NCBI GenBank assembly: GCA_000494145.1
Contig: AWOE01000005.1
Coordinates: 1,582 to 56,686, forward strand
Source: Candidatus Calditenuaceae archaeon JGI OTU-1
Lineage (GTDB): Archaea; Thermoproteota; Nitrososphaeria_A; Caldarchaeales; Calditenuaceae
Direction: 5' to 3'
DNA: 55,105 nucleotides
Part shown: piece after piece, positions 1 to 55,105 of the stretch
Layout: the number at the start of each line of letters is the position of its first letter
Numbering within the stretch: position 1 is the stretch's first letter
The notes under the pieces: model-generated
What the model was told of the DNA's origin: nothing
The model's input: the letters and a program-made list of their open reading frames with translations, nothing else
The model's database searches: none
Translations under genes and position numbers: made by a program

Positions 1-231
1 CGAGTGGAGCTTGTGGCCGTCGAGGTTGAAGCTCAGGTCCCTCAGCACGGCCCTGACGTCGATCTGGATCTCGCCCCTCGAGGCCTTCTCTATCTTCTCC
101 AGCGCGGCGTTGGCACCGTTGACGTAAGCCTGGTGATGTTTTGTGTGGTGGAGCCTCATGATCTCCTCGATGATGTAGGGCTCAAGAGCGTTGTAGGCGT
201 ATGGAAGTTGGGGAAGCTCGTACCGTTTCAC
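1..231 (-). CDS. sod: Fe/Mn superoxide dismutase, 5' part only (3' end runs off the window)
   Basis: Not in the ORF track because the window edge cuts it. Reverse-strand translation from GTG 231-229 gives [77 protein letters not shown], the canonical SOD N-terminus (LPYxYxALEP, HHxKHH). A TATA-like CTTAATTGA (260-252) lies about 20 nt upstream. Alternative in-frame starts are GTG 249 and TTG 255. Confidence 0.8.
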
Positions 232-277
232 GCCAGGCCTCTCACCCACAATCAATTAAGGGTAACGTGCTTACTCG

Positions 278-1846
278 TCAGGTAGACCCGCCCTTGGACC
301 TGATCCGCTCGTACACCTCATCCGAGAGCCTCGAGAAGGGCGGAGAGGGCTCGCCTATCTTGTGTCCGGGTTCGACGAGCCTTCCCTCGATGAGCTCCTT
401 CACCGTCCACCTCTCGGGAGGCAGCCTGAAGACCTTCCTGAGCGCCTCGGAGGCCCTCGGCGTCAGCGGTTCCAGAAGCACCGAGACTCCGTAGGCCACC
501 TGCGTCGAGACGTAGAGCGTCCTCATCGCCGAGCTCCTGTCGGTCCTGATCGCCTTCCACGGCTCCCTTGCGTTCAGGTAGACGTTCCCCCTCTTTGCCA
601 GATCGAGGACCGCGTTGACCGAGCTCCGGAACCTGTTGCTCACCAGGCCGCGCTCGGACTCCTCGGCAGCCGTCCTGATCGATGCCAGCAGCTCCAGGTC
701 TTGGGAATCGAGATCTCCTGGCTCCGGAACTATTCCGTCGAAGTTCCTGTGGACGAACGTCAGGACCCTGTGGACGAAGTTGCCGATGATGTCGTTGAGC
801 TCGTCGTTGATGACGTCCCTGAAGTGGGAAGCGGTGAAGTTGGAGTCCGCAGTCTCAGGCCTTATCTTCACGAGGTAAAACCTCCAGTAGTCCGGTCCGA
901 GGATCTCGAGGGCTTCGTCGAGCCAGATGCCGACGCCTGCGCTCTTGGAGAACTTCTTCCCCTCAAATGTCAGGTACTCGGTCGCAAGAACGTTCCACGG
1001 CAGGACGAGGTCCTCGTCGTATGCCATCAGAAGCGCTGGCAAAATTATGGTGTGGAAGGGTATGTTGTCCTTGCCGATGAAGTAAACGCTCCTCGCCTCG
1101 CGGTCGTACCAGAACTCCTTCCACGCCTCCGGGTCGCCCTTCATCTCGGCCCACTCGATGCTCGCAGTGATGTACCCGAGGACCGCCTCGAACCAGACGT
1201 AGATCGTCTTCCCCTCCGCGCCGGGGAACGGGGCCGGGATGCCCCACCTGTTGTCCCTTGTGACGGACCTGGGCCGCAGACCCTCGCCGATCCACCCGAT
1301 CGAGAAGTTTCTCACGGAGTCAGGGAACCGGTCGTTGGACGCGATCCAGGCCTTTATCCTCTCCTCGAAGGCGGGGAGGTCGAAGAACCAGTGATCGGTC
1401 GACTTGGTGACGGGCTCGGCACCGCAGATCGCGCACCTCGGGCCTCTCAGGTCCAGCGGGTCGAGGACCTTGCCGCACCGCTCGCACTGGTCGCCCCTTG
1501 CCCTATCGTAACCGCAGTGGGGGCAGGTTCCGATCACGAACCGGTCGGGAAGGAAGACCCTGTCCCTCTCGCAGTAAAGCTGCTCTACGCTGCGTCTGAA
1601 GATGTAGCCCTTCCGATAGAGCTCGAGGAAGAACTTCTGGACGAACTCGATGTGCGTTCTGGAGTGGGTCCTGGTGTAGTTGTCGAAGGTGATATCGAAC
1701 CGGGCGAAGAGGTCCTTCACCAACGCGTGCATCCGGTCCGTCAGATCCTCCGGTCTCACACCCTCCTTGATCGCCTGGAGCTCGAGGGGTGTCCCGTGCT
1801 CGTCGGAGCCGCTGACGAAGAGAACTTTGTCGCCCTTCGACCTCAT
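278..1846 (-). CDS. metG: methionyl-tRNA synthetase (coordinates run from the first canonical in-frame ATG; conserved coding continues 5' to at least 1948, see findings)
   Basis: 522-aa ORF with class-I aaRS hallmarks: GSDEHGTP, zinc knuckles CPHCGYDRARGDQCERCG and CAICG, and a KFSKS (KMSKS-type) loop. The HIGH-type motif (PHLGT) is encoded in in-frame codons upstream of the ATG. Confidence 0.9.
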   Translation of the reverse strand: MRSKGDKVLFVSGSDEHGTPLELQAIKEGVRPEDLTDRMHALVKDLFARFDITFDNYTRTHSRTHIEFVQKFFLELYRKGYIFRRSVEQLYCERDRVFLPDRFVIGTCPHCGYDRARGDQCERCGKVLDPLDLRGPRCAICGAEPVTKSTDHWFFDLPAFEERIKAWIASNDRFPDSVRNFSIGWIGEGLRPRSVTRDNRWGIPAPFPGAEGKTIYVWFEAVLGYITASIEWAEMKGDPEAWKEFWYDREARSVYFIGKDNIPFHTIILPALLMAYDEDLVLPWNVLATEYLTFEGKKFSKSAGVGIWLDEALEILGPDYWRFYLVKIRPETADSNFTASHFRDVINDELNDIIGNFVHRVLTFVHRNFDGIVPEPGDLDSQDLELLASIRTAAEESERGLVSNRFRSSVNAVLDLAKRGNVYLNAREPWKAIRTDRSSAMRTLYVSTQVAYGVSVLLEPLTPRASEALRKVFRLPPERWTVKELIEGRLVEPGHKIGEPSPPFSRLSDEVYERIRSKGGST

Positions 1847-1985
1847 GTAACGGGCGAAGACGTCGGCCGATAGCTCACACCCTATCAGCGTGCCGAGGTG
1901 TGGGACCGCGTTGATGTAAGGCCACGCGCCGCAGACTATCCACTTCGCGAGGGCACCTCACCCCTGACCTTGCTCCTGTCGCCAC

Positions 1986-1992
1986 AATTTAA
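1986..1992 (-). promoter_or_regulatory. TATA-like box (TTAAATT) 24 nt upstream of GTG 1961 (metG region)
   Basis: Same box-to-start spacing as rps11 (24), sufU (23), cdvC (22), ctaB (25) and the tRNA-Ser 5' end (25). A second box TTTATTG (2018-2012) lies 24 nt upstream of TTG 1987. Confidence 0.5.
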
Positions 1993-2301
1993 CCGGACGC
2001 GTTAAGGCAGACAATAAACCTTATCTGCGTGCGTTTACTAATAGTCATGCGCATGAAGGGATCCGTCCTGCTCGGAATCGTCGTAGTCGTAGTGGTGGTG
2101 GCCGTCGAAGCGGTCCTTCTCCTGGTGATGCAGTAGGCGGCTCCAGGCGCTGAGCAAGTGCAGGAGCAGAGGGTCATCAAAATTGGAGCTATATGCGACC
2201 TGACAGGCGCAACCTCTGACGTCGGGAAGCCCTACTGCTTATGAGTTCTCGACGCGGTCGAGTGGTTCGAGAAGAATTACCCACTGCCCAAGGGATACAA
2301 G

Positions 2302-3123
2302 GTGGACCTGGCGTGGGTCGATTACAGCTACAAGATCCCGGAGGCACAGGCCGCCTACAACAGGTGCAAGGCCGAGGTCGCAAACCGGTTCGGCTTCAAC
2401 TCGATCTGGTCGGTCCCCATGCTCTACGTCAGGCTCGTCAACAGGGCTGGAGAGGTGAGGTTGCCCGACGGGATCAGGTACTGCCTCTCGGCCGGAGGCT
2501 ACCTCCCGCCCGACGTCCAGCGGGCTTTCAAGGAGTCATTCGGGGCACCTCTGGTCCAGCTTTACGGCCTGACGGAGGGGTGGGCGGTCACCGTCCAGCC
2601 TCTCGAGATGGCCGACCGGTTGGGGACGATCGGTCTGCCGCTGCCGGGGGTGGAGCACAAAATCGTCAGGGAAGACGGCACGGAGGTGAAGGAGCCCGGA
2701 GAGGTCGGCGAACTCCACGTCAAGTCTCCCTGGATCATGCTCGGCTATTCGGACCCGAGGGACACGGAGAGGGCCATCGTGGACGGCTGGCTCAAGACGG
2801 GGGACCTCGTTTCCGCTGACGAGTCGGGCCTCCTCTACTTCCGTGGAGTCAAGAAGAGGATGATCAAGTACAAGGGATATCCGATATTCCCGAGGGACCT
2901 GGAGGAGGTCCTGAAACGGCACCCGGCCGTCAAGGAGGCCCTCGTCAAGGGCGAACCTGACCCTGAGGTCGGCGAGAGGCCGGTGGGATTCGTGGTCCTG
3001 AGGGAGGGCTATGAAGGCAAGGTGAGCGAGGGGGAGCTGATGGACTTCGTCAACTCGAAGGTGGCGGGTTACAAGAAGCTGAGGGCTCTGCGGATCGTCG
3101 GGAGCCTCGAGGAATTGAAATAG
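2302..3123 (+). CDS. AMP-dependent acyl-CoA synthetase/ligase, C-terminal ~270 aa only (possible gene remnant)
   Basis: Adenylate-forming motifs A5-A10 are present: LYGLTEG, GELHVKSPWIMLGY, WLKTGD, GVKKRMIKYKGYPIFPRDLE, KVAGYKKL. There is no TSGTTGxPKG P-loop, and only about 90 aa precede YGLTE. The frame is closed 5' by TGA 2242-2244. Confidence 0.6.
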   Translation: MDLAWVDYSYKIPEAQAAYNRCKAEVANRFGFNSIWSVPMLYVRLVNRAGEVRLPDGIRYCLSAGGYLPPDVQRAFKESFGAPLVQLYGLTEGWAVTVQPLEMADRLGTIGLPLPGVEHKIVREDGTEVKEPGEVGELHVKSPWIMLGYSDPRDTERAIVDGWLKTGDLVSADESGLLYFRGVKKRMIKYKGYPIFPRDLEEVLKRHPAVKEALVKGEPDPEVGERPVGFVVLREGYEGKVSEGELMDFVNSKVAGYKKLRALRIVGSLEELK

Positions 3124-3158
3124 AAAAAGAGAGGAGTGAGGGGACCCCATCCGCCGAG

Positions 3159-3656
3159 TCAGCCGTGGCTGTGCGCGTGGTCGTGCATGCCTCCCATCTG
3201 GGAGCCTTCGGGTGCCATTACGTGGAAGTGCAGCGTCTTTCCGCTCTCGAACTTCAAATAGACGTGATAGACCGAGACCTTCTCGACGTCGCCGAAGACC
3301 ATGATGTGGTATCCCTCGCCCTCGGCGCCCCTCATCTTCACGACCGACATCGGGCCTACGCAGACCCTTTCGACCTTGACCATCCTCATCACGTTACCTT
3401 CCATGACTGTGGTGTGGAACTCCGCGCTCAGGTTCACCTTCCCTTCCATGCCCTCGCCGTGGACCTCGACGCCTATGGCGCAGTCGGGCAGCAAACCGCT
3501 GTTCCTCAGGTTCAGGAATATGCCTGCGGTCTTGGAGCCGACCCTTACGGCTACGTCCTCAACGCTGAGTTGGGACCCCACGGCGACGACTGCGCCGATG
3601 GCGGCGATCACAACAACCAGGACAGATATCAGGACGATGCGGAGAGCCTTTACCAT
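3159..3656 (-). CDS. PCu(A)C-type copper chaperone (DUF461), membrane-anchored
   Basis: 165 aa. N-terminal hydrophobic helix, then a His/Met pattern EFHTTVMEGNVMRM ... GYHIMVFG typical of PCuAC, and a C-terminal His/Met tail MGGMHDHAHSHG. Confidence 0.65.
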   Translation of the reverse strand: MVKALRIVLISVLVVVIAAIGAVVAVGSQLSVEDVAVRVGSKTAGIFLNLRNSGLLPDCAIGVEVHGEGMEGKVNLSAEFHTTVMEGNVMRMVKVERVCVGPMSVVKMRGAEGEGYHIMVFGDVEKVSVYHVYLKFESGKTLHFHVMAPEGSQMGGMHDHAHSHG

Positions 3657-3707
3657 TTCACAGAAACGTTCCCCCCGAACCTATTAAATTCGATGCGAAC
3701 AGATTCG

Positions 3708-4127
3708 TCAGACCCTCCTTCCCCTCCTCCCTCCCTTCTTCCGGACGCTGTCGTGCGGAATTGGCGTTACGTCCTCGATCCTGCCGATCAGCACGCCGGA
3801 CCTCGCGATCGTCCTGATGGCTGCCTGAGTCCCAGGTCCAGGTGTTTTGGACTTGACGCCGCCAGGAGCCCTGACCCTGATGTGGACGGCGTTGATCCCC
3901 TTGGCCTTCGCGATCTCCATCACGTAGCTTGCGACCCTCATCGCCGCGTAAGGCGAGGCCTCCATCCTCCCGCCTGTGACGAACATGCCACCGCTGGCCC
4001 TCGCTATCACCTCGCTCCCGGTGATGTCCGTGACGGTGATCAGTATGTTGTTGTAGGACGAGTAGATGTGGACGATTCCCCAGACCGTCTTCTGCCTCTG
4101 CTGTTGGGCCTCTCCCTCCGCCGACAT
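3708..4127 (-). CDS. rps11: 30S ribosomal protein S11 (uS11)
   Basis: [32 protein letters not shown] ... SPYAAM ... IRVRAPGG ... [17 protein letters not shown] ... [13 protein letters not shown] ... GGRRGRRV. I chose ATG 4127 over the ORF-track start 4199 because the TATA-like TTTATCT (4158-4152) lies 24 nt upstream of it and the resulting 139 aa fits archaeal S11 length. Confidence 0.92.
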
Positions 4128-4151
4128 CCGCACCCATAGTCCTCGACCTCG

Positions 4152-4158
4152 AGATAAA
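4152..4158 (-). promoter_or_regulatory. TATA-like box (TTTATCT) for leaderless rps11
   Basis: 24 nt upstream of ATG 4127. Confidence 0.55.
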
Positions 4159-4268
4159 CGTACCACCGAGAGGATGGAGAAGGGAGCCCTCGAGACCACC
4201 TCTGCGGTGAGGTGTTCAAATGCTGGGCTTCAAGGCCCTGATCGGACAGCATCGCGGCCGCCAGGAGG

Positions 4269-5192
4269 ATGGGCGGATTGAGGGTTGCACTGGTGAACTT
4301 CACCTACGGCGGAGGCAGCGGTTCAGGAAGGCACGCGCTCCTGCTGGAGAGGGGTCTGAGGGAGCTGGGCGTCGACGCGAGGGTCTTCCACTCGGGGAAC
4401 GTGCCGCACCTGCGCATCCCGAAGACGGCCTCCCTTTCGTTCGCCCTCTTCTCGTCGGCAAGGCTCAGGGAGTTCGATCTGGTACACCTCCACTCGCCGA
4501 AGCTCTTCCCAGCGTTGTTGGGTGCGGAGAGGGCCGTGGTGACGGTCCACGGGGGCGAGGCCGAGTTCAGGCAGAAGTACGGAAGGGCTACCGGGCTCCT
4601 GGACCTGGGGCTTAGGACCTTTCGGAGCAAAATCGGGGCGATCACCTCCGTGATGAAATTCGAGGCGGAGAGGAAGGGGTGGATCTGGATACCGAACATG
4701 ACCGACGTCGAGGCCATCGAACGGATCAGGCCCTCAGATGAGAAGTACGTTCTCTTCGTGGGCAGGAACGATCCTATCAAGAACTACCGCCTCTTCGTCT
4801 CGATCGTCAGGAGGCTCGGGCTGAGGTTCAGGGCCTTCGGCGTCGAGGAGGTCGTGCCCTGGGAGCAGGTCATCTCCCACATGAAGTCCGCTGTGTGCCT
4901 GATGATCACCTCGGTCTGGGAGGGGATGCCGAGCGTCATGCTCGAGGCCTGGGCATCGGGCTGCCCCATCATCGCCAACGACCTTCCGGCCTTCAGGCCC
5001 TTCAGGGACGCCATAATCCTGACCGAGCCCACGGTGGAGGGTTGGTTGAGGGCCTTCAACGAACTCGATCACAAAAGGGAGGAGGTGATCAAAAGGGGAT
5101 GGGAGCTGGTGAAGGAGTTCGATTATCGGATTGTTAGCAGAAGATATCTGGAGCTGTATGATCGGGTTATCGGGCCCTCAGGGCAGCCCTGA
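4269..5192 (+). CDS. glycosyltransferase, GT4-like (GT-B fold)
   Basis: 307 aa. N-terminus LRVALVNFTYGGGSGSGRHA, C-terminal half VGRNDPIKNY ... ITSVWEGMPSVMLEAWASGCPIIAND (EX7E-like region). TTG 4278 is an alternative start. Confidence 0.7.
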   Translation: MGGLRVALVNFTYGGGSGSGRHALLLERGLRELGVDARVFHSGNVPHLRIPKTASLSFALFSSARLREFDLVHLHSPKLFPALLGAERAVVTVHGGEAEFRQKYGRATGLLDLGLRTFRSKIGAITSVMKFEAERKGWIWIPNMTDVEAIERIRPSDEKYVLFVGRNDPIKNYRLFVSIVRRLGLRFRAFGVEEVVPWEQVISHMKSAVCLMITSVWEGMPSVMLEAWASGCPIIANDLPAFRPFRDAIILTEPTVEGWLRAFNELDHKREEVIKRGWELVKEFDYRIVSRRYLELYDRVIGPSGQP

Positions 5193-6897
5193 CTGATCTG
5201 ATGTAGACCAGTACCCCCAGCGAGATCAGCAGTGCCGCAACCGCGACGGCTCCTGCTGTTCCCACGACCTCAGGGCCGATAACGCTCTCACCGACCTGGA
5301 CGCCCCTCACGTATATCGTCAGGGTGATAGGCCCATCGATCTGCAACTCGCGCCGCTCGATGACCTGTCCCGCGAGGACTGCCTCCACGATCACAGCCCC
5401 TCTCACCGGCACGACGAAGCTCGCCTCCCCGTCAGCCATCTGGACCGGCAGCGGTTCGTTGTTCTGCCAGGCCCTGACCTGGATCCCCCTTACCTGCGAC
5501 CCCATCCAGTCCTTGTACGTCAGTGTGACCGGTATCGAGACGCCTCTCACCTGCAGGTTCGAGGGAGGCGACGAGAAGTCGATTTTCTCGGTCTGGACCG
5601 TCATGCCCCTGTAGACGACCTTGAGCTGTGAAGGGACGGGAAGCACGGCGAACCTAACGGTGCCGTCGTTGCCGGAGGTCACGGTGATCTTTCTGTCCGT
5701 TCCCGGCTCTGTCACCTCCACAGCCGCTTCCGGAAGGGGAGAACCGTCGGGCTTCAGGAGAGTTAGGGTGACCTCTCTTCGCGGGAGCTCGAGTCTGAGG
5801 TCGCTGACGGGACCGATGATGCGGACGGTCTCGTTCAGCAGAGCTTTTCCGCTAAGGATGACCCTGAACTCGATTTCGCCGACCCCTGGCAGCGTGCTGA
5901 GGGGAAGGTCCTGGAAGCTGACCCGCCCGGAATCGTCGGTCGAACCCCTCGCGATCCTTGAACCCGAAGACGAGCGAGCCTCAACGGATGCGCCCTTCAC
6001 GGGGTCGGAGCCGTCGGCGAGGATCAAGACGTCGACGTCGGCCACATTGAGGATCAAAGTTCTGTTGGAGGGCTCGAAGATCGTCAACGAGTCCGTCAGA
6101 ACGGTCACCCTTGTTCCCGCGTAGGCCTTGACGACCGTCAGGTTGTAAGGGCCGACCACCTGGGAGGTCGGGACACCACTGACGAGGGCCTCTCCTTTCG
6201 CGACGCTCATGGTGAAGAGGACACCGTCGGCCGACAGCCTGAGCTCAACCTCGCTCACCGGCTCACCCCGCATGTCGATCAACTCGAACCGCAGCTTGAC
6301 GAGGGGTGCCACGAGTTCCAGCGTCCTGTTCAGCGGATCGTGATTTACGGAGGTTTCGAGGACCGTCGCGTTCATCACCTTGGCGGTGATGGTGTAGGTT
6401 CCGACGTCTTTGAGCGTGGAGAGCGGGAGGTTGCTGAAGGAGACGGTTCCGTCCTCGGACGTCGTCGCGGAGCGTGTGACCTTTCCGGTCGATGACGTGA
6501 TCTGAACCGTTACGCCCCTGACGCCCGTTCCCTCAGCGTCGAGGATGCGGGCCTTTAGCTCGGCGACCGCAAGCCTAACGACCCTCTCGCCCTCGTGCGG
6601 CACCCTGACCGTCTCGTTAGCCACCGGGACGTTATCGACTGTAACCTGAACGTTGTACTCTCCGGGCGAGAGGCCCCTGAAGGTCGCGATGCCAGCGGTT
6701 GTGGTCCTGAACGCCCGCCTGAGCGTAGAGTTGGTGAGGACGACCTCCACGTTCCCGACCGGGTTGCCGTCGTAATCGACCACCTTCAGCTGCAGGTCGC
6801 TCGTCTCTGCGAAGGCCGTCTGGACATCGATCGTGGACAGGAGGAGCATTGTGATCAAGGCGAACGCTGCGGCCGCGGCTTCACGACGTCCGATCAT
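5167..6897 (-). CDS. secreted, C-terminally membrane-anchored surface protein with at least 5 CarboxypepD_reg/Ig-like repeats
   Basis: 576 aa. Signal peptide MIGRREAAAAAFALITMLLLSTIDVQTAFA. Repeated ~80-aa modules of the form (V/L)xDxxGxPVxxxxVxxxxxxG...T...DGxVxFxxLP. C-terminal TM helix plus basic tail. At least 7 N-x-S/T sequons (NST, NET, NAT, NRT, NLT, NRT, NET). Confidence 0.7.
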   Translation of the reverse strand: MIGRREAAAAAFALITMLLLSTIDVQTAFAETSDLQLKVVDYDGNPVGNVEVVLTNSTLRRAFRTTTAGIATFRGLSPGEYNVQVTVDNVPVANETVRVPHEGERVVRLAVAELKARILDAEGTGVRGVTVQITSSTGKVTRSATTSEDGTVSFSNLPLSTLKDVGTYTITAKVMNATVLETSVNHDPLNRTLELVAPLVKLRFELIDMRGEPVSEVELRLSADGVLFTMSVAKGEALVSGVPTSQVVGPYNLTVVKAYAGTRVTVLTDSLTIFEPSNRTLILNVADVDVLILADGSDPVKGASVEARSSSGSRIARGSTDDSGRVSFQDLPLSTLPGVGEIEFRVILSGKALLNETVRIIGPVSDLRLELPRREVTLTLLKPDGSPLPEAAVEVTEPGTDRKITVTSGNDGTVRFAVLPVPSQLKVVYRGMTVQTEKIDFSSPPSNLQVRGVSIPVTLTYKDWMGSQVRGIQVRAWQNNEPLPVQMADGEASFVVPVRGAVIVEAVLAGQVIERRELQIDGPITLTIYVRGVQVGESVIGPEVVGTAGAVAVAALLISLGVLVYIRSVRAALRAR

Positions 6898-6903
6898 CAG
6901 ACA

Positions 6904-7368
6904 TCACCACCTGCTGATGTTCGGCTTCTGCCCCTCCTTGGCCCTGGACCTGGCCTGGCTCTCGAGGAACTTGTGCGCGACCTTCAGGACCGATCGGGCC
7001 GTGTCGTAGGTCAAGTGCTCCAGCGCGTCCTCGTACTTCAGCCAAGCGTAAGCCTTGTGCTCGTGGCTGAGGGTCACCTTGAAGGTCGACGTCCTGCCGA
7101 GGTAGAAGACGACGGTCTTGTTGATCTCGCCCTCCGAGCTCCTGAACTGGTAAGAAATGGTCTGTTGGAAGCCCTCGATCAGCTTCAGGTCGGTTATCCC
7201 GGTCTCCTCCCTCACCTCCCTGATCACGGCGTCGATCTCGCTCTCGCCCTCCTCTATACCTCCCTTCGGGAAGTCCCAGTGCCCCGCGTCGTAGAGCAGC
7301 AAAAGGTAGTACCGATCGCCGAGCGTCTCGTTGAATATCACGGCACCTGCTGACTTCTTCTCGATCAA
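6904..7368 (-). CDS. NUDIX hydrolase
   Basis: 154 aa with the Nudix box GGIEEGESEIDAVIREVREETGI (GX5EX7REUXEEXGU). Confidence 0.85.
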   Translation of the reverse strand: MIEKKSAGAVIFNETLGDRYYLLLLYDAGHWDFPKGGIEEGESEIDAVIREVREETGITDLKLIEGFQQTISYQFRSSEGEINKTVVFYLGRTSTFKVTLSHEHKAYAWLKYEDALEHLTYDTARSVLKVAHKFLESQARSRAKEGQKPNISRW

Positions 7369-7427
7369 AGCCGCTCCACCAGTCAGGGATCCGACTTGCT
7401 TTTAGGTTATAGCGAGAGGGAAGGTCA

Positions 7428-8186
7428 TCAGGGGATCATCAGCGTCCCTCCGTCGACGACGATCACCTGCCCGTTGACGAAGCTGAAGAGGTCCGAGATC
7501 AGGGCGAGGACGACCCCAGCCACCTCGGCCGGCTCCCCCCACCTGCCCATCGGAGACTCCTCGGCGAGGGTCCTCCTCTCCTCATCGGTCATCGAGTCGT
7601 AGGTGGCACTGGTCCTTATGTTCCCGAGGGCGATGGCGTATGCCCTTATCCCCAAACTCCTGTAATCGGCGGCGATCGACCTGACTAAGCCGACTACAGC
7701 GAGCTTCGCCATCGAGTAAGCCGACCCGTATCGGTACCAAGAGATCGCAGGGGTCGAGGTCGTGAGGACGACGACGCCGCCGCGCAGCAACTCGAGGAGC
7801 GAGCTCACGAGGCGGAAGTTGGCGAAGAAATCGACGTCGAAGACCTTCCTCAGCTCCTCCTCCCTGAGGTCCTTCAGGCTCCTGTACCAGAGTTCGGGGT
7901 CGAAGGGATAACCGATGTAGCTGACCAGCGCGTCGATACGTCCGAACCTCTTCACGGCCTCCTCCCTCAGCCTCTCGGCAGACCCCTCAGCGGTCAAATC
8001 TAGTGGCAGAGCTGTCGAGTCCACGCCGTACCCTTTGCATTCAGAAGCCAAGGCCTCGAGGAGCTCCCTCCGCCTCGCGACGAGGAGAAGGTCAGCCCCC
8101 TCCCTCGCGAGAAGCCTCGCTGTCTCGGCACCTATCTCCGAGGTGGCACCTGCGATAAGGACCCGCTTCCCCTCAACTATCCCCAT
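7428..8186 (-). CDS. short-chain dehydrogenase/reductase (SDR)
   Basis: 252 aa. Cofactor-binding motif at the N-terminus (AGATSEIG), catalytic YSMAK (YxxxK), and the typical C-terminal GQVIVVDGG. Confidence 0.85.
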   Translation of the reverse strand: MGIVEGKRVLIAGATSEIGAETARLLAREGADLLLVARRRELLEALASECKGYGVDSTALPLDLTAEGSAERLREEAVKRFGRIDALVSYIGYPFDPELWYRSLKDLREEELRKVFDVDFFANFRLVSSLLELLRGGVVVLTTSTPAISWYRYGSAYSMAKLAVVGLVRSIAADYRSLGIRAYAIALGNIRTSATYDSMTDEERRTLAEESPMGRWGEPAEVAGVVLALISDLFSFVNGQVIVVDGGTLMIP

Positions 8187-8607
8187 CTCCGACCTCCTCC
8201 GCCCTGACGGTGATCCCCTCCCTCACATCGACCACCTCCTTCACGACCCATCCCCTGCCGAGGAACCGGACCGCGATCATGGGCCTAGGTCTGATCTCAT
8301 GGCCGCAGGAGGGGCACCGGACGACGAAGAGCCGGGTGAAGGCGAGGAGCCGCTCGAGCTGTTCGCGGGGAACGTAGACCTCCTTCTTGTTCGTCGACTT
8401 GACCTCTATCGCGCAGAGCTCGCCGTTGTCTACTGCCAAGACGTCGGGCTTCACGGTCATCTTCCCCGTACCGCTCCCCGGTGTCCTGACGGCATAGTAG
8501 CCTGGCCTCTTCAGGTCGTTGAGCTTCCTGATGAGGTAGTACTCGCCCTCGTACCCGATCCTATGCCTGTAGCGCCTGCTGAAGAGGTCCCTCGGACGCC
8601 TCGGCAC
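8173..8607 (-). CDS. hjc: Holliday junction resolvase Hjc-type nuclease
   Basis: 144 aa. GYEGEYYLIRKL ... KPDVLAV ... LCAIEVKST gives the E...PD...ExK archaeal Hjc signature. Overlaps the downstream SDR gene by 14 nt. Confidence 0.7.
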   Translation of the reverse strand: MPRRPRDLFSRRYRHRIGYEGEYYLIRKLNDLKRPGYYAVRTPGSGTGKMTVKPDVLAVDNGELCAIEVKSTNKKEVYVPREQLERLLAFTRLFVVRCPSCGHEIRPRPMIAVRFLGRGWVVKEVVDVREGITVRAEEVGDGDS

Positions 8608-8720
8608 GTAACCGGACGTCCTCGCCCCCGTGAAAACGTTGTCCTGGCTCAGGGCCTAAGAGGAGCCGCCAGATCTACGGGAGGCCTCGGGGTTGCGCTT
8701 TTACGGAGGCCCACGCTCCC

Positions 8721-9413
8721 ATGCTCAGCATGGGTCTGGTGTACAAGGTCCTGCGGCCCTTCATGAGGAGGGAGAACGAGGTCTTCGCGGCGATCCTGAG
8801 GTACGCCGATGAGGTAGCGCTCACCGCATCGGCCCTCAGGGACCTGATAGGCTCCCTGGTCGGCAACAGGGACGGCGAAATCCAGCAGGCTTACGGCAGG
8901 CTCATGGAGCTCGAGGCTAAGGCCGACTTCACGCGGAGGAAGCTCTCTGAGGAGATCTCGAAGGGCGGGTTCTTCGCGAACCTCCGGGAGCTGCTTCTGG
9001 AGCTGGTCGAGCGGATGGACGAGATCGCCGACTACTCGAAGGACGCCGGCAGGCTCCTCTACACCGCCTCGAGCGTGGGCATCGACTTCTCACCGCTGCT
9101 GAGGTCCGAGCCGGTCCAGAGGCTCCTGTACTGCCAGGCCCAGTGCATCGACGCTCTGACGAAGGCCCTCCGCAAGATAGCCGAAGGCCGGAAGGTCACC
9201 GTCGAGGACGTACAAGTGGTGGAGGAGTGGGAGGAAGAGGCGGACGAGCAGAAGGACGAGGCGATCAGACAACTCTTCGAGCATAAGGCGAGCATGGACC
9301 CGGCCGACTTCGTGCTGATGAGGGAGTTCGTGTTGCTGCTTGACGATGTCTGCGACGCAACCGAGGACTCGGGTGACGTCCTCCTGAACCTTATTGCGGT
9401 CAGCTACGGATGA
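8721..9413 (+). CDS. DUF47 / PhoU-like protein (putative phosphate-transport regulator)
   Basis: 230 aa with two repeated helical units carrying E..AD motifs (ELEAKADFTRRKL, EEEADEQKDEAIRQLF) and a C-terminal LLLDDVCDATEDSGD, as in DUF47 (TIGR00153-type) proteins. Confidence 0.65.
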   Translation: MLSMGLVYKVLRPFMRRENEVFAAILRYADEVALTASALRDLIGSLVGNRDGEIQQAYGRLMELEAKADFTRRKLSEEISKGGFFANLRELLLELVERMDEIADYSKDAGRLLYTASSVGIDFSPLLRSEPVQRLLYCQAQCIDALTKALRKIAEGRKVTVEDVQVVEEWEEEADEQKDEAIRQLFEHKASMDPADFVLMREFVLLLDDVCDATEDSGDVLLNLIAVSYG

Positions 9414-9414
9414 G

Positions 9415-10332
9415 ATGTCCTGGGATCAGGGATCGGCCGCTCTGCTCCTGGCGACCCTCATAGCCTTCGTGCACGGATGGAGTACAGGATCCCTGATCAT
9501 CAGCCTTCTTCGCTCATCCGGTGGATCGCGGCGTGTGACCATTTCGGTGGTGCTCGGCGGACTGACTGGCACCGTGATCGGCGGGAGGTTCGTTACGCAC
9601 ACCGTCCTTTTCGGCGAAACCGTCAGCGCTGAAGGTATGATGTCGGTCTTGACCGTCACCTTCCTCTTGCTGTTTCTCGGGTCCGTCACGGCAATTCCGA
9701 TAAGCTACTCTCACGTTCTCGTGTTCGCTGCGATAGGAGAAATTCTGGGAACCGGAAGGCCGATTGGGCTGCAGAGCGTCTTGTATCTGACGATGGGCTG
9801 GGTGGTGGGACCGTTTCTCGCATCGGGGCTGACGATCGCAACGCATGCCTCAATGAGACGGTTCATCTCCAACCTCGACATCCTCACCGTCAACGCGATA
9901 AACCGACTGTCGCTTTACGCCGTCTCCTTCTTCATGACGTACGTCGTGACCGGCAACAACATGGGCTTCCTCGCGTCGCTCCTGAAGGGGGTCGAATGGC
10001 CCGTCGCTCACCTCCTCATCGCTCTCTCCTGGGTTCTCGGAGCCCTCTTCCCCGGAAGGGTCATATGGGACTACATCGCCGAGAGGGTAGTGAGGGTCTC
10101 GCCTCAGGGCGTCTTCTCGGCTGCGGTGGCGTCCTCGATGGTGATGCTGCTCTTCCTCCACCTCTCAGTCCCGACGAGCATATCCCACTACATTTTGGCG
10201 TCTGCGGCCCTCCTCCCCCTTCAGGCATCGCTGCACGTCATCGGCTGGCGTGCCGTGTTCAGGGTCGTCGCCTGGAGCGCGTTGACTTCCGTCCTCGGTC
10301 TCTTCGCGGCCTGGATTCTGCGGGTAAGTTGA
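9415..10332 (+). CDS. polytopic membrane protein, divergent PiT (PHO4)-like transporter
   Basis: About 305 aa with many TM helices, located immediately after the DUF47 gene (the classic DUF47-PiT pairing). The two GANDVAN-type signature positions are degenerate (HGWSTGSL and TGNNMGFL). Start ATG 9415 lies 2 nt after the DUF47 stop. Confidence 0.45.
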   Translation: MSWDQGSAALLLATLIAFVHGWSTGSLIISLLRSSGGSRRVTISVVLGGLTGTVIGGRFVTHTVLFGETVSAEGMMSVLTVTFLLLFLGSVTAIPISYSHVLVFAAIGEILGTGRPIGLQSVLYLTMGWVVGPFLASGLTIATHASMRRFISNLDILTVNAINRLSLYAVSFFMTYVVTGNNMGFLASLLKGVEWPVAHLLIALSWVLGALFPGRVIWDYIAERVVRVSPQGVFSAAVASSMVMLLFLHLSVPTSISHYILASAALLPLQASLHVIGWRAVFRVVAWSALTSVLGLFAAWILRVS

Positions 10333-10364
10333 TAGACCTCCGAGGACTGTGGTGGAGAAGCGCT

Positions 10365-11285
10365 ATGCCGATCGAGTTCATGCTACCGATAACCGTTCTG
10401 TTGGCGTCGGTCCTCGTCTTCGTCAACGGCGTCGAGGCGCTCGGCGAGAGGCTGGGCTTGACGAAGTTCGCGACAGGTGCGCTGCTCGCCGCGGTCTTAA
10501 CGGCGCTACCGGAGACGATAATTGCCGTGGTGAGCCCGTTCCATGGCGCCGAGGGGGCGAGGGAGGTGGGGCTCTCGAGCGTGATAGCGGCCCCGTCCAT
10601 AACGCTCCTGTTGGGCGCACCGGTCGTCGGGCTGCTGGTGAGGGACGCCGAGGTCCGGCAGAGGACCTCGAAGGTCTACCTGTGGTTCTCTCTGCTGATG
10701 ATTCCGGCGACGCTCGTCGCCTTCCTGAATGCCGCCGAGCTTTACGTCCTCGGAGCCCTTTACCTCCTCGCCTTCTTCTTCGTAGGCCGTTGGATCCTGC
10801 GGGAGCCTGGCGAGGCGATGGTCGCCGAGGCGACGTTCCTGGAGCGGCTGGTCAGGAGAAGGAGCACCGCACTCGTCGCTGTTCAGACGGCTTCGGCTGC
10901 GCTGGCCATGGTGTGGGCTGCCGACGCGTTCCTCGACACGGTGCTGCTCGCGGACAATCCGCTGGTCTACGGGCTGCTGCTCTCCCCTTTCGCGACGTGC
11001 CTCGAGGAGGTCGTGGTGGCGTTCGTCTGGGCTTTCCGTGGAAGGGCTTCGATGGGTTTGGCGCTCCTCTCGGGCGAGAACGTCCTCCAGTCGTCGGTCG
11101 TGATGGGGCTCGGGCTCTTAGCGACCGGCTCGACCCTTCCAGTCGGAGCGATCTGGCTGATTCTGCTCTACTCAGCCTTCGGCGGACTGTACAGCGTCCT
11201 CCTCCGGCTCTCGGCGAGCCGCCTGCTCCTCTTGGGTCTCCTAGGCTATGCCGCTTACATCGCGGTCACCGTCTCCCTTCTATAG
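10365..11285 (+). CDS. Ca2+/cation antiporter (CaCA, sodium/calcium exchanger family)
   Basis: 306 aa from ATG 10365 (MPIEFMLPITVLL). Two alpha-repeat signatures: AAVLTALPETIIAV and SPFATCLEEVVVAF. The 5' extension of the 9996 ORF overlaps the preceding transporter gene and is rejected. Confidence 0.65.
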   Translation: MPIEFMLPITVLLASVLVFVNGVEALGERLGLTKFATGALLAAVLTALPETIIAVVSPFHGAEGAREVGLSSVIAAPSITLLLGAPVVGLLVRDAEVRQRTSKVYLWFSLLMIPATLVAFLNAAELYVLGALYLLAFFFVGRWILREPGEAMVAEATFLERLVRRRSTALVAVQTASAALAMVWAADAFLDTVLLADNPLVYGLLLSPFATCLEEVVVAFVWAFRGRASMGLALLSGENVLQSSVVMGLGLLATGSTLPVGAIWLILLYSAFGGLYSVLLRLSASRLLLLGLLGYAAYIAVTVSLL

Positions 11286-11310
11286 GGATCGGGCCCGTCG
11301 TCCGGAGGTG

Positions 11311-12033
11311 ATGGGGGTGGTGGGGCTGCTCCAGCTAGAACTTAGGAGGGGCGAGTTCCTCGAGAGACCCAACCGGTTCACCGTTAAGGTCTCTACACCG
11401 GAGGGCACCGTTCTCCTCCACAACAGGAACACAGGGAGGCTCGGCGAACTCCTGCGACCGGGTGCCCTGGTGTACTATCTGGAGGGAGGTGAATCGGGTG
11501 CGAAGAAGACCTCGGGGGTGCTCGTGGGCGTTGCGGTAACTGAAGAGGAAGCTGCGCTCACCGATCCCCACCTTCAGGCGATGTCGTTCGAGGTGGCGTG
11601 GGAGAGGGGTCTGATCGGATGGCTGAGGGGCTGGAAGCTGCTCAAAAAGGAGGTGAGGTACGGAGGGGTTAGGTTCGACTACGCCATCTCCTCCTCGTCG
11701 GGAACGAGCGGCTACCTCGAGCTGAAGTCGGCCGTGTTCCACGACGGCTCCGGGTACTGCATGTATCCGGACGTTCCCAGTGAGAGGGGAAGGAGGCACC
11801 TGAAGGTGCTGGAGGCGATCGCGTCGCGGGGTCTCAGGACGGTGATAGTGTTCGTCGCCGCCCATCCGCTCTGCAGAGGCTTCAAGCCCTGTGCCCACTG
11901 CGATTCGGCCTTCGCGATCCAGCTCAGGGAGGCGAAGGGAAAAGGCGTAGAGGTCAGGGCAGTGGGGATGGTTCTGAGGGCCGACGGACTCACCTACCTC
12001 ACTTCAGGGGACCTGCCCGTTTCTCTGACGTGA
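11311..12033 (+). CDS. sfsA: SfsA-family protein (sugar fermentation stimulation protein homolog)
   Basis: ELRRGEFLERPNRFTVKV ... LHNRNTGRL ... RFDY ... YLELKS ... YPDVPSERGRRHL ... matches SfsA architecture. GGAGGTG precedes the ATG; GTG 11317 is an alternative start. Confidence 0.8.
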   Translation: MGVVGLLQLELRRGEFLERPNRFTVKVSTPEGTVLLHNRNTGRLGELLRPGALVYYLEGGESGAKKTSGVLVGVAVTEEEAALTDPHLQAMSFEVAWERGLIGWLRGWKLLKKEVRYGGVRFDYAISSSSGTSGYLELKSAVFHDGSGYCMYPDVPSERGRRHLKVLEAIASRGLRTVIVFVAAHPLCRGFKPCAHCDSAFAIQLREAKGKGVEVRAVGMVLRADGLTYLTSGDLPVSLT

Positions 12034-12272
12034 CCGTCATTGGGAAGAGCACGTGACACATAGCCCGCACCGCGGACACCGGTGGGCTCTCTCGGGAAGC
12101 TCCGCATGGCAACGGGGGCACTCGTTATCGAGCGAGGTCGCCGAGAGCATGGCCAATCCTGCCCATCATAACCGTTGACTGCTTATAAGTGTTCACCGTC
12201 CGGTCGGATTCGACCCCTAGCAAAGACTCACCCTCATAAGCAGCGGATCCCCAGCCATCCCAGAGAAAGGAA

Positions 12273-13796
12273 GTGGCGGACGTAATAGTGGACGAGCTGT
12301 CCATAATCACAGGTGCGGCTGCGGAGTACGTCGAGTCCGGGAGGATAACCGGGAGGGTCCTCCTGCACAGGAGGGTCTTGAGGGACATCAGGGAGAGGTT
12401 GAGGAGGGGGGACGACGCGGCGATCAAGGAGCTGGCCCGTCTCCGCAGGATCTGCTCTGAGCGGGGCATCCCGATCGAGATCGTCGAGGAGGAGACGACG
12501 TCTGACCCTTACGAGGCACTGGCGGCCCTGGCTCTGAAGACCGGCGCATCGATCCTGACGGCCGACCCCTTCGTCCAGAAGGTCTGCGAGGCCCTAGGCG
12601 CCGACGTCATCAGGGTCAGGATCAGGGGCGAGTGGGAACTCGACAGGATCTTCACGGGTAACGTGATGTCGCTCCACCTGAAGGAAGGTGTTAGGCCGAG
12701 GGTGAAGGTAGGCACGCCCGGACGCTGGAGCTTCGTCGAGCTCTCCGACGAACCGGTGAGGCGCGAGAGCCTCGAGGTCTTCGTTCTGGACCTTCTCCAG
12801 CGGGTCCACGACGACCTCTCGAGGACCTCCTTCATCGAGGTCCAGAGGGAGAACACGCTGATCCTGCAGTACGGCGAGTACAGGATCGTCGTCACCAGAC
12901 CACCATTCAGCGACGGCCTGGAGGTGACCGTCGTCCGGCCGATCGTAAGGAAGACCCTTGAGGAGTACGGGCTGCCCGAGGTCCTGAAGGAGAGGCTCGT
13001 CAGCAGGGCAGAAGGTATCCTCATAGCAGGAGGCCCGGGGATGGGCAAGTCGACCTTCGCGCAGGCCCTCGCCGAGTACTACAGGTCTCTTGGGAAGGTG
13101 GTCAAGACGATAGAGAGCCCGAGGGATCTGATACTCTCCGACGATGTGACGCAGTACTCGAAGAGCGCCTCCGCTGAGGGCGAGCTGCACGACGTCCTCC
13201 TCCTCAGCAGGCCCGATTACACGGTCTTCGACGAGATGAGGGACGACGACGACTTCCAGCTCTTCATCGACCTTCGGCTCGCGGGGATAGGAATGGTGGG
13301 AGTGGTCCACGCCACGACGCCGATCGACGCGATCCAGCGCATCGCCAACAGGGTCGACATCGGCGTTGTTCCCTCCATCGTCGACACCGTCATCTTCATG
13401 AAGGCGGGGGAGGTCTCCAAGGTCTACGTCCTCGAGGTCTCGGTCCGGGTCCCGAGGGGGATGAAGAGGGCCGACCTCGCGAGGCCCACGATACAGGTCA
13501 GGAACCTCTTCACCGGAGAGGTGGAGTACGAGATGTACGTCTTCGGCGAGAGGACCTTCATCGTGCCGGTCGGATCGGAGGAGCAGGAGGAGCGGGGCGA
13601 CACGAGGGTGAAGGCAGTGCTCGACAGGGTGATCGGGCGCTACATCGAGGGATACGACCTGAGGGTCTCCGGTGGCGTTGTGAGGCTTGAGATACCTCCC
13701 GAGCAGATGAGGGTCTACGTCAAGAAGCTCCAGAGACGTGTCCACAAGATCTGTCAGCAGTTCGATCTGGAGCTCGAGGTCGGACCCAAGCGTTGA
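12273..13796 (+). CDS. PIN-domain / PilT-like ATPase / KH-domain protein (COG1855-type)
   Basis: 507 aa. N-terminal PIN-like region (ILTADPFVQKVCEALGADVI), Walker A GGPGMGKST, Walker B-like FDEMRDDDD, and a C-terminal KH-like segment. Confidence 0.7.
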   Translation: MADVIVDELSIITGAAAEYVESGRITGRVLLHRRVLRDIRERLRRGDDAAIKELARLRRICSERGIPIEIVEEETTSDPYEALAALALKTGASILTADPFVQKVCEALGADVIRVRIRGEWELDRIFTGNVMSLHLKEGVRPRVKVGTPGRWSFVELSDEPVRRESLEVFVLDLLQRVHDDLSRTSFIEVQRENTLILQYGEYRIVVTRPPFSDGLEVTVVRPIVRKTLEEYGLPEVLKERLVSRAEGILIAGGPGMGKSTFAQALAEYYRSLGKVVKTIESPRDLILSDDVTQYSKSASAEGELHDVLLLSRPDYTVFDEMRDDDDFQLFIDLRLAGIGMVGVVHATTPIDAIQRIANRVDIGVVPSIVDTVIFMKAGEVSKVYVLEVSVRVPRGMKRADLARPTIQVRNLFTGEVEYEMYVFGERTFIVPVGSEEQEERGDTRVKAVLDRVIGRYIEGYDLRVSGGVVRLEIPPEQMRVYVKKLQRRVHKICQQFDLELEVGPKR

Positions 13797-13862
13797 AGCG
13801 AAGTTCTCTACGCATCGTTCAGACAATGTAAGTTTATGAGCCGTTGACTGCTGGGTTCTGAC

Positions 13863-14258
13863 GTGGCATCGCCCGAGATCGAGATAATCCTCGATCACTA
13901 CAGGAACCCCCGAAACTTCGGCGACCTCCCAGACGCGACGGTGAGGGCGAAGGACTCCAACCCGCTCTGCGGAGACGTCGTCGAGATGCACCTGAAGATC
14001 GAGGGCGACAGGATCGTCGACGTCCGGTTCAAGGGTAAGGGGTGCGCGATAAGCCAGGCTTCCGCTTCGATGCTGACCGAGCGGATCAAGGGGATGACCA
14101 TCGAGGAGGCTAGGAGGCTGGGGAGGGACGACGTCATCGATATGCTCGGGGTACAGCTGAGTCCCGTCAGGGTCAAGTGCGCCACGCTGAGCCTTAAGGT
14201 CCTGAAGCTCGCGATCTACACCCATCTAGGCATGAAGCTCGACGAGAAGGAGGGTTGA
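13863..14258 (+). CDS. Fe-S cluster scaffold, SufU/IscU (NifU N-terminal) family
   Basis: 131 aa. DHYRNPRNFG, with three conserved Cys contexts: NPLCGD, GKGCAISQAS, RVKCATLS. GTG start lies 23 nt downstream of the TATA-like TTTATGA (13833-13839). Confidence 0.85.
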   Translation: MASPEIEIILDHYRNPRNFGDLPDATVRAKDSNPLCGDVVEMHLKIEGDRIVDVRFKGKGCAISQASASMLTERIKGMTIEEARRLGRDDVIDMLGVQLSPVRVKCATLSLKVLKLAIYTHLGMKLDEKEG

Positions 14259-14366
14259 GCGGGGTCCCGCGTGTTCCTCGGCGAGGTTCCGAGTAATACC
14301 GTGCCCATCATCGCAGCTGCCGGCCAGCCACGCTGATCATATTACGGACTCGTGGCTCCCTCGACG

Positions 14367-15485
14367 ATGAACGAGCTGGAAAGGCTTGCCGCGAGCAAAG
14401 CCAGGAGGGCCATAATGCTGGACAAAGCCGGGTCGAAGGCCGAGGCCGTCAAGGCCTATCGCGAGGTCATCGGGCTCCTGGTGAAGCTGGTGGAGCTGAC
14501 GGACAGCCCGGTGAACAGGGAGGTCTACAAGGAGAGGATAGCTGCCTACTCGAGGAGGCTGAGGGAGCTCCAAGAGGACGGCGACGGTAGGGGCCCGCAG
14601 CCCGAGGACCTTTACACGAGGGAGAAGGAAGAGAAGGCGACGACTGCCCTGGATTCGAGACCTCCGGTCAGGTGGGACGACGTCGTGGGCCTTGAACCGG
14701 TGAAGGAGGTCCTGAAGGAGAGCATCATCTACCCGTGCAAGAGGCCCGAGTTCTACCCGTTGGGCTGGCCAACCGGGATCCTCCTCTTCGGTCCTCCCGG
14801 ATGCGGTAAGACGTTGCTGGTGGCTGCGACCGCGAACGAAGCCGACGCGAAGCTCCACGTGATCGATGCCGCTAGGATAATGTCGAAGTGGCTCGGCGAG
14901 AGCGAGAAGAATCTCCAGCGGATCTTCAGCACAGCGCGTACCGAGGCCCTTTCGGGAAGACCGGTGATCGTCTTCATCGACGAGGTCGACTGGCTCACGG
15001 CCCACCGTCAGGTCGAGGTGGGAGGAGAGGCGAGGGTCAGGAACCAGCTGCTCTCGGAGATGGACGGGATACTGACGAAGTTCTCGAGGTCTTTCCTCTT
15101 CCTGATGGCAGCCACCAACAAGCCCTGGCTCCTCGACGAGCCCTTCATCAGGAGGTTCCAGAAGCGCATCTACATACCTCCACCAGGACCCGATGAGAGG
15201 AAAAGGATACTGGAGCACTACCTCGCAAAGCTCAACACCTCGAGGGATCTCGACGTCGCGAGGATCGCTGAGGAGATGGAGGGCTACTCGCCCCACGACA
15301 TCTTCTCGGTCTGTCTCGACGTGCAGCTGGAGGCCGTGAAGAGGATGTTCGAGGAGGGGCTTGAGGAGCCGCCGGAGATAACGACCCAGGACATCAGGAG
15401 GGCGATGGCGAGGAGGAGACCAACGGTAAGCAGGGAGAGCGTCAAAATGTTCGAGGATTGGAACAGGCGGTTCGGAGCCTCCTGA
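14367..15485 (+). CDS. cdvC: Vps4-like AAA ATPase CdvC (MIT domain + AAA)
   Basis: N-terminal MIT-like helices (KARRAIMLDKAGSKAEAVKAYREVIGLL), Walker A GPPGCGKT, Walker B IVFIDEVD, and SRH. I chose ATG 14367 because the TATA-like CATATTA (14338-14344) lies 22 nt upstream of it. The ORF-track start is GTG 14352. Confidence 0.85.
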   Translation: MNELERLAASKARRAIMLDKAGSKAEAVKAYREVIGLLVKLVELTDSPVNREVYKERIAAYSRRLRELQEDGDGRGPQPEDLYTREKEEKATTALDSRPPVRWDDVVGLEPVKEVLKESIIYPCKRPEFYPLGWPTGILLFGPPGCGKTLLVAATANEADAKLHVIDAARIMSKWLGESEKNLQRIFSTARTEALSGRPVIVFIDEVDWLTAHRQVEVGGEARVRNQLLSEMDGILTKFSRSFLFLMAATNKPWLLDEPFIRRFQKRIYIPPPGPDERKRILEHYLAKLNTSRDLDVARIAEEMEGYSPHDIFSVCLDVQLEAVKRMFEEGLEEPPEITTQDIRRAMARRRPTVSRESVKMFEDWNRRFGAS

Positions 15486-15490
15486 AGGCC

Positions 15491-16231
15491 TCACGCGTAC
15501 GATAGCTCTATCAGTCCTTTGTTCGCCAGCGATTCCAGGACCTCCTCCACCTCATCCTCGGTGAGCCCGAGGACCTTCGATAGCTGCTGTATGTCCAGCG
15601 CGCCGGAATCGCCAAGCGAGGAGATCAGCTCGTAGACGGCCTTCTCCCTGTCGGATATGACGGGGACGTCAGGGAAGGACATCCGGACCCTCTCGGCCGC
15701 CAGCCTCTTGGCCATCTCCAGCACCTCCTCGGCCTCCCCGTCGACGTTGAGGTGCTGTGGCTCGGGCGTGGGAACCGCAGCGGACGTCGTGACGACAAGC
15801 GACTCCAAATCTTCAGAGAGTTGGTTCAAGACGACCGAGACGTCAGGTGTGACGGAGCTGAGCTCCCGCGCCACGACCTGGACAACACCCCTCAGGGACG
15901 ACAGGAGGCCCAGGACCTCGGTCAGCTCCATCACCGTCTCGAGCCTGACCTTGACCTGCTCCAGCAGTATCAGCTTGCTCATGATGATTTTGGCGAGCCT
16001 CCGGAGCGCTATGATCTCGTCGGCGTAGATCTTGGCGTGCTCCTCGTCACCTGTGGAGAGGGCCTGCACGCACCTCTCGAAGAGCTCCTTCCCCTTCATC
16101 TCGAGCTCCGAATACTTCTTGTTGAGTTTGGAGATGCTGGCGTTGACCGCTGTGAGGGACCTGTTCAGCTTGACCTCGAGCGATGCGAGCTTCCTCTCGT
16201 TCCTCCCCTGCCGCAGCCGGTCGAACAGCAT
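15491..16231 (-). CDS. cdvB: ESCRT-III homolog CdvB (Snf7-like core + C-terminal winged helix)
   Basis: 246 aa. KELFERCVQALSTGDEEHAKIYADEIIALRRLAKII closely parallels Sulfolobus CdvB as I recall it. The C-terminal wH is LDIQQLSKVLGLTEDEVEEVLESLANKGLIEL. Confidence 0.8.
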   Translation of the reverse strand: MLFDRLRQGRNERKLASLEVKLNRSLTAVNASISKLNKKYSELEMKGKELFERCVQALSTGDEEHAKIYADEIIALRRLAKIIMSKLILLEQVKVRLETVMELTEVLGLLSSLRGVVQVVARELSSVTPDVSVVLNQLSEDLESLVVTTSAAVPTPEPQHLNVDGEAEEVLEMAKRLAAERVRMSFPDVPVISDREKAVYELISSLGDSGALDIQQLSKVLGLTEDEVEEVLESLANKGLIELSYA

Positions 16232-16399
16232 CGGTGCCCGAGGAGACCCGAGTGTTATTAGCGTCTGCCGCTACACTGGATGCGGCCAGCTCCTCGGAAT
16301 ATCCCCGTATCTCCGCTCCGAGACCTCCGGAATTCGGCTCAGGTTCGTACGGTCGTACCAGTTAACGTGAATTTGCACAACAACCGTGTAGGAAACATC

Positions 16400-16406
16400 C
16401 TTAAGA
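16400..16406 (+). promoter_or_regulatory. TATA-like box (CTTAAGA) 24 nt upstream of ATG 16431 (E1 alpha region)
   Basis: Spacing identical to other leaderless genes in the window. A second AT-rich stretch TTATACAAAA (16418-16427) is an alternative box. Confidence 0.45.
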
Positions 16407-16521
16407 CTGGGTATGCGTTATACAAAATACATGGGGGTGGTGGGCATTCATCACCGTTCTCGGTAAGAGAAGGCCCCCGGATCCGGAGGAACTCGGACTG
16501 GACAGAGACCTCCTACTCAGG

Positions 16522-17523
16522 ATGTACAGGCTGTTGGTTCTGACGAGGGTCCTTGACCGATACCTCCTGCGGCTGCAGAGGATGGGGAAGGCGGCGCTCT
16601 ACGCCGAGGCGATGGGCGAGGAGGCCGCGATGGTCGGTTCAGCCCTGGCCCTCCATCCGGAGGACGTTGTCTTCCCATCTTACAGGGAGCTGGGAGTCTT
16701 TCTCGTTAGAGGGGTCCCGGTTTCGGAGATACTTGACAGGCAGCTGAACACCGTTGACGACCCGCTGAAGGGCCACGAGTTCGCGGTCTTCGGAGACAGG
16801 AGGTTCAACATCGTCCCGGCCCCTACGCCGGTTTCGACGCAGATACCGATGGCGGTAGGTTACGCTCTGGCCTTCAAGATCAGGGGCGAGAGGAGGCTGG
16901 TGGTCACCTATTTCGGCGACGGAGCGACGTCGAAGGGCGACTTCCATGAGGGCATCAACTTCGCCAGCGTCTTCAAGCCTCCGATAGTCTTCATCTGCAT
17001 GAACAACCAGTACGCGATCTCGACGCACGTCAGCCGTCAGACGGGCTCGGCTACGATAGCGCAGAAGGCAATAGCGTACGGGCTTAGCGGTTACAGGGTC
17101 GACGGAAACGACGTCATCGCGATGTACCTCGTATCGAGGTCGGTCTTCGAGGAGGTAAGGGACGGAGGTGATCCGGTGCTCATCGAGGCGGTCACCTACA
17201 GGCTCGGAGCCCACACGACCAGCGACGACCCGAAGAGGTACAGGTCCGAGGAGGAGGTCCAGCAGTGGATGAAGAAGGACCCCGTGGACAGGATGAGGGC
17301 CTACCTCATCGCTAAGAACGTCATCGGCGAGGAGGACGACAGATCGCTCTGGTCCGAGGTCGAGGCCTTCGTCTCGGCTGAGGTGGAGAGGGCCCTCGCC
17401 AAGCCGGGCCTGGAACCCGAGGTGATATTCGAGGACGTCTACGCGGAGCCGACGCCGCAGCTGAGGGAGCAGATCGAGGAGTTTCGGCAGCAGCTCAGGA
17501 CCGAGAGGGTGATGAGGGGATGA
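16522..17523 (+). CDS. 2-oxoacid dehydrogenase E1 component alpha subunit (TPP-dependent); the true start may be ATG 16431 with a frame problem, see findings
   Basis: 333 aa. YRELGV, TPP motif [17 protein letters not shown] ... NNQYAIS, and [12 protein letters not shown]. Confidence 0.85.
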
Positions 17524-18494
17524 CCGTCCTGACGTTCGCGAAGGCGATCAACGAGGCGCTGAGGTACGAGATGCGCCGTGACGAGCGGGTCGTGGTTCTG
17601 GGGGAGGACGTGGGCGTGAACGGAGGCGTCTTCAGGTGCACGGAGGGCCTCCTCGTCGAGTTCGGTCCGATGAGGGTGATGGACACGCCCCTCTCAGAGT
17701 CGGCGATAATCGGAGTGGCGCTCGGCCTCGCCGCCAACGGCATGAGGCCGGTCGCGGAGATCCAGTTCTCGGACTTCATCTTCGGTGGGTTCGAGCAACT
17801 GGTCTCGAACGTCGCCAAGTTCAGGTACAGGAACGCGGGGCACTTCACAGCTCCGCTCGTCGTCAGGGCTCCGGTAGGTGGAGGTGTGAGGGGAGGGATG
17901 TATCACTCGCAGAGCCCCGAGTCCTACTTCACCAACACCGCAGGTCTCAAGGTGGTGGTGCCCTCCACCCCCTCCGACGCGAAGGGCTTGCTGATCTCCG
18001 CGATAAGGGACGACGACCCCGTCATCTTCTTAGAGCCCAAGCGCCTCTACCACTCCCTCAAGGAGGACGTCCCCGACGGCGAGTACACCGTGCCCATCGG
18101 GAAGGCGAGGTTGGTCAGGGAGGGCGAAGACGTGACGGTCATCACCTACGGCGCCACCGTCTACGACGCCCTGGCCGCCGCCGAGGAGGTGGAGAAGGAG
18201 GGGATCTCGGTGGAGGTCATCGACCTGAGGAGCCTGATCCCCTACGACTGGGAGGCGATCTCGAGGTCCGTCAGGAAGACCGGCAGGCCTGTGATAGTCC
18301 ACGAGGCCCAGAAGACGTCGGGGTTCGGGGCGGAGATCGCCGCAACCATCGCGGAGAGGGAGATCTACAGCCTCGAGGCGCCCGTGATCAGGGTCACCGG
18401 TTACGACACGCCGTACCCGCTGGTCCACGAGCACCTCTATCTCCCCAACAAGGACAGGATAGTCAACGCGATACGGAGATCGGCTGCCCACTGA
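17520..18494 (+). CDS. 2-oxoacid dehydrogenase E1 component beta subunit
   Basis: 324 aa. [18 protein letters not shown] ... [12 protein letters not shown] ... AEIQFSDF ... ATGA overlap with the alpha subunit. Confidence 0.88.
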
Positions 18495-18513
18495 TATCAG
18501 GGGTCTGAGGGAC

Positions 18514-19683
18514 ATGCGGATACCGATGCACGAGACCCTGAACGAGGAGGAAGCCCTCCTCCTCAAGACCGCGAGGTCCGTCTCGAAATCTTTCGGCAGG
18601 TCCTACTGGCTCGAGAAGTGGGAGAAGAAGGAGCCGCCCGACGAGCTTTGGGAAGAGATGCGGAGGCAGGGCCTAACGGGTGTAGGCGTTCCGGAGAAGT
18701 ACGGAGGATCCGGGTTCGGGCTGATGGGTGCGGTGCTGACGCAGGAGGCGCTGGCGCTCGAGGGCCTTCCCGTGCTCCAGTTCCTCGTCACCCACTTCAG
18801 CAGGCACATCGTCCTTTCCTCCGGAACCGAGGAGCAGATAAGGAGGTTCGTCACGCCCACCTGCACCGATGGGAAGAGGATGAGCTTCGCGCTGACCGAA
18901 CCGGAGGCCGGCTCCAACACCTGGAGGATCTCGACGCTGGCGAAGAAGGAAAACGACGGTTACGTGATCACGGGCCAGAAGGTCTTCATCAGCGGAGCAA
19001 AAGAGTCGGACCTCATGCTGCTGGTGGCCCGGACCAAGCGCTACGAGGAGGTCGGAGACAAAAGATACGGGATATCCCTCTTCGTCCTCGAGACCTCCGA
19101 CCCCAACATCAAGATGGAGCGGCTCGACATCGACATGAGGGGCCCCGAGTGGCAGTACGCGGTCTACTTCGACTCCGTTCGTGTCCCAGCGGAGAACCTG
19201 ATCGGCAGGGAGGGTGAGGGGTACAAGGCCCTCTTCGAGGGACTGAACGTCGAGAGGTTGCTGATAGCATCGATCGCCGTCGGCCTCGGCGACTTCGCCC
19301 TGAGCAGGGCCGTCGATTACGCCAAGAGCAGGAAGGTCTTCGACGTCCCCATAGGTTCGCATCAGGGACTGCAGTTCCCCATGGCGAAAGCAGCAGCGCA
19401 CCTTGAGGCCGCCCGATCGGTCATCTACAACGCCGCCAGGTTGCACGACCAGTCCGGCAGGGGCCTCGAGCTGGCCAACATGGCGAAGCTCCTCGGTTCA
19501 GAGGCCGGACTTGAGGCGCTCGACGTCGCGATGCAGACCTTCGGCGGCTACGCCTTCGAGCTGGGGACAGACCTCATCAACCTCTACCCGATCCTGAGGC
19601 TCTTCAAGACGGCGCCGGTGACGAACGAGCTGGTGATGAGCTACATCGGAACCCACGTCCTCGGACTGCCCAAGTCCTACTGA
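18514..19683 (+). CDS. acyl-CoA dehydrogenase
   Basis: 389 aa. GVPEKYGGSG, FALTEPEAGSN, KVFISGA, and a C-terminal four-helix domain GGYAFE. Confidence 0.85.
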   Translation: MRIPMHETLNEEEALLLKTARSVSKSFGRSYWLEKWEKKEPPDELWEEMRRQGLTGVGVPEKYGGSGFGLMGAVLTQEALALEGLPVLQFLVTHFSRHIVLSSGTEEQIRRFVTPTCTDGKRMSFALTEPEAGSNTWRISTLAKKENDGYVITGQKVFISGAKESDLMLLVARTKRYEEVGDKRYGISLFVLETSDPNIKMERLDIDMRGPEWQYAVYFDSVRVPAENLIGREGEGYKALFEGLNVERLLIASIAVGLGDFALSRAVDYAKSRKVFDVPIGSHQGLQFPMAKAAAHLEAARSVIYNAARLHDQSGRGLELANMAKLLGSEAGLEALDVAMQTFGGYAFELGTDLINLYPILRLFKTAPVTNELVMSYIGTHVLGLPKSY

Positions 19684-19742
19684 GCGGCTGCTGAAGGTGT
19701 AGAACCCAAATTATATACCGGCTCGTGCATTTCGGTCACGCG

Positions 19743-20900
19743 ATGGGACAAGGCGGCGTCTATGTGCTCGGTGTCGGAGAGATTCCGCCATCGTCTTCTC
19801 TCAGGGACCTCGACTTCAGGGAGATGACATTCGAGGCAGCGGTCCAGGCTTACGCCGACGCGGACATCGATCCCTCCGAGGTCGAGGGGCTCTTCACAGC
19901 GGAGCAGGACTTCGTCGAGGGGATATCGATAGCCGACGAGTACACACCAGATCAGGTGGGGATGAGGTTGAAGTTCAACATGCTCGTCGCCGGCGACTTC
20001 CTCGAGGCCCTCTTCCACGCCTACATGGCCGTCAGGTCCGGGCTTATGGAGGTGGTGGCCGTCGAGTCCCACGCTAGGCCCTCGGAGATCGAGAACTACG
20101 CGGACGTCCTCAGGGCATCCCTCGACCCCCACTGCCTCAGACCGATCCTATCGGATCCGTATGCGATAGCGGGGCTGGACGCCAGAGCCTTCCTCAGCAA
20201 GACGGGGTCCACAACCCACGACCTCTCGCTGGTGGTCGAGAAGAACCTGAGGAACGCCGCGCGATCGGGAGGACCATATGGCGAGGCGCTCTCGGCGGAG
20301 GAAGTCGAGAGGAGCCCCTTCGTCTACGAGCCCCTCAGACGGAGACACGTGGCCCGATTCTCCGATTACGTCGCGGTGGTGGTTCTGGGATCGGAGAGGG
20401 CTGCAAAGGGATCCGACAGGGCGGTGGAGATCGCGTCGATATGGCAGACCGGTGCCACTTCAGGTGCCCACCAGTGGATGAGGAGTTGGGGAGCAATGGA
20501 GTGGGTGAGGGGTGCTTTGGAGAGGGTCGGGCGCGATCTGCATGGCAATCCCGTGAGGTCGTCGGACCTCGTCGAGTTCACCGAGTTCTTCGCACACCAG
20601 GAGCTCCAGTTCCTCTCGGGTTTGCTGGGCTCCGAGGCCGAGGCGCTGCGGATGCTGAGATCGGGCGATCTGGATCTAGGATCGGCGCTGCCCTTCAACC
20701 CCTCAGGCGGGTGCCTGGGCAACGGCAACTCCCTGAACGCCTCGGGCGGAAGGGCCTTCGTCGACGCTGTCAGGCAGCTGAGGGGCGAGGCTGGGAGAGT
20801 GCAGGTGAAGGGCGCGAAGGCCGCCATCGTCGGGTCGCTCCACACGGAGATCTCAGACTCCGGCACGCTGGTATTTCTGAGGACAGGTGATGCGACGTGA
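19743..20900 (+). CDS. thiolase-fold protein, SCP2-thiolase-like, catalytic motifs degenerate (paralog A)
   Basis: About 385 aa. Thiolase-like layout, but VAGDF replaces CxS, TEFF replaces HDCF, and GNGNS replaces GHP. I chose ATG 19743 because the TATA-like TTATATA (19711-19717) lies about 25 nt upstream of it. The ORF-track start is GTG 19725. Confidence 0.7.
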   Translation: MGQGGVYVLGVGEIPPSSSLRDLDFREMTFEAAVQAYADADIDPSEVEGLFTAEQDFVEGISIADEYTPDQVGMRLKFNMLVAGDFLEALFHAYMAVRSGLMEVVAVESHARPSEIENYADVLRASLDPHCLRPILSDPYAIAGLDARAFLSKTGSTTHDLSLVVEKNLRNAARSGGPYGEALSAEEVERSPFVYEPLRRRHVARFSDYVAVVVLGSERAAKGSDRAVEIASIWQTGATSGAHQWMRSWGAMEWVRGALERVGRDLHGNPVRSSDLVEFTEFFAHQELQFLSGLLGSEAEALRMLRSGDLDLGSALPFNPSGGCLGNGNSLNASGGRAFVDAVRQLRGEAGRVQVKGAKAAIVGSLHTEISDSGTLVFLRTGDAT

Positions 20901-22051
20901 GGAGGGTCGCGATAGTGGGTGCCGGCATGACCGACTTCAGGTCGATGCTGCCCCACAGCTCCCCTGAGATGATAAGGGAGGCCGTCAGGAGGTGCCTCGA
21001 CGACGTGGGTTCGCTCTCGATCCGTTACGTGGACGGCGTCCTCTGCGCCTCGGCTCCCGACGCCTTCGACGGATACCACGACAAGGTCTCGATCGCCAAC
21101 GAGGCGGCCTGTGCGATCGGGAAGCCCGTCACGAGGGTCTTCGTGGGAGGGGGAAGCGGGGTCGCGGCTGCCGTCTCGGGATGGTACCACGTCGCCTCCG
21201 GACTCTTCGATACGCTCCTCGTCGTAGCGTGGGAGAAGATGAGCCCTCCGTACCCTCACGCCCAGAAGCTCTTCCAGACGATCTTCGAGCCCGTCGTAGA
21301 GCAGCCGCTCGGGCCGAACCTGATCTGGATATTCGCGCTCGAGATGAGGAGGTACATGGAGGCGCATAACCTGTCGAAGGAGCTCATCGCGGAGGTCGCC
21401 GTGAAGAACAAGGCCAACGCCCTCGACCACCCCCATGCGCAGCTCGGAGCGAGGATCACGGTGGAGGACGTCCTGAAGTCGGAGGTGATGGTCTGGCCGG
21501 TCAACAGGCTGGACATCAGCCCCACATCCGACGGCGCGGTGGCCGTCCTCTTGGCGTCTGAGAACGTGGCGCGGAAGCTCACGGACACACCGGTGTGGAT
21601 CGACGGCGTGGCGACGTGTCTGGACTCGCAGTACTGGACCAACAGGGACCTGGCGTTCCCGTACTACGTCTACCTCGCCGCACAGAAGGCCTACAGGATG
21701 GCGGGGATAACGAACCCGCTTAAGGAGGTCGACGTCTGGGAGCCGTACGACCCGTTCACCTACAAGGAGCTCCACCACCTCGACGGCCTTCTCGGGAAGC
21801 CGGGCTTGGCGCCGAGGTTGCTGAAGGAAGGCCAGCTCCACAGGGACGGGGATCACCCAGCATCGCCCTCCGGTGGTCTTCTCGGCGTAGGGAATCCTAT
21901 CGCCGCTGCAGGGCTGATGAAGGTCGCGGAGCTCTACTGGCAGCTCTCCGAACGGGCGGGGAAGAGGCAGGTGCCCAACGCTTACGTCGGCGTCGCTCAG
22001 GCCTGGGGAGACCTCATGCAGGTCGGGACGGTGGTGGTGTGCAGGAGATGA
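20897..22051 (+). CDS. thiolase-fold protein, SCP2-thiolase-like, catalytic motifs degenerate (paralog B)
   Basis: 384 aa. VAIVGAGMTDF ... PVTRVFVGGGSGVAAAVSGWYHVASG ... WEKM matches the archaeal/SCP2 thiolase scaffold, with Gly at the nucleophile Cys position. YDPF replaces HDCF, and GVGNP replaces GHP. GTGA overlap with paralog A. Confidence 0.75.
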   Translation: MRRVAIVGAGMTDFRSMLPHSSPEMIREAVRRCLDDVGSLSIRYVDGVLCASAPDAFDGYHDKVSIANEAACAIGKPVTRVFVGGGSGVAAAVSGWYHVASGLFDTLLVVAWEKMSPPYPHAQKLFQTIFEPVVEQPLGPNLIWIFALEMRRYMEAHNLSKELIAEVAVKNKANALDHPHAQLGARITVEDVLKSEVMVWPVNRLDISPTSDGAVAVLLASENVARKLTDTPVWIDGVATCLDSQYWTNRDLAFPYYVYLAAQKAYRMAGITNPLKEVDVWEPYDPFTYKELHHLDGLLGKPGLAPRLLKEGQLHRDGDHPASPSGGLLGVGNPIAAAGLMKVAELYWQLSERAGKRQVPNAYVGVAQAWGDLMQVGTVVVCRR

Positions 22052-22698
22052 GCGTGAGGCTAGTTAAGTTCGGTGGCGAGACGCTCGCGGGGCTCGAGGG
22101 CAGGCTGGCTGAGCTCCTCTCGAAAGCTGCAGCCGAGGTCGGCGAGGGGAGGGTAAGCTCGTGGGCTAAGGCCTTGGAGGAGTCGAAGGGGAGGACGGAG
22201 TTCGAGGCGCCGGAGACGCTGGTGGTGACCCCGTACCTCCTCGACTTCAGGTACAGGAGGAGCACGGGGATCGCCCTGACGAGGTTCCTCGAAGGCCTGA
22301 AGGAGGGCAAGTTCTTGGGGACGAGGTGCAGCGGCTGCGGCCGCGTCCTGATACCTCCCAGGACCTTCTGCGAGTGGTGCTTCAGGAGGGTCGACGAGTG
22401 GATCGAGCACAGCGGCGAGGGCGAGGTGGCGACCTACTCCATCGCATACATCGGCACCAACCCGAAGGTGAGGCTCCCGAAGCCCGAGCCGATCGCGGTG
22501 ATCTGGTTCGAGGGGACGAAAGTGGTCAGGCCCAACACCAGGACCGTCGCCCACGCGGCGGGCATACTGCACAGGCTGGGAGAGGTCGAGCCCCAGGAGA
22601 TCATGATAGGGATGAGGGTGAGGCCGGTCTGGAGGCCGGAGGAGGAGAGGGTGGGGAGCATCACCGACGTCCTCTACTTCGCATCGGTCAGGAGGTGA
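22039..22698 (+). CDS. DUF35 protein (Zn-ribbon + OB fold) with ~80-aa N-terminal extension
   Basis: 219 aa. FLEGLKEGKFLGTRCSGCGRVLIPPRTFCEWC (4-Cys ribbon) followed by an OB-fold segment GEGEVATYS ... IGMRV. Alternative starts are ATG 22048 and GTG 22054. Confidence 0.75.
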   Translation: MQEMSVRLVKFGGETLAGLEGRLAELLSKAAAEVGEGRVSSWAKALEESKGRTEFEAPETLVVTPYLLDFRYRRSTGIALTRFLEGLKEGKFLGTRCSGCGRVLIPPRTFCEWCFRRVDEWIEHSGEGEVATYSIAYIGTNPKVRLPKPEPIAVIWFEGTKVVRPNTRTVAHAAGILHRLGEVEPQEIMIGMRVRPVWRPEEERVGSITDVLYFASVRR

Positions 22699-22797
22699 GG
22701 GGAAACGGTCGGCGAGTTCAGGCACTCGATCGAGAACCCCTACGAGTACCCGGCAGGCTTCGCCCTCTCGGTCTTCCTCGAGGGCCTGCGGAAGGGC

Positions 22798-23106
22798 GTG
22801 CTGAAGGGCTCCAGGTGCACCTCTTGCTCGCGGAGCTACATACCGCCCTTCGCTTTCTGCCCGCACTGCGTCGACTCGAAGGTGGAATACGTTGACGTCC
22901 CGGGCGAGGGCAGGGTCGTCACCTGGACGAGGACGAAGGACGGCACGGTCCTCGTGTTCGTGGCCTTTGACGGCCTCGAAGGTGGGATCCTCCACCGTTA
23001 CGTTGCCGGAAGCGATCCGGTTGAGGGCATGAGGGTCAGGCCGAGGTTCAGGGCAGAGCGCGTCGGTTCGATACTCGACATAGAGGGATTCGAGCCTGCA
23101 CGCTAA
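22798..23106 (+). CDS. DUF35 protein, second copy (coordinates run from the first canonical in-frame start; the conserved N-terminal part lies upstream, see findings)
   Basis: 102 aa from GTG 22798. RCTSCSRSYIPPFAFCPHC ribbon plus an OB fold (GEGRVVTWT ... EGMRVRP). The 33 in-frame codons upstream encode the paralogous FALSVFLEGLRKG segment. Confidence 0.65.
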   Translation: MLKGSRCTSCSRSYIPPFAFCPHCVDSKVEYVDVPGEGRVVTWTRTKDGTVLVFVAFDGLEGGILHRYVAGSDPVEGMRVRPRFRAERVGSILDIEGFEPAR

Positions 23107-25109
23107 TCTTTCTCTTTCCGAGCGACCAACTTCTCCCTCAGCTCCCACGCGAACTTCTCGTAGAACTCCAAGACGTCCGCGTTCACGATCGCCTCCCTGT
23201 TGGTCACCGGCCTGCCGTTGAGGATGTTGGAGACCGCTATCTCCACCTTCTTCAGGTTGAAGGTGTACGGGATGTCCGGTGCCTGCACGACGTAGTGCGG
23301 GACGTGCCTCGGCGAGGCCTCCTCCCTCAGGGCCTTCCTGATCCGGTCGATCAGCTCCTCCGTCAGCTCCTGCCCCTCCCTCATCTTCACGAAGAGCACG
23401 ACCTTCGTCTCGCCGTCCACGTCCAGCGATGCCACCAGGCTGTCGGCGACCTCCGGGAACCTCTCGACGACCCTGTAGATCTCGGCGGTTCCGATCCTGA
23501 CACCTGAGACCTTCAGCGTCGCGTCCGACCTCCCGTGTATGACCGCGCTCCTCGTGTCCGAGAAGATGGTGATCCAGTCGCCATGCCTCCAGACGTTCTT
23601 TCCAACCCGGCGGTAAAACTCGAAATAGGTCTCGACGTACTTCCTGTAATCGGGGTCGTTCCAGAAGTAGATGGGCATCGAGGGGGATGGGGCCTCGCAG
23701 ACCAGCTCTCCCTCCCTGTCGTAGACCTCGTTGCCCGATTCGTCATAGGCCTTCACCTTCATCCCGAGGGCCGGCGATTGGAGCTCGCCAGCGTACACGG
23801 GAAGGGTCGGGCTCCCGGCGAGGAAGCAGCCGTTGATGTCGGTCCCTCCGGAGATCGAGTTGAACCAGAGGTCGGACTTGACGTGCTCGTAGACCCACGC
23901 GAAACCGTCGGCCGATAGAGGGGACCCAGTCTGGGATACCTCCCGGAGCTTCCAGAGGTCGAACTCCTTGCCGGGCTCGGCGTTAGCGCCGCGGATGGCA
24001 TAGATGTAGCTGGCGCTGCAACCGAAGACCGTGACGCCTTCCTCCTCCGCTATCCTCCACATCGTCCTCCAGTCGGGGTGGAGCGGGTTGCCGTCGAAGA
24101 GCACGAGCTTCGATCCGACAGCCAGCGAACTTACCATCCAGTTCCACATCATCCAGCTGGGCGAAGTGATGTAGATCAGAGCGTCTTCCCTTTTCAGGTC
24201 GGTGTGCAGGATCAGCTCCTTCAGGTGGTTGACCAGCACGCCCGCGACGCTCTGGACCATGCACTTCGGCTTTCCTGTGGTGCCGGAGGAGAACATGATG
24301 TAGACCGGACTGTTCGACTCGACCTGCTCGAACCTGACGCTCTCCGCCTGTCCCCTTCCGGAGAGGACCTCCGACGCGCTGACGGCCTTCGGTATCTCAG
24401 AGACATCGGCCCTCTCTCTGAACCGCTCGATGACCAGGACGCTTCTCAACGAAGGGATAGAGCCAGCTATCTTAGCCACGTTGGTCCTCAGGTCGTTGAC
24501 CCTCCCTTTGTAGGCGGATTGGTCCACTGTGATCAGGACCTTCGGCTCGAGCTGACCCAACCTGTCGACCACGGCCGTCGGCCCGAGCTCGGTCCCAGTT
24601 GACGACCAGGCGGCACCGAGGCTGGTGGCTGCCAGCATCGCGAAGACGGTCTCCGGGATGTTGGGCATGTAGGAGACGACCCTGTCACCGGGGCCCACCC
24701 CCAGCTCCTTCAGGTACTCCCTGAACCGGGCCACCTCGAGGTGGAGGTCCCGGTAGGTGTACTCCCTCCTGTCGCCGAGCTCGTCCCTGAAGACGATCGC
24801 AGTCCGCTCGTCGCTGTACCTCATCAGGTTCTCAGCGAAGTTCAGGCGCGCTCCTACGAACCACCTAGCACCCGGGAACCTACCGAGGTCGTCGACGACC
24901 TGCTCGTATCCGACCGATGACACCACGTTCGCGAACTCCCAGATGTCGCTCCAAAATGCGGGGATGTCCGAGACCGACCAGTCGTAGAGGTCGAAATAAC
25001 CCGAGAACTCGATCCCTCTCTTCTCTGAGACGAACTCGATGAACCTCATTATGTTGGCGTTCTCCACGTCGTCCTCGCTGGGCGACCAGAGAAGCCTGTG
25101 CTTGGACAT
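23103..25109 (-). CDS. acetoacetyl-CoA synthetase family (AMP-forming)
   Basis: 668 aa. N-terminus LLWSPSEDDVENANIMRFIEFV ... YFDLYDWSVSDIPAFWSDIW is typical of AacS. P-loop FSSGTTGKPK, and later WHGDW, GRSD, LKVSG. Confidence 0.8.
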   Translation of the reverse strand: MSKHRLLWSPSEDDVENANIMRFIEFVSEKRGIEFSGYFDLYDWSVSDIPAFWSDIWEFANVVSSVGYEQVVDDLGRFPGARWFVGARLNFAENLMRYSDERTAIVFRDELGDRREYTYRDLHLEVARFREYLKELGVGPGDRVVSYMPNIPETVFAMLAATSLGAAWSSTGTELGPTAVVDRLGQLEPKVLITVDQSAYKGRVNDLRTNVAKIAGSIPSLRSVLVIERFRERADVSEIPKAVSASEVLSGRGQAESVRFEQVESNSPVYIMFSSGTTGKPKCMVQSVAGVLVNHLKELILHTDLKREDALIYITSPSWMMWNWMVSSLAVGSKLVLFDGNPLHPDWRTMWRIAEEEGVTVFGCSASYIYAIRGANAEPGKEFDLWKLREVSQTGSPLSADGFAWVYEHVKSDLWFNSISGGTDINGCFLAGSPTLPVYAGELQSPALGMKVKAYDESGNEVYDREGELVCEAPSPSMPIYFWNDPDYRKYVETYFEFYRRVGKNVWRHGDWITIFSDTRSAVIHGRSDATLKVSGVRIGTAEIYRVVERFPEVADSLVASLDVDGETKVVLFVKMREGQELTEELIDRIRKALREEASPRHVPHYVVQAPDIPYTFNLKKVEIAVSNILNGRPVTNREAIVNADVLEFYEKFAWELREKLVARKEKD

Positions 25110-25134
25110 CCGCTTTCTCTAATCCCTGAAAGGA

Positions 25135-26517
25135 TTAAGCCTTTCTCCTCCTGCTCCGCCCTCTGCCGGTCCTTCGGGCCCTCAGGGCGACCAGTACGAG
25201 CGCACCTACGAGGACTAGGAAGAACAGCAGCTCCACCGACATGAGGAGGAGCTGTTGGATGTCGGGAGCGCTCTGCGCGGGGGATATGTCCGTCGTTGCG
25301 GTGACCGTCAAGGCGGTGGCAGTTCGGATCTCACCGTCACCGACCTCGACCTCGAAGGCCCTGCTTTCGGCGCCGTGTCCCTCCTCGTCCCTCGCGACGA
25401 CCTTCAGGGTCAATCTGCCGCTGAAGGCGCTCAGGTCCACATCGGCCGAGTACCTGTCCCCGGACACACCCCTCATCGGGACGATGATCCTGTTCCCTCT
25501 GCCGTCGTCGACTACCACCTGCGGTTGACCGGGTTCGATGTCCCTGTCCGCATCGACAACCACCGCCTCGACCCTGACGGTCGATCTACCAGCAACCGAG
25601 AATTTCGCCTCCCTTATCTCCGGCACGAACGTCAAATCGTAGAGCAGGAGCTTCGATGCCGATGGGTCGAGCATGAAAAGCTTCGACGGAGCTGGTGATG
25701 TAATGAGGGTTGCGAACTCCTCCACGACCCGATATTCAACCAAGTCCTCGCCGATGATCCCGACGACCTTAGAGATCTCATCGACGAAAACCACCCTTCC
25801 AGCCTTAGCAGGAAACAGTCTGGTCAGCTCGGAGACCGAATATGGCAGTTTGAGGTCCTTCAGTGAGCCGTCAGCTCGAACGATTCCGATGTAGCCCCTA
25901 GATGAGATGGCAGCCCTGTCCTCAGAAATCGCTAGAACTGATGTTATCTTGTCGTCGTGTTTGTAAACCATTTTGTTCTCGCCGCTCTCTATGTCAAGGA
26001 CGTTCAGCGTTTTCAGGTCGTCCCCGACGTACCAGAAGGACTTGCCGAAAGCGCTTCCCGACCAGGGGGAACCTGCGTACCCGGTCCGAAAAGATCTGAC
26101 GACCTCGTTCTCCGGCCCTATGACTATGATCCTCTGTCCGTCGTGGACGACGAACCCGTCCTCGTAGGCCCATGCGGCCTCGACCCGCATCTCGAATTCG
26201 TTCAGAACCTTCCGCGACACCAGGTCTATCACAACAGCCCTCCGCTGGATCCTCGAGTAGGCGAGGCACCGGTAGCCGGACACGACAACGTCTTCAGGCT
26301 GGAAGCCGAGTTCGATCCTCCAGAGGGATCCTGTCCCGATCTCGTACATGGTCACGGAACGCTCGGCGGGCAAAGCGAGAATCAACGCGTCCGTTCCCGG
26401 CGACGAGATCGACGAAGGGTATGTCCCGAGAGGCGGGTAAGCGAGCTGCTGGGGGTAGATGATTATCGTGGACAGCACCATTAACATCGCCAACGTCGCA
26501 TGGCTCACCATATGCAT
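25135..26517 (-). CDS. hypothetical surface protein (signal/anchor helix, beta-rich ectodomain, Ig-like module, C-terminal TM + Arg-rich tail)
   Basis: 461 aa from ATG 26517 (MHMVSHATLAMLMVLSTIIIY). C-terminal LLLMSVELLFFLVLVGALVLVALRARRTGRGRSRRRKA. No recognisable catalytic motif. The first 47 codons of the ORF-track form look non-coding. Confidence 0.55.
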   Translation of the reverse strand: MHMVSHATLAMLMVLSTIIIYPQQLAYPPLGTYPSSISSPGTDALILALPAERSVTMYEIGTGSLWRIELGFQPEDVVVSGYRCLAYSRIQRRAVVIDLVSRKVLNEFEMRVEAAWAYEDGFVVHDGQRIIVIGPENEVVRSFRTGYAGSPWSGSAFGKSFWYVGDDLKTLNVLDIESGENKMVYKHDDKITSVLAISEDRAAISSRGYIGIVRADGSLKDLKLPYSVSELTRLFPAKAGRVVFVDEISKVVGIIGEDLVEYRVVEEFATLITSPAPSKLFMLDPSASKLLLYDLTFVPEIREAKFSVAGRSTVRVEAVVVDADRDIEPGQPQVVVDDGRGNRIIVPMRGVSGDRYSADVDLSAFSGRLTLKVVARDEEGHGAESRAFEVEVGDGEIRTATALTVTATTDISPAQSAPDIQQLLLMSVELLFFLVLVGALVLVALRARRTGRGRSRRRKA

Positions 26518-26598
26518 CCTGAAGACGTATCGCACCAGAGTGAATGATAAGCGTGTTCTGCTTGCTTCTCCAGAATCGGCGTAGATACAAATACACCT

Positions 26599-27120
26599 GT
26601 GCCGACCTTTACACCTGGTTTGTCGTCCGGAAACAATCTCCGGGTCACCGTCAGGCACGGTGATTTGGAGCTGACTTTTGAGGGCGATGTGGCATCGGTC
26701 ATCAGGTCATTTCATGAGTTCGTTGAGAGGGTCGTGCCGGCATACTCACTGGCTAAGAGCCTTCTCGCCAATGTGACCCTCCATGGGCTGCTGAATTCTG
26801 TAAAGGATTACATAGTATACGACGACTCGCTGGGGTTTGTCTTCAAGCCGACTGCTCATGGTCTCCCAGCACCCGATCAGGTCCTGCTGTTTTTGGCGCT
26901 GAGGAAGGCGGAGCACCTCATGGGGAAGAGGAGCTCGAGCCTGACGAATCTGAGGGAGCTCTCCGAGGGTCTGGGGCTGAAGAGGGGCACGCTGACAGGG
27001 GCTTTAAGCGAGCTGAGGAAGGCCGGGCTCGTCAGACGGCTCGAGAGGGGGGATTACGAGGTCACTCAGATGGGGCTCCAGTACCTCGTTGAGCGGTTCT
27101 CTCCTCGGCAGTCAGGGTGA
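26599..27120 (+). CDS. hypothetical protein, N-terminal beta-hairpin/helix module + C-terminal winged HTH (paralog 1)
   Basis: 173 aa. LRVTVRHGDLELTFEGDVASVIRSFHEFVERV, then the wHTH LRELSEGLGLKRGTLTGALSELRKAGLVRRLERGDYEVT. The start is more likely TTG 26620, about 26 nt downstream of the TATA-like GATACAAATA (26584-26593). Confidence 0.55.
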   Translation: MPTFTPGLSSGNNLRVTVRHGDLELTFEGDVASVIRSFHEFVERVVPAYSLAKSLLANVTLHGLLNSVKDYIVYDDSLGFVFKPTAHGLPAPDQVLLFLALRKAEHLMGKRSSSLTNLRELSEGLGLKRGTLTGALSELRKAGLVRRLERGDYEVTQMGLQYLVERFSPRQSG

Positions 27121-27544
27121 TTCCCTCGGGGAACTGTTTGGCCAGCTCGCCCACCGACCCGCGTCTCCTCTCGACGTACTGGTACCTCCTCGGAGAGCCC
27201 TCTCGGTCTAGGACCTCCTCCCGCACCAACTCCAGCAGGACGTGGGCGACGGCCGTCACGTCGAAGCTGTAGCCGCGCCTCTTCACCTCTTGGTATACCT
27301 CCGAAAGGGACTTGGGTTCCCTGAAGAAACCCTCTGAGACTAAGCGCTCGACGACCTGCCTGCAGGTGAGCTGCCTCTTCGCCTCTTGGACGGGCCTCTC
27401 CTCCTTCTCCCTCCCCTCAGCCAGCGCGGAAATCACCCTCCTGACGCTCTCCTCCAGCTGATCGACCGGTGCCTCTATCTCGACTTCGACGCCGCCGACG
27501 TTCAGCCTGACCTTGACCCTATTTGGTGAATTATCCTGATTCAT
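27062..27544 (-). CDS. hypothetical protein, N-terminal beta-hairpin/helix module + C-terminal winged HTH (paralog 2)
   Basis: 160 aa from ATG 27544 (MNQDNSPNRVKVRLNVGGVEVEIEAPVDQLEESVRRVISAL), then a wHTH-like region VVERLVSEGFFREPKSLSEVYQEVKRRGYSFDVTAVAHVLLELVREEVLDRE. The AT-rich box lies about 19-21 nt upstream of the ATG. Confidence 0.55.
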   Translation of the reverse strand: MNQDNSPNRVKVRLNVGGVEVEIEAPVDQLEESVRRVISALAEGREKEERPVQEAKRQLTCRQVVERLVSEGFFREPKSLSEVYQEVKRRGYSFDVTAVAHVLLELVREEVLDREGSPRRYQYVERRRGSVGELAKQFPEGITLTAEERTAQRGTGAPSE

Positions 27545-27563
27545 GTTGATCAACCTGCGCAAC

Positions 27564-27571
27564 ATTAAATA
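27564..27571. promoter_or_regulatory. single AT-rich TATA-like element (ATTAAATA) in the 62-bp divergent region between the wHTH paralog 2 gene and nurA
   Basis: 19-21 nt from ATG 27544 on the minus strand (leaderless geometry) and 35 nt from ATG 27607 on the plus strand. Confidence 0.5.
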
Positions 27572-27606
27572 GCCGCCAATTCCCAATATCGGCAGGTGCG
27601 CCGGCG

Positions 27607-28551
27607 ATGGGCGTCAAGCTGGCCGACCTCAACACCCTTGAAAACGGGTGGCTCTTATTTAACAGTATTGCAGAAAGCTGGGTCAAAGAGCTCCTGAGGC
27701 TCCGAACAGAGGAGAACGGCGGTTTCTTGCTGAACAGTTTCGCCAACGATCAATTGGTGGAGGACGACATAGTTCTGCTCGGACAAGTTGAACAGGATGG
27801 GTTCAAGGAGCTGTCGGCGATTCTCCCCGGGACCAAGAGGAGGGTCGTGGCTGTCGACGGCTCGGTCGTCCAGCTCGGGTTCGTTGGAGGCAGGGCGCTC
27901 CTCTCTCTGAAGGCAGCGATCGTCGAGCGGGAAGGCCGATCGTTGAGGGTCAAGGTCGTGGGGCCGCTGCCGAAGCTGGCATGGATCGACGAGAACGCGC
28001 CATCGTCCGATACGGTCGCGCTCCTCGAGCTCAGGCGTTTCGAGGCGATGATCCAGAGGCTGGTGGCGAGGACGGCAGGCGATGCGTTGCTGTTGTTCGA
28101 CATGCCGCTGACGAGGATGGCAGACCTTACGATTTCGGGCGATGGTACAACTGTTGTCGGCATCGCGAAGAACAGCGTCCTCGCGACCCACCTCGGCCGA
28201 TCGCTGGCGAGATCCGGCTCTCTGGCTCTCCTCGCGAGGAGGTTGCCACAGGACCCAATCGTCGGGGCGGAGATCTCGGTGACCGTGGTGCGACTTGCTC
28301 CCAACGGTCTGGCGTTCAGGGCCGACGTGATGCCCGCCGACCGGTGGGTCGAGTCGTTGTCAGACCTGGCCGCGAGCGATGCGCTGATCTCAGGTTACCC
28401 CGAGACCTTGGCGATGGCCCATGCCTTCTCGAGGCACAGCTGGATCGAGGTAGTTGCGTCGAAGGCCGTCCTGGAGAAGAGGCTGGGACTGAAGTTGGTT
28501 GACGAGCTGGACGTGAGGGGAGCGGTTCTTCTGCCCTTCGATGGGAGATGA
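27607..28551 (+). CDS. nurA: NurA-family nuclease
   Basis: 314 aa. RVVAVDGSVV (motif I Asp), ELRRFEAMI (conserved Glu region), ALLLFDMPL (motif III Asp). ATGA overlap with the herA-like gene downstream. Confidence 0.65.
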   Translation: MGVKLADLNTLENGWLLFNSIAESWVKELLRLRTEENGGFLLNSFANDQLVEDDIVLLGQVEQDGFKELSAILPGTKRRVVAVDGSVVQLGFVGGRALLSLKAAIVEREGRSLRVKVVGPLPKLAWIDENAPSSDTVALLELRRFEAMIQRLVARTAGDALLLFDMPLTRMADLTISGDGTTVVGIAKNSVLATHLGRSLARSGSLALLARRLPQDPIVGAEISVTVVRLAPNGLAFRADVMPADRWVESLSDLAASDALISGYPETLAMAHAFSRHSWIEVVASKAVLEKRLGLKLVDELDVRGAVLLPFDGR

Positions 28552-29987
28552 AGGTCTTCAGGAAGTCGGGCGACAAGGTCGAGCTCCTGGCGCTCTCCTG
28601 GGACGCGAGCCTCCGCCTTGGCGACTACCTGGTCGCGGAGGAGGACGGCCGGAGGATTCTGCTCCAGGTGATAGACGTGGAGTACGCCGATGTCCCTGGG
28701 CTGATGGAGGACATTTTGAGGGACCTTTCTGGCAGCGCGTTCGAGGAGGTGGAGAGGCTCGACCCGATGGACGTCTTATCCGTCATTAGGTCCATCAGGG
28801 ACTCGAGGGTTGTCGTGGCGAAGGTCCGGAAGGTCAACAACGCCGAACCCGACGTCCTCTGGCTCCCTTCGAGGTACACTTCCAAGGTCAGGAGGGTGGA
28901 GGTGGCCGAGCTGCTCAGGGAGGTCGTTCCAGTTCCGAAGGTGCCGGTGAAGCTGGGAGAAGGTGTTGTTGTCGACGTGATGAACGTGGAGGGGAGTGTC
29001 ACCTTGATCGTCGGAAGAAAGGAGTCGGGCAAGTCGCACCTCTCGAAGGTCCTCGCGTCTGGCCTCGCAAGGGCGGGGTGCAACGTGGTGGTCCTCGACG
29101 TTAACGGCGAGTACGTCTCCCTCGGAAGGCGGAGGAACGGTGAGCGGAGCGAGGTCTCCGAGCTCATGAAAGTCCTGACGCCCGGGCTGAACTATCAGGT
29201 CCAACTGGCCTCGCTATCGGATGAGGTCCTCGCGGACGTGATGACCTATGCTCTAGGCCTTCCCCAGACGAGCATGAGGGAGCTCCTGAAGCTCTTCAGG
29301 GACCTGCGCAGGAGGAGCGTCCTGAACTTCGCGAACCTCCTCAGGGCCGTCCAATCGGTCCCCATGAACGAGTCGGTCCGAGAGGCGCTGGCTAACAGGT
29401 TGCTGACCCTCGAGTCGACCGGCCTCTTCACCGACGACCATCATGAGGCCGAGGGCGACCAGCTGGAGACGCTCTTCCCGCCGGACAGGGGAGTGCTTGT
29501 CGTCTTCGACATCAGCAAGCTCAGCGCACTCCAGCGGAGGGTCTTCGTCGAGTACCTCCTGAGCAGGTTGAAGGAGCTTCTTCTCAACGACGAGATAGAC
29601 CCGGTTGTCCTCTTCGCGGAGGAGGCACACCTCTACCTCAGGGAGACCTATTGGGAGGACGTGATCACCAGGATGAGGCACATAGGCATCTCGACGGTCT
29701 TGATCACGAACCAGCCAGACTCGATACCTGCACTGATCTACCGTCAGGCCGACAACGTCTTCATGTTCAACATGCGGAACGGCTCTGACATCGACCATCT
29801 GGCGCGGAACCTCGAGATCGATACGGAGACGCTGAGGTCGATGCTGCCTAATCTGCCACAGGGAACGGTGCTGGCATGGGGGAAGGTCGTCGGCAGGTTA
29901 CCAGTGGTCTTCAAGGTGATTGATCCTTACCTGATGACGTTGGGGCGTACGAGGACGAAGCTCGGCAGGATGGTCCAGCACGGCTGA
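28548..29987 (+). CDS. herA: HerA-family hexameric ATPase/helicase (HAS barrel + RecA-like core)
   Basis: 479 aa. N-terminal barrel LRLGDYLVAEEDGRRILLQVIDVEY, Walker A GRKESGKSH, Walker B VVLFAEEAH, and a later ITNQPDSIP ... NVFMFNM segment. Confidence 0.8.
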   Translation: MKVFRKSGDKVELLALSWDASLRLGDYLVAEEDGRRILLQVIDVEYADVPGLMEDILRDLSGSAFEEVERLDPMDVLSVIRSIRDSRVVVAKVRKVNNAEPDVLWLPSRYTSKVRRVEVAELLREVVPVPKVPVKLGEGVVVDVMNVEGSVTLIVGRKESGKSHLSKVLASGLARAGCNVVVLDVNGEYVSLGRRRNGERSEVSELMKVLTPGLNYQVQLASLSDEVLADVMTYALGLPQTSMRELLKLFRDLRRRSVLNFANLLRAVQSVPMNESVREALANRLLTLESTGLFTDDHHEAEGDQLETLFPPDRGVLVVFDISKLSALQRRVFVEYLLSRLKELLLNDEIDPVVLFAEEAHLYLRETYWEDVITRMRHIGISTVLITNQPDSIPALIYRQADNVFMFNMRNGSDIDHLARNLEIDTETLRSMLPNLPQGTVLAWGKVVGRLPVVFKVIDPYLMTLGRTRTKLGRMVQHG

Positions 29988-30041
29988 GGTCTGGCTCTCA
30001 TCACTTTATGCAGGCCGTCGCTCTTTGTTGCGGATGGATCC

Positions 30042-30665
30042 ATGGAGCTGATGAGAGCGTATGAGGAGGTCCGGGAGCTCATCGAGCGGAGGTTGGCCGA
30101 GTTCAGGTCGGTAGACCGCAGGGACGCCGTGAGGCTCTTCGAGGAGCTCGCGTTCTGCGTGATGACGCCGCAGTCCAGAGCGAGGGCAGCGGTGAGGGCC
30201 GTGGAGGAGCTCAAGTCGAGAGGACTCCTCCTCGGAGGCGGGCCGGAGGAGGTCGCAGAGGTCCTGAGGAGGAACGGCATAAGGTTTCACAACCAGAAGG
30301 CGAAATACGTCGTGAAGAACAGGGAGCTGGTGCGAGGCGATAAGCCGAGGCTGATAGAGCTGCTCGGAGAGGACGTCCATCGGGTGAGGGAGGTGCTGGT
30401 CGAGGTGGTATGGGGCTTCGGTCTGAAGGAGGCCTCGCACTTCATGAGGAACATCGGTTACAGTGGGCTGGCGGTGCTCGACAGGCACGTCCTCAGGTGG
30501 ATGAAGGCCCTCGGCGCCATCGAGGAGGTTCCGGGGACGTTGACCCGCAGGAGGTACCTCGAGCTCGAGCGGAGGTTCATCCGGCTCTCGGAGGAGCTGG
30601 GGTTGGCGCCGGAGGCCCTCGACCTTCTCCTCTGGTACGCCTCGACGGGTGAGGTGCTGAAGTGA
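30042..30665 (+). CDS. ogg: 8-oxoguanine DNA glycosylase/AP lyase, archaeal Ogg2-type (HhH-GPD)
   Basis: 207 aa. ELAFCVMTPQSRA, then the HhH plus catalytic Lys/Asp context VWGFGLKEASHFMRNIGY ... AVLDRHVLRW. Confidence 0.7.
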   Translation: MELMRAYEEVRELIERRLAEFRSVDRRDAVRLFEELAFCVMTPQSRARAAVRAVEELKSRGLLLGGGPEEVAEVLRRNGIRFHNQKAKYVVKNRELVRGDKPRLIELLGEDVHRVREVLVEVVWGFGLKEASHFMRNIGYSGLAVLDRHVLRWMKALGAIEEVPGTLTRRRYLELERRFIRLSEELGLAPEALDLLLWYASTGEVLK

Positions 30666-31609
30666 GCCGACCACCGCTCTCGGAGGACCTGCTCAGACTT
30701 CTGAGGGAGCTGCCGGACATGGACGAGGAGCTTTACATCGAGTCGATGACGAGACCCCTTCCGGAGACCTTCAGGGTCAACACGCTGAAGCTTCCCGAGG
30801 AGACGATAATCGGCTTCCTGGCGGAAAGGGGGTGGGAGGTGGAGAAGCTTCCTTGGGCGAGGCACGGATACAGGGTCGTCAGGTGCGAGCGCGAGGACCC
30901 AGGAGCGACGTTGCCCCACCTCCTGGGGCTGATCTACATCCAGGGGCCGATGTCGATGGTCCCGGTGGAGGCACTCGACCCCAGACCGGGTGAGAAGGTG
31001 CTGGACCTCTGCGCGGCTCCAGGGAGCAAGTCGACCCAGATAGCGCAGCTGATGGAGAACATAGGCGTCCTGGTTGCCAACGACGCATCCTCGGAGAGGA
31101 TCAAGCCTCTCATCTCGAACCTCCAGAGATGGGGAGCGATGAACTGTGTTGTGACGCTGAAGGACGGCCGTTACTTCGGGAAAAGGATGAGGGAGACCTT
31201 CGACAGGGTTTTGTGCGACGTTCCGTGCAGCTCGCTCGGGATCGTGATGAAGGACTGGGCCGCGGCCAGAGACTACTCATCCGGAATGACCGAGAGGGTG
31301 AGGGCCCTACAGCTCTCGCTCCTCCTCTCGGCCTACGACGCGTCCGTGCCCGGAGGCAGGATCGTCTACTCTACCTGCACGATCCATCCGCTCGAGAACG
31401 AGTGGGTGGTGACCGAGCTGCTGAGGAGGAGGGACGACGCGATGGTCCTCAGGTTCGAGCCAGAGGGGCTGAGGACGAGGAGACCGCTGGAGGAGTGGAG
31501 AGGGATGAGGTTCGATCCCGAGGTGACCAAGTGCTTCAAATGTTATCCCTACGACAACGCAGCCGAGGGCTTCTTCGTGGCCCTGATAAGGAAGGGTGAG
31601 GGCAGGTGA
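30662..31609 (+). CDS. NOL1/NOP2/Sun-family RNA cytosine-C5 methyltransferase
   Basis: 315 aa. GLIYIQGPMSMVP, SAM motif VLDLCAAPGSKSTQ, catalytic Cys contexts RVLCDVPCSSLG and YSTCT. GTGA overlap with ogg. Confidence 0.8.
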   Translation: MSRPPLSEDLLRLLRELPDMDEELYIESMTRPLPETFRVNTLKLPEETIIGFLAERGWEVEKLPWARHGYRVVRCEREDPGATLPHLLGLIYIQGPMSMVPVEALDPRPGEKVLDLCAAPGSKSTQIAQLMENIGVLVANDASSERIKPLISNLQRWGAMNCVVTLKDGRYFGKRMRETFDRVLCDVPCSSLGIVMKDWAAARDYSSGMTERVRALQLSLLLSAYDASVPGGRIVYSTCTIHPLENEWVVTELLRRRDDAMVLRFEPEGLRTRRPLEEWRGMRFDPEVTKCFKCYPYDNAAEGFFVALIRKGEGR

Positions 31610-32067
31610 GGGTCCTCGACAGGTCGGAGAGGAAGGCGCTGCTCGAGGAGCTTGAGAAGGCCTTCGGTCTCGAGGAGCTGCCGCAGGACCTCGTGTTCTT
31701 CGAGGGCTCCGAGGGGAAGGTCAGGGCCTCGACGAGGGAGGCCTACGAGATGGCTCAGCGGATCGCTAGGGTGGAGTCTTTAGGGCTCTACGTCCTGAAG
31801 CGGACCAAGTTCGGCACCTACCTCTCGGTCGAGGGCTCCCAGCTCTTCGGCGAGAAGCTCAGGAGGAACGTCGTCGAGCTGACCGCCGAGCAGCTAGAGC
31901 GCTGGGCCTCAGGTGAACCCCTTGACGTCTCCGAGCTAAGCCTCAGGCCCGAGGGCGACTTCGTCGTGGTCAGGTACGGCCCTGTCTTCGCGGGCAGCGG
32001 GAAGGTCTCGAGGGACGGCAAGGTCCACCCGCAGATACCGAAGGAGAGGAGGGTTCCCGTTGAGTGA
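31606..32067 (+). CDS. PUA-domain protein, Nip7-like (UPF0113)
   Basis: 153 aa, translationally coupled (GTGA) to the m5C methyltransferase. The C-terminal PUA-like segment is FVVVRYGPVFAGSGKVSRDGKV. Assignment rests on architecture and context only. Confidence 0.45.
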   Translation: MRVLDRSERKALLEELEKAFGLEELPQDLVFFEGSEGKVRASTREAYEMAQRIARVESLGLYVLKRTKFGTYLSVEGSQLFGEKLRRNVVELTAEQLERWASGEPLDVSELSLRPEGDFVVVRYGPVFAGSGKVSRDGKVHPQIPKERRVPVE

Positions 32068-32078
32068 GCGCACCCGGC

Positions 32079-32501
32079 TCAGAGCCTTCTCAGGCGGTCG
32101 AGCAGGAGGACGAGGCCGATGACGAGGATCGTGGCACCAGCGGCGACCCGAAGCGCGCTGTCCGGTGTCCGAATCAGGATAGGTGAGAAGTCGAACCCCA
32201 CGACCCCGAGGAGCGGTGAAATGAGGGCGGAACCCAACAGGACGAGCAATACGCCGACGGCGACGGGCCCGACGGCACGTAGGTCGATCTCCGGTGTGAG
32301 GTAGGATTTCCCTCCGGGCTTGGGGATCAGGAGGACTCCGAGGGCGTAGAGCACCACCATGACGCCCGGCGCGACGATCAGGAGGACGACACCTACGAGC
32401 CTGAGGATGTTCGGGTCGACATTGAGGTACTCGCCGAGCCCGCCGAAGAGGCCAGCGATAACGCGGTTCCTCTCGGACCTCTCCAGCCTCTTGGCCGACA
32501 T
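32079..32501 (-). CDS. PspC-domain membrane protein
   Basis: 140 aa. RLERSERNRVIAGLFGGLGEYLNVDPNILRLVGVVLLI is the PspC signature, followed by additional TM helices. Confidence 0.7.
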   Translation of the reverse strand: MSAKRLERSERNRVIAGLFGGLGEYLNVDPNILRLVGVVLLIVAPGVMVVLYALGVLLIPKPGGKSYLTPEIDLRAVGPVAVGVLLVLLGSALISPLLGVVGFDFSPILIRTPDSALRVAAGATILVIGLVLLLDRLRRL

Positions 32502-32567
32502 TCACTACCAAGTCTCGGCGTCACACTATTACTTTTCTCCGGGTTGAGATAGAGCTGTGATGGACGG

Positions 32568-33308
32568 TTGTCCGATCGGGTGAGCGGCGGGGACTCCGAG
32601 GATCCAATTAGGGAGGTGAGGCGTCGGCTCGGGGCGGAGATCTTGGCGAGGTTGAGGGGCGTGCACAGGCTGAACGTCGAGGAGTTCGTCTCGAGCTACG
32701 TCAGCACGACCACAGGCTCGCCCTTCAGGGTCCTCGTGGCGACGGTCCTCTCGCAGAACTCGACCGACAGGGCCGCGATGAAGGCCTACGTCGAGCTCGA
32801 CCGGAGGATCGGCGTCGTCGCGGAGAAGCTGGCTGAAGCGGACGTAAGGAGGATAGCGAGGGCCATCAAGGTCGCAGGCCTCTCGGAACAGAAGGCCAGG
32901 ACGATCAGGAGGCTGGCAACCCTGTCGCTGAAGCTGAGAGACCCGGAGCTGAGGGGCCTTCTCGCGAAAGGGCCTGAGGCTGTGAGGGAGACCCTTCTGG
33001 AGGTGAAAGGGATTGGACCGAAGACGGTCGACGTCCTCCTCTCAAGCACCGGGTCGCTCGACACGATTCCAGTTGACACCCACGTCAGGCGCGTCTCGGA
33101 GAGATTGGGCCTCGTCGAAGAGGGGTCCAGCTACGAGGAGGTGAGGTCGAGGCTCGAGGAGGTCTTTCCGGAGGGCTCGCGCTATGAGGCCCATCTGCTG
33201 TTGATAGCCCACGGTAGGTCCGTCTGCAGGAGCAGGAGGCCCCTCTGCGAGTCCTGCGTCCTCTCGGACCTGTGCGATTTTTACCGTAGCTCGAGGCGCG
33301 GAATGTGA
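32568..33308 (+). CDS. nth: endonuclease III (Nth), HhH-GPD with 4Fe-4S loop
   Basis: LVATVLSQNSTD, HhH LLEVKGIGPKTVDVLL, VDTHVRRV, and the cluster loop CRSRRPLCESCVLSDLC (C-X6-C-X2-C-X5-C). Confidence 0.88.
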   Translation: MSDRVSGGDSEDPIREVRRRLGAEILARLRGVHRLNVEEFVSSYVSTTTGSPFRVLVATVLSQNSTDRAAMKAYVELDRRIGVVAEKLAEADVRRIARAIKVAGLSEQKARTIRRLATLSLKLRDPELRGLLAKGPEAVRETLLEVKGIGPKTVDVLLSSTGSLDTIPVDTHVRRVSERLGLVEEGSSYEEVRSRLEEVFPEGSRYEAHLLLIAHGRSVCRSRRPLCESCVLSDLCDFYRSSRRGM

Positions 33309-34210
33309 TGAGGTTGGGATCGCTGGCAGTTCTGCTGGACCCGAAGAGGCTCTCGTCGGAGCTCGAGCGGGGCGTCAAGATGAAGCGGGCCTTCCTAGTC
33401 TTCGGCGTCACATCGGCCACAGCCACACTATCCTACGTTTTCTCCTTGACCGTGAGCACCAAATGGATCAACCCCTTCGAAGGCGTGCTCGAGGGCGTCT
33501 ACTTCCCCTTCACCTCGGCGAGGGACGTGGCCCTCGCAGGGCTCGGTTACGTGGTGATGGGGATCGTCGTGACGATGTTCGTCCTTGCCGTGGTGATCTA
33601 CGTCTCGGGGCCCTCGAGGGGTTTCTCGGGGGAGCTGGTGAGCGCGGTCCTCCACGGGTCCTTCGCGATCGCCGTCGCCTCCGCTCTACTCCTCGCGTAC
33701 AGCGCCTCGATGCCCGCCAGGGAGGAATACGTGATCCGGTTCGAGCTAAGGGGGCTGAAGCTCGAGAACGTTACGTTCGCGCTCCTCCAGCAGGGCAACC
33801 TCACCGTCGAGGGTGAGGCCCTGATACTCAGGGCCGAGCGGGTGGTGGCGGAGGTGAGAGGTAACGACGGCGAGACGCTCGGCGAGTCGCTGAGGTCCGG
33901 CAGCTTCAGGACCGTGGTGAGGCTCTTCGACGTGGGCATCAGGAGGGGACACGAGGTAACAGCGATAGGCGACGCGGAGCTCATCAGCGCCGAGTACGAT
34001 CTCATCACTTACGACTCCATGGTCTCCTACAGCATCCACCCGCCGGTGACGAGGGACCCGCTCTCGGCCGCCGTCTCCACAGCCTCATGGACCTGGACGG
34101 TCGCCTACTCGGTCTGGACGATGAAGAGGTTGACGAGGGCGAGCAACCTCTGGGCGGCCTCTGCCACGGTCGTCACGCTCGTCGCGCTGCTGGTCCTCGG
34201 GATCTTGTAA
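33305..34210 (+). CDS. hypothetical membrane protein (several TM helices flanking a ~100-aa soluble insert)
   Basis: 301 aa. Hydrophobic segments at roughly aa 28-50, 75-100, 110-135 and 275-300. No recognisable motif. GTGA overlap with nth. Confidence 0.5.
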   Translation: MMRLGSLAVLLDPKRLSSELERGVKMKRAFLVFGVTSATATLSYVFSLTVSTKWINPFEGVLEGVYFPFTSARDVALAGLGYVVMGIVVTMFVLAVVIYVSGPSRGFSGELVSAVLHGSFAIAVASALLLAYSASMPAREEYVIRFELRGLKLENVTFALLQQGNLTVEGEALILRAERVVAEVRGNDGETLGESLRSGSFRTVVRLFDVGIRRGHEVTAIGDAELISAEYDLITYDSMVSYSIHPPVTRDPLSAAVSTASWTWTVAYSVWTMKRLTRASNLWAASATVVTLVALLVLGIL

Positions 34211-34922
34211 GCCTGCCGAACTCGTCGACCTCTCCGGACCTTATCCTCGTGCTGGAAAGGGGGAGACCGTCCTCGGCGATGACGATAGGCGATAACTCCA
34301 CGGCTATCGGAGGAAGTCCCTTCTCGATCCTGGAGGCGTTGACGCGGAGGCAGTTCTCCAAGGTGAAGGGGCTACCGACGATGACCTCGTAGGACGGATC
34401 CCTCGCAGGAGGTCCCAGCTCGTCGTCGAGAGCTCCGATCTCGGCCCTCTCCCACCACCCCCAATTTCTGAGGACCTCCTCCAACCTCCTCCTCCTCTCC
34501 TCGGAGGGCGAGACGCCGCTCTTCCCCTTCGAGGCGACGAACCTGTCGGTCGTGAGGCCGATGAAGACCCTCTCGGCCGTCCTGAAGGCGGTGTTCAACA
34601 GCGCCAGGTGTCCGAGGTGGAACCTGTCGAAGGTGCCCCCGATCGCTCCCTTCCTGTACAGCGGGGTTATCCTCCTCGATACCCTCACCTCCTCCTCGAC
34701 CTCGTGGTACCAGAGCCTCACCGACCTGAGCGCTATCAGGGCCTGTCCTCTGATGAGGTTGAACGCGGCCGCGACCTCCTCGGCCGTCAGCCTCGGGTTT
34801 CTCCTCACCGCCTCTAGGACCTTCGCCTTGAGCGCCGCGAACCCCGGCGACCTGGTCACGCACTCGTAGAGCATCGCGTAGAGGTCTTCCCTCTCCAGCC
34901 GGCCGGTCGGCGCCCTCCACAT
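34173..34922 (-). CDS. coaD: phosphopantetheine adenylyltransferase (archaeal type) with ~90-aa N-terminal extension
   Basis: 249 aa. GGTFDRFHLGHLALL nucleotidyltransferase motif and a C-terminal SSTRIR. TATA-like ACTAATA lies 22 nt upstream of ATG 34922. Confidence 0.75.
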   Translation of the reverse strand: MWRAPTGRLEREDLYAMLYECVTRSPGFAALKAKVLEAVRRNPRLTAEEVAAAFNLIRGQALIALRSVRLWYHEVEEEVRVSRRITPLYRKGAIGGTFDRFHLGHLALLNTAFRTAERVFIGLTTDRFVASKGKSGVSPSEERRRRLEEVLRNWGWWERAEIGALDDELGPPARDPSYEVIVGSPFTLENCLRVNASRIEKGLPPIAVELSPIVIAEDGLPLSSTRIRSGEVDEFGRLTRSRGPAARRA

Positions 34923-35024
34923 CGTCCGTGCTCCCCCTCCAGCGGGTATTAGTGGAATTCGATCGAGGTTCCGGCCGACTCGGAAGCCATATTACAAGGT
35001 GTGATCGGAGGATGGAGGACGAGG

Positions 35025-35336
35025 ATGTCCGAACAGGTGAGGAGATTCGCAGGACTGATCGAGGAGGTGAGGGAGACGATCAAGCTCCTCAACGCCTTCC
35101 TCGACGCCGGCTCGAGGCTCGAGTTCGTCCAGGCTAAGGCGGAGGAGGTCACGCGCGTCCTCTCCGAAGCCCTCATGGACCCCGGACTCTCGGACGACAT
35201 GAGAAGGGAACTCGAGGAGCTGCAGGTCAAGGCAAAGTCCATAGCCGAGAGGGCGAGGAAGAAGGTCGAGGAGGTGAACTCGGGTTGGCGAGACGTGGAA
35301 AGGAGGAGCGCGGAGGGCCTCAGGAGGACCTTCTGA
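35025..35336 (+). CDS. small coiled-coil protein, hypothetical
   Basis: 103 aa from ATG 35025, preceded by GGAGGA. Charged heptad-like sequence (EEVRETIKLLNAFLD ... RRELEELQVKAKSIAERARKKVEE). Overlaps the tldD start by 52 nt. Confidence 0.4.
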   Translation: MSEQVRRFAGLIEEVRETIKLLNAFLDAGSRLEFVQAKAEEVTRVLSEALMDPGLSDDMRRELEELQVKAKSIAERARKKVEEVNSGWRDVERRSAEGLRRTF

Positions 35337-36754
35337 GGTCTGCGGTCGAAAGGGCTCTCTCGCTCGGTGCGAAGTACGCCGAGGCCCGCTATCAGCTCGA
35401 TTACCACGAGGAGGTCAGCCTCAGGAACGGGTATCCGGTCGCGGGCGGCTTCTCGGTCAACTCGGGGATCGCTGTCAGGGTGATCGTCGACGGCGCGATG
35501 GGTTTCGCCTCCACCAACAGGATGAAGCAGAACTCGGTGAGGAACGCCGTCGAGAGGGCCGTCGCTCTGGCTAAGGCCTCCGCCAGGCTCCTCAAGAGGC
35601 CGATAGGGATGAGCGAGGAGACGCTCGGGAGAGACAGGGTCGTCGTGAGGCCGAGGATCAGGTTCGAGAACGTGGACCTTCAGGACAGGGTCGAGGCGCT
35701 CAAGGTTGCTGACCAGGGCCTTCTCGACGGAGCGAGGAGGGCAGGTGTCGAGGCACCTTCGAGGTTCATCGGCCTCACCTGCGGCTTCACCGAGAAGCAC
35801 GTGATCAACTCCGACGGCGCCGACGTCTACTCCTGGATACCGAGGGTTGCGGTGAGCTTCTACTACCAGCTCTCCTCCGACGGTAGGTCGATCTTCAGGC
35901 ACAAGGACCTCGGCGAGTCGAGGGGATGGGAGGGCTTCGAGAGGTGGAGGCTCGACGATTACCTCAACGAGGACGCCGGTGCCGTAGGTCACGTCCTGAG
36001 GAAGGCAGTAGAGCCGCCTGAGGGCGAGATGGACGTCGTCCTGGGACCCGAGGTCGTGGGGCTGATCTGCCACGAGTCCGCGGGTCATCCGGGAGAGGCC
36101 GATAGGATGCTCGGCCGGGAGGCCGCGCAGGCAGGCGAGACGTACATCAAGCCCGAGCTGCTGGGGGCGGGGATCGGCTCGGAGGTCGTGACGGTGGTCG
36201 ACGATCCGACGATTCCGGGCTCCTACGGCTTCTACATCTACGACGAGGAGGGCGTAAGGGCTCGGGAAAGGGTCCTGATCGATAAGGGTGTACTGAGGGA
36301 GCTGCTGCAGAACAGGGAGACGGCAGCAATCCTCGGGACGAAGAGCAACGGCGCCTCCAGGGCCAGCAGCTACGACCGGGAGCCCATCGTCAGGATGGCT
36401 AACACCTACATGAAGCCCGGCGACCACACCCTCGAGGAGTTGATAGAGGGCATCGACTTCGGCGTCTACATCAAGACTTACTCCGAGTGGAACATCGACG
36501 ACAAGAGGTGGAACCAGCGCTACACCGGCGTCGAGGCCTACCTGATCAGGAACGGAAGGCTGGCTGAGCCTGTCTACAAACCGATCCTCGAGATAACCAC
36601 GAAGGGCCTCTACTCCTCGATAGACGCGGTGGGGAAGGACCTCGAGATGACCGCCGGTTACTGCGGCAAGGGAGAGCCCATGCAGGCGATCCCCGTCTGG
36701 TTCGGAGGGCCATCGGTCAGGGTGAGGAAGGTAAGGCTCCTGAGGCCGACGTGA
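35285..36754 (+). CDS. tldD: TldD-family metalloprotease
   Basis: 489 aa. LGAKYAEARY, GIAVRVIVDGAMGFAST, metal motif CHESAGHPGEAD, and a C-terminal GGPSVRV. TTG start lies 7 nt downstream of GGAGGTGA. Confidence 0.85.
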   Translation: MARRGKEERGGPQEDLLRSAVERALSLGAKYAEARYQLDYHEEVSLRNGYPVAGGFSVNSGIAVRVIVDGAMGFASTNRMKQNSVRNAVERAVALAKASARLLKRPIGMSEETLGRDRVVVRPRIRFENVDLQDRVEALKVADQGLLDGARRAGVEAPSRFIGLTCGFTEKHVINSDGADVYSWIPRVAVSFYYQLSSDGRSIFRHKDLGESRGWEGFERWRLDDYLNEDAGAVGHVLRKAVEPPEGEMDVVLGPEVVGLICHESAGHPGEADRMLGREAAQAGETYIKPELLGAGIGSEVVTVVDDPTIPGSYGFYIYDEEGVRARERVLIDKGVLRELLQNRETAAILGTKSNGASRASSYDREPIVRMANTYMKPGDHTLEELIEGIDFGVYIKTYSEWNIDDKRWNQRYTGVEAYLIRNGRLAEPVYKPILEITTKGLYSSIDAVGKDLEMTAGYCGKGEPMQAIPVWFGGPSVRVRKVRLLRPT

Positions 36755-36784
36755 AGCCCTGAAAGGTCCTCCCTATCGCCTCGT

Positions 36785-37444
36785 TCACCTTTCGTATTCC
36801 GTTTCGTCCTTCACCCCGAGCGCCCTGAAGACCTCCTTCCTCTTCGCACAGCCCTCGCAGACGCCGCAGTGGATCTTGCCCTCCCTCCAGCAGCTCCAGG
36901 TCAGCTCAAGAGGTACGCCCAGCTCTAGCGCCAACCTCATCACCTCCAGCTTCTTCATCCCGATGAGGGGGGCCTCGACGCGCACTGGACGCCAAGGTAC
37001 CATCGCAGCCGCCAGCGAGTTGAAGGACCCGATCAGGTCAGGGCCGACGTCGGAGAAGAGTCCCAGGTCCTCGGCGTTGTGGCCCATAACGACCGTCTCC
37101 AGCCTCCTGATCCAGGCCCAGTAGCACCCTATCGAGTAGAAGACGAGGTTCCTGTACGGTATGAAGGTCAGCGGTACCCCCTGTGCCTCGACCTCGGACC
37201 TGATCTCGTCGCCGAGGTCTATGGCCTCCCTCAGGAAACCCAACCCGAGCTCCGCGTGCTCCTCCACTCCCGCGGCCTCAGCTATGGCCCTCGCCGCCTC
37301 GACCTCCCTCCTGTTCCTGCGGTGGAAGTCGATCGAGAGCGTCGCACACCTCCCTCCCCTCTTCCTCACGAGAAACAGGGCCGTCGCCGAGTCTATCCCG
37401 CCGGAGAGGAGGACGAGGTATCCGGCCCTCGCTTCCCCGCTCAT
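36785..37444 (-). CDS. queC: 7-cyano-7-deazaguanine synthase QueC
   Basis: 219 aa. PP-loop LLSGGIDSATA and a C-terminal Zn site CWREGKIHCGVCEGCAKR. Confidence 0.85.
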   Translation of the reverse strand: MSGEARAGYLVLLSGGIDSATALFLVRKRGGRCATLSIDFHRRNRREVEAARAIAEAAGVEEHAELGLGFLREAIDLGDEIRSEVEAQGVPLTFIPYRNLVFYSIGCYWAWIRRLETVVMGHNAEDLGLFSDVGPDLIGSFNSLAAAMVPWRPVRVEAPLIGMKKLEVMRLALELGVPLELTWSCWREGKIHCGVCEGCAKRKEVFRALGVKDETEYER

Positions 37445-38100
37445 CCCAGCAGCTCCGCAACCGCGTACTTACCGATCCCTTCGCTGACGCTGACCCTCAC
37501 GACCACAGGCTTCACGGACAGCGAGGTGAGAAGGCGTCTCGCGATGTGGGCAGCGATGTTCTCGGCCGTCGACTCTCCCTCTATCACCGCCACCCTGCTC
37601 TGGGGGACCCAGAGGTCGTAGCTCCCTCCGAGGCCCTCGAAGGAGACGAGGTAACGGCCGTCCTTGAGATCCACGATGTACCTGCGCGAGACGATCAGCT
37701 TGTGGTCGAGCTCCTCTATCACCGATTTGACGGCGCTCTTCAGGACGCCGAAATCGAGTACGTATCCCTCGGCGTTCTTCGGGCCGGTGACCTCGACCGA
37801 TACGGACGCCGTGTGGCCGTGCAGCGTCGAGCACTTCTCTATGTGCGGGAGGAAGTGGGCGTAATCGAAGTTCAGACCCCTCTCCGCCACCCTCACCGTC
37901 GCCACATCGTCCTCGACCACAAACCCCGCTCCCCTCAGCTCGTCGCCGTTCCGGAATTTGATCGAGAACCTTCCGTTCTCGTGGAAGGAAGCCTGCATCC
38001 CTTCGGTCCTCAACTCCTGCGCACCGTCAACTTCTACGAGCTCGTAACCGACGCCGTGGGCCGCGAGGACCCTCTCCAGAAGCGTTCTGATCGAACCCAA
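37441..38100 (-). CDS. queD: 6-carboxytetrahydropterin synthase QueD-like (PTPS fold) with ~70-aa N-terminal extension
   Basis: 219 aa. FDYAHFLPHIEKCSTLHGHTASVSVEV ... DFGVLK ... LDHK matches PTPS/QueD. ATGA overlap with queC. TTG start. Confidence 0.65.
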   Translation of the reverse strand: MGSIRTLLERVLAAHGVGYELVEVDGAQELRTEGMQASFHENGRFSIKFRNGDELRGAGFVVEDDVATVRVAERGLNFDYAHFLPHIEKCSTLHGHTASVSVEVTGPKNAEGYVLDFGVLKSAVKSVIEELDHKLIVSRRYIVDLKDGRYLVSFEGLGGSYDLWVPQSRVAVIEGESTAENIAAHIARRLLTSLSVKPVVVRVSVSEGIGKYAVAELLG

Positions 38101-38198
38101 CCGCCCTACCTCTTCAGGTTTGCGATCTCAGCGCCGCAATATAGCCTGAACTCCCTCTCCCGGACCGTTGAGCGGTAAAGGGCCATGACGTACCGACC

Positions 38199-39773
38199 TC
38201 AGGCACAAAGTGACGGAGACCCGAGACCTGTGACGTACCGTTCGCCGAAGCGGGACATGGTGACCGGGTTCAGCAAGTTCTCTATCGGCGAGTAACCGTC
38301 GGTGAGGAGGGGGAACTGGGAGAGGTCGTGCGATGGGACGAAAGCCCTCGAGAGGGGCCCTGAGATCCCCAGCGACGAGGCCACGGCGTCTCTTCCGGCG
38401 CGCTCGACGAGCTCGTCGGGACTGGGCAGCGGCGCATCGCTGGCCACGACTATCACGTTCTGGACGTCGAACGGGTCGCCCGACGAAACCGGGACTATCA
38501 GGACGTGGGGGAAGTGCTCCTTCAATGTCCGGACGTAGGCCCACAGTATAGCCGAGGCAGGCCCGGAGAGCGAAGCTATTACGTTCGAGACGACCACGCC
38601 GCCCTCCTTCATGCGCGATCTCAACAGATCGAAGAACTCGGAAGTGGCAAGGTGGAAGGGGATGTAGTTCTTCGAGTAGGCGTCCAACACCACAACGTCA
38701 AACTTCTCTTCTGTCAGCATAAGATATCTTCTCCCGTCCATTACTACAATCTCAATCTTATCGCTGAACTCGGTGAGGTGGAAGAACGTCCTAGCTACAT
38801 CCACGACCTTCGGATCTATCTCGACCGCAACGATCCTCATGTCCTGGTAGTGGCTGGAGAAGAACTTGGGACCGGAGAAGCCCCCTCCGCCGATGAAGAG
38901 CGTGGAGAGGCCTCCGCTTCGGTTGAGTATCAGCGGGCCGAGGACGAACAGCCTAGTATATGGGAAGGGGAGCGAGTCAGGAACGCCTATCACCATGCCG
39001 CTGTGGAGGAGGCCGTTGATGTAGAGGAGCCTTGTCTCGGCCCTGTCGACGACGACTATCCTCGAGTAGGTCGAGTCGCCGACGTACTTGACTTCGCCGA
39101 GGTATGCGGAGGTGCATACGAGCAGCTGAGGCGTTGAGACGAGCAGGACCACGAGGATGGCGAAGGCGCCTCCCTTAACGACAGCCTGGTACCTGATCGA
39201 TCCGAGGGCCGCGATCGCAGAGAGGACGAGGCCTGAGAGAAAGAAGATCGAGTTGACCTCAAGGCGTTCCAAGAGGAAGAAGGTGGTCCCGAAGGTCCCT
39301 GCGATGCTCCCGAGCGTCGAGAGCGCGTAGACGTTCCCCGATATGGAACCGAGCTCGCTTCTGCCCTGACCGAGGTGCTTGACGGTGGCGGGGACGACGG
39401 CTCCCAGCAACATCGAGGGGACCCCGGTGACCATGAGGCCCGAGACGACCGATCCGACCCTTTCGTCGAGCAGCTCGAGCCTGAAGCTGGACGAGACCAG
39501 CGCCGTTACCGTCGGGAGGAGGGCCACGTAAAGCCCCCCTGAGATCGACATCAGCGAGACGACCTTCCTCGGATCGAACCGGTCGGAGAGGCGCCCGCCT
39601 ATCCAGTAACCCAGCGAGAGGGCCGCGAGGACGACGCCGATCACCCCTCCCCATACGACGGCAGAGCTGCCGTAGAGAGCGGTTATCGCCCTCCCCCCTG
39701 TCACCTCCACGACCATCACGACAGCTCCCGACGCGAAGACGACGACCCTGAGCACGAGGTCCTCGATCCGCAT
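38199..39773 (-). CDS. fused polytopic membrane domain + spermidine synthase-like methyltransferase
   Basis: About 524 aa from ATG 39773. About 7 N-terminal TM helices, then a Rossmann region LFIGGGGFSGPKFF ... RIVAVEIDPKVVDVAR ... FDVVVLDAYS. TATA-like AAATTGAAAA (39812-39802) lies about 30 nt upstream of ATG 39773. The ORF-track start is GTG 39824. Confidence 0.65.
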   Translation of the reverse strand: MRIEDLVLRVVVFASGAVVMVVEVTGGRAITALYGSSAVVWGGVIGVVLAALSLGYWIGGRLSDRFDPRKVVSLMSISGGLYVALLPTVTALVSSSFRLELLDERVGSVVSGLMVTGVPSMLLGAVVPATVKHLGQGRSELGSISGNVYALSTLGSIAGTFGTTFFLLERLEVNSIFFLSGLVLSAIAALGSIRYQAVVKGGAFAILVVLLVSTPQLLVCTSAYLGEVKYVGDSTYSRIVVVDRAETRLLYINGLLHSGMVIGVPDSLPFPYTRLFVLGPLILNRSGGLSTLFIGGGGFSGPKFFSSHYQDMRIVAVEIDPKVVDVARTFFHLTEFSDKIEIVVMDGRRYLMLTEEKFDVVVLDAYSKNYIPFHLATSEFFDLLRSRMKEGGVVVSNVIASLSGPASAILWAYVRTLKEHFPHVLIVPVSSGDPFDVQNVIVVASDAPLPSPDELVERAGRDAVASSLGISGPLSRAFVPSHDLSQFPLLTDGYSPIENLLNPVTMSRFGERYVTGLGSPSLCA

Positions 39774-39899
39774 CCCTGACTGCCCCTCAAGTCCTCGCCC
39801 CTTTTCAATTTGTACGGGAGGCACGCCACCGGGTTGACAGCTCCACCGCGCTCCGCACCGAAGAAACTGTGATATCCGGACGGAACGGACTGGCCGGGG

Positions 39900-40193
39900 A
39901 TGAGCTACAGGAGGGGGAGGAGGCTGGAGTACGAGGTCCGGGACCTCTTCGAGTCCAGGGGATGGGTCGTGGTGAGGGCGGCTGCCAGCAAGCCGGTGGA
40001 CCTAGTTTGCTTACGTAATGGTCAGGTGGTCCTGGTCGAGTGCAAGTACAACGACAGGCCCTCTTCCAAGGAGCTCGAGCGTCTCAGCGAGTTCTCGCGG
40101 GCCACGGGCGTGAGGGTGCTGCTGGCAGTGAGGCCCAAGTACGGGAAGCTCCGGGTCTTCGATCCGTGGACGAAGGAGGAGTACGCTCCTTAG
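39900..40193 (+). CDS. small Hjc-like (archaeal Holliday junction resolvase fold) nuclease
   Basis: 97 aa. RRLEYEVRDLFESRGWVVVRAAASKPVDLVCLRNGQVVLVECKY carries the E...(P)D...ExK signature. Confidence 0.6.
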   Translation: MSYRRGRRLEYEVRDLFESRGWVVVRAAASKPVDLVCLRNGQVVLVECKYNDRPSSKELERLSEFSRATGVRVLLAVRPKYGKLRVFDPWTKEEYAP

Positions 40194-40196
40194 GAG

Positions 40197-41291
40197 GTGG
40201 CCTTGATCACCGGAAGCTACTCGCCTGAATCGGCCCGGAGGTTCGCGGAGAGGGCGAAGGCGTCCGGAGTTGCCGCAGGTCACTTCAGGGAGACAGCGGT
40301 CGGGACCGTCAGCAGCCTCGGCATCGGCACTTACCTCGGAGACCCGGATGACGCGACAGACTCGATGGTCGAGGAGGCCGTATTGAGGCTCGTCGCCTCG
40401 GGTGCGGTCAACGTGATCGACACCGCGATAAACTACCGTTTCATGCGGGCTGAGGGCGCTGTCGGACGGGCGATCAGGAGGCTCGTCGAGTCGGAGACGG
40501 TGAGGAGGTCGGAGGTCCTTGTCTGCACGAAGGCCGGCTACCTGACGCACGACTCGAGGGAGGGTGTGTCGTTCATCGATTACGTCGAGGAGAGGCTCTT
40601 CAGAACAGGGGTCGTCAACCCTTCCGAGGTGGCGGGAGGGATCCACTGCATCTCGCCGAAGTACGTCGAGTGGAGCGTCGCGAAGAGCAGGGCCAACATG
40701 GACCTGGAGGTGATCGACGTCGTGTACCTGCACAACCCGATGGAGCACCAGGCTCCCGTCCTCGGCAGGGAAGGGGCCTACAGGAGGCTGGCCGATGCCA
40801 TCGCGAAGCTCGAGGACCTGAGGTCCGACGGCGTGATAAGATGGTACGGGATCGCCACGTGGAGCTCCCTCAGGGTCGACTGTGGTGCGGAGGAACACCT
40901 GGACCTCCAGAGGGCCGTTGAGTTGGCAAGATCGAAGGCCGGTAGGGATCACGGGCTGAGGTTCGTCCAGGCCCCGCTCAACGTCAGGATGAAGGAGGCC
41001 GTCGCCCTCAGGAACCAAGAGGTCGATGGGGAGACGCTCACACCTTTGGAAGCGGCGAGGAAGTTGTCGCTGGTGTTCGTGACGAGCGCACCGCTCCTTC
41101 AGGGCCGTCTGCTGAGGGCAGCAGGTCTGAGGCCACCGAGCGGGATGACCTCGGCCCAGCACCTCATCCAGATGGCGAGGGCCTGGTCCGACTGCACCTT
41201 GGTGGGGGCGAAGAGGCCGGAGCACGTCGAAGAGCTGGTCCGACTCTCGAGGACAGCCCCAGACCCTCCGGAAGCCTGGAGAGACCCGTGA
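40197..41291 (+). CDS. aldo/keto reductase
   Basis: 364 aa. LGIGTYLG, VIDTAINY (Asp, Tyr), VCTKAGY (Lys), VYLHNP (His). TTG 40203 is an alternative start downstream of GGAGG. Confidence 0.8.
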   Translation: MALITGSYSPESARRFAERAKASGVAAGHFRETAVGTVSSLGIGTYLGDPDDATDSMVEEAVLRLVASGAVNVIDTAINYRFMRAEGAVGRAIRRLVESETVRRSEVLVCTKAGYLTHDSREGVSFIDYVEERLFRTGVVNPSEVAGGIHCISPKYVEWSVAKSRANMDLEVIDVVYLHNPMEHQAPVLGREGAYRRLADAIAKLEDLRSDGVIRWYGIATWSSLRVDCGAEEHLDLQRAVELARSKAGRDHGLRFVQAPLNVRMKEAVALRNQEVDGETLTPLEAARKLSLVFVTSAPLLQGRLLRAAGLRPPSGMTSAQHLIQMARAWSDCTLVGAKRPEHVEELVRLSRTAPDPPEAWRDP

Positions 41292-41905
41292 ACGGCCGAG
41301 TTTACGCAGGCGTGGACCTCACCGCCACCACCCGCAGGGAGACCGCTGTCTGCGTTGTGACGTCAGGGGTCTCAGCCGAGTTCTTTCGGGCCCGCACCGA
41401 CTTCGATCTGCTGGACGTCCTCGGTAAGGCGTCGCCGAGGGTGGTAGCTATCGACGCGCCGCTCTCCTTTCCGCCGGCCGGAAGGGGCCTGAGGAGGTGC
41501 GATGCCGAGGTGAGGCGGCTGGGCGTCCCGATACTCCCTCCCGCGATGGGTCCCATGAGGCTGCTCAGCGAGAGGGGGTCAAGGATCGCAGGCCTCCTGA
41601 GGGAGAGGGGGATGAGGGTCATCGAGGTCTATCCGAGGGGCGTGCAGAGGATGCTCGGGCTGATCGGCAGGGGTGAGAGGCCGACCGAAGCGGTCGCACG
41701 GCGGATCGCGTCGCTCCTCGGAGTGAAGGTCCCTCGAGGCCTCGACGTTGACGAGATAGACGCCCTGACATGTGCCCTTGTCGCTTTCCTCCACGACGCG
41801 GGCAGAACCGATGAGCTCGGTGACCCTGAGGAGGGGACGATCGTCATGCCGTCGGCCGAGGTCCTGGATGAGCTGCGTCGCCTGCTCGGCTCCTCAGAAC
41901 GTTGA
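41288..41905 (+). CDS. DUF429-like protein (RNase H-like fold, predicted)
   Basis: 205 aa. YAGVDLTATTRRETAVCVV ... VVAIDAPLSFP ... EVYP pattern. GTGA overlap with the reductase gene. Confidence 0.5.
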   Translation: MNGRVYAGVDLTATTRRETAVCVVTSGVSAEFFRARTDFDLLDVLGKASPRVVAIDAPLSFPPAGRGLRRCDAEVRRLGVPILPPAMGPMRLLSERGSRIAGLLRERGMRVIEVYPRGVQRMLGLIGRGERPTEAVARRIASLLGVKVPRGLDVDEIDALTCALVAFLHDAGRTDELGDPEEGTIVMPSAEVLDELRRLLGSSER

Positions 41906-42472
41906 CCTGAGCACCGGCTCCTCGGAGTTCCAGACGTAGCCGCAGCTGCTGCAGTAGAAGGACCAGACCCTTATGGAGGTGCTGTCCTCGGGGATCAGGG
42001 GTATAGTCAGCTCGCTCCCGCACCTCGGGCATCTGTTCCTGAGGTAGCTCTTCCAGACCTTGACGCCCACCGAGAAGCCCGAGACCGTTTGGGGATCGGA
42101 AACGGCGAAGCCGGCGGCGAGCAGAAGCCTCGGCACCTCATCGCGGGGTATCCCGGACCTGAAGAGGAGGACCCCTCCTTCCACCAGGACCCTGTTGACC
42201 TCGAGGAGCATCGGCCTCACGGAGCTCGCTTCCCGGCCACCGTAAGAGAGGGTCACGAGCCTCAGCGACGAGGACCTGATCGGCAGCTCCTTGCCCGAAA
42301 CGAGCCGGTCAGAGGCCGAGAACCCCCCTTCCAGCACATCGACCGCCTCGAGGATGACCGTTCCGCTTTCGTCGAGGTGAAGGCTGAGGGACCTCCTCAC
42401 ATCGCCCGCACTGAGCACTCCGTGCTCGATTAGCCTGAGCAGCGCGTGATGTTGCTCCTCGAGCGCCTCCAT
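41894..42472 (-). CDS. hypothetical protein, methyltransferase-like remnant + C-terminal 4-Cys zinc ribbon
   Basis: 192 aa. LLEVNRVLVEGGVLLF resembles the post-II region of SAM methyltransferases, but no GxGxG is seen. C-terminal CPRCG ... CSSCG. Confidence 0.45.
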   Translation of the reverse strand: MEALEEQHHALLRLIEHGVLSAGDVRRSLSLHLDESGTVILEAVDVLEGGFSASDRLVSGKELPIRSSSLRLVTLSYGGREASSVRPMLLEVNRVLVEGGVLLFRSGIPRDEVPRLLLAAGFAVSDPQTVSGFSVGVKVWKSYLRNRCPRCGSELTIPLIPEDSTSIRVWSFYCSSCGYVWNSEEPVLRSTF

Positions 42473-42526
42473 TCAGCAATGTCGTCTCAGGTCGCCCTCA
42501 AAACCCTTCCCCCGTTCTCCGGAGAC

Positions 42527-43423
42527 CTAAACGAAGCCCTCGACGATGATGACGGCGAAAAGGACCGCCAGATACGGACTCGAGAACTTGAAGAGCCTCC
42601 AGAAGTTCTCGAAGTTCGGTCTGAGGGCGGTCCTGAGGGAGAAGAGCAGCAGGAGGCCTCCCACCAACGACGCGGTCGCTATGTAGAGGAGTCCGAGGGA
42701 TGGCGAGAAGAGCGGTAGAGCCAGCGAGAAGACCACCAACAGGACCACGGTTGAGACGATGCACCTGATGGCCTTCCTCTCCTCTATCACAACCGGCAGC
42801 ATGGGTACCCCTGCCCTCCTGTAGTCCTCCCGGTACTTCATGGCGAGGCTCCAGACGTGTGAGGGTATCCAGAGGACGATCAGCGCCGCGAGCAACCAGC
42901 CGTAGACGTCCGGGAAGCCGGTAGCGGCCGTGTAACCGATCAGGGCTGGCGCGCCTCCAGCGAAGCTGCCCAGTATCACGTTCAACGGCGTCCTCCTCTT
43001 CGTCAGCATCACGTAGACCACGACGTAGTCTAGGACGCCGAAGACCATGAAGGCGAGAGCATAGAGGTTGATCAGGGCTGAGGTGACGATGCCGGCCGAG
43101 GTCAGTGCCAGGCCGAGGTAGAGGGCCTTCTCCGGGGGATTGATCCTCCCCGAGGGAATGGGCCTCCTGCGGGTCCTAGTCATGACCGAGTCGATGTCCC
43201 GTTCGATGTAGTTGGAGACCGTCTCGGCACCGGCACACCCTGCGGTCAGGGATGCGGCGGTGAGGGCCAGGGTGGAGGGATCGATCGAGCCTCTGTAGCC
43301 TGCGAAGTAGCCCCCGATGCCGGTGAAGACGAGGAGCCACCAGACGTTCGGCTTGGTCAGGACGAAGTAGGTCCTGAAGGTCGACGCCAGCGATCCGGTC
43401 GTCAACTGCGCCGTACCTGTCAA
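42527..43423 (-). CDS. ctaB: protoheme IX farnesyltransferase (heme O synthase), UbiA family
   Basis: 298 aa. LTKPNVWWLLVFTGIGGY, NYIERDIDSVMTRTRRRPIPSG (NxxxDxxxD ... RP), 8-9 TM helices. TTG start lies 25 nt downstream of the TATA-like TATATTG. Confidence 0.85.
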   Translation of the reverse strand: MTGTAQLTTGSLASTFRTYFVLTKPNVWWLLVFTGIGGYFAGYRGSIDPSTLALTAASLTAGCAGAETVSNYIERDIDSVMTRTRRRPIPSGRINPPEKALYLGLALTSAGIVTSALINLYALAFMVFGVLDYVVVYVMLTKRRTPLNVILGSFAGGAPALIGYTAATGFPDVYGWLLAALIVLWIPSHVWSLAMKYREDYRRAGVPMLPVVIEERKAIRCIVSTVVLLVVFSLALPLFSPSLGLLYIATASLVGGLLLLFSLRTALRPNFENFWRLFKFSSPYLAVLFAVIIVEGFV

Positions 43424-43503
43424 TCTGTCCGGAAGACCCGTGTCTTCTCAATATAGGAGTGATTTGTCGTCCCCGAACGGTGCGTGAGATGTCCGAAGTG
43501 GTG

Positions 43504-43604
43504 TGGCGCCGGGGGCGGGACTCGAACCCGCGCGCCCCTCAACGGGGCAGCGGCTCTCGAGCAGGGTCTCCAGGCCGCCCCAATGGCCGCTATGGGACCC
43601 CGGC
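43504..43604 (-). tRNA. tRNA-Ser (anticodon GGA), class II, with a 12-nt intron and an encoded CCA
   Basis: Folded by hand. Acceptor GCCGGGG/CCCCGGC, 3-bp D stem with a GG loop, anticodon stem GCGGC/GCCGC, loop CUGGAG(A), long variable arm GCCCC-GUUGA-GGGGC, T arm GCGGG-UUCGAGU-CCCGC, discriminator G, CCA. Confidence 0.8.
43556..43567 (-). other. tRNA intron (12 nt, ACCCTGCTCGAG) at the canonical 37/38 position of tRNA-Ser
   Basis: The 3' strand of the anticodon stem (GCCGC) lies 12 nt further downstream than a 7-nt loop allows. The insertion can pair partly with the anticodon loop (CU/AG, GAG/CUC). Confidence 0.6.
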
Positions 43605-43629
43605 CCATCCTCCGGATTCGTCTAGGTCC

Positions 43630-43636
43630 TATTTTT
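43630..43636 (-). promoter_or_regulatory. TATA-like box (AAAAATA) for tRNA-Ser
   Basis: 25 nt upstream of the tRNA 5' end at 43604. Confidence 0.55.
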
Positions 43637-43715
43637 CCTCACGCACCTCGATGCGAGCCCAGCGGCCCTCACAACTTAAGGGGAGACTCCCATCGTATCC
43701 CGAGGGGTCAGCCGG

Positions 43716-44588
43716 ATGAGGGGGAGCGCGGAGGTTGGGGGAGCGGTTACGGTGGTCAACGCGATATCGACGGGCAGGGGTGCGGCGATCGGAATATCGT
43801 TGAGGCTTAGGGCTAACGCAGAGCTCTCGGAAGACGGGCCCTTCTCGTTCAAGTGCACCAACCGGGAGGTCGACGACTCCGTGGCGAGGACCGCCTTCGA
43901 GCTCGTCGCGAACCGATACGGCCTGAAGGGCTACGGCTGCAGGATCGAGGTCGAGTCCGAGATACCTGTCGCTGTGGGGCTGAAGAGCTCGAGCGCCGCT
44001 GCCTCTGCCATCGCCCTCGCGCTCCTCGACGCCATCGGAGAGGTCCCGAGGTACCAAGAGCTGCTCGATCTAGTCACGGAGATCTCCGTACGCTCAGGAA
44101 CTTCCATCACCGGTGCCGCCGACGACGCATCGGCCTGCATGCTCGGAGGTTTCGTCGTGACCGACAACAGGAGGGCCGCCCTTCTGATGAGGGCCGAGGT
44201 CGATGAGCGGATGAGGGCCGTGATCGCCGTCCCCGAGGGGAGGAGGACGTACACCGCTTCCTTCAGGAGGGAGGCGTTGACCCCGTTCAGGCCCCTCGTC
44301 GAGGTGGCTTTCGAGCTGGCGATGCGGGGAGATTATTTGAGGGCGATGACGCTTAACGGCCTCGTCCACGCCGCAGCCCTCTCATACGGAACGGAAGCCA
44401 TCGTCGGCGCGCTGAGGAAGGGGGCCCTCTCGTGCTCCATCTCGGGGACCGGCCCGGCGATAGCCGCGCTCTGCACCGAGGAGAGCGTCGAACCGGTCAG
44501 GGAGGAGCTCGAGGCCTACGGGCAGACGATGGTCGTGGACGTCAACAACGCCCCTGCCCGGTATGGAGGGAGGAGGGTCTCGCTGTGA
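43716..44588 (+). CDS. aroK: archaeal-type shikimate kinase (GHMP kinase superfamily)
   Basis: 290 aa. [23 protein letters not shown]-terminus and GHMP motif [16 protein letters not shown]. Other GHMP kinases (for example pantoate kinase) cannot be fully excluded by eye. Confidence 0.6.
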
Positions 44589-44950
44589 GCACGCAGTTCG
44601 AGTTCAAGCAGGTCGTCGTGGTAAGGGCCGACCTCAGGATGAGCGTCGGCAAGACCGCCGTCCAGGTCGCCCACGCCTCGGTCTCCTCGCTCCTCAGGGC
44701 TATGAGGGAGCACCAGTTCTGGGTGGATCGGTGGCTCAGCGAGGGGCAGAAGAAGGTGGTCGTGAAGGTGAGGTCGCTTGAGGAGCTCGTGGAGCGGAAG
44801 CGCAGGGCCGAGGTTCTCGGCCTCCCGTGCGAGCTCGTGTCCGATGCGGGTCTGACGGAGCTGGAGCCCGGAACGGTCACTGCTCTAGGCATAGGGCCGG
44901 CGCCCTCGCACCTCATCGACAAGGTGACGGGCGACCTGCCGCTCCTCTAA
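44585..44950 (+). CDS. pth: peptidyl-tRNA hydrolase, archaeal Pth2
   Basis: 121 aa from GTG 44585 (GTGA overlap). [25 protein letters not shown] ... KVVVKV ... [21 protein letters not shown]. Confidence 0.85.
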
Positions 44951-44956
44951 GTTGCT

Positions 44957-46039
44957 CTAAGTCAGGACCTCGTCGAGCATAGCCTGCTCCCAGGCCTCCC
45001 TCAGCTCGATGCAGATCCTTCTCCCCATGGAGACCGCCCTCCTCAGGAATAGCTTCGAGTAGTTTCCGCCGATGCCCATATGGGCGTTGGTACCTCCCCC
45101 GATCCGAGGTGCGAAGTCGTAGACGACGGACCTCAGGTCCGGCATCACCATCAGCTGGAGCGTGAAGGGACCTATGAGCCCCGGCGGCTCGAGTTTCGCG
45201 GACGCCTCCACGACCCTCTCCCCCATCTCGTAGATCTGGTTCAGGAGGCTCTCCCTCAGCGTAGCGGGCTCGTGTCCGACCTCTATCATCGAAGGTTCCA
45301 TCCCCAGCTCGAGCTGATCCCTTGCCGTGAGCCTGAGGTATCCGTCGAGGTCGCTCTGGATCCTCCTGTCCACGCTGACGATCTCGATCCTCCTCCTCAC
45401 CCTGCTCAGGAAGAAGTTGACGTTGAAGTGGGCGCCGAGCAGCAGCTCCTCTATTACGGCCGAACGGAGGGTTGCCTCGCTGATCGTCCCCGCCTCCAGC
45501 GCCCTCCTCACCTTGCGCCTGAGGTCGTCGCGGTCCGTGGCTATCAGGAAGGCCCTCTCCTGCGTCCGCTCGGCCTCCTGAACCTTCAGGACGACAGGCC
45601 TGTCCACTTCGTCGATCTCGGAGAAGGTCCTCGGCCTCCTGACTCCTGCCTCGTCGAGCAACCGGTAGTAGTTCTTCTCTCCGATCCTCTCCTCCCACCT
45701 GAGCATCCTCCTGTTCCCGAAGACCGGAACGCGCAGACCCCTCTCGATCCCATCGTACCCGACGTAGACCGCCATGCTCCTGTTGGGCACCACCACGCTC
45801 CCCAGCTCGATAAGCCTCGACTGGACCGGGTCGCTCAGCATCTCCTTGTAATCGTCCAGATCGATGTAGTGGTCGATCAGCTCGGGCAGGGCCCTGTAGA
45901 TCGCGTCGCGCCCTCTCTTGCAGATCGCTACCGTCGACAGACCCTCGTCCTTCGCGCCGTCGAAGACGTCGAGCGCCGAGTGGGAGGCGACGCAGGCCAC
46001 CGAGTTTACCTTCATCGGGTCTGCCCGGAAAGGCACCAA
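44957..46039 (-). CDS. purP: FAICAR synthetase PurP (ATP-grasp)
   Basis: 360 aa. ASHSALDVFDGAKDEG, NRSMAVYVG, FGNRRMLRWEER, and a C-terminal ATP-grasp region. ATG 46015 is an alternative start. Confidence 0.8.
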   Translation of the reverse strand: MVPFRADPMKVNSVACVASHSALDVFDGAKDEGLSTVAICKRGRDAIYRALPELIDHYIDLDDYKEMLSDPVQSRLIELGSVVVPNRSMAVYVGYDGIERGLRVPVFGNRRMLRWEERIGEKNYYRLLDEAGVRRPRTFSEIDEVDRPVVLKVQEAERTQERAFLIATDRDDLRRKVRRALEAGTISEATLRSAVIEELLLGAHFNVNFFLSRVRRRIEIVSVDRRIQSDLDGYLRLTARDQLELGMEPSMIEVGHEPATLRESLLNQIYEMGERVVEASAKLEPPGLIGPFTLQLMVMPDLRSVVYDFAPRIGGGTNAHMGIGGNYSKLFLRRAVSMGRRICIELREAWEQAMLDEVLT

Positions 46040-46050
46040 CGTAAACGTTC

Positions 46051-47076
46051 TCAGGTCAGCACCTCGTCGAGGCTCCCGGTCTCGGCGGCGGTCTTCAGCT
46101 CCAGCGCAACCCTCTCCCCAACGGTCATCGGCCTGCCGAAGTAGAGGGCGAGGTAGGGGCTTCCGTGGACGGAGTACACGTTGGTGCCAGCGACGATCCT
46201 GCCCGAGAACTCGAAGGCGAAGACGTTAAGTCCGCTGTCGACGACGCACTCGAGGCAGAAGGGGCCTGCGAACTTGCCGCCTGCCTCGCGCTTGACCGTC
46301 TCGACGAAACGCTCTCCGTATTCGAGGAAGGTCTCCAGCAGCCTCTCCCTCGGGAAAACAGGGATGTTGCCGACGACCGTGAAGGTCGGCGAGCGCCTCA
46401 TTGCTATGCTGACGGGCGCCCTCCTGAGGCCGTCGACGTCCGACTCGTACCTGATGTCGAAGCCTGTGATCTCGGTCCTGTTGTGAATCGGCGAGTGGAA
46501 GTAGTGAGCGTACACGGTGGTGCCGATGAGGTACTCCTGTATCATCACCTCGGAAGGGCCCTTGACGATCCGCCTCTCCAGGGCCCAGATCTGAAGGTCC
46601 GAGATCCTCTGGGGGTCATCGGTCACCTCGTAGTCCATCCCGCCCCTTGCACCGGGGAACTTGACGATCACGGGCCTGTCGACCAGCCACGGCGTCGAGA
46701 ACTCTTTGGGCGTCGGTATGCCTGCCTTCCTCAGCAGCTCCATCTTCCGCCGCTGGTCGGCCTCGATCCCCAGCAGCGCCCTCGACCCGAAGACCTTGAT
46801 CTTGGTCCTGAACAGGTTCTCAGGTCGCACGTACTCCACCACCGATCCGTTCGGCACCAGGACGAAGCCTTCGTCGGCCAGCCCGTCCAGCGTCTCGGTG
46901 CCGGCGTACCTGACGAGCTCGCAGCTCAGGGCCGGGAAGCGGCGGTAGAGCTCAAGACGATCCTCCGGACCGAAGAGCGCCGTCCTGACGCCTTGCTCCA
47001 TGCCGCCGAGCACCAGCTGGAGCGCACTGTGACTGGCGAAGACCGCCATCCCCAAGCCCTTCTTCTCGTAATTCAT
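46051..47076 (-). CDS. PurP paralog (FAICAR synthetase family)
   Basis: 341 aa. FASHSALQLVLGGMEQG, VPNGSVVEYV, FGSRALLGIEADQ. Same architecture as the neighbouring purP. Leaderless geometry: TATA-like box 21 nt upstream. Confidence 0.75.
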   Translation of the reverse strand: MNYEKKGLGMAVFASHSALQLVLGGMEQGVRTALFGPEDRLELYRRFPALSCELVRYAGTETLDGLADEGFVLVPNGSVVEYVRPENLFRTKIKVFGSRALLGIEADQRRKMELLRKAGIPTPKEFSTPWLVDRPVIVKFPGARGGMDYEVTDDPQRISDLQIWALERRIVKGPSEVMIQEYLIGTTVYAHYFHSPIHNRTEITGFDIRYESDVDGLRRAPVSIAMRRSPTFTVVGNIPVFPRERLLETFLEYGERFVETVKREAGGKFAGPFCLECVVDSGLNVFAFEFSGRIVAGTNVYSVHGSPYLALYFGRPMTVGERVALELKTAAETGSLDEVLT

Positions 47077-47097
47077 TCGGCTATCAGCACCGCATTA

Positions 47098-47105
47098 CTT
47101 ATTAA
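47098..47105. promoter_or_regulatory. shared AT-rich box (CTTATTAA) between the divergent purP paralog and the HTH regulator gene
   Basis: 21 nt from ATG 47076 (minus strand, leaderless) and 34 nt from ATG 47140 (plus strand, whose leader carries GGAGGTGA). Confidence 0.5.
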
Positions 47106-47139
47106 CCGTTGGGCTAAAGCGGAGGCCGTGGAGGTGAAA

Positions 47140-47862
47140 ATGGCGACCGATGACTGGCTCGTGAACCAAGTGGCCTACAAGATAGCGTCGGAGATCGTCT
47201 TCTCGAACGAGCCAGGGAGGACGATGAGGAAGTGGAGGTTGATCTTCGGGCTGACGCAGAAGGAGGTCGCCAGCGCGATGGGCATATCGTCCCCTGTCCT
47301 GAGCGATTACGAGAAGGGGAAGAGGAGGTCGCCGGGGATCAACTTCGTCAGCAGGTTCGTCAGGAGCCTGATCGACCTCGACCTGCAGAGGGGAGGGAAG
47401 GTGGTCCGCAAGATGTTCGAGGGGACGATGAAGCTCCAGCACTCTGTGATCGACATGGTCGAGTTCCCTGAGCCGGTGGAGCTGGCGAGGGTCGTCGAGG
47501 CCGTAGCCGGCATACCCCTGACCCTCTCGGACGAGGTCTCGGGCAACGTTTACGGCTACACGGTGATCGACAGCCTCGCGGCGATAACCGAGCTGGGTCC
47601 CTACGACTTCGTGAACCTCTTCGGACGCAACTCGATGAGGGCGATCGTCTTCACCAACGTCACCTCTGGGAGGTCTCCCATGGTCGCGATCAGGGTCTTC
47701 CCGCTCAAGCCCAAGGCGGTGATCCTGCACGGACCTAAGAGTCCCGAGGCGGTCGACGGGCTGGCTAAGAAGCTCAGCGAGATCGAGAGGATACCCCTGA
47801 TCCTCTCAACCGCGAACTCCGTCGAGTCGATGATCAAGTCGCTGAGGTCGCTCGTGAGATGA
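47140..47862 (+). CDS. XRE-type HTH transcriptional regulator with C-terminal domain (COG1395-like)
   Basis: 240 aa from ATG 47140, which lies 2 nt after GGAGGTGA (47130-47137). HTH RKWRLIFGLTQKEVASAMGISSPVLSDYEKGKR. The 5' 975 nt of the 565-aa ORF-track entry are antisense to purP and are rejected. Confidence 0.65.
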   Translation: MATDDWLVNQVAYKIASEIVFSNEPGRTMRKWRLIFGLTQKEVASAMGISSPVLSDYEKGKRRSPGINFVSRFVRSLIDLDLQRGGKVVRKMFEGTMKLQHSVIDMVEFPEPVELARVVEAVAGIPLTLSDEVSGNVYGYTVIDSLAAITELGPYDFVNLFGRNSMRAIVFTNVTSGRSPMVAIRVFPLKPKAVILHGPKSPEAVDGLAKKLSEIERIPLILSTANSVESMIKSLRSLVR

Positions 47863-48626
47863 GGAGCGGGAGGGTCGTAGTCGGCTGCTGCGGGTTCCCC
47901 GTATCGATGAAGCGCTACGTGGCGCGCTTCAACGCCGTTGAGGTCCAGTCCACCTTCTACAGAGTCCACGAGCGGAGGACGCTCGAGAGGTGGAGGAGGT
48001 CGGTCCCGGAAGACTTCGTCTTCAGCGTCAAGGCCTTTCAGGGCGTCACCCACCCTCCCAACAGCCCTACCTGGAGGAGGTCGAACGTCCGGCCCAAGCC
48101 GGGCCACGGTCTGCTGAGGGCGAGCAGGGAGGTGATGGAGAGCTGGGAGGTCACGCTCGAGGCCTGCAGGGCGCTGAAGGCGGAGTTCTGCGTCGTCCAG
48201 ACACCGGCAGCCTTCAACGACACGCCCCAGAACGTCGAGAACGCCCTCCGGTTCTTCAAGGAGGTCGATCGCGACGGCATAACCATCGGCTTCGAGCCAC
48301 GGGGTTGGAGCGAGACATGGATCAAAAAGGTCTGCGAGCAGACGGATTTGGTCCACGTGGTCGACCCCTTCGCCGCCGAGCCCCTCCACCTCTCGAGCAG
48401 AAGGACCCTCTACCTCAGGCTTCACGGCTCACCACCCGGGAAGAGGATGTACAGCTACACCTACACCGACGAGGACCTGCGGTGGCTTGAGAGATTTCTG
48501 AGGAGGCACGAGTTCAGCAGGACCTACGTCATGTTCAACAACGTCACCATGTTCGACGACGCCCACCGTTTCCTGAAGCTGCTTCAGGAGATCGGCTGGG
48601 AGATCGACCAGAGCATGTCGAAGTAG
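47859..48626 (+). CDS. DUF72 (UPF0759) family protein
   Basis: 255 aa. VGCCGFP ... RFNAVEVQSTFY ... EDFVFSVKAFQGVTH ... VQTP ... LRLHG pattern. ATGA overlap with the upstream regulator. Confidence 0.75.
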   Translation: MRSGRVVVGCCGFPVSMKRYVARFNAVEVQSTFYRVHERRTLERWRRSVPEDFVFSVKAFQGVTHPPNSPTWRRSNVRPKPGHGLLRASREVMESWEVTLEACRALKAEFCVVQTPAAFNDTPQNVENALRFFKEVDRDGITIGFEPRGWSETWIKKVCEQTDLVHVVDPFAAEPLHLSSRRTLYLRLHGSPPGKRMYSYTYTDEDLRWLERFLRRHEFSRTYVMFNNVTMFDDAHRFLKLLQEIGWEIDQSMSK

Positions 48627-49348
48627 GTCTGGGCCAGCATCGTCAGCATCGAGTGGACCGAGTGTATTCCCACCTTCGGTCTCGGTCTGTCGGGCTCCAG
48701 GAGGATCAAAACGACCTCCGAGGCATCCGCTATCACACCGCCTCCGAAGCTCAGCTCCCGCCTCCTGACCTCGGCGAGCTCCGCGAGCTTCCTGACCTCG
48801 CTGCTGGAGACCTCGTTCCCCACCAGCACCCTGACCGATCCTCCCCTCTCCCTCATGACCGAGGCGACGGGCAGTAGCGTGTCGGCCACTTCCTCCGGAA
48901 TGACCGGAAGGGCGACCGCCAGGCTCCTCCTCGCTTTGGCTATGGTCGACCTGACCCTGCGCCACAGGTCCTGCTCGCCCCTCACGATGACGAGCTCCGG
49001 CACCTCCTCCCCGCCTTTCCCCCTGAACATCGGCGTCAGCTCGTCGATCAGCGACCTCGCCAGCTCATCCAGCTCCCTCTCCATCCTCATCAGGCTCCCC
49101 CTCACAGCCACCTCGGGATCCAGGGGCCTGTACCTCGACGGCCTTCCCCTCTCCGCAACGGCCCATCCCTTCTCGATGAGCGAGTTGATCACCTCGTAGA
49201 TCCTCGACTTCGGGACGCTTGCAGCCTCAGCGATCTCCTTCGCCGTTCCCTCACCCATCTCGAGGAGTGCGAGGTACGCCTTCACCTCGTAGCCGGTGAG
49301 ACCGAACCTCCTGAGCTGGTTGACGAGCCGCTCGCCGGAACCCACCAT
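48584..49348 (-). CDS. trmB: TrmB-family transcriptional regulator
   Basis: 254 aa. LRRFGLTGYEVKAYLALLEMGEGTAKEIAEAASVPKSRIYEVINSLIEKGW. TATA-like ATTTTTAC lies about 30 nt upstream. Confidence 0.8.
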   Translation of the reverse strand: MVGSGERLVNQLRRFGLTGYEVKAYLALLEMGEGTAKEIAEAASVPKSRIYEVINSLIEKGWAVAERGRPSRYRPLDPEVAVRGSLMRMERELDELARSLIDELTPMFRGKGGEEVPELVIVRGEQDLWRRVRSTIAKARRSLAVALPVIPEEVADTLLPVASVMRERGGSVRVLVGNEVSSSEVRKLAELAEVRRRELSFGGGVIADASEVVLILLEPDRPRPKVGIHSVHSMLTMLAQTYFDMLWSISQPIS

Positions 49349-49469
49349 TCTCCCGCCATCACCGTCACCTCTCTGGTAAAAATCCGCCTATCCATCAACG
49401 AGCCTGTCTCAGAACGCCGGCCCGTGGTTATGCCGCATCGTTTTAACCCTAGGAGCCTGCAACCCTTGC

Positions 49470-50120
49470 GTGATCGTCCTCGCCTTCGATGTCTTCGGGA
49501 CCCTCTACGACGTAGGCAGCTTGGTCTCGGCAGCGGAGGGCATCGTCCCCAACCCAGAGGCGTTCGTCAGGACCTGGCGGGCGAAGCAGCTGGAATACAC
49601 TCACTTGCTGTCGATGATGGAAAGGTACGAGAGGTTCTGGAACGTGACCGAAAGGGCGCTGCGGTACACCCTGAGGCTCTTCGGCATCTCCCTCAGCGAC
49701 CAAGGAGTCGAGGAGCTGATGGGTGCATGGCTCAGGTTGAGGCCGTACGGCGACGTTCCGGAGGCCCTCGCCCGCTTAGCTGAGAGGTTCAAGCTGGTGA
49801 CGCTGACGAACGGTGACAGAGAGATGGTGGACGCTCTGCTCAGCAACACCGGCCTGAGGGGGTTCTTCGCCGACCTCCTGACGGCCGATGAGGTGGGCAT
49901 CTACAAGCCCAGCCCGAAGGTCTACGCCCTCGTCGAGAGGCTCGGGGTGAGCAGGAGCGAGGTCGGCTTCGTCTCCTCGAACCCCTGGGACGTGGCTGGA
50001 GCGGGCGCTGCGGGTCTTACTCCGATCTTCGTCAACAGGCACGGACTTCCACAGGAGGAGCTCGGCATCGTCGCCCGGGTCGAGGTGAGGGACTTGAGGG
50101 AGCTGGCAGAGAGGCTTTAG
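49470..50120 (+). CDS. HAD-superfamily hydrolase, L-2-haloacid dehalogenase-like (type II)
   Basis: 216 aa. FDVFGTLYDV (DxxGT motif I), LTNG, YKPSPKVY, SSNPWDVAGAGAAG. Confidence 0.75.
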   Translation: MIVLAFDVFGTLYDVGSLVSAAEGIVPNPEAFVRTWRAKQLEYTHLLSMMERYERFWNVTERALRYTLRLFGISLSDQGVEELMGAWLRLRPYGDVPEALARLAERFKLVTLTNGDREMVDALLSNTGLRGFFADLLTADEVGIYKPSPKVYALVERLGVSRSEVGFVSSNPWDVAGAGAAGLTPIFVNRHGLPQEELGIVARVEVRDLRELAERL

Positions 50121-50209
50121 GAGAGTCCGTCGAAGAGGTCTTGAAAGGTCCGGCCTTCCAACGCCCACTAGCTTAAAATATAACCCGTCCACATTCCTTC
50201 TGATAAGGC

Positions 50210-52165
50210 TTGTCCGCGCAATTCGGGAAGGTGGTTGTGATAGGAGCGGGAACGATGGGTCACGGCATAGCACAGGTCGCTGCTATGTCAGGGTACAGCG
50301 TCACCATGGTCGACCTCTCTGACGAGATACTGAGAAGGGCTTTGGAGAGGATAAGGTGGAGCCTTAGCAAGTTCGCGGAGTGGGGCAGGATCAGGCCCGA
50401 CGATGTCGATAAGATCATCAGTAGGATCAGCACGACCACCGACCTCGAATCGGCTTGCACGGACGCGGACGTCGTTATCGAGGCGGTCTTCGAGGACCTC
50501 AAAGTCAAGCAAGATACCTGGAGTAGGGCTAGCAGGGCCGCACGGAAGGCCCGGATCCTCGGGACCAACACCAGCTCGATTCCCATAGATGATCAGGCGT
50601 CCGCGGTTGAGGGCCCGGAGAGGTTCCTCGGCATCCACTTCTTCAACCCGCCCCAGCTGATGCAGCTGGTCGAGATCATCGTCGGCAGCAAGACCAGCGA
50701 CGAGACGAGAAAACTCGCCACGGAGTTCGCCAGATCGCTCGGAAAGACCGTCGTCACGGTCTACAGGGACGTCCCCGGCTTCATAGTCAGCAGGGTCCTC
50801 ACGAGGATCGAGGAGGTCGCATGTCATCTGGTCGAGAAAGGGAAGTACACGCCGGTTCAGATCGACTCGGCCCTGAAGTATAGGGCGGGATTCCCGATGG
50901 GCGTTTTCGAGCTTATAGACTATATCGGGATCGATATCACCTACAACGTCTCCTCCAAGGTCATGGCAGAGCGGGACAAGACTTTCAGGCCCATCGAGCT
51001 CCTCAAGAGGTACGTGGAGAGGGGCGAGCTCGGCGCGAAGACCGGAAAGGGTTTCTACGAGTGGCCTGGTGGTGCTCGTCCCACAATACCCCAGGATGCA
51101 GGTAAGGACGTCGACATCTGGTACATAATAATCCCGGGAATGAACGAGGCGGCGCGCCTAGTGGAGCAGGGCATAGCGACCCACGAGGACGTCGAGACGG
51201 CCATAAAGCTCGGCCTCAACCTCCCCAAGGGCGTGCTGGGATATGCAGCGGAGCTGACGGCTGAGAAGGTGAGGTCGGTGCTCTCGGAGCTGAGGGCCGA
51301 GCTCGGCGAGGGCTACGACCCCTCCCCATACCTGCTCTCGATCGTCGCGCAGCCCAGACCAGCTGCCGCCAAGTACGAGGAGATCGAGGTGAGGAGGGAA
51401 CCTCCGATCGGATGGATAGTGCTGAACCGGTCGCACCGCCTTAACGCCATCTCTCCCAAGATGCTCGATGAGTTAGAGGACGCGATCTCCGAGCTCGCAG
51501 CAGACCGGGCTGTCAAGGTCATCGTGATCACGGGTTCGGGCGAGAGGGCCTTCTCGGTCGGTGCCGACATCACCACATTCTCAGAGATCCTCTCGAGCGA
51601 GAGCAAGGTGCCGATGGCATTCTGGTTTTCCGTCAGATTTAACGAAGTGTTCCGTAAGATCGAGAGGACCCCGAAGCCTGTGGTGGCCGCGATAGATGGA
51701 TACGCCCTCGGTGGCGGCCTAGAGCTGGCACTAGTCTGTGACTTCAGGATCGCCTCCGACAGGTCTGAGGTAGGTCAGCCGGAGATCAGGCTCGGACTCA
51801 TTCCAGGCGGCGGAGCTACCCAACGCCTTACAAGGCTGATCGGGCCCTCCAAGGCTAAGCAGGTGATCTTCTTCGGCGACCGGATCAAGGCCGACGAGGC
51901 GCTCAGATTGGGCATCCTCGACAAGGTCGTTCCTGCGGAGAGCTTTGAGCGTGAGGTCAGGGAGTTCGCGATGAAGCTGGCCGAGTTGCCTCCGATAGCT
52001 CTCGCCGCTGCGAAGGAGGCCATCAACACAGCGCTAAACGTCTCGATCGATGACGGATTACGCTACGAGTCGAGCCTTTCAGCTCTCCTCTTCTCGACGA
52101 AGGATCTGGCCGAGGGTGTATCTGCCTTCTTCTCGAAGAGGAAGCCGGAGTTCAAGGGCGAGTGA
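50210..52165 (+). CDS. bifunctional 3-hydroxyacyl-CoA dehydrogenase / enoyl-CoA hydratase fusion
   Basis: 651 aa. N-terminal VVVIGAGTMGHGIA Rossmann fold and HFFNPP. C-terminal crotonase VITGSGERAFSVGADI ... DGYALGGGLELAL. TTG start lies about 26 nt after the TATA-like TTAAAATATAA. Confidence 0.88.
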   Translation: MSAQFGKVVVIGAGTMGHGIAQVAAMSGYSVTMVDLSDEILRRALERIRWSLSKFAEWGRIRPDDVDKIISRISTTTDLESACTDADVVIEAVFEDLKVKQDTWSRASRAARKARILGTNTSSIPIDDQASAVEGPERFLGIHFFNPPQLMQLVEIIVGSKTSDETRKLATEFARSLGKTVVTVYRDVPGFIVSRVLTRIEEVACHLVEKGKYTPVQIDSALKYRAGFPMGVFELIDYIGIDITYNVSSKVMAERDKTFRPIELLKRYVERGELGAKTGKGFYEWPGGARPTIPQDAGKDVDIWYIIIPGMNEAARLVEQGIATHEDVETAIKLGLNLPKGVLGYAAELTAEKVRSVLSELRAELGEGYDPSPYLLSIVAQPRPAAAKYEEIEVRREPPIGWIVLNRSHRLNAISPKMLDELEDAISELAADRAVKVIVITGSGERAFSVGADITTFSEILSSESKVPMAFWFSVRFNEVFRKIERTPKPVVAAIDGYALGGGLELALVCDFRIASDRSEVGQPEIRLGLIPGGGATQRLTRLIGPSKAKQVIFFGDRIKADEALRLGILDKVVPAESFEREVREFAMKLAELPPIALAAAKEAINTALNVSIDDGLRYESSLSALLFSTKDLAEGVSAFFSKRKPEFKGE

Positions 52166-52185
52166 GGGGGCGCAAAGATTTCCGA

Positions 52186-52192
52186 TTTTTTT
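52186..52192 (+). terminator. oligo-T (T7) archaeal-type terminator after the dehydrogenase/hydratase fusion gene
   Basis: TTTTTTT begins 21 nt after the TGA at 52163-52165. No comparable T-run occurs inside neighbouring coding sequence. Confidence 0.55.
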
Positions 52193-52228
52193 GAGGACAG
52201 AAAGGCGTCGATTCCGGAACAGGGCACC

Positions 52229-53938
52229 TCATGACTTGAACAGCGAGACGGCTTCCTCCCTCAGAACCCTCCTGAGCACCTTGCCAGTCATGCTGACGGG
52301 GAGCTCGTCCTTGAAGAATATCCTGTGAGGAACCTGGAAGGGTGCGAGGTGCTGTCGGCACCACTCCATCAGGTCCTCTTCCCTCACCTTCCCCCTGTAC
52401 TCCGGCTTCAGGACCACGAACATCGTCACCCTCTCGCCGACCTCGACGTCGGGTACGCCCACCACACCGACCGCCTGCACCGCCTCGTGTTTCAGCACGA
52501 CGTTCTCGACCTCAGCCGGGTAAATCGACCATCCCTTGTACTTGATCAGGTCCTTCTTCCGTTCTATGATGTAGAAATATCCCTCCTCGTCGACCTTCGC
52601 TATGTCGCCCGTCCTGAACCAACGCCTGCCGAAGAGGGTGAAGAATGTAGCCTTGTTAGCCTCTGGGTCCTCTAGGTAACCGTCCATGACCTGGGGCCCA
52701 GAGATCGCGAGCTCACCATCCTGACCCACGCCGAGCGGTACGTTCGCGTCGAGCTTGAAGACCCATGCCATGGTGCTCGGCACCGGCAACCCTATCGATC
52801 CCACCTTCACCCTGCCAGGCGGGTTCAGGTGTGTGACGGGGCTCGTCTCGGTGAGGCCGTACCCCTCGGTTATCCTTATCCCGGTCGCGTTCTCGAACCG
52901 TTTCGCTATCTCCTCGTGCAGCTTGTCGGCACCGGAGACGCAGAGCTTGACGTGTGAGAATATCTCTCTCCTGAAGCGCGGCGAGGAGATCATGGCGTTG
53001 TAAAGCGCAGGGACGCCAAAGACGACGGTGATTTTGTACCGCTCTATCAGGTCGAGGATCTCGTCAACGTTCGGCCTCGGAACCACCACCAGCCTGAACC
53101 CGAAGGTGAGACCTATGCCCATGATTGCGGTTTGGCCGTAGATGTGGAAGAACGGAAGCACGGCCAGCACCGTCTCGTCCTCCGAGAGAACGGTCTTGGC
53201 GACCTCGTAGCTCTGGTGGATGTTCGCGACGAGGTTTCGGTGAGTGAGTACGGCGCCCTTCGGCAACCCTGTCGTGCCGCTGGTGAAGCAGATCGCTGCA
53301 GGCGTCGTGGACGGGTCGACCCTCACCACCTCCTCCTTCGATATGGGACTGCTTGAGAGGACGCGCCTGTAGGTCTCGACCATCCTGTTCCTCCTGATCG
53401 GTTTCGAGGGAACCTTCCTCAGGAGCTTGCCCAAGACTCTCTTTGCCGGCGGGAGGTGATCGGCGATGTTCGAGACGATGACCTTCTCGACCGACGTACC
53501 CTCAACGGCCTTCAGGACCTCATCTTGGAAGAGGTCCAGCGTGAAGACGACCTTCGTCCTGCTCTTCCCTAGCATGTAGTTGATCTCCCCTGCCTTGTAC
53601 AGCGGGTTGATCGGGACGACCGCGGCCCCCCTCATCAGGATGCCGAAGTAGGCGGCGATGAACTGGGGAGAGTTGGGCAATACGATGGAGACCCTGTCGC
53701 CCTCCCTCACGCCGATCGACTCGAGGTATCCGGCGACCCTGAGCGCGCTGTCGAGCATCAGCCCGTAGGTGAGCTCCGATCCGGCGAAGATCACGGCCAC
53801 CTTGTTCGACCTCTTTTCAGCCGACTCGAGGAAGAGCTCGTGGTACCCCTTCTCGGGCACCTCTATGTCGGGTCTTATCTCGGGCGGGTAGGATCTGATC
53901 CAGAACCTGTTTACGATAAGCTCGTCTACGGTTGACAT
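52229..53938 (-). CDS. medium/long-chain acyl-CoA synthetase (AMP-forming, FadD-like)
   Basis: 569 aa. FTSGTTGLPKG, GYGLTETS, WFRTGD, RKKDLIKYKGWSIYPAEVE. Confidence 0.88.
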   Translation of the reverse strand: MSTVDELIVNRFWIRSYPPEIRPDIEVPEKGYHELFLESAEKRSNKVAVIFAGSELTYGLMLDSALRVAGYLESIGVREGDRVSIVLPNSPQFIAAYFGILMRGAAVVPINPLYKAGEINYMLGKSRTKVVFTLDLFQDEVLKAVEGTSVEKVIVSNIADHLPPAKRVLGKLLRKVPSKPIRRNRMVETYRRVLSSSPISKEEVVRVDPSTTPAAICFTSGTTGLPKGAVLTHRNLVANIHQSYEVAKTVLSEDETVLAVLPFFHIYGQTAIMGIGLTFGFRLVVVPRPNVDEILDLIERYKITVVFGVPALYNAMISSPRFRREIFSHVKLCVSGADKLHEEIAKRFENATGIRITEGYGLTETSPVTHLNPPGRVKVGSIGLPVPSTMAWVFKLDANVPLGVGQDGELAISGPQVMDGYLEDPEANKATFFTLFGRRWFRTGDIAKVDEEGYFYIIERKKDLIKYKGWSIYPAEVENVVLKHEAVQAVGVVGVPDVEVGERVTMFVVLKPEYRGKVREEDLMEWCRQHLAPFQVPHRIFFKDELPVSMTGKVLRRVLREEAVSLFKS

Positions 53939-54017
53939 CGCTCTTTGGTTATCTGATGCGCGGGACCACTATAAGCGTTTTGAGGCGTAACGGCACCGCG
54001 GTTGATCCCGATCCCCA

Positions 54018-54827
54018 CTACGCTCCGACGACCGCGAGTATCTGCTGCATGAGGCGGGCGTTGCTGGTCGCGATCAAAGGGTAGCGGTTCCTGGTGACGA
54101 GCTCCATCCCTTCCGGGTCGGTGCCGCCGGTCCAGAGCGGGCATCCCAGACGTTTGAGGACGTACATTCCGGGGACTATGTCGAAGACCCTCATCTCGGG
54201 CGTCAGGCAGATGTAGGCGTCGAGCACGCCCAGCGCTATCTGCTCGAGCTCGACGAGCGACGACCCGAGGTTTCTGATGTGCTTCAGGTTCCTGAGTATC
54301 GCAAGATACCTCTCCGCATCCCTTGGTCCCCTCTTGGCTGCCCTGAAATCGAGCGACACGACCGACTCCCTGAGGTCCTCGACGTCTGACGGTCCACTGG
54401 CTCCCTCAGGTAGCTCAACGCCGTCGTCTCCCGCCAGCACGAGTTCTCCGCTGTAGAAGTCCAGCACGCCTGCTGCGAAGACGTCCTTGAACCGCTGCGA
54501 GGACGAGATGGCTATGCCGGCACCGAAGTGCCGCAGCTTCCGCCTCATGTTGGTGCTGCCGTCGACCGGGTCGATCAGCACCACCAGATCCTCCTGCTCC
54601 GCTCTGATTATGCCCGACTCCTCGGCGACGACCGTGCACCTCCTCAGATCGATCGACTTAGAGAGCTCCCTCATGATGGCCTCTTCGCACATCAGGTCGG
54701 CCACCGTCGCCATGTCACCGAAGCCTCCGCGCCTGACCCTCTGAGCCGCCGTCCCCTTCCTCTCCAACTCCCTGTAGACCTCCATCGCCCTCGCCAACGC
54801 CGTCCTGATCAGCTCGCTAGGATCCAC
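54018..54827 (-). CDS. suhB: inositol monophosphatase / fructose-1,6-bisphosphatase family (SuhB-like)
   Basis: 269 aa. VVAEESG, VLIDPVDGSTNM, and a C-terminal WTGGTDPEG region (WD-like motif). Confidence 0.75.
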   Translation of the reverse strand: MDPSELIRTALARAMEVYRELERKGTAAQRVRRGGFGDMATVADLMCEEAIMRELSKSIDLRRCTVVAEESGIIRAEQEDLVVLIDPVDGSTNMRRKLRHFGAGIAISSSQRFKDVFAAGVLDFYSGELVLAGDDGVELPEGASGPSDVEDLRESVVSLDFRAAKRGPRDAERYLAILRNLKHIRNLGSSLVELEQIALGVLDAYICLTPEMRVFDIVPGMYVLKRLGCPLWTGGTDPEGMELVTRNRYPLIATSNARLMQQILAVVGA

Positions 54828-55105
54828 CGGCCCTCGCCCTCCTCCTCACCCCTTTCGCCTCCAGTGCCCTTTTAACGTGTGAGAAGAGGAGCGGGTACCT
54901 TTTCGCCAGCTCGGCCTCGACGAGTTTGGCTAGCTCGCTGCTTATGCTGAACCTCGGCTGCGTGTTCTTCAGGTAGTTCAGGACTGCCGCGGCCACCGGC
55001 GAGTAAAAGGCCAATCTCGGTTGCGAGACTGCCTGCGAGACGCTGATCAAGACTGCCTTCCTGTCGATCTGCGTCTTGCTTCCCTCCTCTGTCCCCCGTC
55101 CCTTC
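54817..55105 (-). CDS. hypothetical small protein, 5' end outside the window
   Basis: The reverse-strand frame stays open to the window edge (KGRGTEEGSKTQIDRKAVLISVSQAVSQPRLAFYSPV ... KRALEAKGVRRRARAGGS). Overlaps the suhB-like start by 11 nt. No recognisable motif. Confidence 0.35.
   Translation of the reverse strand, partial: KGRGTEEGSKTQIDRKAVLISVSQAVSQPRLAFYSPVAAAVLNYLKNTQPRFSISSELAKLVEAELAKRYPLLFSHVKRALEAKGVRRRARAGGS

Follow-up and report, generated by a model that had tools for sequence, protein, structure and literature searches.

The bacterial gene infC, encoding IF3, starts at AUU, a non-AUG codon that is kept for regulation, and the yeast aminoacyl-tRNA synthetase genes GRS1 and ALA1 have isoforms that start at the non-AUG codons UUG and ACG, respectively. 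In E. coli reporter assays, codons that are not near-cognates of AUG initiate at well under 1% of the AUG level. In mammalian cells, Starck et al. reportedly found in 2012 that initiation at CUG can depend on Leu-tRNA, and to our knowledge nothing comparable is known in archaea. The characterised mRNAs of TACK archaea start at AUG or GUG paired to Met-tRNAi, and aIF1 has been reported to discriminate against non-canonical codons (PMC11698992, PMC6237735). Programmed +1 frameshifting has been described for prfB at CUU-UGA-C with an upstream Shine-Dalgarno (SD) motif and for Ty3 at GCG-A-GUU (PMC5009743, PMC8211752), and a 2021 review does not list +1 frameshifting in archaea (PMC8211752). The methionyl-tRNA synthetase (MetRS) gene metG of Candidatus Calditenuaceae archaeon JGI OTU-1 appears to differ from the characterised TACK mRNAs in its start codon. 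We analysed it within a stretch of 55,105 nucleotides of this genome (the window) and compared it with its homologs across the order Caldarchaeales. A literature search returned no report of CUC, CUA or UUA as natural start codons in archaea or bacteria, nor of the feature described here.

Coding sequence upstream of the first canonical start of metG

The first ATG, GTG or TTG of metG is the ATG at 1846 (Table 1). It is preceded by 37 in-frame sense codons (1957-1847), none of which is ATG, GTG or TTG, and an in-frame TGA (1960-1958) closes this stretch on the 5' side. A preliminary description of this DNA had given the same layout, and its coordinates were confirmed throughout. The ORF from ATG 1846-1844 to the stop TGA 280-278 is the 522-aa protein that gene callers report. 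The chance that 37 codons contain no start-type codon is (61/64)^37, or ~0.17 by our own arithmetic, which is not rare. What goes beyond chance is that these start-less codons are the most strongly conserved part of metG.

The 37 codons encode the first Rossmann strand and the HLGT (HIGH) motif. In the extended translation, residues 7-399 match PF09334 (tRNA-synt_1g) from profile position 2 to 391 of 391 (4.8e-152), indicating that the catalytic domain begins upstream of the first canonical start, and PF19303 (Anticodon_3) is matched as well (2.1e-13). A complete class I MetRS is thus encoded, with a full catalytic Rossmann domain and the MetRS anticodon-binding domain; besides the HLGT motif before the first ATG, the translation contains KFSKS and the zinc knuckle CPHCG...CERCG...CAICG, and the closest homologs of the protein are annotated as methionine--tRNA ligases of Caldarchaeales.

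Table 1. Features of metG and its 5' region, with positions in the window.
Feature	Position	Strand	Remark
metG main ORF	278..1846	minus	first canonical ATG 1846-1844 to stop TGA 280-278; 522 aa
N-terminal coding stretch before first canonical ATG	1847..1948	minus	HLGT (HIGH signature) at 1900-1889; onset of Pfam tRNA-synt_1g
ATA near-cognate codon, rival start	1937..1939	minus	used as start by NCBI PGAP in 70-72% relatives
CTC, proposed non-canonical initiation codon	1949..1951	minus	6 nt after GGTGA
Spacer GGTGCC between SD and start position	1952..1957	minus	exactly 6 nt in 20/20 lineages
SD motif GGGGTGA (core GGTGA 1962-1958)	1958..1964	minus	spans GTG 1961-1959 and TGA 1960-1958
TATA-like promoter box TTAAAT(T)	1986..1992	minus	A/T-only hexamer in a 61% GC genome

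Compared with five relatives, the 37 codons show 6-17.5 synonymous and 0-5.5 non-synonymous differences, corresponding to a dN/dS of 0-0.085, and the value for the whole of metG is 0.08-0.24. Together with the Pfam onset, this bears out the earlier view that the upstream codons are real coding sequence. More than 20 independent Calditenuis assemblies (metagenomes and MAGs), which come from different springs and projects, have an identical layout. As the alignment with orthologous metG loci showed, it recurs in every relative examined across Caldarchaeales, at 71-72% identity (loci L009, L010 and L028), 59-60% (L011 and L036) and 56-58% (L076-L079 and L080-L086), that is, down to 56% protein identity. 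These sequence comparisons indicate that metG is under strong purifying selection and, by all appearances, intact and functional. The start arrangement, as part of the proposal set out below, would be ancestral to the order Caldarchaeales.

A Shine-Dalgarno motif and the codon at the start position

The preliminary description treated the GTG and the TGA upstream of the 37 codons separately. What it missed is that the two together form the SD motif GGTGA, at the 6-nt spacing that is the commonest SD-to-start distance within the window. Canonical genes of the window with GGTGA plus 6 nt start at 6897, 20897 and 31606, and those with GGTGA plus 7 nt at 17520 and 35285. By parsimony on a 20-taxon tree, the GTG shows 0 changes and the preceding G 1 change, and the base after it is a purine (A or G) in every case, which would give an A-U or G.U pair with the anti-SD. 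In some lineages the motif is longer, up to GGAGGTGA(TC): it reads GGAGGTGA in L009, L010 and L028 and GGAGGTGATC in L077. The invariant GTG, the conserved flanking G and purine and these extended motifs identify GTG plus TGA as an SD, and with a spacing of 6 nt after GGTGA the TGA falls in frame every time. In L009, L010 and L028, a tight S8e-SRP19-Gar1-like cluster ends with metG, whose SD is perfect over 8 nt; inside this operon only an SD-led start makes sense. Neither tRNA nor rRNA genes were found within the window.

In relatives that have their own TATA-like box, the box lies 24-28 nt before the GTG and the intervening spacer is hypervariable. In other genes of the window the distance from such a box is 23-26 nt to a leaderless start or ~24-25 nt to an SD, and the order of TATA, ~24-25 nt, SD, 5-7 nt and start is also found at the starts 27607 and 38100. 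No conserved RNA structure was detected in the 5' region of metG (0 covarying pairs, z = 0.03), and a search of this region for known RNA families gave no Rfam match and no SECIS-like element.

The per-site change counts on the same tree locate the onset of coding constraint. Reference rates are 6.8 changes per site for non-coding positions, 1.2 for coding position 1 and 0.76 for coding position 2. The stretch between box and TGA is hypervariable (~6.8 changes per site) and shows a 1-nt indel even between relatives that are 93% identical (25 nt in L004 against 26 nt in L007). The six spacer sites (5, 5, 8, 3, 3 and 5 changes) are near the non-coding rate and far above coding positions 1 and 2. 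Strong constraint begins at the Leu codon that follows (1, 0 and 2 changes per site), and codons 3-9 have a low synonymous rate, as expected near a translation start.

With GTG plus TGA read as an SD, it is CTC 1951-1949, in the start position, that needs explaining. This codon aligns with the ATG, TTG or GTG start of outgroup MetRS (MGKWIV...; M/L/V-G-K-W-I-V), for instance in L039, which reads GGAGGTG-N7-ATG GGC AAG TGG ATA GTA TGC, and by alignment CTC is positionally homologous to the start codon of other TACK-archaeal MetRS. The start-position codon is followed by one for a small residue (A, G or T), like position 2 of the outgroup proteins. Across Caldarchaeales the start-position codon is CTC, CTA or TTA, and only L078 has a canonical TTG, at exactly this codon; the GGTGA motif and its distance of exactly 6 nt are kept in 20 lineages. 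CTC, CTA and TTA each differ from ATG by two mismatches, whereas recognised alternative starts (NUG, AUN, ACG and others) differ by one. The codon always encodes Leu, as an ordinary internal Leu codon would, and outgroups with short N-terminal extensions hold a hydrophobic residue there (MLSLGKW, VFRLGKW). This is weak evidence against initiation, since six of the eight YUN codons encode Leu.

A similar appearance, GTGA followed by an in-frame ORF, is found in a DUF35 paralog of the window (22699-23106). Here GGAGGTGA plus 6 nt leads to ACG 22705, and the proteins of relatives begin with MAGEFR..., with the M aligned to that ACG, suggesting that SD plus 6 nt marks the start position in this gene too. 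The inositol-monophosphatase gene at 54849 is the only other case of TATA...GTGA followed by an ORF in the +1 frame; an in-frame GTG six codons later fits its Pfam boundary, and we regard the arrangement as coincidence. Five ORFs with long open upstream stretches (16522, 46039, 8721, 47859 and 18514) are normal, their Pfam domains beginning after the canonical start.

We consider SD-positioned initiation at a non-canonical YUN codon, CUC in metG, to be the best reading of this locus, and would put its probability at roughly 45%. It is supported by the purifying selection, the order-wide layout, the SD geometry, the homology of CTC to outgroup starts and the point at which constraint sets in. 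Transcription would be directed by the TATA-like box at 1992-1987, with the SD GGTGA 1962-1958 following ~24 nt later and CTC 1951-1949 another six nt on. The small subunit would be placed by pairing of the SD with a presumed anti-SD, and translation would then start at CUC 1951-1949, with (M/L)AKWIV... as the predicted N-terminus. The codon may be read by Met-tRNAi despite two mismatches or by another tRNA, and so weak a start codon may serve regulation. It is quite doubtful that the MetRS mRNA is initiated without any codon-anticodon pairing to Met-tRNAi, the ribosome being placed purely by the SD and the first codon being read by an elongator Leu-tRNA or the initiator being accepted independently of the codon. 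If this were true, MetRS synthesis would no longer depend on the supply of Met-tRNAi, or would be inversely coupled to it, and throughout Caldarchaeales the Met-tRNAi-independent start would be conserved as a bootstrap or feedback device.

Other possible starts and decoding events

An unlikely alternative is a (near-)leaderless mRNA that starts at GUG 1961-1959 through Met-tRNAi and undergoes an obligatory +1 shift at the initiation codon (GUG-A-GGU...), giving M-GALAKWIV.... The TATA-like box stands at the leaderless distance (23-26 nt), so the 5' end of the transcript may coincide with the SD or fall inside it; in that case GUG 1961 would be favoured as a 5'-terminal start. As described earlier, this GTG is off frame by 1 nt, and its distance from TTAAATT (1992-1986) is 24 nt; counted from TTAAAT, the 25 nt are inside the 23-26 nt range of leaderless starts in the window. 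Lineages with their own TATA box show TATA-N24-28-GTG-R followed by an ORF one base off register. The GTG never varies, not even to ATG or TTG. Three codons further on, the Leu codon switches between synonymous codons, as would be expected of an internal Leu, and in some outgroups the protein begins precisely three codons ahead of this Leu (P0100, MLSLGKW; P0045, VFRLGKW). However, all these features already follow from an SD GGTGA at 6-nt spacing, and GTG is the SD core too. No slippery or hungry-codon motif is kept, and the second codon varies in both frames (AGG, ATG, AAG, GTC, ACG and others in one; GGT, TGT, AGG, TCA, CGG and others in the other). The frame opened by the GTG shows no sign of coding constraint and has early stops in L011, L036, L077 and L078. 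A third-position bias that would have marked the two codons after GTGA as translated was dropped, because the tree-aware changes (5, 5, 8 and 3, 3, 5; totals 8, 8 and 13) lack significant 3-periodicity (chi-square P ~0.4) and are near the non-coding rate. At 49470 the window has a leaderless GTG-A gene that is read in frame 0; a shift in metG would therefore call for a signal of its own, and neither such a signal nor an RNA structure was found. In L009, L010 and L028, moreover, the gene is internal to an operon and preceded by the perfect 8-nt SD. We know of no precedent for a +1 shift at the initiation codon itself.

Initiation at the near-cognate ATA 1939-1937, giving MVCGAWPY..., is a poor prospect. 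NCBI PGAP annotates P0005 and P0006, from relatives at 70-72% identity, as MVCGAWPY from ATC or ATA, and table 11 allows ATA, ATC and ATT. The codon is ATA, ATC or ATT in Calditenuaceae and in L011, L036 and L078, CTG in L076 and TTG in L077, but GTT in Caldarchaeum and L084 and GTC in L086. The preceding L-(A/G)-K-W is conserved as protein, with K/R exchanges, and is shared with outgroups (MGKW), and the ATA is 18 nt from the SD, well past the 6-7 nt most common in the window. The AAG at 1945 is disfavoured as a near-cognate start as well; its exchange between K and R codons (AAA, CGA, AGG) points to an encoded basic residue.

Decoding of TGA 1960-1958, by read-through, as Sec or as Trp under a changed code, after an upstream start such as TTG 1987 is hardly credible. 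The TTG at 1987-1985, put forward in the preliminary description, is indeed in frame and 24 nt after TTTATTG (2018-2012); L011, L036 and L078-L084 have TGG instead of TGA, and in three Caldarchaeum species an ATG or GTG stands in frame 2-4 codons further upstream. Yet this TTG lies within the TATA-like box, and the stretch from there to the TGA in Calditenuis is a hypervariable promoter spacer with 1-nt indels, in which neither a conserved peptide nor a conserved translated sequence with its own start is seen. Just upstream, L078 has an in-frame TAG and L079 an in-frame TAA. In Caldarchaeum the upstream "peptides" show no conservation, and only 12-18 nt separate them from the TATA box. Within the window TGA acts as a stop, ending both metG itself and DUF35#1, and a SECIS-like or other Rfam element is absent.

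It is just as improbable that the C/G run was misassembled by 1 bp, or that this gene is a pseudogene and another metG supplies the function: a single-base deletion would bring GTG 1961 into frame and gene callers shorten metG everywhere, but more than 20 independent assemblies agree on the register, selection on the affected codons is not relaxed (dN/dS 0-0.085), the layout is no private lesion, being kept down to 56% identity, and a scan of the genome collection, which is blind to a divergent second copy, gave one metG locus per MAG. The earlier suggestion of a slip or miscount in the CCC run, including a plain assembly error at 1951-1953, falls on the same agreement among assemblies and on five loci (L005, L006, L037, L038 and L068) in which the run is interrupted (GCT CTC) at the same length; nor is CCC-U, or any other shift site, conserved across the order. 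From the preliminary description there remain the coding upstream region and the inability of ATG, GTG or TTG to start a complete MetRS here, whereas its two initiation scenarios do not hold.

Annotation consequences and comparison with known systems

All gene callers mis-annotate metG. Gene calls in relatives fall on three false starts, V18 (P0001), M38 (P0002 and P0007) and L21 (P0016), which lose the HIGH motif, and PGAP uses arbitrary ATA, ATC or ATT starts for P0005, P0006, P0008 and P0011. As a result, MetRS in Caldarchaeales MAGs looks shortened or pseudogenised, and the false starts could affect completeness estimates, phylogenomic markers and metabolic reconstructions. If initiation at CUC is confirmed, an essential housekeeping gene would have, as its only productive start throughout an order, a codon two mismatches from AUG and outside the accepted start-codon repertoire of bacteria and archaea. 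Either SD-positioned initiation complexes in archaea would be more tolerant than is recognised, or a dedicated mechanism would be at work. Calditenuis is available as a stable enrichment culture (Calditenuis ramacidaminiphagus G-10) with a tryptic metaproteome (MSV000093641; PMC12979851), so that the proposed metG start is now testable.

The signals around metG resemble those of initiation in the TACK archaeon Saccharolobus solfataricus, with a TATA box ~25 nt upstream, a GGUGA-type SD and short or absent leaders (PMC11698992, PMC6237735), and leaderless and SD-led genes are both seen within the window, as in that species. With the +1 frameshifting of prfB and Ty3, metG shares an SD-like element beside an in-frame UGA and an ORF that is +1 from an upstream start codon; unlike them, it has neither a conserved shift codon nor an upstream ORF of any length, and its GUG and UGA are in different frames. 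The proposed start at a Leu codon, possibly without Met-tRNAi, recalls the mammalian CUG case, although that route is eukaryotic and minor, concerns antigenic peptides and uses a near-cognate codon.

As in GRS1 and ALA1, the N-terminal part of an aminoacyl-tRNA synthetase is encoded before the first AUG and would be reached through a non-AUG start. In those genes the codons are near-cognate and yield a second, mitochondrial isoform beside the AUG-initiated one, whereas MetRS, with its HIGH motif encoded before the first ATG, would depend on the non-canonical start for its only active form. The comparison with infC differs in that AUU is one mismatch from AUG and the metG codon (CUC, CUA or UUA) two, and in that IF3 itself judges start codons; MetRS is no fidelity factor, and a regulatory loop for metG is hypothetical. 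MetRS does charge the initiator tRNA, which makes a regulatory purpose plausible. Like infC, metG is an essential gene of the translation apparatus with what would be a conserved poor start codon behind a good SD, and the conservation of so weak a codon suggests that it is selected rather than tolerated.

Reading frame and conservation of the metG 5' end

The frame of metG, the methionyl-tRNA synthetase (MetRS) gene, is open for 37 further codons upstream of ATG 1846 (1957-1847), none of which is ATG, GTG or TTG. The Pfam MetRS catalytic domain aligned from residue 7 of the extended translation, which corresponds to profile position 2 of 391, so the codons for the first beta-strand and the HLGT (HIGH) signature all precede the first canonical start. 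The preliminary description of the ORF, the 37 codons, the TGA, the GTG and the TTG was accurate in every detail.

Features of the metG start region, codons found 6 nt after GGTGA, and the DUF35 paralog
Feature	Position	Strand	Remark
metG ORF	ATG 1846 to TGA 280-278	minus	522 aa
TGA closing the metG frame upstream	1960-1958	minus	in frame
GTG	1961-1959	minus	1 base out of frame; 25 nt after TTAAAT (1992-1987)
TTG	1987-1985	minus	in frame, but within A/T box TTAAAT
CTC 6 nt after GGTGA			Calditenuaceae, L086
CTA 6 nt after GGTGA			Caldarchaeum, L011, L036, L084
TTA 6 nt after GGTGA			L076, L077
TTG (canonical start) 6 nt after GGTGA			L078
DUF35/ChsH2-type zinc-ribbon OB-fold paralog #2	22699-23106	plus	no canonical start 6 nt after the SD

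The nearest proteins are MetRS of Candidatus Calditenuis (family Calditenuaceae, order Caldarchaeales, former Aigarchaeota), and one metagenome contig (L029) was 100% identical. Gene calls in the relatives are truncated, beginning at VPHLG (P0001), MRSKGD or MRSRGD (P0002, P0007) and LGTLIG (P0016), or were started by the NCBI pipeline at ATC or ATA (P0005, P0006), ATA (P0008) and ATT (P0011), indicating that the start problem is not private to the window. The locus DNA of the relatives was retrieved and the metG 5' ends were lined up, a comparison that the preliminary description had suggested, and the layout proved to be order-wide. The register is identical in more than 20 independent Calditenuis assemblies from different samples, and the layout is kept at 71-72% identity (L009, L010, L028), 59-60% (L011, L036) and 56-58% (L076-L086, four Caldarchaeum species among them). 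Five loci have GCT CTC in place of GCC CTC, which interrupts the suspected C-run and leaves its length unchanged. With such agreement in register, an assembly error in this run is hardly credible as the cause. Compared with five relatives, the 37 upstream codons carry 6-17.5 synonymous and 0-5.5 non-synonymous differences (dN/dS 0-0.085), and dN/dS for the whole gene is 0.08-0.24. As judged from these substitution patterns, the N-terminal stretch is translated and under strong constraint and metG is functional, and a pseudogene is very improbable.

The Shine-Dalgarno site and the codon at the start position

The unit conserved in all lineages is G-GTG-R, in which GTG has undergone no changes and the preceding G one, and the next base is always A or G. 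L077 has the longer form GGAGGTGATC, and L009, L010 and L028 have GGAGGTGA. At the 16S 3' end the partner of GGUGA would be UCACC, with A-U or G.U as the last pair according to whether the base is A or G. By its sequence, the unit is a crenarchaeal-type Shine-Dalgarno (SD) motif. GGTGA precedes ordinary genes of the window by 6 nt (starts 6897, ATG; 20897, GTG; 31606, GTG) or 7 nt (17520, 35285), and SD variants precede starts 7368, 27607, 30662 and 231. When the spacer is 6 nt, the SD's TGA and the start codon necessarily share a frame and the SD's GTG is one base out of it, as is seen in all three canonical genes with this spacing. The GTG and TGA of metG are both present as first described, but they are neither frameshift site nor stop; jointly they are one ribosome-binding site, GGTGA, read in two frames. 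A compact same-strand cluster of ribosomal protein S8e, SRP19, a Gar1-like gene and metG (about 2050-3000) ends with metG in L009, L010 and L028; stop and start codons overlap in it, the SD GGAGGTGA is perfect over 8 nt, and an SD-led internal start is expected there, whereas in Calditenuis metG is served by a TATA box of its own.

Two other genes of the window (27560-27609, plus strand; 38100-38150, minus strand) exemplify a class whose leader is very short: a TATA box is followed by about 24-25 nt, an SD (GGTGC or GAGGTAG), 5-7 nt and a start codon, which would leave the SD right at the transcript's 5' terminus. This deserves attention, since an SD duplex and eS26 of TACK ribosomes are reportedly incompatible (PMC11698992).

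A Leu-type codon lies 6 nt past GGTGA in 20 of 20 lineages, with zero indels. Outgroup MetRS (other TACK and Asgard archaea) begins M/L/V-G-K-W-(I/V)-V, and the outgroup locus L039 reads GGAGGTG-N7-ATG GGC AAG TGG ATA GTA TGC. On this alignment, the Leu codon of Caldarchaeales, CTC in the window, is homologous in position to the ordinary start codons of the outgroups, and GGTGR to an ordinary SD. The codon after the Leu codon specifies A, G or T, small residues that the outgroup proteins have at position 2. Tree-aware counts gave 5, 5, 8, 3, 3 and 5 changes at the six spacer positions, near the non-coding rate, 1, 0, 2 in the Leu codon, and 1,2,4 / 1,2,2 / 0,0,0 / 4,0,5 / 0,0,0 / 1,0,1 in the codons after it; by these counts, constraint on the sequence begins at CTC. 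The context is favourable: position -3 is mostly a purine, and +4 is G in every lineage except one. Third positions of codons 3-9 are unusually quiet, reflecting a low synonymous rate as would be expected near a start.

At codons 8-9 (GTC TGC; 1931-1936, minus strand), third-position changes number 0 and 1 versus a typical ~5 on the 20-taxon tree, which points to nucleotide-level constraint around the metG start; no conserved RNA structure was found near it.

DUF35 paralog #2 served as an internal control. In the region 22690-23106 it is preceded by AGGAGGTGA, whose TGA doubles as the stop codon of paralog #1 (22048-22698). No canonical start comes before GTG 22798, which is within the zinc-ribbon domain, and the codon 6 nt after the SD is ACG 22705. 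Its relatives (75-96% identity; P0121, 96%) start MAGEFR/MADEFR..., with M aligned to ACG; therefore, in a gene where GTGA runs into an in-frame ORF, the start position is 6 nt past the SD and not at GTG. Together with metG, at least two genes of this genome have a non-canonical codon there, and a screen of the other ~55 window genes found no further case. For paralog #2, a near-cognate start changed from ATG to ACG, a recent pseudogene and a UGA read-through fusion of both paralogs are all possible. An inositol-monophosphatase-family gene (54827-54862, minus strand), with TTAAAA-N20-GTGA followed by GGA GGA GGG CGA GGG CCG and a GTG start at 54827, looks like metG in having the SD TGA in frame, but its canonical start comes six codons later and the resemblance was judged a coincidence.

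Proposed initiation at CUC and competing readings

We propose that metG translation is initiated at CUC 1951-1949 under the lead of the SD, a model to which we assign a probability of about 0.45. A difficulty is that CUC, CUA and UUA have just the central U in common with AUG. A literature search found no report of natural CUC, CUA or UUA starts in archaea or bacteria, and discrimination by aIF1 against codons other than the canonical ones has been described (PMC6237735, PMC8211752). CUC might be decoded by Met-tRNAi despite the mismatches or by another tRNA, and the weak codon perhaps serves autoregulation. Leaderless start codons in this genome lie 23-26 nt from the TATA box; the metG box is at that distance, so the transcript may begin at or within the SD.

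In the main rival reading, such a transcript could use GUG 1961 as its 5'-terminal start, with a +1 shift then being obligatory, to give M-GALAKW..., which would account for the Leu codon varying among Leu codons only and match outgroup proteins P0100 and P0045, which start three codons ahead of that Leu. We consider this unlikely: beyond features already explained by the SD it has no positive support, no shift motif is conserved, the second codon is variable in both frames, no RNA structure was found, the operonic lineages do not fit, and the leaderless GTG-A gene at 49470 is read in the normal way. An argument from coding periodicity in the two codons after GTGA was removed by the tree-aware count. 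The slip within the CCC run that had been suggested likewise lacks a conserved shift motif, and the run is interrupted in the five GCT CTC loci. According to a 2021 review, archaea have one programmed frameshift only, a -1 event, and no +1 (PMC8211752). A start at ATA 1939, chosen by the NCBI pipeline, is less probable still: other lineages have GTT or GTC as the homologous codon, and L-A/G-K-W just before it is conserved at the protein level.

Read-through of TGA 1960-1958 is very improbable, including the proposed route from TTG 1987, which falls inside the A/T box. The box-to-TGA stretch is hypervariable (~6.8 parsimony changes per site, versus 1.2, 0.76 and 5.1 for codon positions 1, 2 and 3 on the same 20-taxon tree), has a 1-nt indel among 93%-identical relatives, and differs wholly among L070, L072 and L073 despite their identical first 29-51 available metG codons. 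TAG (L078) and TAA (L079) occur just upstream, and TGA is a working stop in the window, terminating metG and DUF35 paralog #1. Something else takes the remaining probability.

Around the metG promoter (window 1962-2020, minus strand; loci L070 and L072-L075), the box-to-SD spacer and all sequence upstream of it differ completely among L070, L072 and L073, and several metagenome contigs terminate 50-150 nt inside metG. The window and L005 have an AMP-binding remnant as the upstream neighbour, and L001 has PCuAC directly. The promoter thus has the look of a point of rearrangement or recombination between strains. The remnant (2245-3123, plus strand) is a 5'-truncated acyl-CoA synthetase matching Pfam from profile position 248 of 384, with no N-terminal half nearby; it may be retained in this species group, because L005 and L006 have a truncated AMP-binding call (171 aa) there too. 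Divergent from metG is a small hydrophobic ORF, MRMKGSVLLGIVVVVVVVAVEAVLLLVMQ (about 2046-2136, plus strand), which may encode a small membrane peptide; its counterpart by position in L005 and L006 is a called gene of 57 aa.

Relation to known initiation systems

The anomaly first noted is real, but its nature differs from what was proposed, being an SD followed by no standard start codon. Order-wide conserved absence of such a codon at the well-formed ribosome-binding site of an essential gene is, on the comparative evidence, real and unusual. It would represent a new variant of non-canonical initiation, and more than that if Met-tRNAi is not used. A Calditenuis enrichment and metaproteome exist (PMC12979851). 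The likeness to prfB, in which an SD stands beside UGA, is superficial, as metG has no shift site. The closest working likeness is infC (AUU), an SD-led gene whose poor start codon is deliberate, and the non-AUG-initiated aminoacyl-tRNA synthetase isoforms of yeast work alike; both classes are defined by a near-cognate codon, whereas metG does without one.

Follow-up and report, generated by a model that had tools for sequence, protein, structure and literature searches.

Two cysteine-less thiolase-fold proteins and two DUF35 proteins are encoded by a four-gene module conserved across archaea and bacteria

We report a widely conserved four-gene operon, labelled as thiolase, that probably encodes a thiolase-shaped complex unable to act as a thiolase. 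The window, i.e. the whole stretch of 55,105 nucleotides analyzed here (contig AWOE01000005.1 of Candidatus Calditenuaceae archaeon JGI OTU-1), carries two thiolase-fold genes (A and B) followed by two DUF35 genes (D1 and D2). At least 590 species genomes have the A-B-DUF35-DUF35 arrangement. Besides Thermoproteota and Asgard archaea, they include members of several bacterial phyla. Since Deltaproteobacteria, Myxococcota, Actinomycetota, Planctomycetota and Chloroflexota also carry the module, its description as specifically archaeal, given in a previous sequence-only reading of this DNA, has to be abandoned. Of 80 loci sampled, 69 had the complete module, and just three loci had space for the DUF35 genes yet lacked them. 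In addition, B, D1 and D2 are fused in single metagenomic chains (P0357, 731 aa, and P0365). These observations bear out the proposal that the four genes form one conserved module, and the A/B pair is a conserved family, not a product of local decay. Its members are routinely mislabelled “acetyl-CoA acetyltransferase”, and the NCBIfam name of the family is merely “thiolase domain-containing protein”. Consistent with the claim that the family is not already characterised, we found no characterisation in the literature searched or in NCBIfam.

Gene A (19743-20900, forward strand) encodes a protein of 385 aa, and gene B (20897-22051, forward strand) one of 384 aa. Searches in Pfam matched A to Thiolase_C_1 alone (57.6 bits), and its closest NCBIfam model, PRK06066, scored 280.6 bits, below the cut-off of 516. 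B has both Thiolase_N and Thiolase_C_1, and belongs to PRK06065 (566.7 bits, above the cut-off of 455). The AF2 model of A is a complete thiolase fold (pLDDT 86.3, pTM 0.90), with Foldseek TM scores of 0.77-0.86 against SCP2 and archaeal thiolases; B is also modelled as a thiolase fold (pLDDT 84, pTM 0.89). Alignment to solved thiolases with HMMER and a joint alignment with MAFFT agreed that the Cys, HDCF and GHP motifs are lost in both proteins, as had been read by eye. The nucleophile position is occupied by Gly85 in B (VGGGSG) and by Ala89 or a gap in A (LVAGDF). The HDCF loop reads YDPF in B (Tyr284-Asp-Pro-Phe) and TEFF in A, and the GHP loop reads GVGNP in B (Gly-Asn333-Pro) and GNGNS in A. 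In these alignments, neither A nor B is rescued by a Cys or His in a shifted position, and no position of either family holds a conserved Cys. With these residues absent, conventional Claisen or thiolytic catalysis is out of reach for both proteins, as previously concluded. The signature without Cys and with Tyr and Asn is common to 27 of the 108 nearest full-length representatives at 50% identity.

Both subunits had been called degenerate. The canonical residues are indeed gone from both, but only A has a relaxed appearance, its orthologues differing among themselves at the LVAGDF, TEFF and GNGNS sites in the joint alignment. The motifs of B are invariant replacements: GGG[TS]G, YDPF and GVGNP do not vary across the family, and all 81 B sequences in the joint alignment share G84, G85, E113, K114, H121, Y284, D285, P286, F287, H293, H294, N333, P334, Q368, W370 and D372. 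Mean pairwise identity across orthologues is 71% for B, 48% for A, 49% for D1 and 40% for D2; in one pair of Caldarchaeales genomes it is 86% for B and 55% for A. Since B, one of the best-conserved proteins of the locus, is strongly constrained and A is variable at the same columns, B is the probable catalytic subunit, and A, which evolves fast, is probably a non-catalytic structural partner.

D1 (22048-22698, forward strand, 216 aa) contains a zinc ribbon and an OB fold (Pfam zf-ChsH2, 39.2 bits; OB_ChsH2_C, 41.4 bits) with an N-terminal extension, and its CxxC..CxxC pattern is kept in 63 orthologues. Its start at 22048 is the one used in the gene call of the source record. The extension had been put at 80 aa; D1 is about 80 aa longer than D2, but exceeds its own orthologues (median 175 aa) by only about 40 aa. 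D2 (22705-23106, forward strand, 133 aa if read from 22705) is an orthologue of SSO2064 (PDB 3IRB) and is 36% identical to D1. Compared with 3IRB, the D2 of locus L071 (Sulfolobaceae) reaches 172 bits, and the D2 of a Saccharolobus locus shows 80% identity. The codon at 22705 is ACG in this assembly, so that an ORF finder gives just a 102-aa rump of D2 from 22798; it is ATG in a near-identical metagenome contig (L007).

The translational coupling proposed for these genes is upheld by two 4-nt overlaps: GTGA at 20897-20900 holds the stop of A and the start of B, and ATGA at 22048-22051 holds the stop of B and the start of D1. The start of D2 lies 6 nt past the D1 stop. An acyl-CoA dehydrogenase gene (ACAD; 18514-19683, forward strand, with all three ACAD Pfam domains) had been placed in the same operon. 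It is adjacent, but the 59-nt gap between its end and A contains a TATA-box-like element (“aaattatata”, 19708-19718, forward strand, about 25 nt 5’ of the A ATG), the sole AT-rich element picked up in the region, and thus A-B-D1-D2 may be transcribed from their own promoter.

The proposed setting in acyl-CoA metabolism is supported: in Sulfolobaceae (Sulfolobales), as in every Caldarchaeales relative, an ACAD immediately precedes A. Across the sample, an ACAD lies within 9 kb of the module in 21-22 of 80 loci, and these ACADs are not a single orthologous group. In the ACAD of the window, helix G provides a Glu (LNVER), and the site of MCAD E376 has none. Upstream of it are the genes for 2-oxoacid dehydrogenase E1 alpha (16522-17523, forward strand; Pfam E1_dh, 283.9 bits) and E1 beta (17520-18494, forward strand; Transket_pyr and Transketolase_C). 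E1 alpha stays adjacent to the module in relatives, and Sulfolobales have a 2-oxoacid:ferredoxin oxidoreductase in place of E1. On the other side, convergent with the module, is an acetoacetate-CoA ligase (AACS; 23103-25109, reverse strand; NCBIfam TIGR01217, 783 bits with a cut-off of 521, and NF002937, 845 bits). The operon order is AACS-ACAD-A-B-D1-D2 in Ca. Caldarchaeum and A-B-AACS-D1-D2 in Nitrososphaerales, where the ligase sits between B and D1; in both groups the in-operon gene is a true acetoacetate-CoA ligase (834-947 bits). In Acidianus brierleyi, D2 shares 4 nt with the gene of an ACS-type ligase. A B12 mutase showing the residue pattern of isobutyryl-CoA mutase (Phe/Gln/Ala) adjoins the module in Bathyarchaeia, and such a mutase lies within the A-B-D1-D2 operon of two Deltaproteobacteria. 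Canonical thiolases are also frequent neighbours (about 18 Bathyarchaeia loci with HDCF and GHP, and 11 loci with a type II thiolase), which argues against the module being a simple thiolase replacement.

The closest known parallels are two Cys-less thiolase-fold aldolases with an obligatory DUF35 partner and an ACAD in the same operon: the steroid side-chain aldolase TcLtp2-ChsH2 (6OK1) and the bile-acid aldolase CtSal-CtShy (9MYR). CtSal has Gly at the nucleophile position, as B does. In all three proteins a Tyr comes first in the HDCF-equivalent motif (YDHF in Ltp2, YDCY in Sal, YDPF in B) and the GHP His is replaced by an amide or hydroxyl side chain, Asn333 of B aligning with Ltp2 Tyr344 and Sal Gln352. 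Tyr284 of B aligns, as counted from the HMMER alignment, with TcLtp2 Tyr294, the catalytic base, whose equivalents are CtSal Tyr302 and Tyr297 of the Trypanosoma brucei protein TbSLP (PMC12329534). The sequence-only reading had suggested a lyase, aldolase or scaffold; this match is a concrete point for an aldolase that it did not contain.

On this analogy, we tentatively read the module as a Cys-independent retro-aldol-type lyase complex acting on short or branched acyl-CoAs from amino-acid breakdown, though we hold its chances to be somewhat short of even. The four genes would form one heteromeric complex, a pseudo-symmetric A-B heterodimer with each protomer capped by its own zinc-ribbon/OB-fold protein, D1 or D2; all structurally characterised DUF35 partners bind a thiolase-fold dimer (6ESQ, 6OK1, 7PXP and 9MYR; PMC12329534). 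B would have lost covalent catalysis while retaining the site that stabilises the acyl-CoA thioester enolate, with Asn333 standing in for the GHP His and Tyr284 for the HDCF His, and A would shape the dimer and its binding tunnel. As in Ltp2 and Sal, general-base catalysis by Tyr284 may target the 3-hydroxyl group of a 3-hydroxyacyl-CoA, and a retro-aldol step would break the C2-C3 bond, releasing a carbonyl compound together with acetyl-CoA (or propionyl-CoA). The C4-C6 substrate could arise when amino-acid 2-oxoacids are processed by the E1 or ferredoxin oxidoreductase nearby and by the adjacent ACAD, and the released acid could be re-activated by the co-operonic acetoacetate or short-chain CoA ligase. 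Non-oxidisable tertiary alcohols such as HMG-CoA (yielding acetoacetate) or 3-hydroxyisovaleryl-CoA would be attractive candidates; steroids cannot be the substrates, as they are for Ltp2 and Sal, since the hosts are archaea and anaerobes.

Several observations do not fit the known aldolases. Their catalytic acids are absent in B, which has Asn333 for Ltp2 Tyr344 and Pro286 for Sal Cys304, so another acid would be required, for which the invariant D372, H121 and H293/H294 are candidates only. For Ltp2 and Sal, a MaoC hydratase contains the DUF35 as one of its domains, and a homodimer with one DUF35 type forms an alpha-beta-beta-alpha tetramer; here there are two thiolase-fold and two stand-alone DUF35 genes, and, unlike with ChsH2 and Shy, no hydratase is fused to the DUF35 proteins or reliably encoded beside them. 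B is also nearer to genuine thiolases (7YVY; 32% identity, TM 0.87-0.90) than to Ltp2 and Sal (23-25%, TM 0.80-0.83), and the shared Tyr may therefore be convergent. Given the missing acid, the missing MaoC hydratase and this affinity to thiolases, we infer the lyase function rather than assert it. Among module neighbours, no aldehyde- or ketone-handling enzyme is recurrent, the ACADs fall into more than one orthologous group, and neither methylcrotonyl-CoA carboxylase nor methylglutaconyl-CoA hydratase, both needed for a route through HMG-CoA, was seen nearby.

The gene neighbourhood could also be read as a set for beta-oxidation or acetoacetate utilisation in which the module takes the place of the thiolase, as in the Ca. 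Caldarchaeum and Nitrososphaerales orders and in a Deltaproteobacterium (L049) whose cluster of thioesterase, 3-hydroxyacyl-CoA dehydrogenase, TetR, ACAD, mutase and A-B-D1-D2 has no other thiolase. The module would then be the pathway's thiolase by another mechanism: free CoA or water would add directly to the 3-keto group of a short 3-oxoacyl-CoA such as acetoacetyl-CoA, and the hemithioketal (or hydrate) would split in retro-aldol fashion into two acyl-CoAs, or into an acid and acetyl-CoA. The two unlike protomers and two DUF35 proteins could supply the second CoA site, and the ACS-type ligase right after D2 in Sulfolobales could re-activate the acid. However, a ternary complex is without known precedent for a thiolase-fold enzyme, hydrolytic cleavage would waste the thioester, the module often has a canonical Cys thiolase next to it (in Bathyarchaeia, Asgard archaea and Nitrososphaerales), and a 3-hydroxyacyl-CoA dehydrogenase is near it in just 1 of 80 loci; we consider this explanation unlikely. 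An equally unlikely one is that the Tyr/Asn oxyanion site of B serves other acyl-CoA enolate chemistry with no C-C cleavage of a hydroxyacyl-CoA, such as decarboxylation of (methyl)malonyl-type CoA esters, enoyl-CoA hydration or dehydration, epimerisation or isomerisation. TbSLP slowly decarboxylates malonyl-CoA (PMC12329534), and a B12 acyl-CoA mutase with MeaB and adenosyltransferase adjoins the module in 12-17 loci; yet that mutase lacks Tyr89 and Arg207, which bind the methylmalonyl-CoA carboxylate, and is thus not a methylmalonyl-CoA mutase, and no carboxylase is recurrent nearby. A hydratase role would fill a gap in most clusters of ACAD and module, which have no enoyl-CoA hydratase, but hydratases of the crotonase and MaoC types occur everywhere, this genome itself encoding an HBDH/ECH fusion at 50210-52165, and no thiolase-fold hydratase or epimerase is known.

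The module could instead be a non-catalytic assembly, i.e. a scaffold, CoA-ester carrier or sensor, or regulator organising ACAD, ligase and thiolase. Both A and B lack every canonical catalytic residue, inactive thiolase-fold partners exist (PhlA and MucA), and DUF35 mediates assembly in the M. thermolithotrophicus complex and in the S. acidocaldarius KT/DUF35/ACR/HCD system (bioRxiv 10.1101/2024.07.05.601840), so that a parallel can be drawn with the DUF35-mediated archaeal thiolase/HMG-CoA synthase and fatty-acid-synthase assemblies. Nevertheless, the conservation of B peaks on the active-site loops, which are invariant across archaeal and bacterial phyla, and B is under far stronger constraint than A, D1 and D2, a pattern that fits an enzyme and not a scaffold. 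The module is also often alone, with no constant partner to organise. A pure scaffold thus appears improbable, more so than either alternative above. Of the lyase, aldolase or scaffold roles originally suggested, the aldolase one has gained the Tyr284 match and is held back by the absent acid and hydratase.

Other known systems resemble the module in part. The archaeal thiolase/HMG-CoA synthase/DUF35 systems share with B the SCP2/archaeal thiolase subfamily (B matches them at TM 0.88-0.90), have an operon-encoded DUF35 partner, and in one case bring two different thiolase-fold proteins together in a complex, as proposed for A-B; however, they keep Cys, HDCF and GHP, perform Claisen chemistry with one DUF35 type, and pair the thiolase with HMG-CoA synthase instead of a second SCP2-type protein. 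Paralogue heterodimers of a catalytic protomer and a Cys-less, tunnel-shaping protomer also occur in the ketosynthase/chain-length factor of type II polyketide synthases, although these belong to another branch of the superfamily, are ACP-dependent, keep the Cys in the active protomer and have no DUF35. SCP2-type thiolase-fold and DUF35 subunits are likewise found in the benzoylsuccinyl-CoA thiolase BbsAB (7PXP) and the acyltransferases PhlABC and MucABC, in which PhlA and MucA are the catalytically altered partners; BbsB, PhlC and MucB retain the catalytic Cys, and neither A nor B does. In actinobacterial sterol catabolism, two adjacent thiolase-like “lipid-transfer protein” genes, Ltp3 and Ltp4, are needed for the branched (C24) side chain, and the pair has been described as retro-aldol lyases (PMC10832528), a role that rests on genetic evidence only. 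The NCBIfam “lipid-transfer protein” models give A and B only 74-153 bits, well short of their cut-offs. Finally, TbSLP (PDB 5AB4-5AB7), a eukaryotic homomer with no DUF35 partner and 20-21% identity to B, keeps the motif Cys and has YDCF for HDCF although its physiological role is unassigned, an observation that we count against the aldolase reading of B.

The A-B-D1-D2 module, as we refer to it here, consists of two genes for thiolase-fold proteins, A (19743-20900, +; Pfam and AF2 model) and B (20897-22051, +; Pfam, NCBIfam and AF2 model), followed by two Pfam-supported DUF35 genes, D1 (22048-22698, +) and D2 (22705-23106, +), the start of the latter being set by alignment with the metagenome contig L007. 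A and B have a GTGA in common at their junction, and B and D1 an ATGA. Gene and domain calls place, upstream on the same strand, the alpha (16522-17523) and beta (17520-18494) subunits of a 2-oxoacid dehydrogenase E1 and an acyl-CoA dehydrogenase (ACAD, 18514-19683). The 59-nt gap between ACAD and A holds the sequence aaattatata about 25 nt upstream of the ATG of A, which resembles an archaeal TATA box and may give rise to a near-leaderless transcript. Convergent with the module is an acetoacetate-CoA ligase gene (AACS, 23103-25109, -), which scores 783 bits against TIGR01217 (cut-off 521). No E2 or E3 gene to match the E1 pair was found among the genes called between approximately 10.9 and 32 kb of the window. 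In the Caldarchaeum relatives, E1 alpha alone is found beside the module, on the opposite strand.

Both A and B show the five-layer thiolase fold, with its N- and C-terminal halves, of the SCP2/archaeal-thiolase branch (Pfam Thiolase_N and Thiolase_C_1). The AF2 models of B and A are complete thiolase folds (pTM 0.89 and 0.90, respectively), and in Foldseek their top matches were SCP2-type and archaeal thiolases, with TM scores of 0.77-0.90 against 7YVY, 6HSP and 6ESQ. The least confident regions of the monomer models were strongly conserved loops (117-134 and 330-333 in B, including the invariant P120/H121 and the GVGN loop; 63-81 in A), which are predicted to order, probably, only in a complex or with ligand. 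We aligned the two proteins with HMMER to the thiolases of P. furiosus (7YVY) and M. thermolithotrophicus (6ESQ), the zebrafish SCP2-thiolase (6HSJ) and BbsB (7PXP), and the catalytic positions fell exactly where the sequence-only reading had placed them by eye. The nucleophilic Cys of the CxS loop is replaced by Gly85 in B (81 of 81 orthologues) and by Ala or a gap in A; the HDCF loop becomes YDPF in B and TEFF in A; and the GHP loop becomes GVGNP and GNGNS, respectively. Neither protein has the nucleophilic Cys, the His and acid/base Cys of HDCF, or the His of GHP that a competent SCP2-type or archaeal thiolase carries, and no conserved Cys was found anywhere in the alignments of either family. 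B scores 566.7 bits against the NCBIfam model PRK06065 (NF004721; cut-off 455), an equivalog without a functional name ("thiolase domain-containing protein"). The best model for A is the identically named PRK06066 (NF004722), at 280.6 bits, under its cut-off of 516; proteins in the A position elsewhere reach 353-382 bits. No solved structure was found among the orthologues of A or B; PDB 4YZO (ST0096) was considered for A and discarded, as the Sulfolobaceae A orthologue scores merely 86 bits against it.

More than 3,000 protein clusters matched B. A scan of one genome per species for the B-specific peptides YDPF[DT]YKE and GVGNPIAAA found them in at least 590 species-level genomes. The matches listed include Bathyarchaeia, Nitrososphaeria, Caldarchaeales, Sulfolobaceae, Acidilobaceae, Aeropyrum and Thermoproteales; Mars-, Geo-, Geotherm- and Korarchaeota; Thor-, Hermod-, Hod- and Promethearchaeota; and, among bacteria, Deltaproteobacteria, Myxococcota, Actinomycetota and Planctomycetota. 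Thus, the pair, which had been described as archaeal, does span many archaeal phyla, but the species scan extends it to bacterial phyla as well. Among the cultivated members are Acidianus brierleyi, Stygiolobus, Metallosphaera, Pyrobaculum aerophilum, Vulcanisaeta and Thermocladium. The order A-like, B, DUF35, DUF35 was observed in 69 of 80 sampled loci; of the remaining 11, four are cut by contig ends, four have overlapping ORF calls, and three have no DUF35 despite sufficient room. Two metagenomic proteins (P0357, 731 aa, and P0365, 562 aa) carry B, D1 and D2 fused in one polypeptide, and such "Rosetta-stone" fusions support a physical association of these subunits. Together with the gene order and the gene overlaps, they suggest that all four proteins associate physically.

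The A-B pair represents a family rather than a copy in decay. Mean pairwise identity over 63 loci is 71% for B, 48% for A, 49% for D1 and 40% for D2. Within the former active-site loops of B, residues G84, G85, Y284, D285, P286, F287, N333, P334, Q368, W370 and D372 are invariant in 81 of 81 sequences, as are E113, K114, H121, H293 and H294. At the equivalent columns A is variable, with D/S/H/T in the Tyr column and Y/N/H in the Asn column. The earlier description of the motifs of both paralogues as degenerate hence suits A, whose sites vary, but not B, whose replacements are fixed. This invariance of B against the variation of A suggests that B is constrained as an enzyme is expected to be, and that A resembles a structural partner. 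A and B are 26% identical to each other; D1 and D2 align over the full length of D2 with 36% identity. This double resemblance would fit a unit that arose by duplication and is pseudo-symmetric, with a separate DUF35 capping each protomer; the solved DUF35 complexes have one DUF35 per thiolase-fold protomer (PMC12329534).

Both D1 and D2 have the four-Cys rubredoxin-like ribbon and OB fold that define DUF35 proteins, and the CxxC..CxxC pattern is kept in both families. D1 passes the cut-offs of the two domains (zf-ChsH2, PF12172, and OB_ChsH2_C, PF01796); D2 passes that of the zinc ribbon (26.6, cut-off 23.2), and its OB domain scores 21.7, under the cut-off of 27.1. Past the D1 stop, 33 codons specify an N-terminal helix typical of DUF35 proteins, and none of them is ATG, GTG or TTG; gene callers shorten D2 to 102 aa. 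The codon at 22705 is ACG in this assembly and ATG in the near-identical contig L007, and therefore the true D2 product has 133 aa. The ACG is due to an error of single-cell amplification or sequencing, or else the start codon is polymorphic. As causes of the missing start, read-through of a stop codon and fusion of D1 with D2 were discarded, given the ATG in L007 and the two separate genes in relatives. The D2 proteins of Sulfolobaceae are orthologues of SSO2064 (PDB 3IRB), the protein behind the first DUF35 crystal structure, to which no function was assigned in 2010; this old structure now gains a context as the D2 subunit of an A-B-D1-D2 operon.

To our knowledge, the only Cys-less thiolase-fold enzymes with known chemistry are Ltp2 and Sal, both acting on steroids. 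The catalytic base of Ltp2 is Tyr294 (YDHF) and its acid Tyr344; the bile-acid aldolase CtSal has Tyr302 and Cys304 of YDCY, with Gln at the Tyr344 position and Gly at that of the thiolase nucleophile; and the SCP2-thiolase-like protein of Trypanosoma brucei (TbSLP), of unclear function, has YDCF (PMC12329534). Counting along the HMMER alignment, Tyr284 of the YDPF of B aligns with Tyr294 of TcLtp2, and Asn333 with Tyr344. Like Ltp2 and Sal, B combines the absence of a nucleophilic Cys with the base Tyr of a YDxF/Y motif, which A does not have. B also has the Gly and an amide side chain in common with these aldolases, but it lacks either known acid (Tyr344, or the Cys of YDCY), having the invariant Asn333 and Pro286. 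The DUF35 of Ltp2 and Sal is a domain of the preceding MaoC hydratase, whereas D1 and D2 are stand-alone zinc-ribbon/OB proteins without a MaoC domain. In structural comparisons, B gave TM scores of 0.80-0.83 with the aldolases (23-25% identity) versus 0.87-0.90 with true thiolases (up to 32% identity). Of the 108 full-length representatives (50% identity level) nearest to B, the no-Cys/Tyr/Asn signature is found in 27, against only 23 canonical Cys/His/His thiolases, so the clade concerned is large and uncharted; all non-canonical relatives scanned match uncharacterised "thiolase domain-containing protein" models. A partial precedent for reading A-B as a lyase is the Ltp3/Ltp4 pair, described as lyases for branched sterol chains (PMC10832528). 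The "PhaAab" pairs of N. viennensis were examined as possible modules and set aside: they are thiolase and DUF35 orthologues of Nmar_1631/1630, and nothing equates them with A and B.

We also analyzed the genes within 9-10 kb of B in the 80 loci. Recurrent neighbours were ACAD (21-22 loci), the large subunit of a B12 acyl-CoA mutase (14-17), ligases of the ACS (short-chain CoA ligase) or AACS type (11-15), the mutase small subunit (12), type II thiolase (11), MeaB (10), adenosyltransferase (8) and enoyl-CoA hydratase (6). No recurrent hydratase, aldehyde/ketone enzyme or carboxylase was found beside the module in these loci. Three independent gene arrangements connect the module with a ligase: AACS-ACAD-A-B-D1-D2 in Ca. 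Caldarchaeum, A-B-AACS-D1-D2 in Nitrososphaerales (834-947 bits against AACS models), and A-B-D1-D2-ACS, with a 4-nt overlap, in Acidianus. Directly after the operon of A. brierleyi (CP029289) lies a CitE-like HpcH/HpaI "C-C bond lyase" gene (11881-12687 of the sampled locus, -), followed by a four-subunit 2-oxoacid:ferredoxin oxidoreductase. In Sulfolobales, 2-oxoacid or indolepyruvate:ferredoxin oxidoreductases are found beside the module, mirroring the E1 alpha/beta pair of the window.

The split B12 mutase, accompanied by MeaB and adenosyltransferase, adjoins or interleaves A-B-D1-D2 in Bathyarchaeia (L019, L021, L026, L032, L034, L036, L050 and L052) and in two Deltaproteobacteria (L049 and L085), where it forms one operon with the module; one of these operons is TetR-controlled and lies beside a 3-hydroxyacyl-CoA dehydrogenase and a thioesterase. 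The best PDB match of the mutase is HcmA, the 2-hydroxyisobutyryl-CoA mutase (PDB 4R3U; 602 bits). Its specificity positions, with the Tyr89 column fixed by the Y89F entry 5REQ, are Phe/Gln/Ala, which is the isobutyryl-CoA mutase pattern, Tyr/Arg being that of methylmalonyl-CoA mutase and Ile/Asp that of 2-hydroxyisobutyryl-CoA mutase; the latter two assignments were discarded on these residues. Bathyarchaeia also have a canonical HDCF/GHP thiolase with a DUF35, divergent from the module and adjacent to it. The catalytic Glu of ACAD is in the IVD/LCAD-like position in Caldarchaeales and in one Hodarchaeota neighbour, and in the standard position in other neighbours. This is not decisive for the ACAD of the window, which we did not accept as an isovaleryl-CoA dehydrogenase orthologue given its generic overall similarity and the standard Glu of other neighbouring ACADs. 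In S. acidocaldarius, saci_2231-2235, encoding two "acetyl-CoA acetyltransferases", an ACAD and an ACS, are upregulated under nutrient excess and reported to respond to NZ-amine (PMC11486757); with a gene order like that of the Saccharolobus locus, they are a candidate module, as a lead only. Judged by this context, the module takes part in the metabolism of acetoacetate and of C4-C6 acyl-CoAs that stem from amino acids and are often branched, but the context does not name the reaction.

We tentatively propose that A, B, D1 and D2 form a heteromeric complex in which B may cleave C-C bonds without a Cys, as a retro-aldol-type lyase that stabilises an enolate. The lyase step would come after that of the adjacent ACAD, with the ligase of the same operon recycling the acid set free. 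By analogy with the reaction of Ltp2 on a tertiary alcohol, the closest chemical counterparts would be 3-hydroxyisovaleryl-CoA or HMG-CoA, the latter giving acetoacetate. The module holds a thiolase-like slot in several clusters, as it would if it were a cysteine-free equivalent of thiolase, which we consider unlikely. Enolate chemistry of another kind (decarboxylation or hydration, for instance) also seems improbable to us, and a non-catalytic scaffold, which the conservation pattern of B argues against, very improbable.

A broader claim, on the doubtful side, is that the module represents a new class of Cys-independent C-C bond enzymes of central archaeal acyl-CoA metabolism, either an HMG-CoA-type lyase or a thiolase working through a ternary complex with free CoA. 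As a lyase, it would be a non-orthologous 3-hydroxy-3-methylacyl-CoA lyase for leucine-, isovalerate- or isoprenoid-derived branched chains, used by archaea and some anaerobic bacteria. As a thiolase, it would have free CoA act as nucleophile, within a ternary complex that extends across two unlike protomers. In either case, thousands of archaeal "acetyl-CoA acetyltransferase" annotations would be wrong, including those of Asgard and Bathyarchaeia used for metabolic reconstructions.

Thiolase-fold/DUF35 complexes and Cys-less thiolase-fold aldolases were already known. What sets this module apart are the two unlike thiolase-fold protomers, both without Cys, the two dedicated stand-alone DUF35 proteins, the distinct invariant set Gly / Tyr-Asp-Pro-Phe / Gly-Asn-Pro, and a distribution centred on archaeal primary metabolism; we found neither a characterised Cys-less thiolase pair nor a function for A-B-D1-D2 in the literature or in curated families. 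If B does perform Cys-less chemistry, such chemistry would reach beyond steroids to small primary metabolites, and would do so with other acid/base residues and in a new kind of heteromer. The module is widespread and systematically mis-annotated: it is routinely labelled as two acetyl-CoA acetyltransferases, and therefore reconstructions of uncultured archaea count thiolases that cannot be thiolases, affecting beta-oxidation, butyrate metabolism and carbon fixation. Its occurrence in cultivated, genetically tractable Sulfolobales makes it directly testable there.

The window contains other genes of interest. At 50210-53938, a fused 3-hydroxyacyl-CoA dehydrogenase/enoyl-CoA hydratase (651 aa, +) adjoins an acyl-CoA synthetase (569 aa, -); canonical beta-oxidation enzymes are therefore present in the genome, about 30 kb from the module. 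Downstream of the module, a 507-aa protein (25135-26658, -), with no Pfam match in the source record, has a hydrophobic N-terminal region, a C-terminal transmembrane segment and a basic tail, and is possibly surface- or membrane-anchored. Also downstream is a gene pair for a NurA-like nuclease and a HerA-type (DUF87) ATPase (27607-29987), a DNA end-resection module. A Vps4/CdvC-type AAA ATPase with MIT, AAA and Vps4_C domains (14352-16231, +) converges with a 246-aa coiled-coil protein (-) that looks ESCRT-III/CdvB-type, which suggests that a Cdv locus for cell division lies immediately upstream of the acyl-CoA genes. Finally, a 273-aa ORF at 2302-3123, which matches AMP-binding_C and, of the AMP-binding domain, just the C-terminal third, appears to be what truncation or a frameshift has left of an acyl-CoA synthetase gene.

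What the first reader, a model, noticed from the sequence alone, without database searches (positions are those of the whole stretch)
22690..22800. Two DUF35 modules in one frame separated only by TGA; the second lacks a start for its conserved N-terminus
DUF35-1 ends ...FASVRR-TGA (22696-22698). The same frame then continues without any stop as GETVGEFRHSIENPYEYPAGFALSVFLEGLRKGVLKGSRCTSCSRSYIPPFAFCPHC... The segment GFALSVFLEGLRKGVLKGSRC is clearly paralogous to GIALTRFLEGLKEGKFLGTRC of DUF35-1, so it is almost certainly translated. Yet the 33 codons 22699-22797 contain no ATG, GTG or TTG. The junction AGGAGGTGAGGGG has the GTGA stop/start overlap used at nine other junctions in this window, counting ATGA. 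Here the GTG (22695-22697) is 1 nt out of the conserved frame, and dropping one G of the G4 run 22699-22702 gives MRETVGEFRHS... Alternatives are TGA readthrough giving a ~355-aa tandem DUF35 protein, or initiation at in-frame ACG 22705.
Basis: partly seen in the sequence, partly recalled or inferred. Interest (0 to 1): 0.6.

Follow-up and report, generated by a model that had tools for sequence, protein, structure and literature searches.

The report
Start codon mutated to ACG
The second of two neighbouring DUF35 scaffold-protein genes in this hot-spring archaeon lacks a normal start because its ATG has mutated to ACG in this one strain, so this is an ordinary start-codon variant and not a sequencing frameshift or a designed stop-codon read-through.

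Summary
DUF35-1 ends at TGA 22696-22698. The conserved body of DUF35-2 follows in the same frame, and there is no ATG, GTG or TTG before 22798.

The leading interpretations are not supported. Fifteen contigs of the same species (19-39 mismatches over 1.9-3.7 kb and no gaps in the eleven aligned in full) have the same junction length and frame. They read TGA-GGGGGA-ATG where the window reads TGA-GGGGAA-ACG. So there is no indel in the G-run. The ancestral start at 22705-22707 has changed from ATG to ACG by a T-to-C change at 22706.

All 18 related species searched keep ATG, GTG or TTG at that codon. There the gene lies in a different frame from DUF35-1, so the shared frame here is a by-product of a 6-nt spacer.

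The ACG form is identical in a second NCBI assembly and in an independent Logan contig.

A perfect 8-nt Shine-Dalgarno sequence still ends 6 nt before the ACG. The most likely outcome is weak ACG initiation, giving a reduced-function allele that may be decaying. On this strain's branch the two DUF35 genes carry 5 nonsynonymous and 0 synonymous changes. Interest is low.

The parts
19725..20900 (+). Thiolase-like gene A, first gene of the four-gene module. Public gene calls start it at 19743.
   Evidence: Pfam Thiolase_C_1, E = 1.5e-15. Gene calls.
20897..22051 (+). Thiolase-like gene B. It has a GTGA overlap with gene A and an ATGA overlap with DUF35-1.
   Evidence: Pfam Thiolase_N plus Thiolase_C_1. 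ORF list.
22048..22698 (+). DUF35-1, 216 aa, with stop TGA at 22696-22698.
   Evidence: Pfam zf-ChsH2 39.2 bits and OB_ChsH2_C 41.5 bits, both above cut-off. Orthologues in relatives end at the same position with TGA, TAG or TAA.
22691..22698 (+). Shine-Dalgarno sequence GGAGGTGA serving DUF35-2. Its last three bases are the DUF35-1 stop codon.
   Evidence: Perfect 8-nt complement to the 16S rRNA 3' end ...GGATCACCTCC found on contig C13 of this genome. It ends 6 nt before 22705.
22699..22704 (+). The 6-nt spacer GGGGAA. Conspecifics read GGGGGA. Position 22703 is a strain-specific G-to-A change.
   Evidence: Junction alignments and the difference table.
22705..22707 (+). ACG at the ancestral start codon of DUF35-2, caused by a T-to-C change at 22706.
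   Evidence: ATG at this codon in 15 conspecific contigs. ATG, GTG or TTG in 18 related species and in other Calditenuis metagenome contigs.
22705..23106 (+). DUF35-2 reading frame: 133 codons plus stop, intact.
   Evidence: Translation. Called as a 133-aa gene in conspecifics. Pfam zf-ChsH2 35.7 bits; OB_ChsH2_C 20.7 bits, below its cut-off. Aligns to 3IRB over residues 12-96.
22798..22800 (+). First canonical in-frame start (GTG). Public annotation uses it and calls a truncated 102-aa product.
   Evidence: This product would begin at residue 32 and lack the helix segment conserved with 3IRB.
22695..22697 (+). GTG that overlaps the stop codon but is out of frame. It is not the start of DUF35-2.
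   Evidence: Its frame gives an unrelated 67-residue product. It is also out of frame in conspecifics, which use the downstream ATG.
22684..22684 (+). Strain-specific C-to-T change giving P213S in DUF35-1, at a proline invariant in all relatives aligned.
   Evidence: and the junction translations.

Best explanation
DUF35-1 and DUF35-2 are two separate, translationally coupled genes of a conserved module of two thiolase-like genes and two DUF35 genes, in a Candidatus Calditenuis archaeon (order Caldarchaeales).

Shown:
- In this species the spacer between the DUF35-1 stop and the DUF35-2 start is 6 nt. That happens to put both genes in one frame.
- In this strain the DUF35-2 start codon has changed from ATG to ACG (T to C at 22706).
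- There is no indel and no conserved read-through signal.

Inferred:
- The perfect Shine-Dalgarno sequence GGAGGTGA still ends 6 nt upstream, and the DUF35-1 stop lies within the distance at which terminating ribosomes can reinitiate.
- DUF35-2 is therefore probably still made from the ACG, starting with Met, at a small fraction of the normal level.
- This would be a reduced-function allele, and it may be on the way to loss.
For: Junction comparison
- Eleven conspecific contigs from at least ten different samples align to the window without gaps, with 19-39 mismatches over 1.9-3.7 kb. All read GTGAGGGGGAATGGTC where the window reads GTGAGGGGAAACGGTC.
- Four further records with the same DUF35-1 protein call the same 133-aa gene 6 nt after the stop.
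- Eighteen species of the order have ATG (15), GTG (1) or TTG (2) at the homologous codon. None has the two genes in frame.

Is the ACG real?
- The ACG haplotype is identical over 6,651 bp in NCBI contig ASPD01000004.1, which has a different length from the window's contig.
- It is also identical in a 1,249-bp Logan contig of run SRR3951781. That contig carries all ten window-specific alleles in its span.

Can ACG start translation here?
- The Shine-Dalgarno sequence is a perfect match to this genome's own 16S 3' end.
- A 6-nt gap lies inside the -8 to +10 nt range that Huber et al. took as predictive of termination-reinitiation, based on Haloferax volcanii and E. coli experiments (PMC10666635).
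- ACG starts translation in E. coli at roughly 0.1-1% of AUG, mostly with an N-terminal Met (bioRxiv 10.1101/063800).
- In this window and in three relatives the MetRS gene also lacks any canonical start. It has CTC or CTA 6 nt after a GGGTGA motif, the same geometry.
- The 133-codon frame is intact.
Against: - Neither the C at 22706 nor any translation from it is directly verified.
- ACG is a very poor start codon where it has been measured.
- Archaeal aIF1 discriminates against the non-AUG codon tested, AUU, in Sulfolobus (PMC4705826).
- No relative uses ACG here, so selection has not kept it.
- On this strain's branch the two DUF35 genes carry 5 nonsynonymous and 0 synonymous changes, against 27 and 52 in 19 neighbouring genes (Fisher p = 0.0065, a post hoc test). 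One is P213S at a proline invariant in all relatives. This fits decay of the pair as well as, or better than, a still-functional allele.
- Whether the three assemblies carrying ACG come from independent cells is not known.
Confidence: 0.5

Rival explanations
1. The start was lost and the allele is null. ATG to ACG abolishes DUF35-2 synthesis in practice, and the gene, perhaps together with its partner DUF35-1, is a young pseudogene that has not yet picked up stops or frameshifts.
For: - ACG is the only non-canonical codon at this position among about 35 sequences examined.
- No compensating start was created nearby.
- Derived nonsynonymous changes hit conserved residues: P213S, R186M and T28A in DUF35-1 and G103S in DUF35-2. 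There are no derived synonymous changes. The counts are 5:0 against a background of 27:52.
- No second copy of DUF35-2 was found in this 66.6%-complete genome.
Against: - The frame is intact and the Shine-Dalgarno sequence is preserved.
- Thiolase-like gene B, which should depend on the DUF35 partners, still looks constrained (1 nonsynonymous to 5 synonymous on this branch).
- The statistical signal is post hoc and rests on five sites.
- The lineage appears to start MetRS on a non-canonical codon with the same spacing.
Confidence: 0.3
2. TGA read-through produces a tandem DUF35-1/DUF35-2 fusion of about 351 aa, and this supplies the second module.
For: - The two frames are continuous apart from the TGA.
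- Natural fused tandem DUF35 proteins of 290-345 aa exist in Actinomycetota and align over 82-84% of the hypothetical fusion. They contain two OB_ChsH2_C stretches.
- One such gene sits directly upstream of two thiolase-like genes, so it belongs to the same four-module system.
Against: - The shared frame is confined to this species. All 18 related species have the genes in different frames, each with its own start.
- Conspecifics with the same frame keep their own ATG.
- The stop position is conserved with all three stop codons.
- No fused form appears among the archaeal homologues, which are all about 215 aa.
- No read-through signal was identified.
Confidence: 0.05
3. The C at 22706 is an amplification, sequencing or assembly error, and the organism really has ATG.
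For: The genome is fragmentary: 128 contigs, 66.6% complete, with Ns inside contigs. Reads could not be inspected.
Against: - The identical sequence occurs in a second NCBI assembly with different contig boundaries and in an independently assembled Logan contig.
- The site lies within a haplotype of many other differences from the ATG-bearing contigs. In neighbouring genes these are mostly synonymous, so they are real divergence.
- At about 1% divergence a true substitution is far more likely a priori than a consensus error at one given base.
Confidence: 0.05
4. Translation begins at GTG 22798, as publicly annotated, and gives a functional 102-aa DUF35-2 without its N-terminus.
For: It is the first canonical in-frame start, and gene callers choose it. 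The four zinc-binding cysteines and the OB fold would be retained.
Against: - No well-spaced Shine-Dalgarno sequence precedes it. GGAAGGG ends only 1 nt before the GTG.
- The 31 missing residues are conserved across the genus and align to the helices before the zinc ribbon in 3IRB. That paper suggests these helices act in protein-protein contacts.
- No relative starts there.
Confidence: 0.05
5. A programmed +1 frameshift, or an extra G in the G-run, joins GTG 22695 to the DUF35-2 frame.
For: GTG 22695 overlaps the stop in the usual GTGA manner. Removing one base would put it in frame.
Against: - Conspecifics have the same total length and an in-frame ATG downstream, and the GTG is out of frame there too.
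- The window aligns to them without gaps over 1.9-3.7 kb.
- In relatives where a GTGA overlap is in frame, the homologous ATG or GTG further downstream is still present.
Confidence: 0.02

Closest known systems
Archaeal thiolase/DUF35 scaffold complexes: the thiolase/HMG-CoA synthase/DUF35 complex (PDB 6ESQ, 6ET9) and the Sulfolobus acidocaldarius ketothiolase/DUF35 fatty-acid synthase complex (bioRxiv 10.1101/2024.07.05.601840)
   Same: Small proteins with a zinc ribbon and an OB fold, encoded next to thiolase-fold genes and coupled to them. Both window proteins match 3IRB and 6ESQ chain E by sequence.
   Different: Here two thiolase-like genes are paired with two different DUF35 genes. DUF35-1 has an extra N-terminal extension of about 65 residues. 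No HMG-CoA synthase gene is in the module. No biochemistry exists for this module.
Actinobacterial fused tandem DUF35 proteins next to two thiolase-like genes, for example the Nonomuraea protein P0056 in locus L113
   Same: The same four modules, two DUF35 and two thiolase-like, lie beside acyl-CoA synthetase, enoyl-CoA hydratase and acyl-CoA dehydrogenase genes. The fused protein is colinear with DUF35-1 followed by DUF35-2.
   Different: The two DUF35 modules form one polypeptide there. In Caldarchaeales they are always two genes. Identity is only about 30%.
Near-cognate (non-AUG/GUG/UUG) start codons, for example ACG measured in E. coli (10.1101/063800). From my own knowledge: AUU of bacterial infC, and ACG starts in some eukaryotic and viral mRNAs.
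   Same: A one-base variant of AUG sits at a proper distance from a ribosome-binding site and could be read by initiator tRNA at low efficiency.
   Different: Known functional cases are conserved among relatives. This ACG is confined to one strain and is derived from ATG.
MetRS of the same order, which lacks a canonical start (earlier scan note e1-3399267)
   Same: A GGGTGA or GGTGA motif, then 6 nt, then a non-canonical codon, followed at once by conserved coding sequence. Seen in the window and in G001, G003 and G021.
   Different: The MetRS codon (CTC or CTA) is conserved across families, so it looks selected. The DUF35-2 ACG is a recent change in one strain.

Membership tests
DUF35 (zinc ribbon plus OB fold; Pfam PF12172 and PF01796) | Rubredoxin-like zinc ribbon with four cysteines (PF12172 above its gathering score) | tested here: met
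   DUF35-1 scores 39.2 bits and DUF35-2 35.7 bits against a cut-off of 23.2. CxxC...CxxC is present in both.
DUF35 (zinc ribbon plus OB fold; Pfam PF12172 and PF01796) | C-terminal OB-fold domain (PF01796 above its gathering score) | tested here: inconclusive
   DUF35-1 scores 41.5 bits, above the 27.1 cut-off. DUF35-2 scores only 20.7 bits, below it. DUF35-2 does align to 3IRB through residue 96 and to DUF35-1.
DUF35 (zinc ribbon plus OB fold; Pfam PF12172 and PF01796) | Genomic pairing with a thiolase-fold gene | tested here: met
   Two thiolase-like genes lie directly upstream with 4-nt overlaps. The arrangement is conserved in 18 related species.
Programmed stop-codon read-through | In-frame arrangement of the two reading frames conserved among relatives | tested here: not met
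   It is in frame only in this species. All 18 other species have the genes in different frames.
Programmed stop-codon read-through | Downstream frame lacks its own start in relatives | tested here: not met
   Every relative and every conspecific has ATG, GTG or TTG.
Programmed stop-codon read-through | Junction-spanning protein product | not testable with these tools
Programmed ribosomal frameshift or indel error at the G-run | Length difference from relatives at the slippery or homopolymer site | tested here: not met
   Gap-free alignments to 11 conspecific contigs. The junction has the same length, 30 nt between TTCGCA and GAGTTC.
Conserved non-canonical start codon (regulatory type, such as infC AUU) | Non-canonical codon conserved in orthologues | tested here: not met
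   ACG occurs only in this strain's haplotype.
Conserved non-canonical start codon (regulatory type, such as infC AUU) | Ribosome-binding site at functional spacing | tested here: met
   GGAGGTGA is a perfect match to the genome's own anti-Shine-Dalgarno sequence and ends 6 nt before the ACG.
Conserved non-canonical start codon (regulatory type, such as infC AUU) | N-terminal peptide or ribosome footprint at the codon | not testable with these tools
   No expression data could be reached.
Pseudogene by start-codon loss | Ancestral start codon replaced by a non-start codon | tested here: met
   ATG to ACG, polarised by conspecifics and outgroups.
Pseudogene by start-codon loss | Further disabling mutations or relaxed constraint | tested here: inconclusive
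   There are no stops or frameshifts. The DUF35 pair has 5 nonsynonymous and 0 synonymous changes on this branch, against 27 and 52 in neighbours (p = 0.0065, post hoc, five sites).

The most novel reading that the evidence does not exclude
ACG works as a real, if weak, start codon in this archaeon. The geometry is a strong Shine-Dalgarno sequence, a 6-nt spacer and then a non-canonical codon. That matches the MetRS gene of the order, which has CTC or CTA and no canonical start. Caldarchaeales ribosomes may therefore initiate on non-canonical codons whenever they sit at this distance. The ATG and ACG alleles of DUF35-2 would then be a natural matched pair for measuring that ability.
Probability: 0.35. 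Interest if true: 0.5.

Novelty: new member of a known kind. Interest (0 to 1): 0.2.

Why it matters
- It corrects the reading of this locus. The two DUF35 genes are separate. The puzzling shared frame is incidental. The missing start is a single-base change, and the public annotation of a 102-aa truncated protein is probably wrong about the N-terminus.
- It gives a naturally occurring pair of alleles, ATG and ACG, behind an identical ribosome-binding site in an uncultured thermophilic archaeon. This could be used to ask how strict start-codon choice is in this lineage, where MetRS also seems to lack a canonical start.
- It shows that the module of two thiolase-like and two DUF35 genes is conserved across Caldarchaeales, and that Actinomycetota have a counterpart with the two DUF35 modules fused.

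Beyond that it is an ordinary strain-level variant.

Tried and rejected
- **Extra G in the G-run, or a +1 shift from GTG 22695.** Rejected. Conspecific contigs have the same length and frame, with an in-frame ATG.
- **The 362-aa open frame reported for G001 as a natural fusion.** Rejected. It is only a long open stretch of the -1 frame overlapping DUF35-1 in a GC-rich genome. DUF35-1 there ends at TGA and DUF35-2 has its own ATG.
- **Raw-read check.** I substituted independent public assemblies found by exact protein look-up.
- **Genome-wide scan for non-canonical starts placed after a Shine-Dalgarno sequence.** Too noisy, because this 61% GC genome has many long spurious open frames. I drew no conclusion from it.
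- **Per-gene comparison with L103 using L102's coordinates.** The coordinates were out of register for several genes, so I discarded it and used only L102.
- **A second DUF35-2 copy elsewhere in the genome.** None found, but the genome is only 66.6% complete.
- **TGA read as a sense codon or selenocysteine.** Not pursued. Orthologues end at the same position with TGA, TAG or TAA, so it is a true stop.
- **C-to-U editing of the mRNA restoring AUG, as in plant organelles (own knowledge).** Nothing supports it in archaeal mRNAs, and it cannot be tested here.
Full report
**What is in the sequence**

The window lies on contig C5 of a fragmentary genome: 1.18 Mb, 128 contigs, 66.6% complete, 61% G+C. 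Its closest named relatives are Candidatus Calditenuis MAGs of the order Caldarchaeales.

- DUF35-1 runs from 22048 to 22698 and ends ...FASVRR-TGA.
- The same frame continues without a stop through GETVGEFRHSIENPYEYPAGFALSVFLEGLRKGVLKGSRC... to 23106.
- The first ATG, GTG or TTG in that frame is GTG 22798.
- GTG 22695-22697 overlaps the stop but is one base out of frame and gives an unrelated product.
- Both modules hit the DUF35 zinc-ribbon model. DUF35-1 also passes the OB-fold model. DUF35-2 falls just below that cut-off, but it matches DUF35-1 at E = 3.4e-13 and the solved DUF35 protein 3IRB from residue 12 onward.

**Related species**

I searched 40 related genomes with DUF35-2. The tandem DUF35-1/DUF35-2 arrangement, downstream of two thiolase-like genes, is present in 18 species from four genera of two families. 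I read every junction.

- In all 18, DUF35-2 is a separate gene with its own start: ATG in 15, GTG in 1 and TTG in 2.
- That start lies 10-14 codons upstream of the conserved YEYPAG motif.
- In all 18, DUF35-2 is in a different frame from DUF35-1. The junction is a 4-nt overlap or a spacer of 1, 2 or 5 nt.
- The DUF35-1 stop falls at the same position and uses TGA, TAG or TAA.

Neither a fusion nor read-through is a feature of the family.

The 362-aa open frame listed for G001 is only a long open stretch of the -1 frame. DUF35-1 there ends at TGA and DUF35-2 has its own ATG.

**The same species**

This comparison is the decisive one. A metagenome scan and exact-protein look-ups returned conspecific contigs from many samples: JGI, ENA and Logan records and one further NCBI assembly.

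Eleven of them align to the window without any gap, with 19-39 mismatches over 1.9-3.7 kb. All eleven read:

- conspecifics: ...AGGAGGTGA GGGGGA ATG GTC GGC GAG TTC...
- window: ...AGGAGGTGA GGGGAA ACG GTC GGC GAG TTC...

Length and frame are identical. Two junction differences lie after the stop: G to A at 22703 in the spacer, and T to C at 22706, which turns the start ATG into ACG.

Gene callers annotate a 133-aa gene beginning 6 nt after the DUF35-1 stop in these contigs, and in four further records with the same DUF35-1 protein.

A somewhat more distant contig, at 91.7% identity, reads TGA-GGGGA-ATG with a 5-nt spacer.

The history is therefore simple:

1. One G was added to the spacer in the ancestor of this species. 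This put the two genes in one frame by accident.
2. The start codon later mutated in the strain sampled here.

Its last-listed alternative, ACG 22705, marks exactly the ancestral start.

**Is the ACG real?**

Three lines of indirect evidence favour a real allele.

- The haplotype is 100% identical over 6,651 bp in NCBI contig ASPD01000004.1. That contig is 70,413 bp long and the window's contig is 56,686 bp, so they are different assemblies.
- It is also identical in a 1,249-bp Logan contig of run SRR3951781. That contig carries all ten window-specific alleles within its span.
- The look-up counted four or five contigs on which the gene is called as the truncated 102-aa form.

The strain differs from the others at about 1% of sites. 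In neighbouring genes these differences are mostly synonymous, which is the signature of true divergence and not of error. I put an error at about 5%. I could not establish whether the assemblies come from independent cells.

**What happens to DUF35-2 in this strain**

The ribosome-binding site is untouched.

- GGAGGTGA (22691-22698) is a perfect 8-nt complement to this genome's own 16S 3' end...GGATCACCTCC. It ends 6 nt before the ACG.
- The DUF35-1 stop lies inside that motif, so the intergenic distance is 6 nt.
- Huber et al. measured reinitiation in H. volcanii and E. coli. They took -8 to +10 nt as predictive of coupling, and gene pairs at such distances are enriched for subunits of heteromeric complexes (PMC10666635).
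- In E. coli, ACG starts translation at roughly 0.1-1% of AUG, mainly with an N-terminal Met (10.1101/063800).
- Archaeal aIF1 was shown to discriminate against AUU in Sulfolobus (PMC4705826). No ACG measurement in archaea turned up in the papers I read.

I checked this. The window, G003 and G001 read TGA-xxx-GCC-CTC-GCG-AAG-TGG, and G021 reads TGA-GCT-AAG-CTA-CAG-AAG-TGG. In each case the codon comes 6 nt after GGGTGA, and the conserved KW...PHLG core follows directly. The lineage therefore seems able to start an essential protein on a non-canonical codon with the same spacing. That makes weak ACG initiation plausible here.

**Evidence pointing the other way**

Using G003 as outgroup, I polarised all single-base differences between the window and a conspecific contig across 21 genes.

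| Branch leading to the window | Nonsynonymous | Synonymous |
|---|---|---|
| Two DUF35 genes | 5 | 0 |
| Other 19 genes | 27 | 52 |

Fisher's exact test gives p = 0.0065. The unpolarised counts give p = 0.004. The derived changes include:

- P213S in DUF35-1, at a proline invariant in every relative aligned;
- R186M and T28A in DUF35-1;
- G103S in DUF35-2.

Three of the strain's substitutions (22684, 22703, 22706) fall within 23 nt. This suggests relaxed constraint on the DUF35 pair, as expected if loss of the start crippled it. But the test is post hoc, rests on five sites, and thiolase-like gene B still looks constrained (1 nonsynonymous to 5 synonymous).

I therefore treat the allele as reduced-function to null. 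Weak ACG initiation is the most likely source of any product (about 0.5). An effectively dead gene is the main rival (about 0.3).

**Minor rivals**

- **Start at GTG 22798.** The product would lack 31 conserved residues that align to the helices preceding the zinc ribbon in 3IRB. That paper suggests these helices act in protein-protein contacts. The GTG also has no well-spaced Shine-Dalgarno sequence.
- **Read-through of the TGA.** It would give a 351-aa fusion. This is not absurd structurally. Fused tandem DUF35 proteins of 290-345 aa exist in Actinomycetota and align over 82-84% of the hypothetical fusion. They contain two OB-fold stretches. In Nonomuraea such a gene sits directly upstream of two thiolase-like genes, beside acyl-CoA synthetase, hydratase and dehydrogenase genes. 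But nothing in the archaeal lineage conserves the shared frame, conspecifics keep their own ATG, and all close archaeal homologues are about 215 aa. I give read-through about 5%.

**Comparison with what is known, and verdict**

The proteins belong to the DUF35 family of zinc-ribbon/OB-fold partners of thiolase-fold enzymes. In the two archaeal complexes studied so far, a DUF35 protein holds a thiolase together with the next enzymes of the pathway (10.1101/2024.07.05.601840).

The module here has two thiolase-like and two DUF35 genes. It is conserved in Caldarchaeales and has an actinobacterial counterpart with fused DUF35 modules. Its chemistry is unknown, and I did not test it.

The shared frame is an accident of a 6-nt spacer. 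Its only wider interest is as a natural ATG/ACG pair for testing start-codon stringency in a lineage that already shows one conserved non-canonical start.

Noticed in passing
window 1949-1960, minus strand (MetRS 5' end); L108, L109, L110: The MetRS gene has no ATG, GTG or TTG between an in-frame TGA and the conserved KW...PHLG core. CTC follows a GGGTGA motif by 6 nt in the window, G001 and G003; G021 has CTA there. This agrees with an earlier scan note.
   Followed up: partly
window 22048-23106: On this strain's branch the two DUF35 genes carry 5 nonsynonymous and 0 synonymous changes, against 27 and 52 in 19 neighbouring genes (p = 0.0065, post hoc). One is P213S (22684) at a proline invariant in all relatives.
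   Followed up: yes
L113 5001-8077 (Nonomuraea, JBEXMT010000014.1): A 293-aa protein with two fused DUF35 modules lies directly upstream of two thiolase-like genes, beside AMP-binding, enoyl-CoA hydratase and acyl-CoA dehydrogenase genes. This is the bacterial counterpart of the archaeal four-gene module.
   Followed up: partly
proteins P0057, P0065, P0066, P0080 and others: Single polypeptides of 504-597 aa that combine DUF35 domains with a full thiolase (Thiolase_N plus Thiolase_C_1) exist in metagenomes.
   Followed up: no
window 26665-27544: The two convergent small winged-helix genes show no differences at all from conspecific contig L102 over 939 nt, although flanking genes differ at about 1%. 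This may reflect a recent sweep or exchange of that segment.
   Followed up: no
window 25135-26658, minus strand: The putative surface-protein gene downstream is called at different lengths in conspecific contigs (416, 457 and 458 aa; 507 aa as the longest ORF here). It has the most nonsynonymous differences in the region (11).
   Followed up: no
window 12273-32501: Across 19 genes the branch leading to this genome has a higher nonsynonymous to synonymous ratio (27:52) than the conspecific branch (14:48). This would fit a single-cell or tip lineage carrying mildly deleterious variants.
   Followed up: no
window 22798-23106: Public gene calls for this haplotype annotate DUF35-2 as a 102-aa protein starting at GTG 22798. 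Conspecific records aa. The 102-aa call cuts off the conserved N-terminus.
   Followed up: yes
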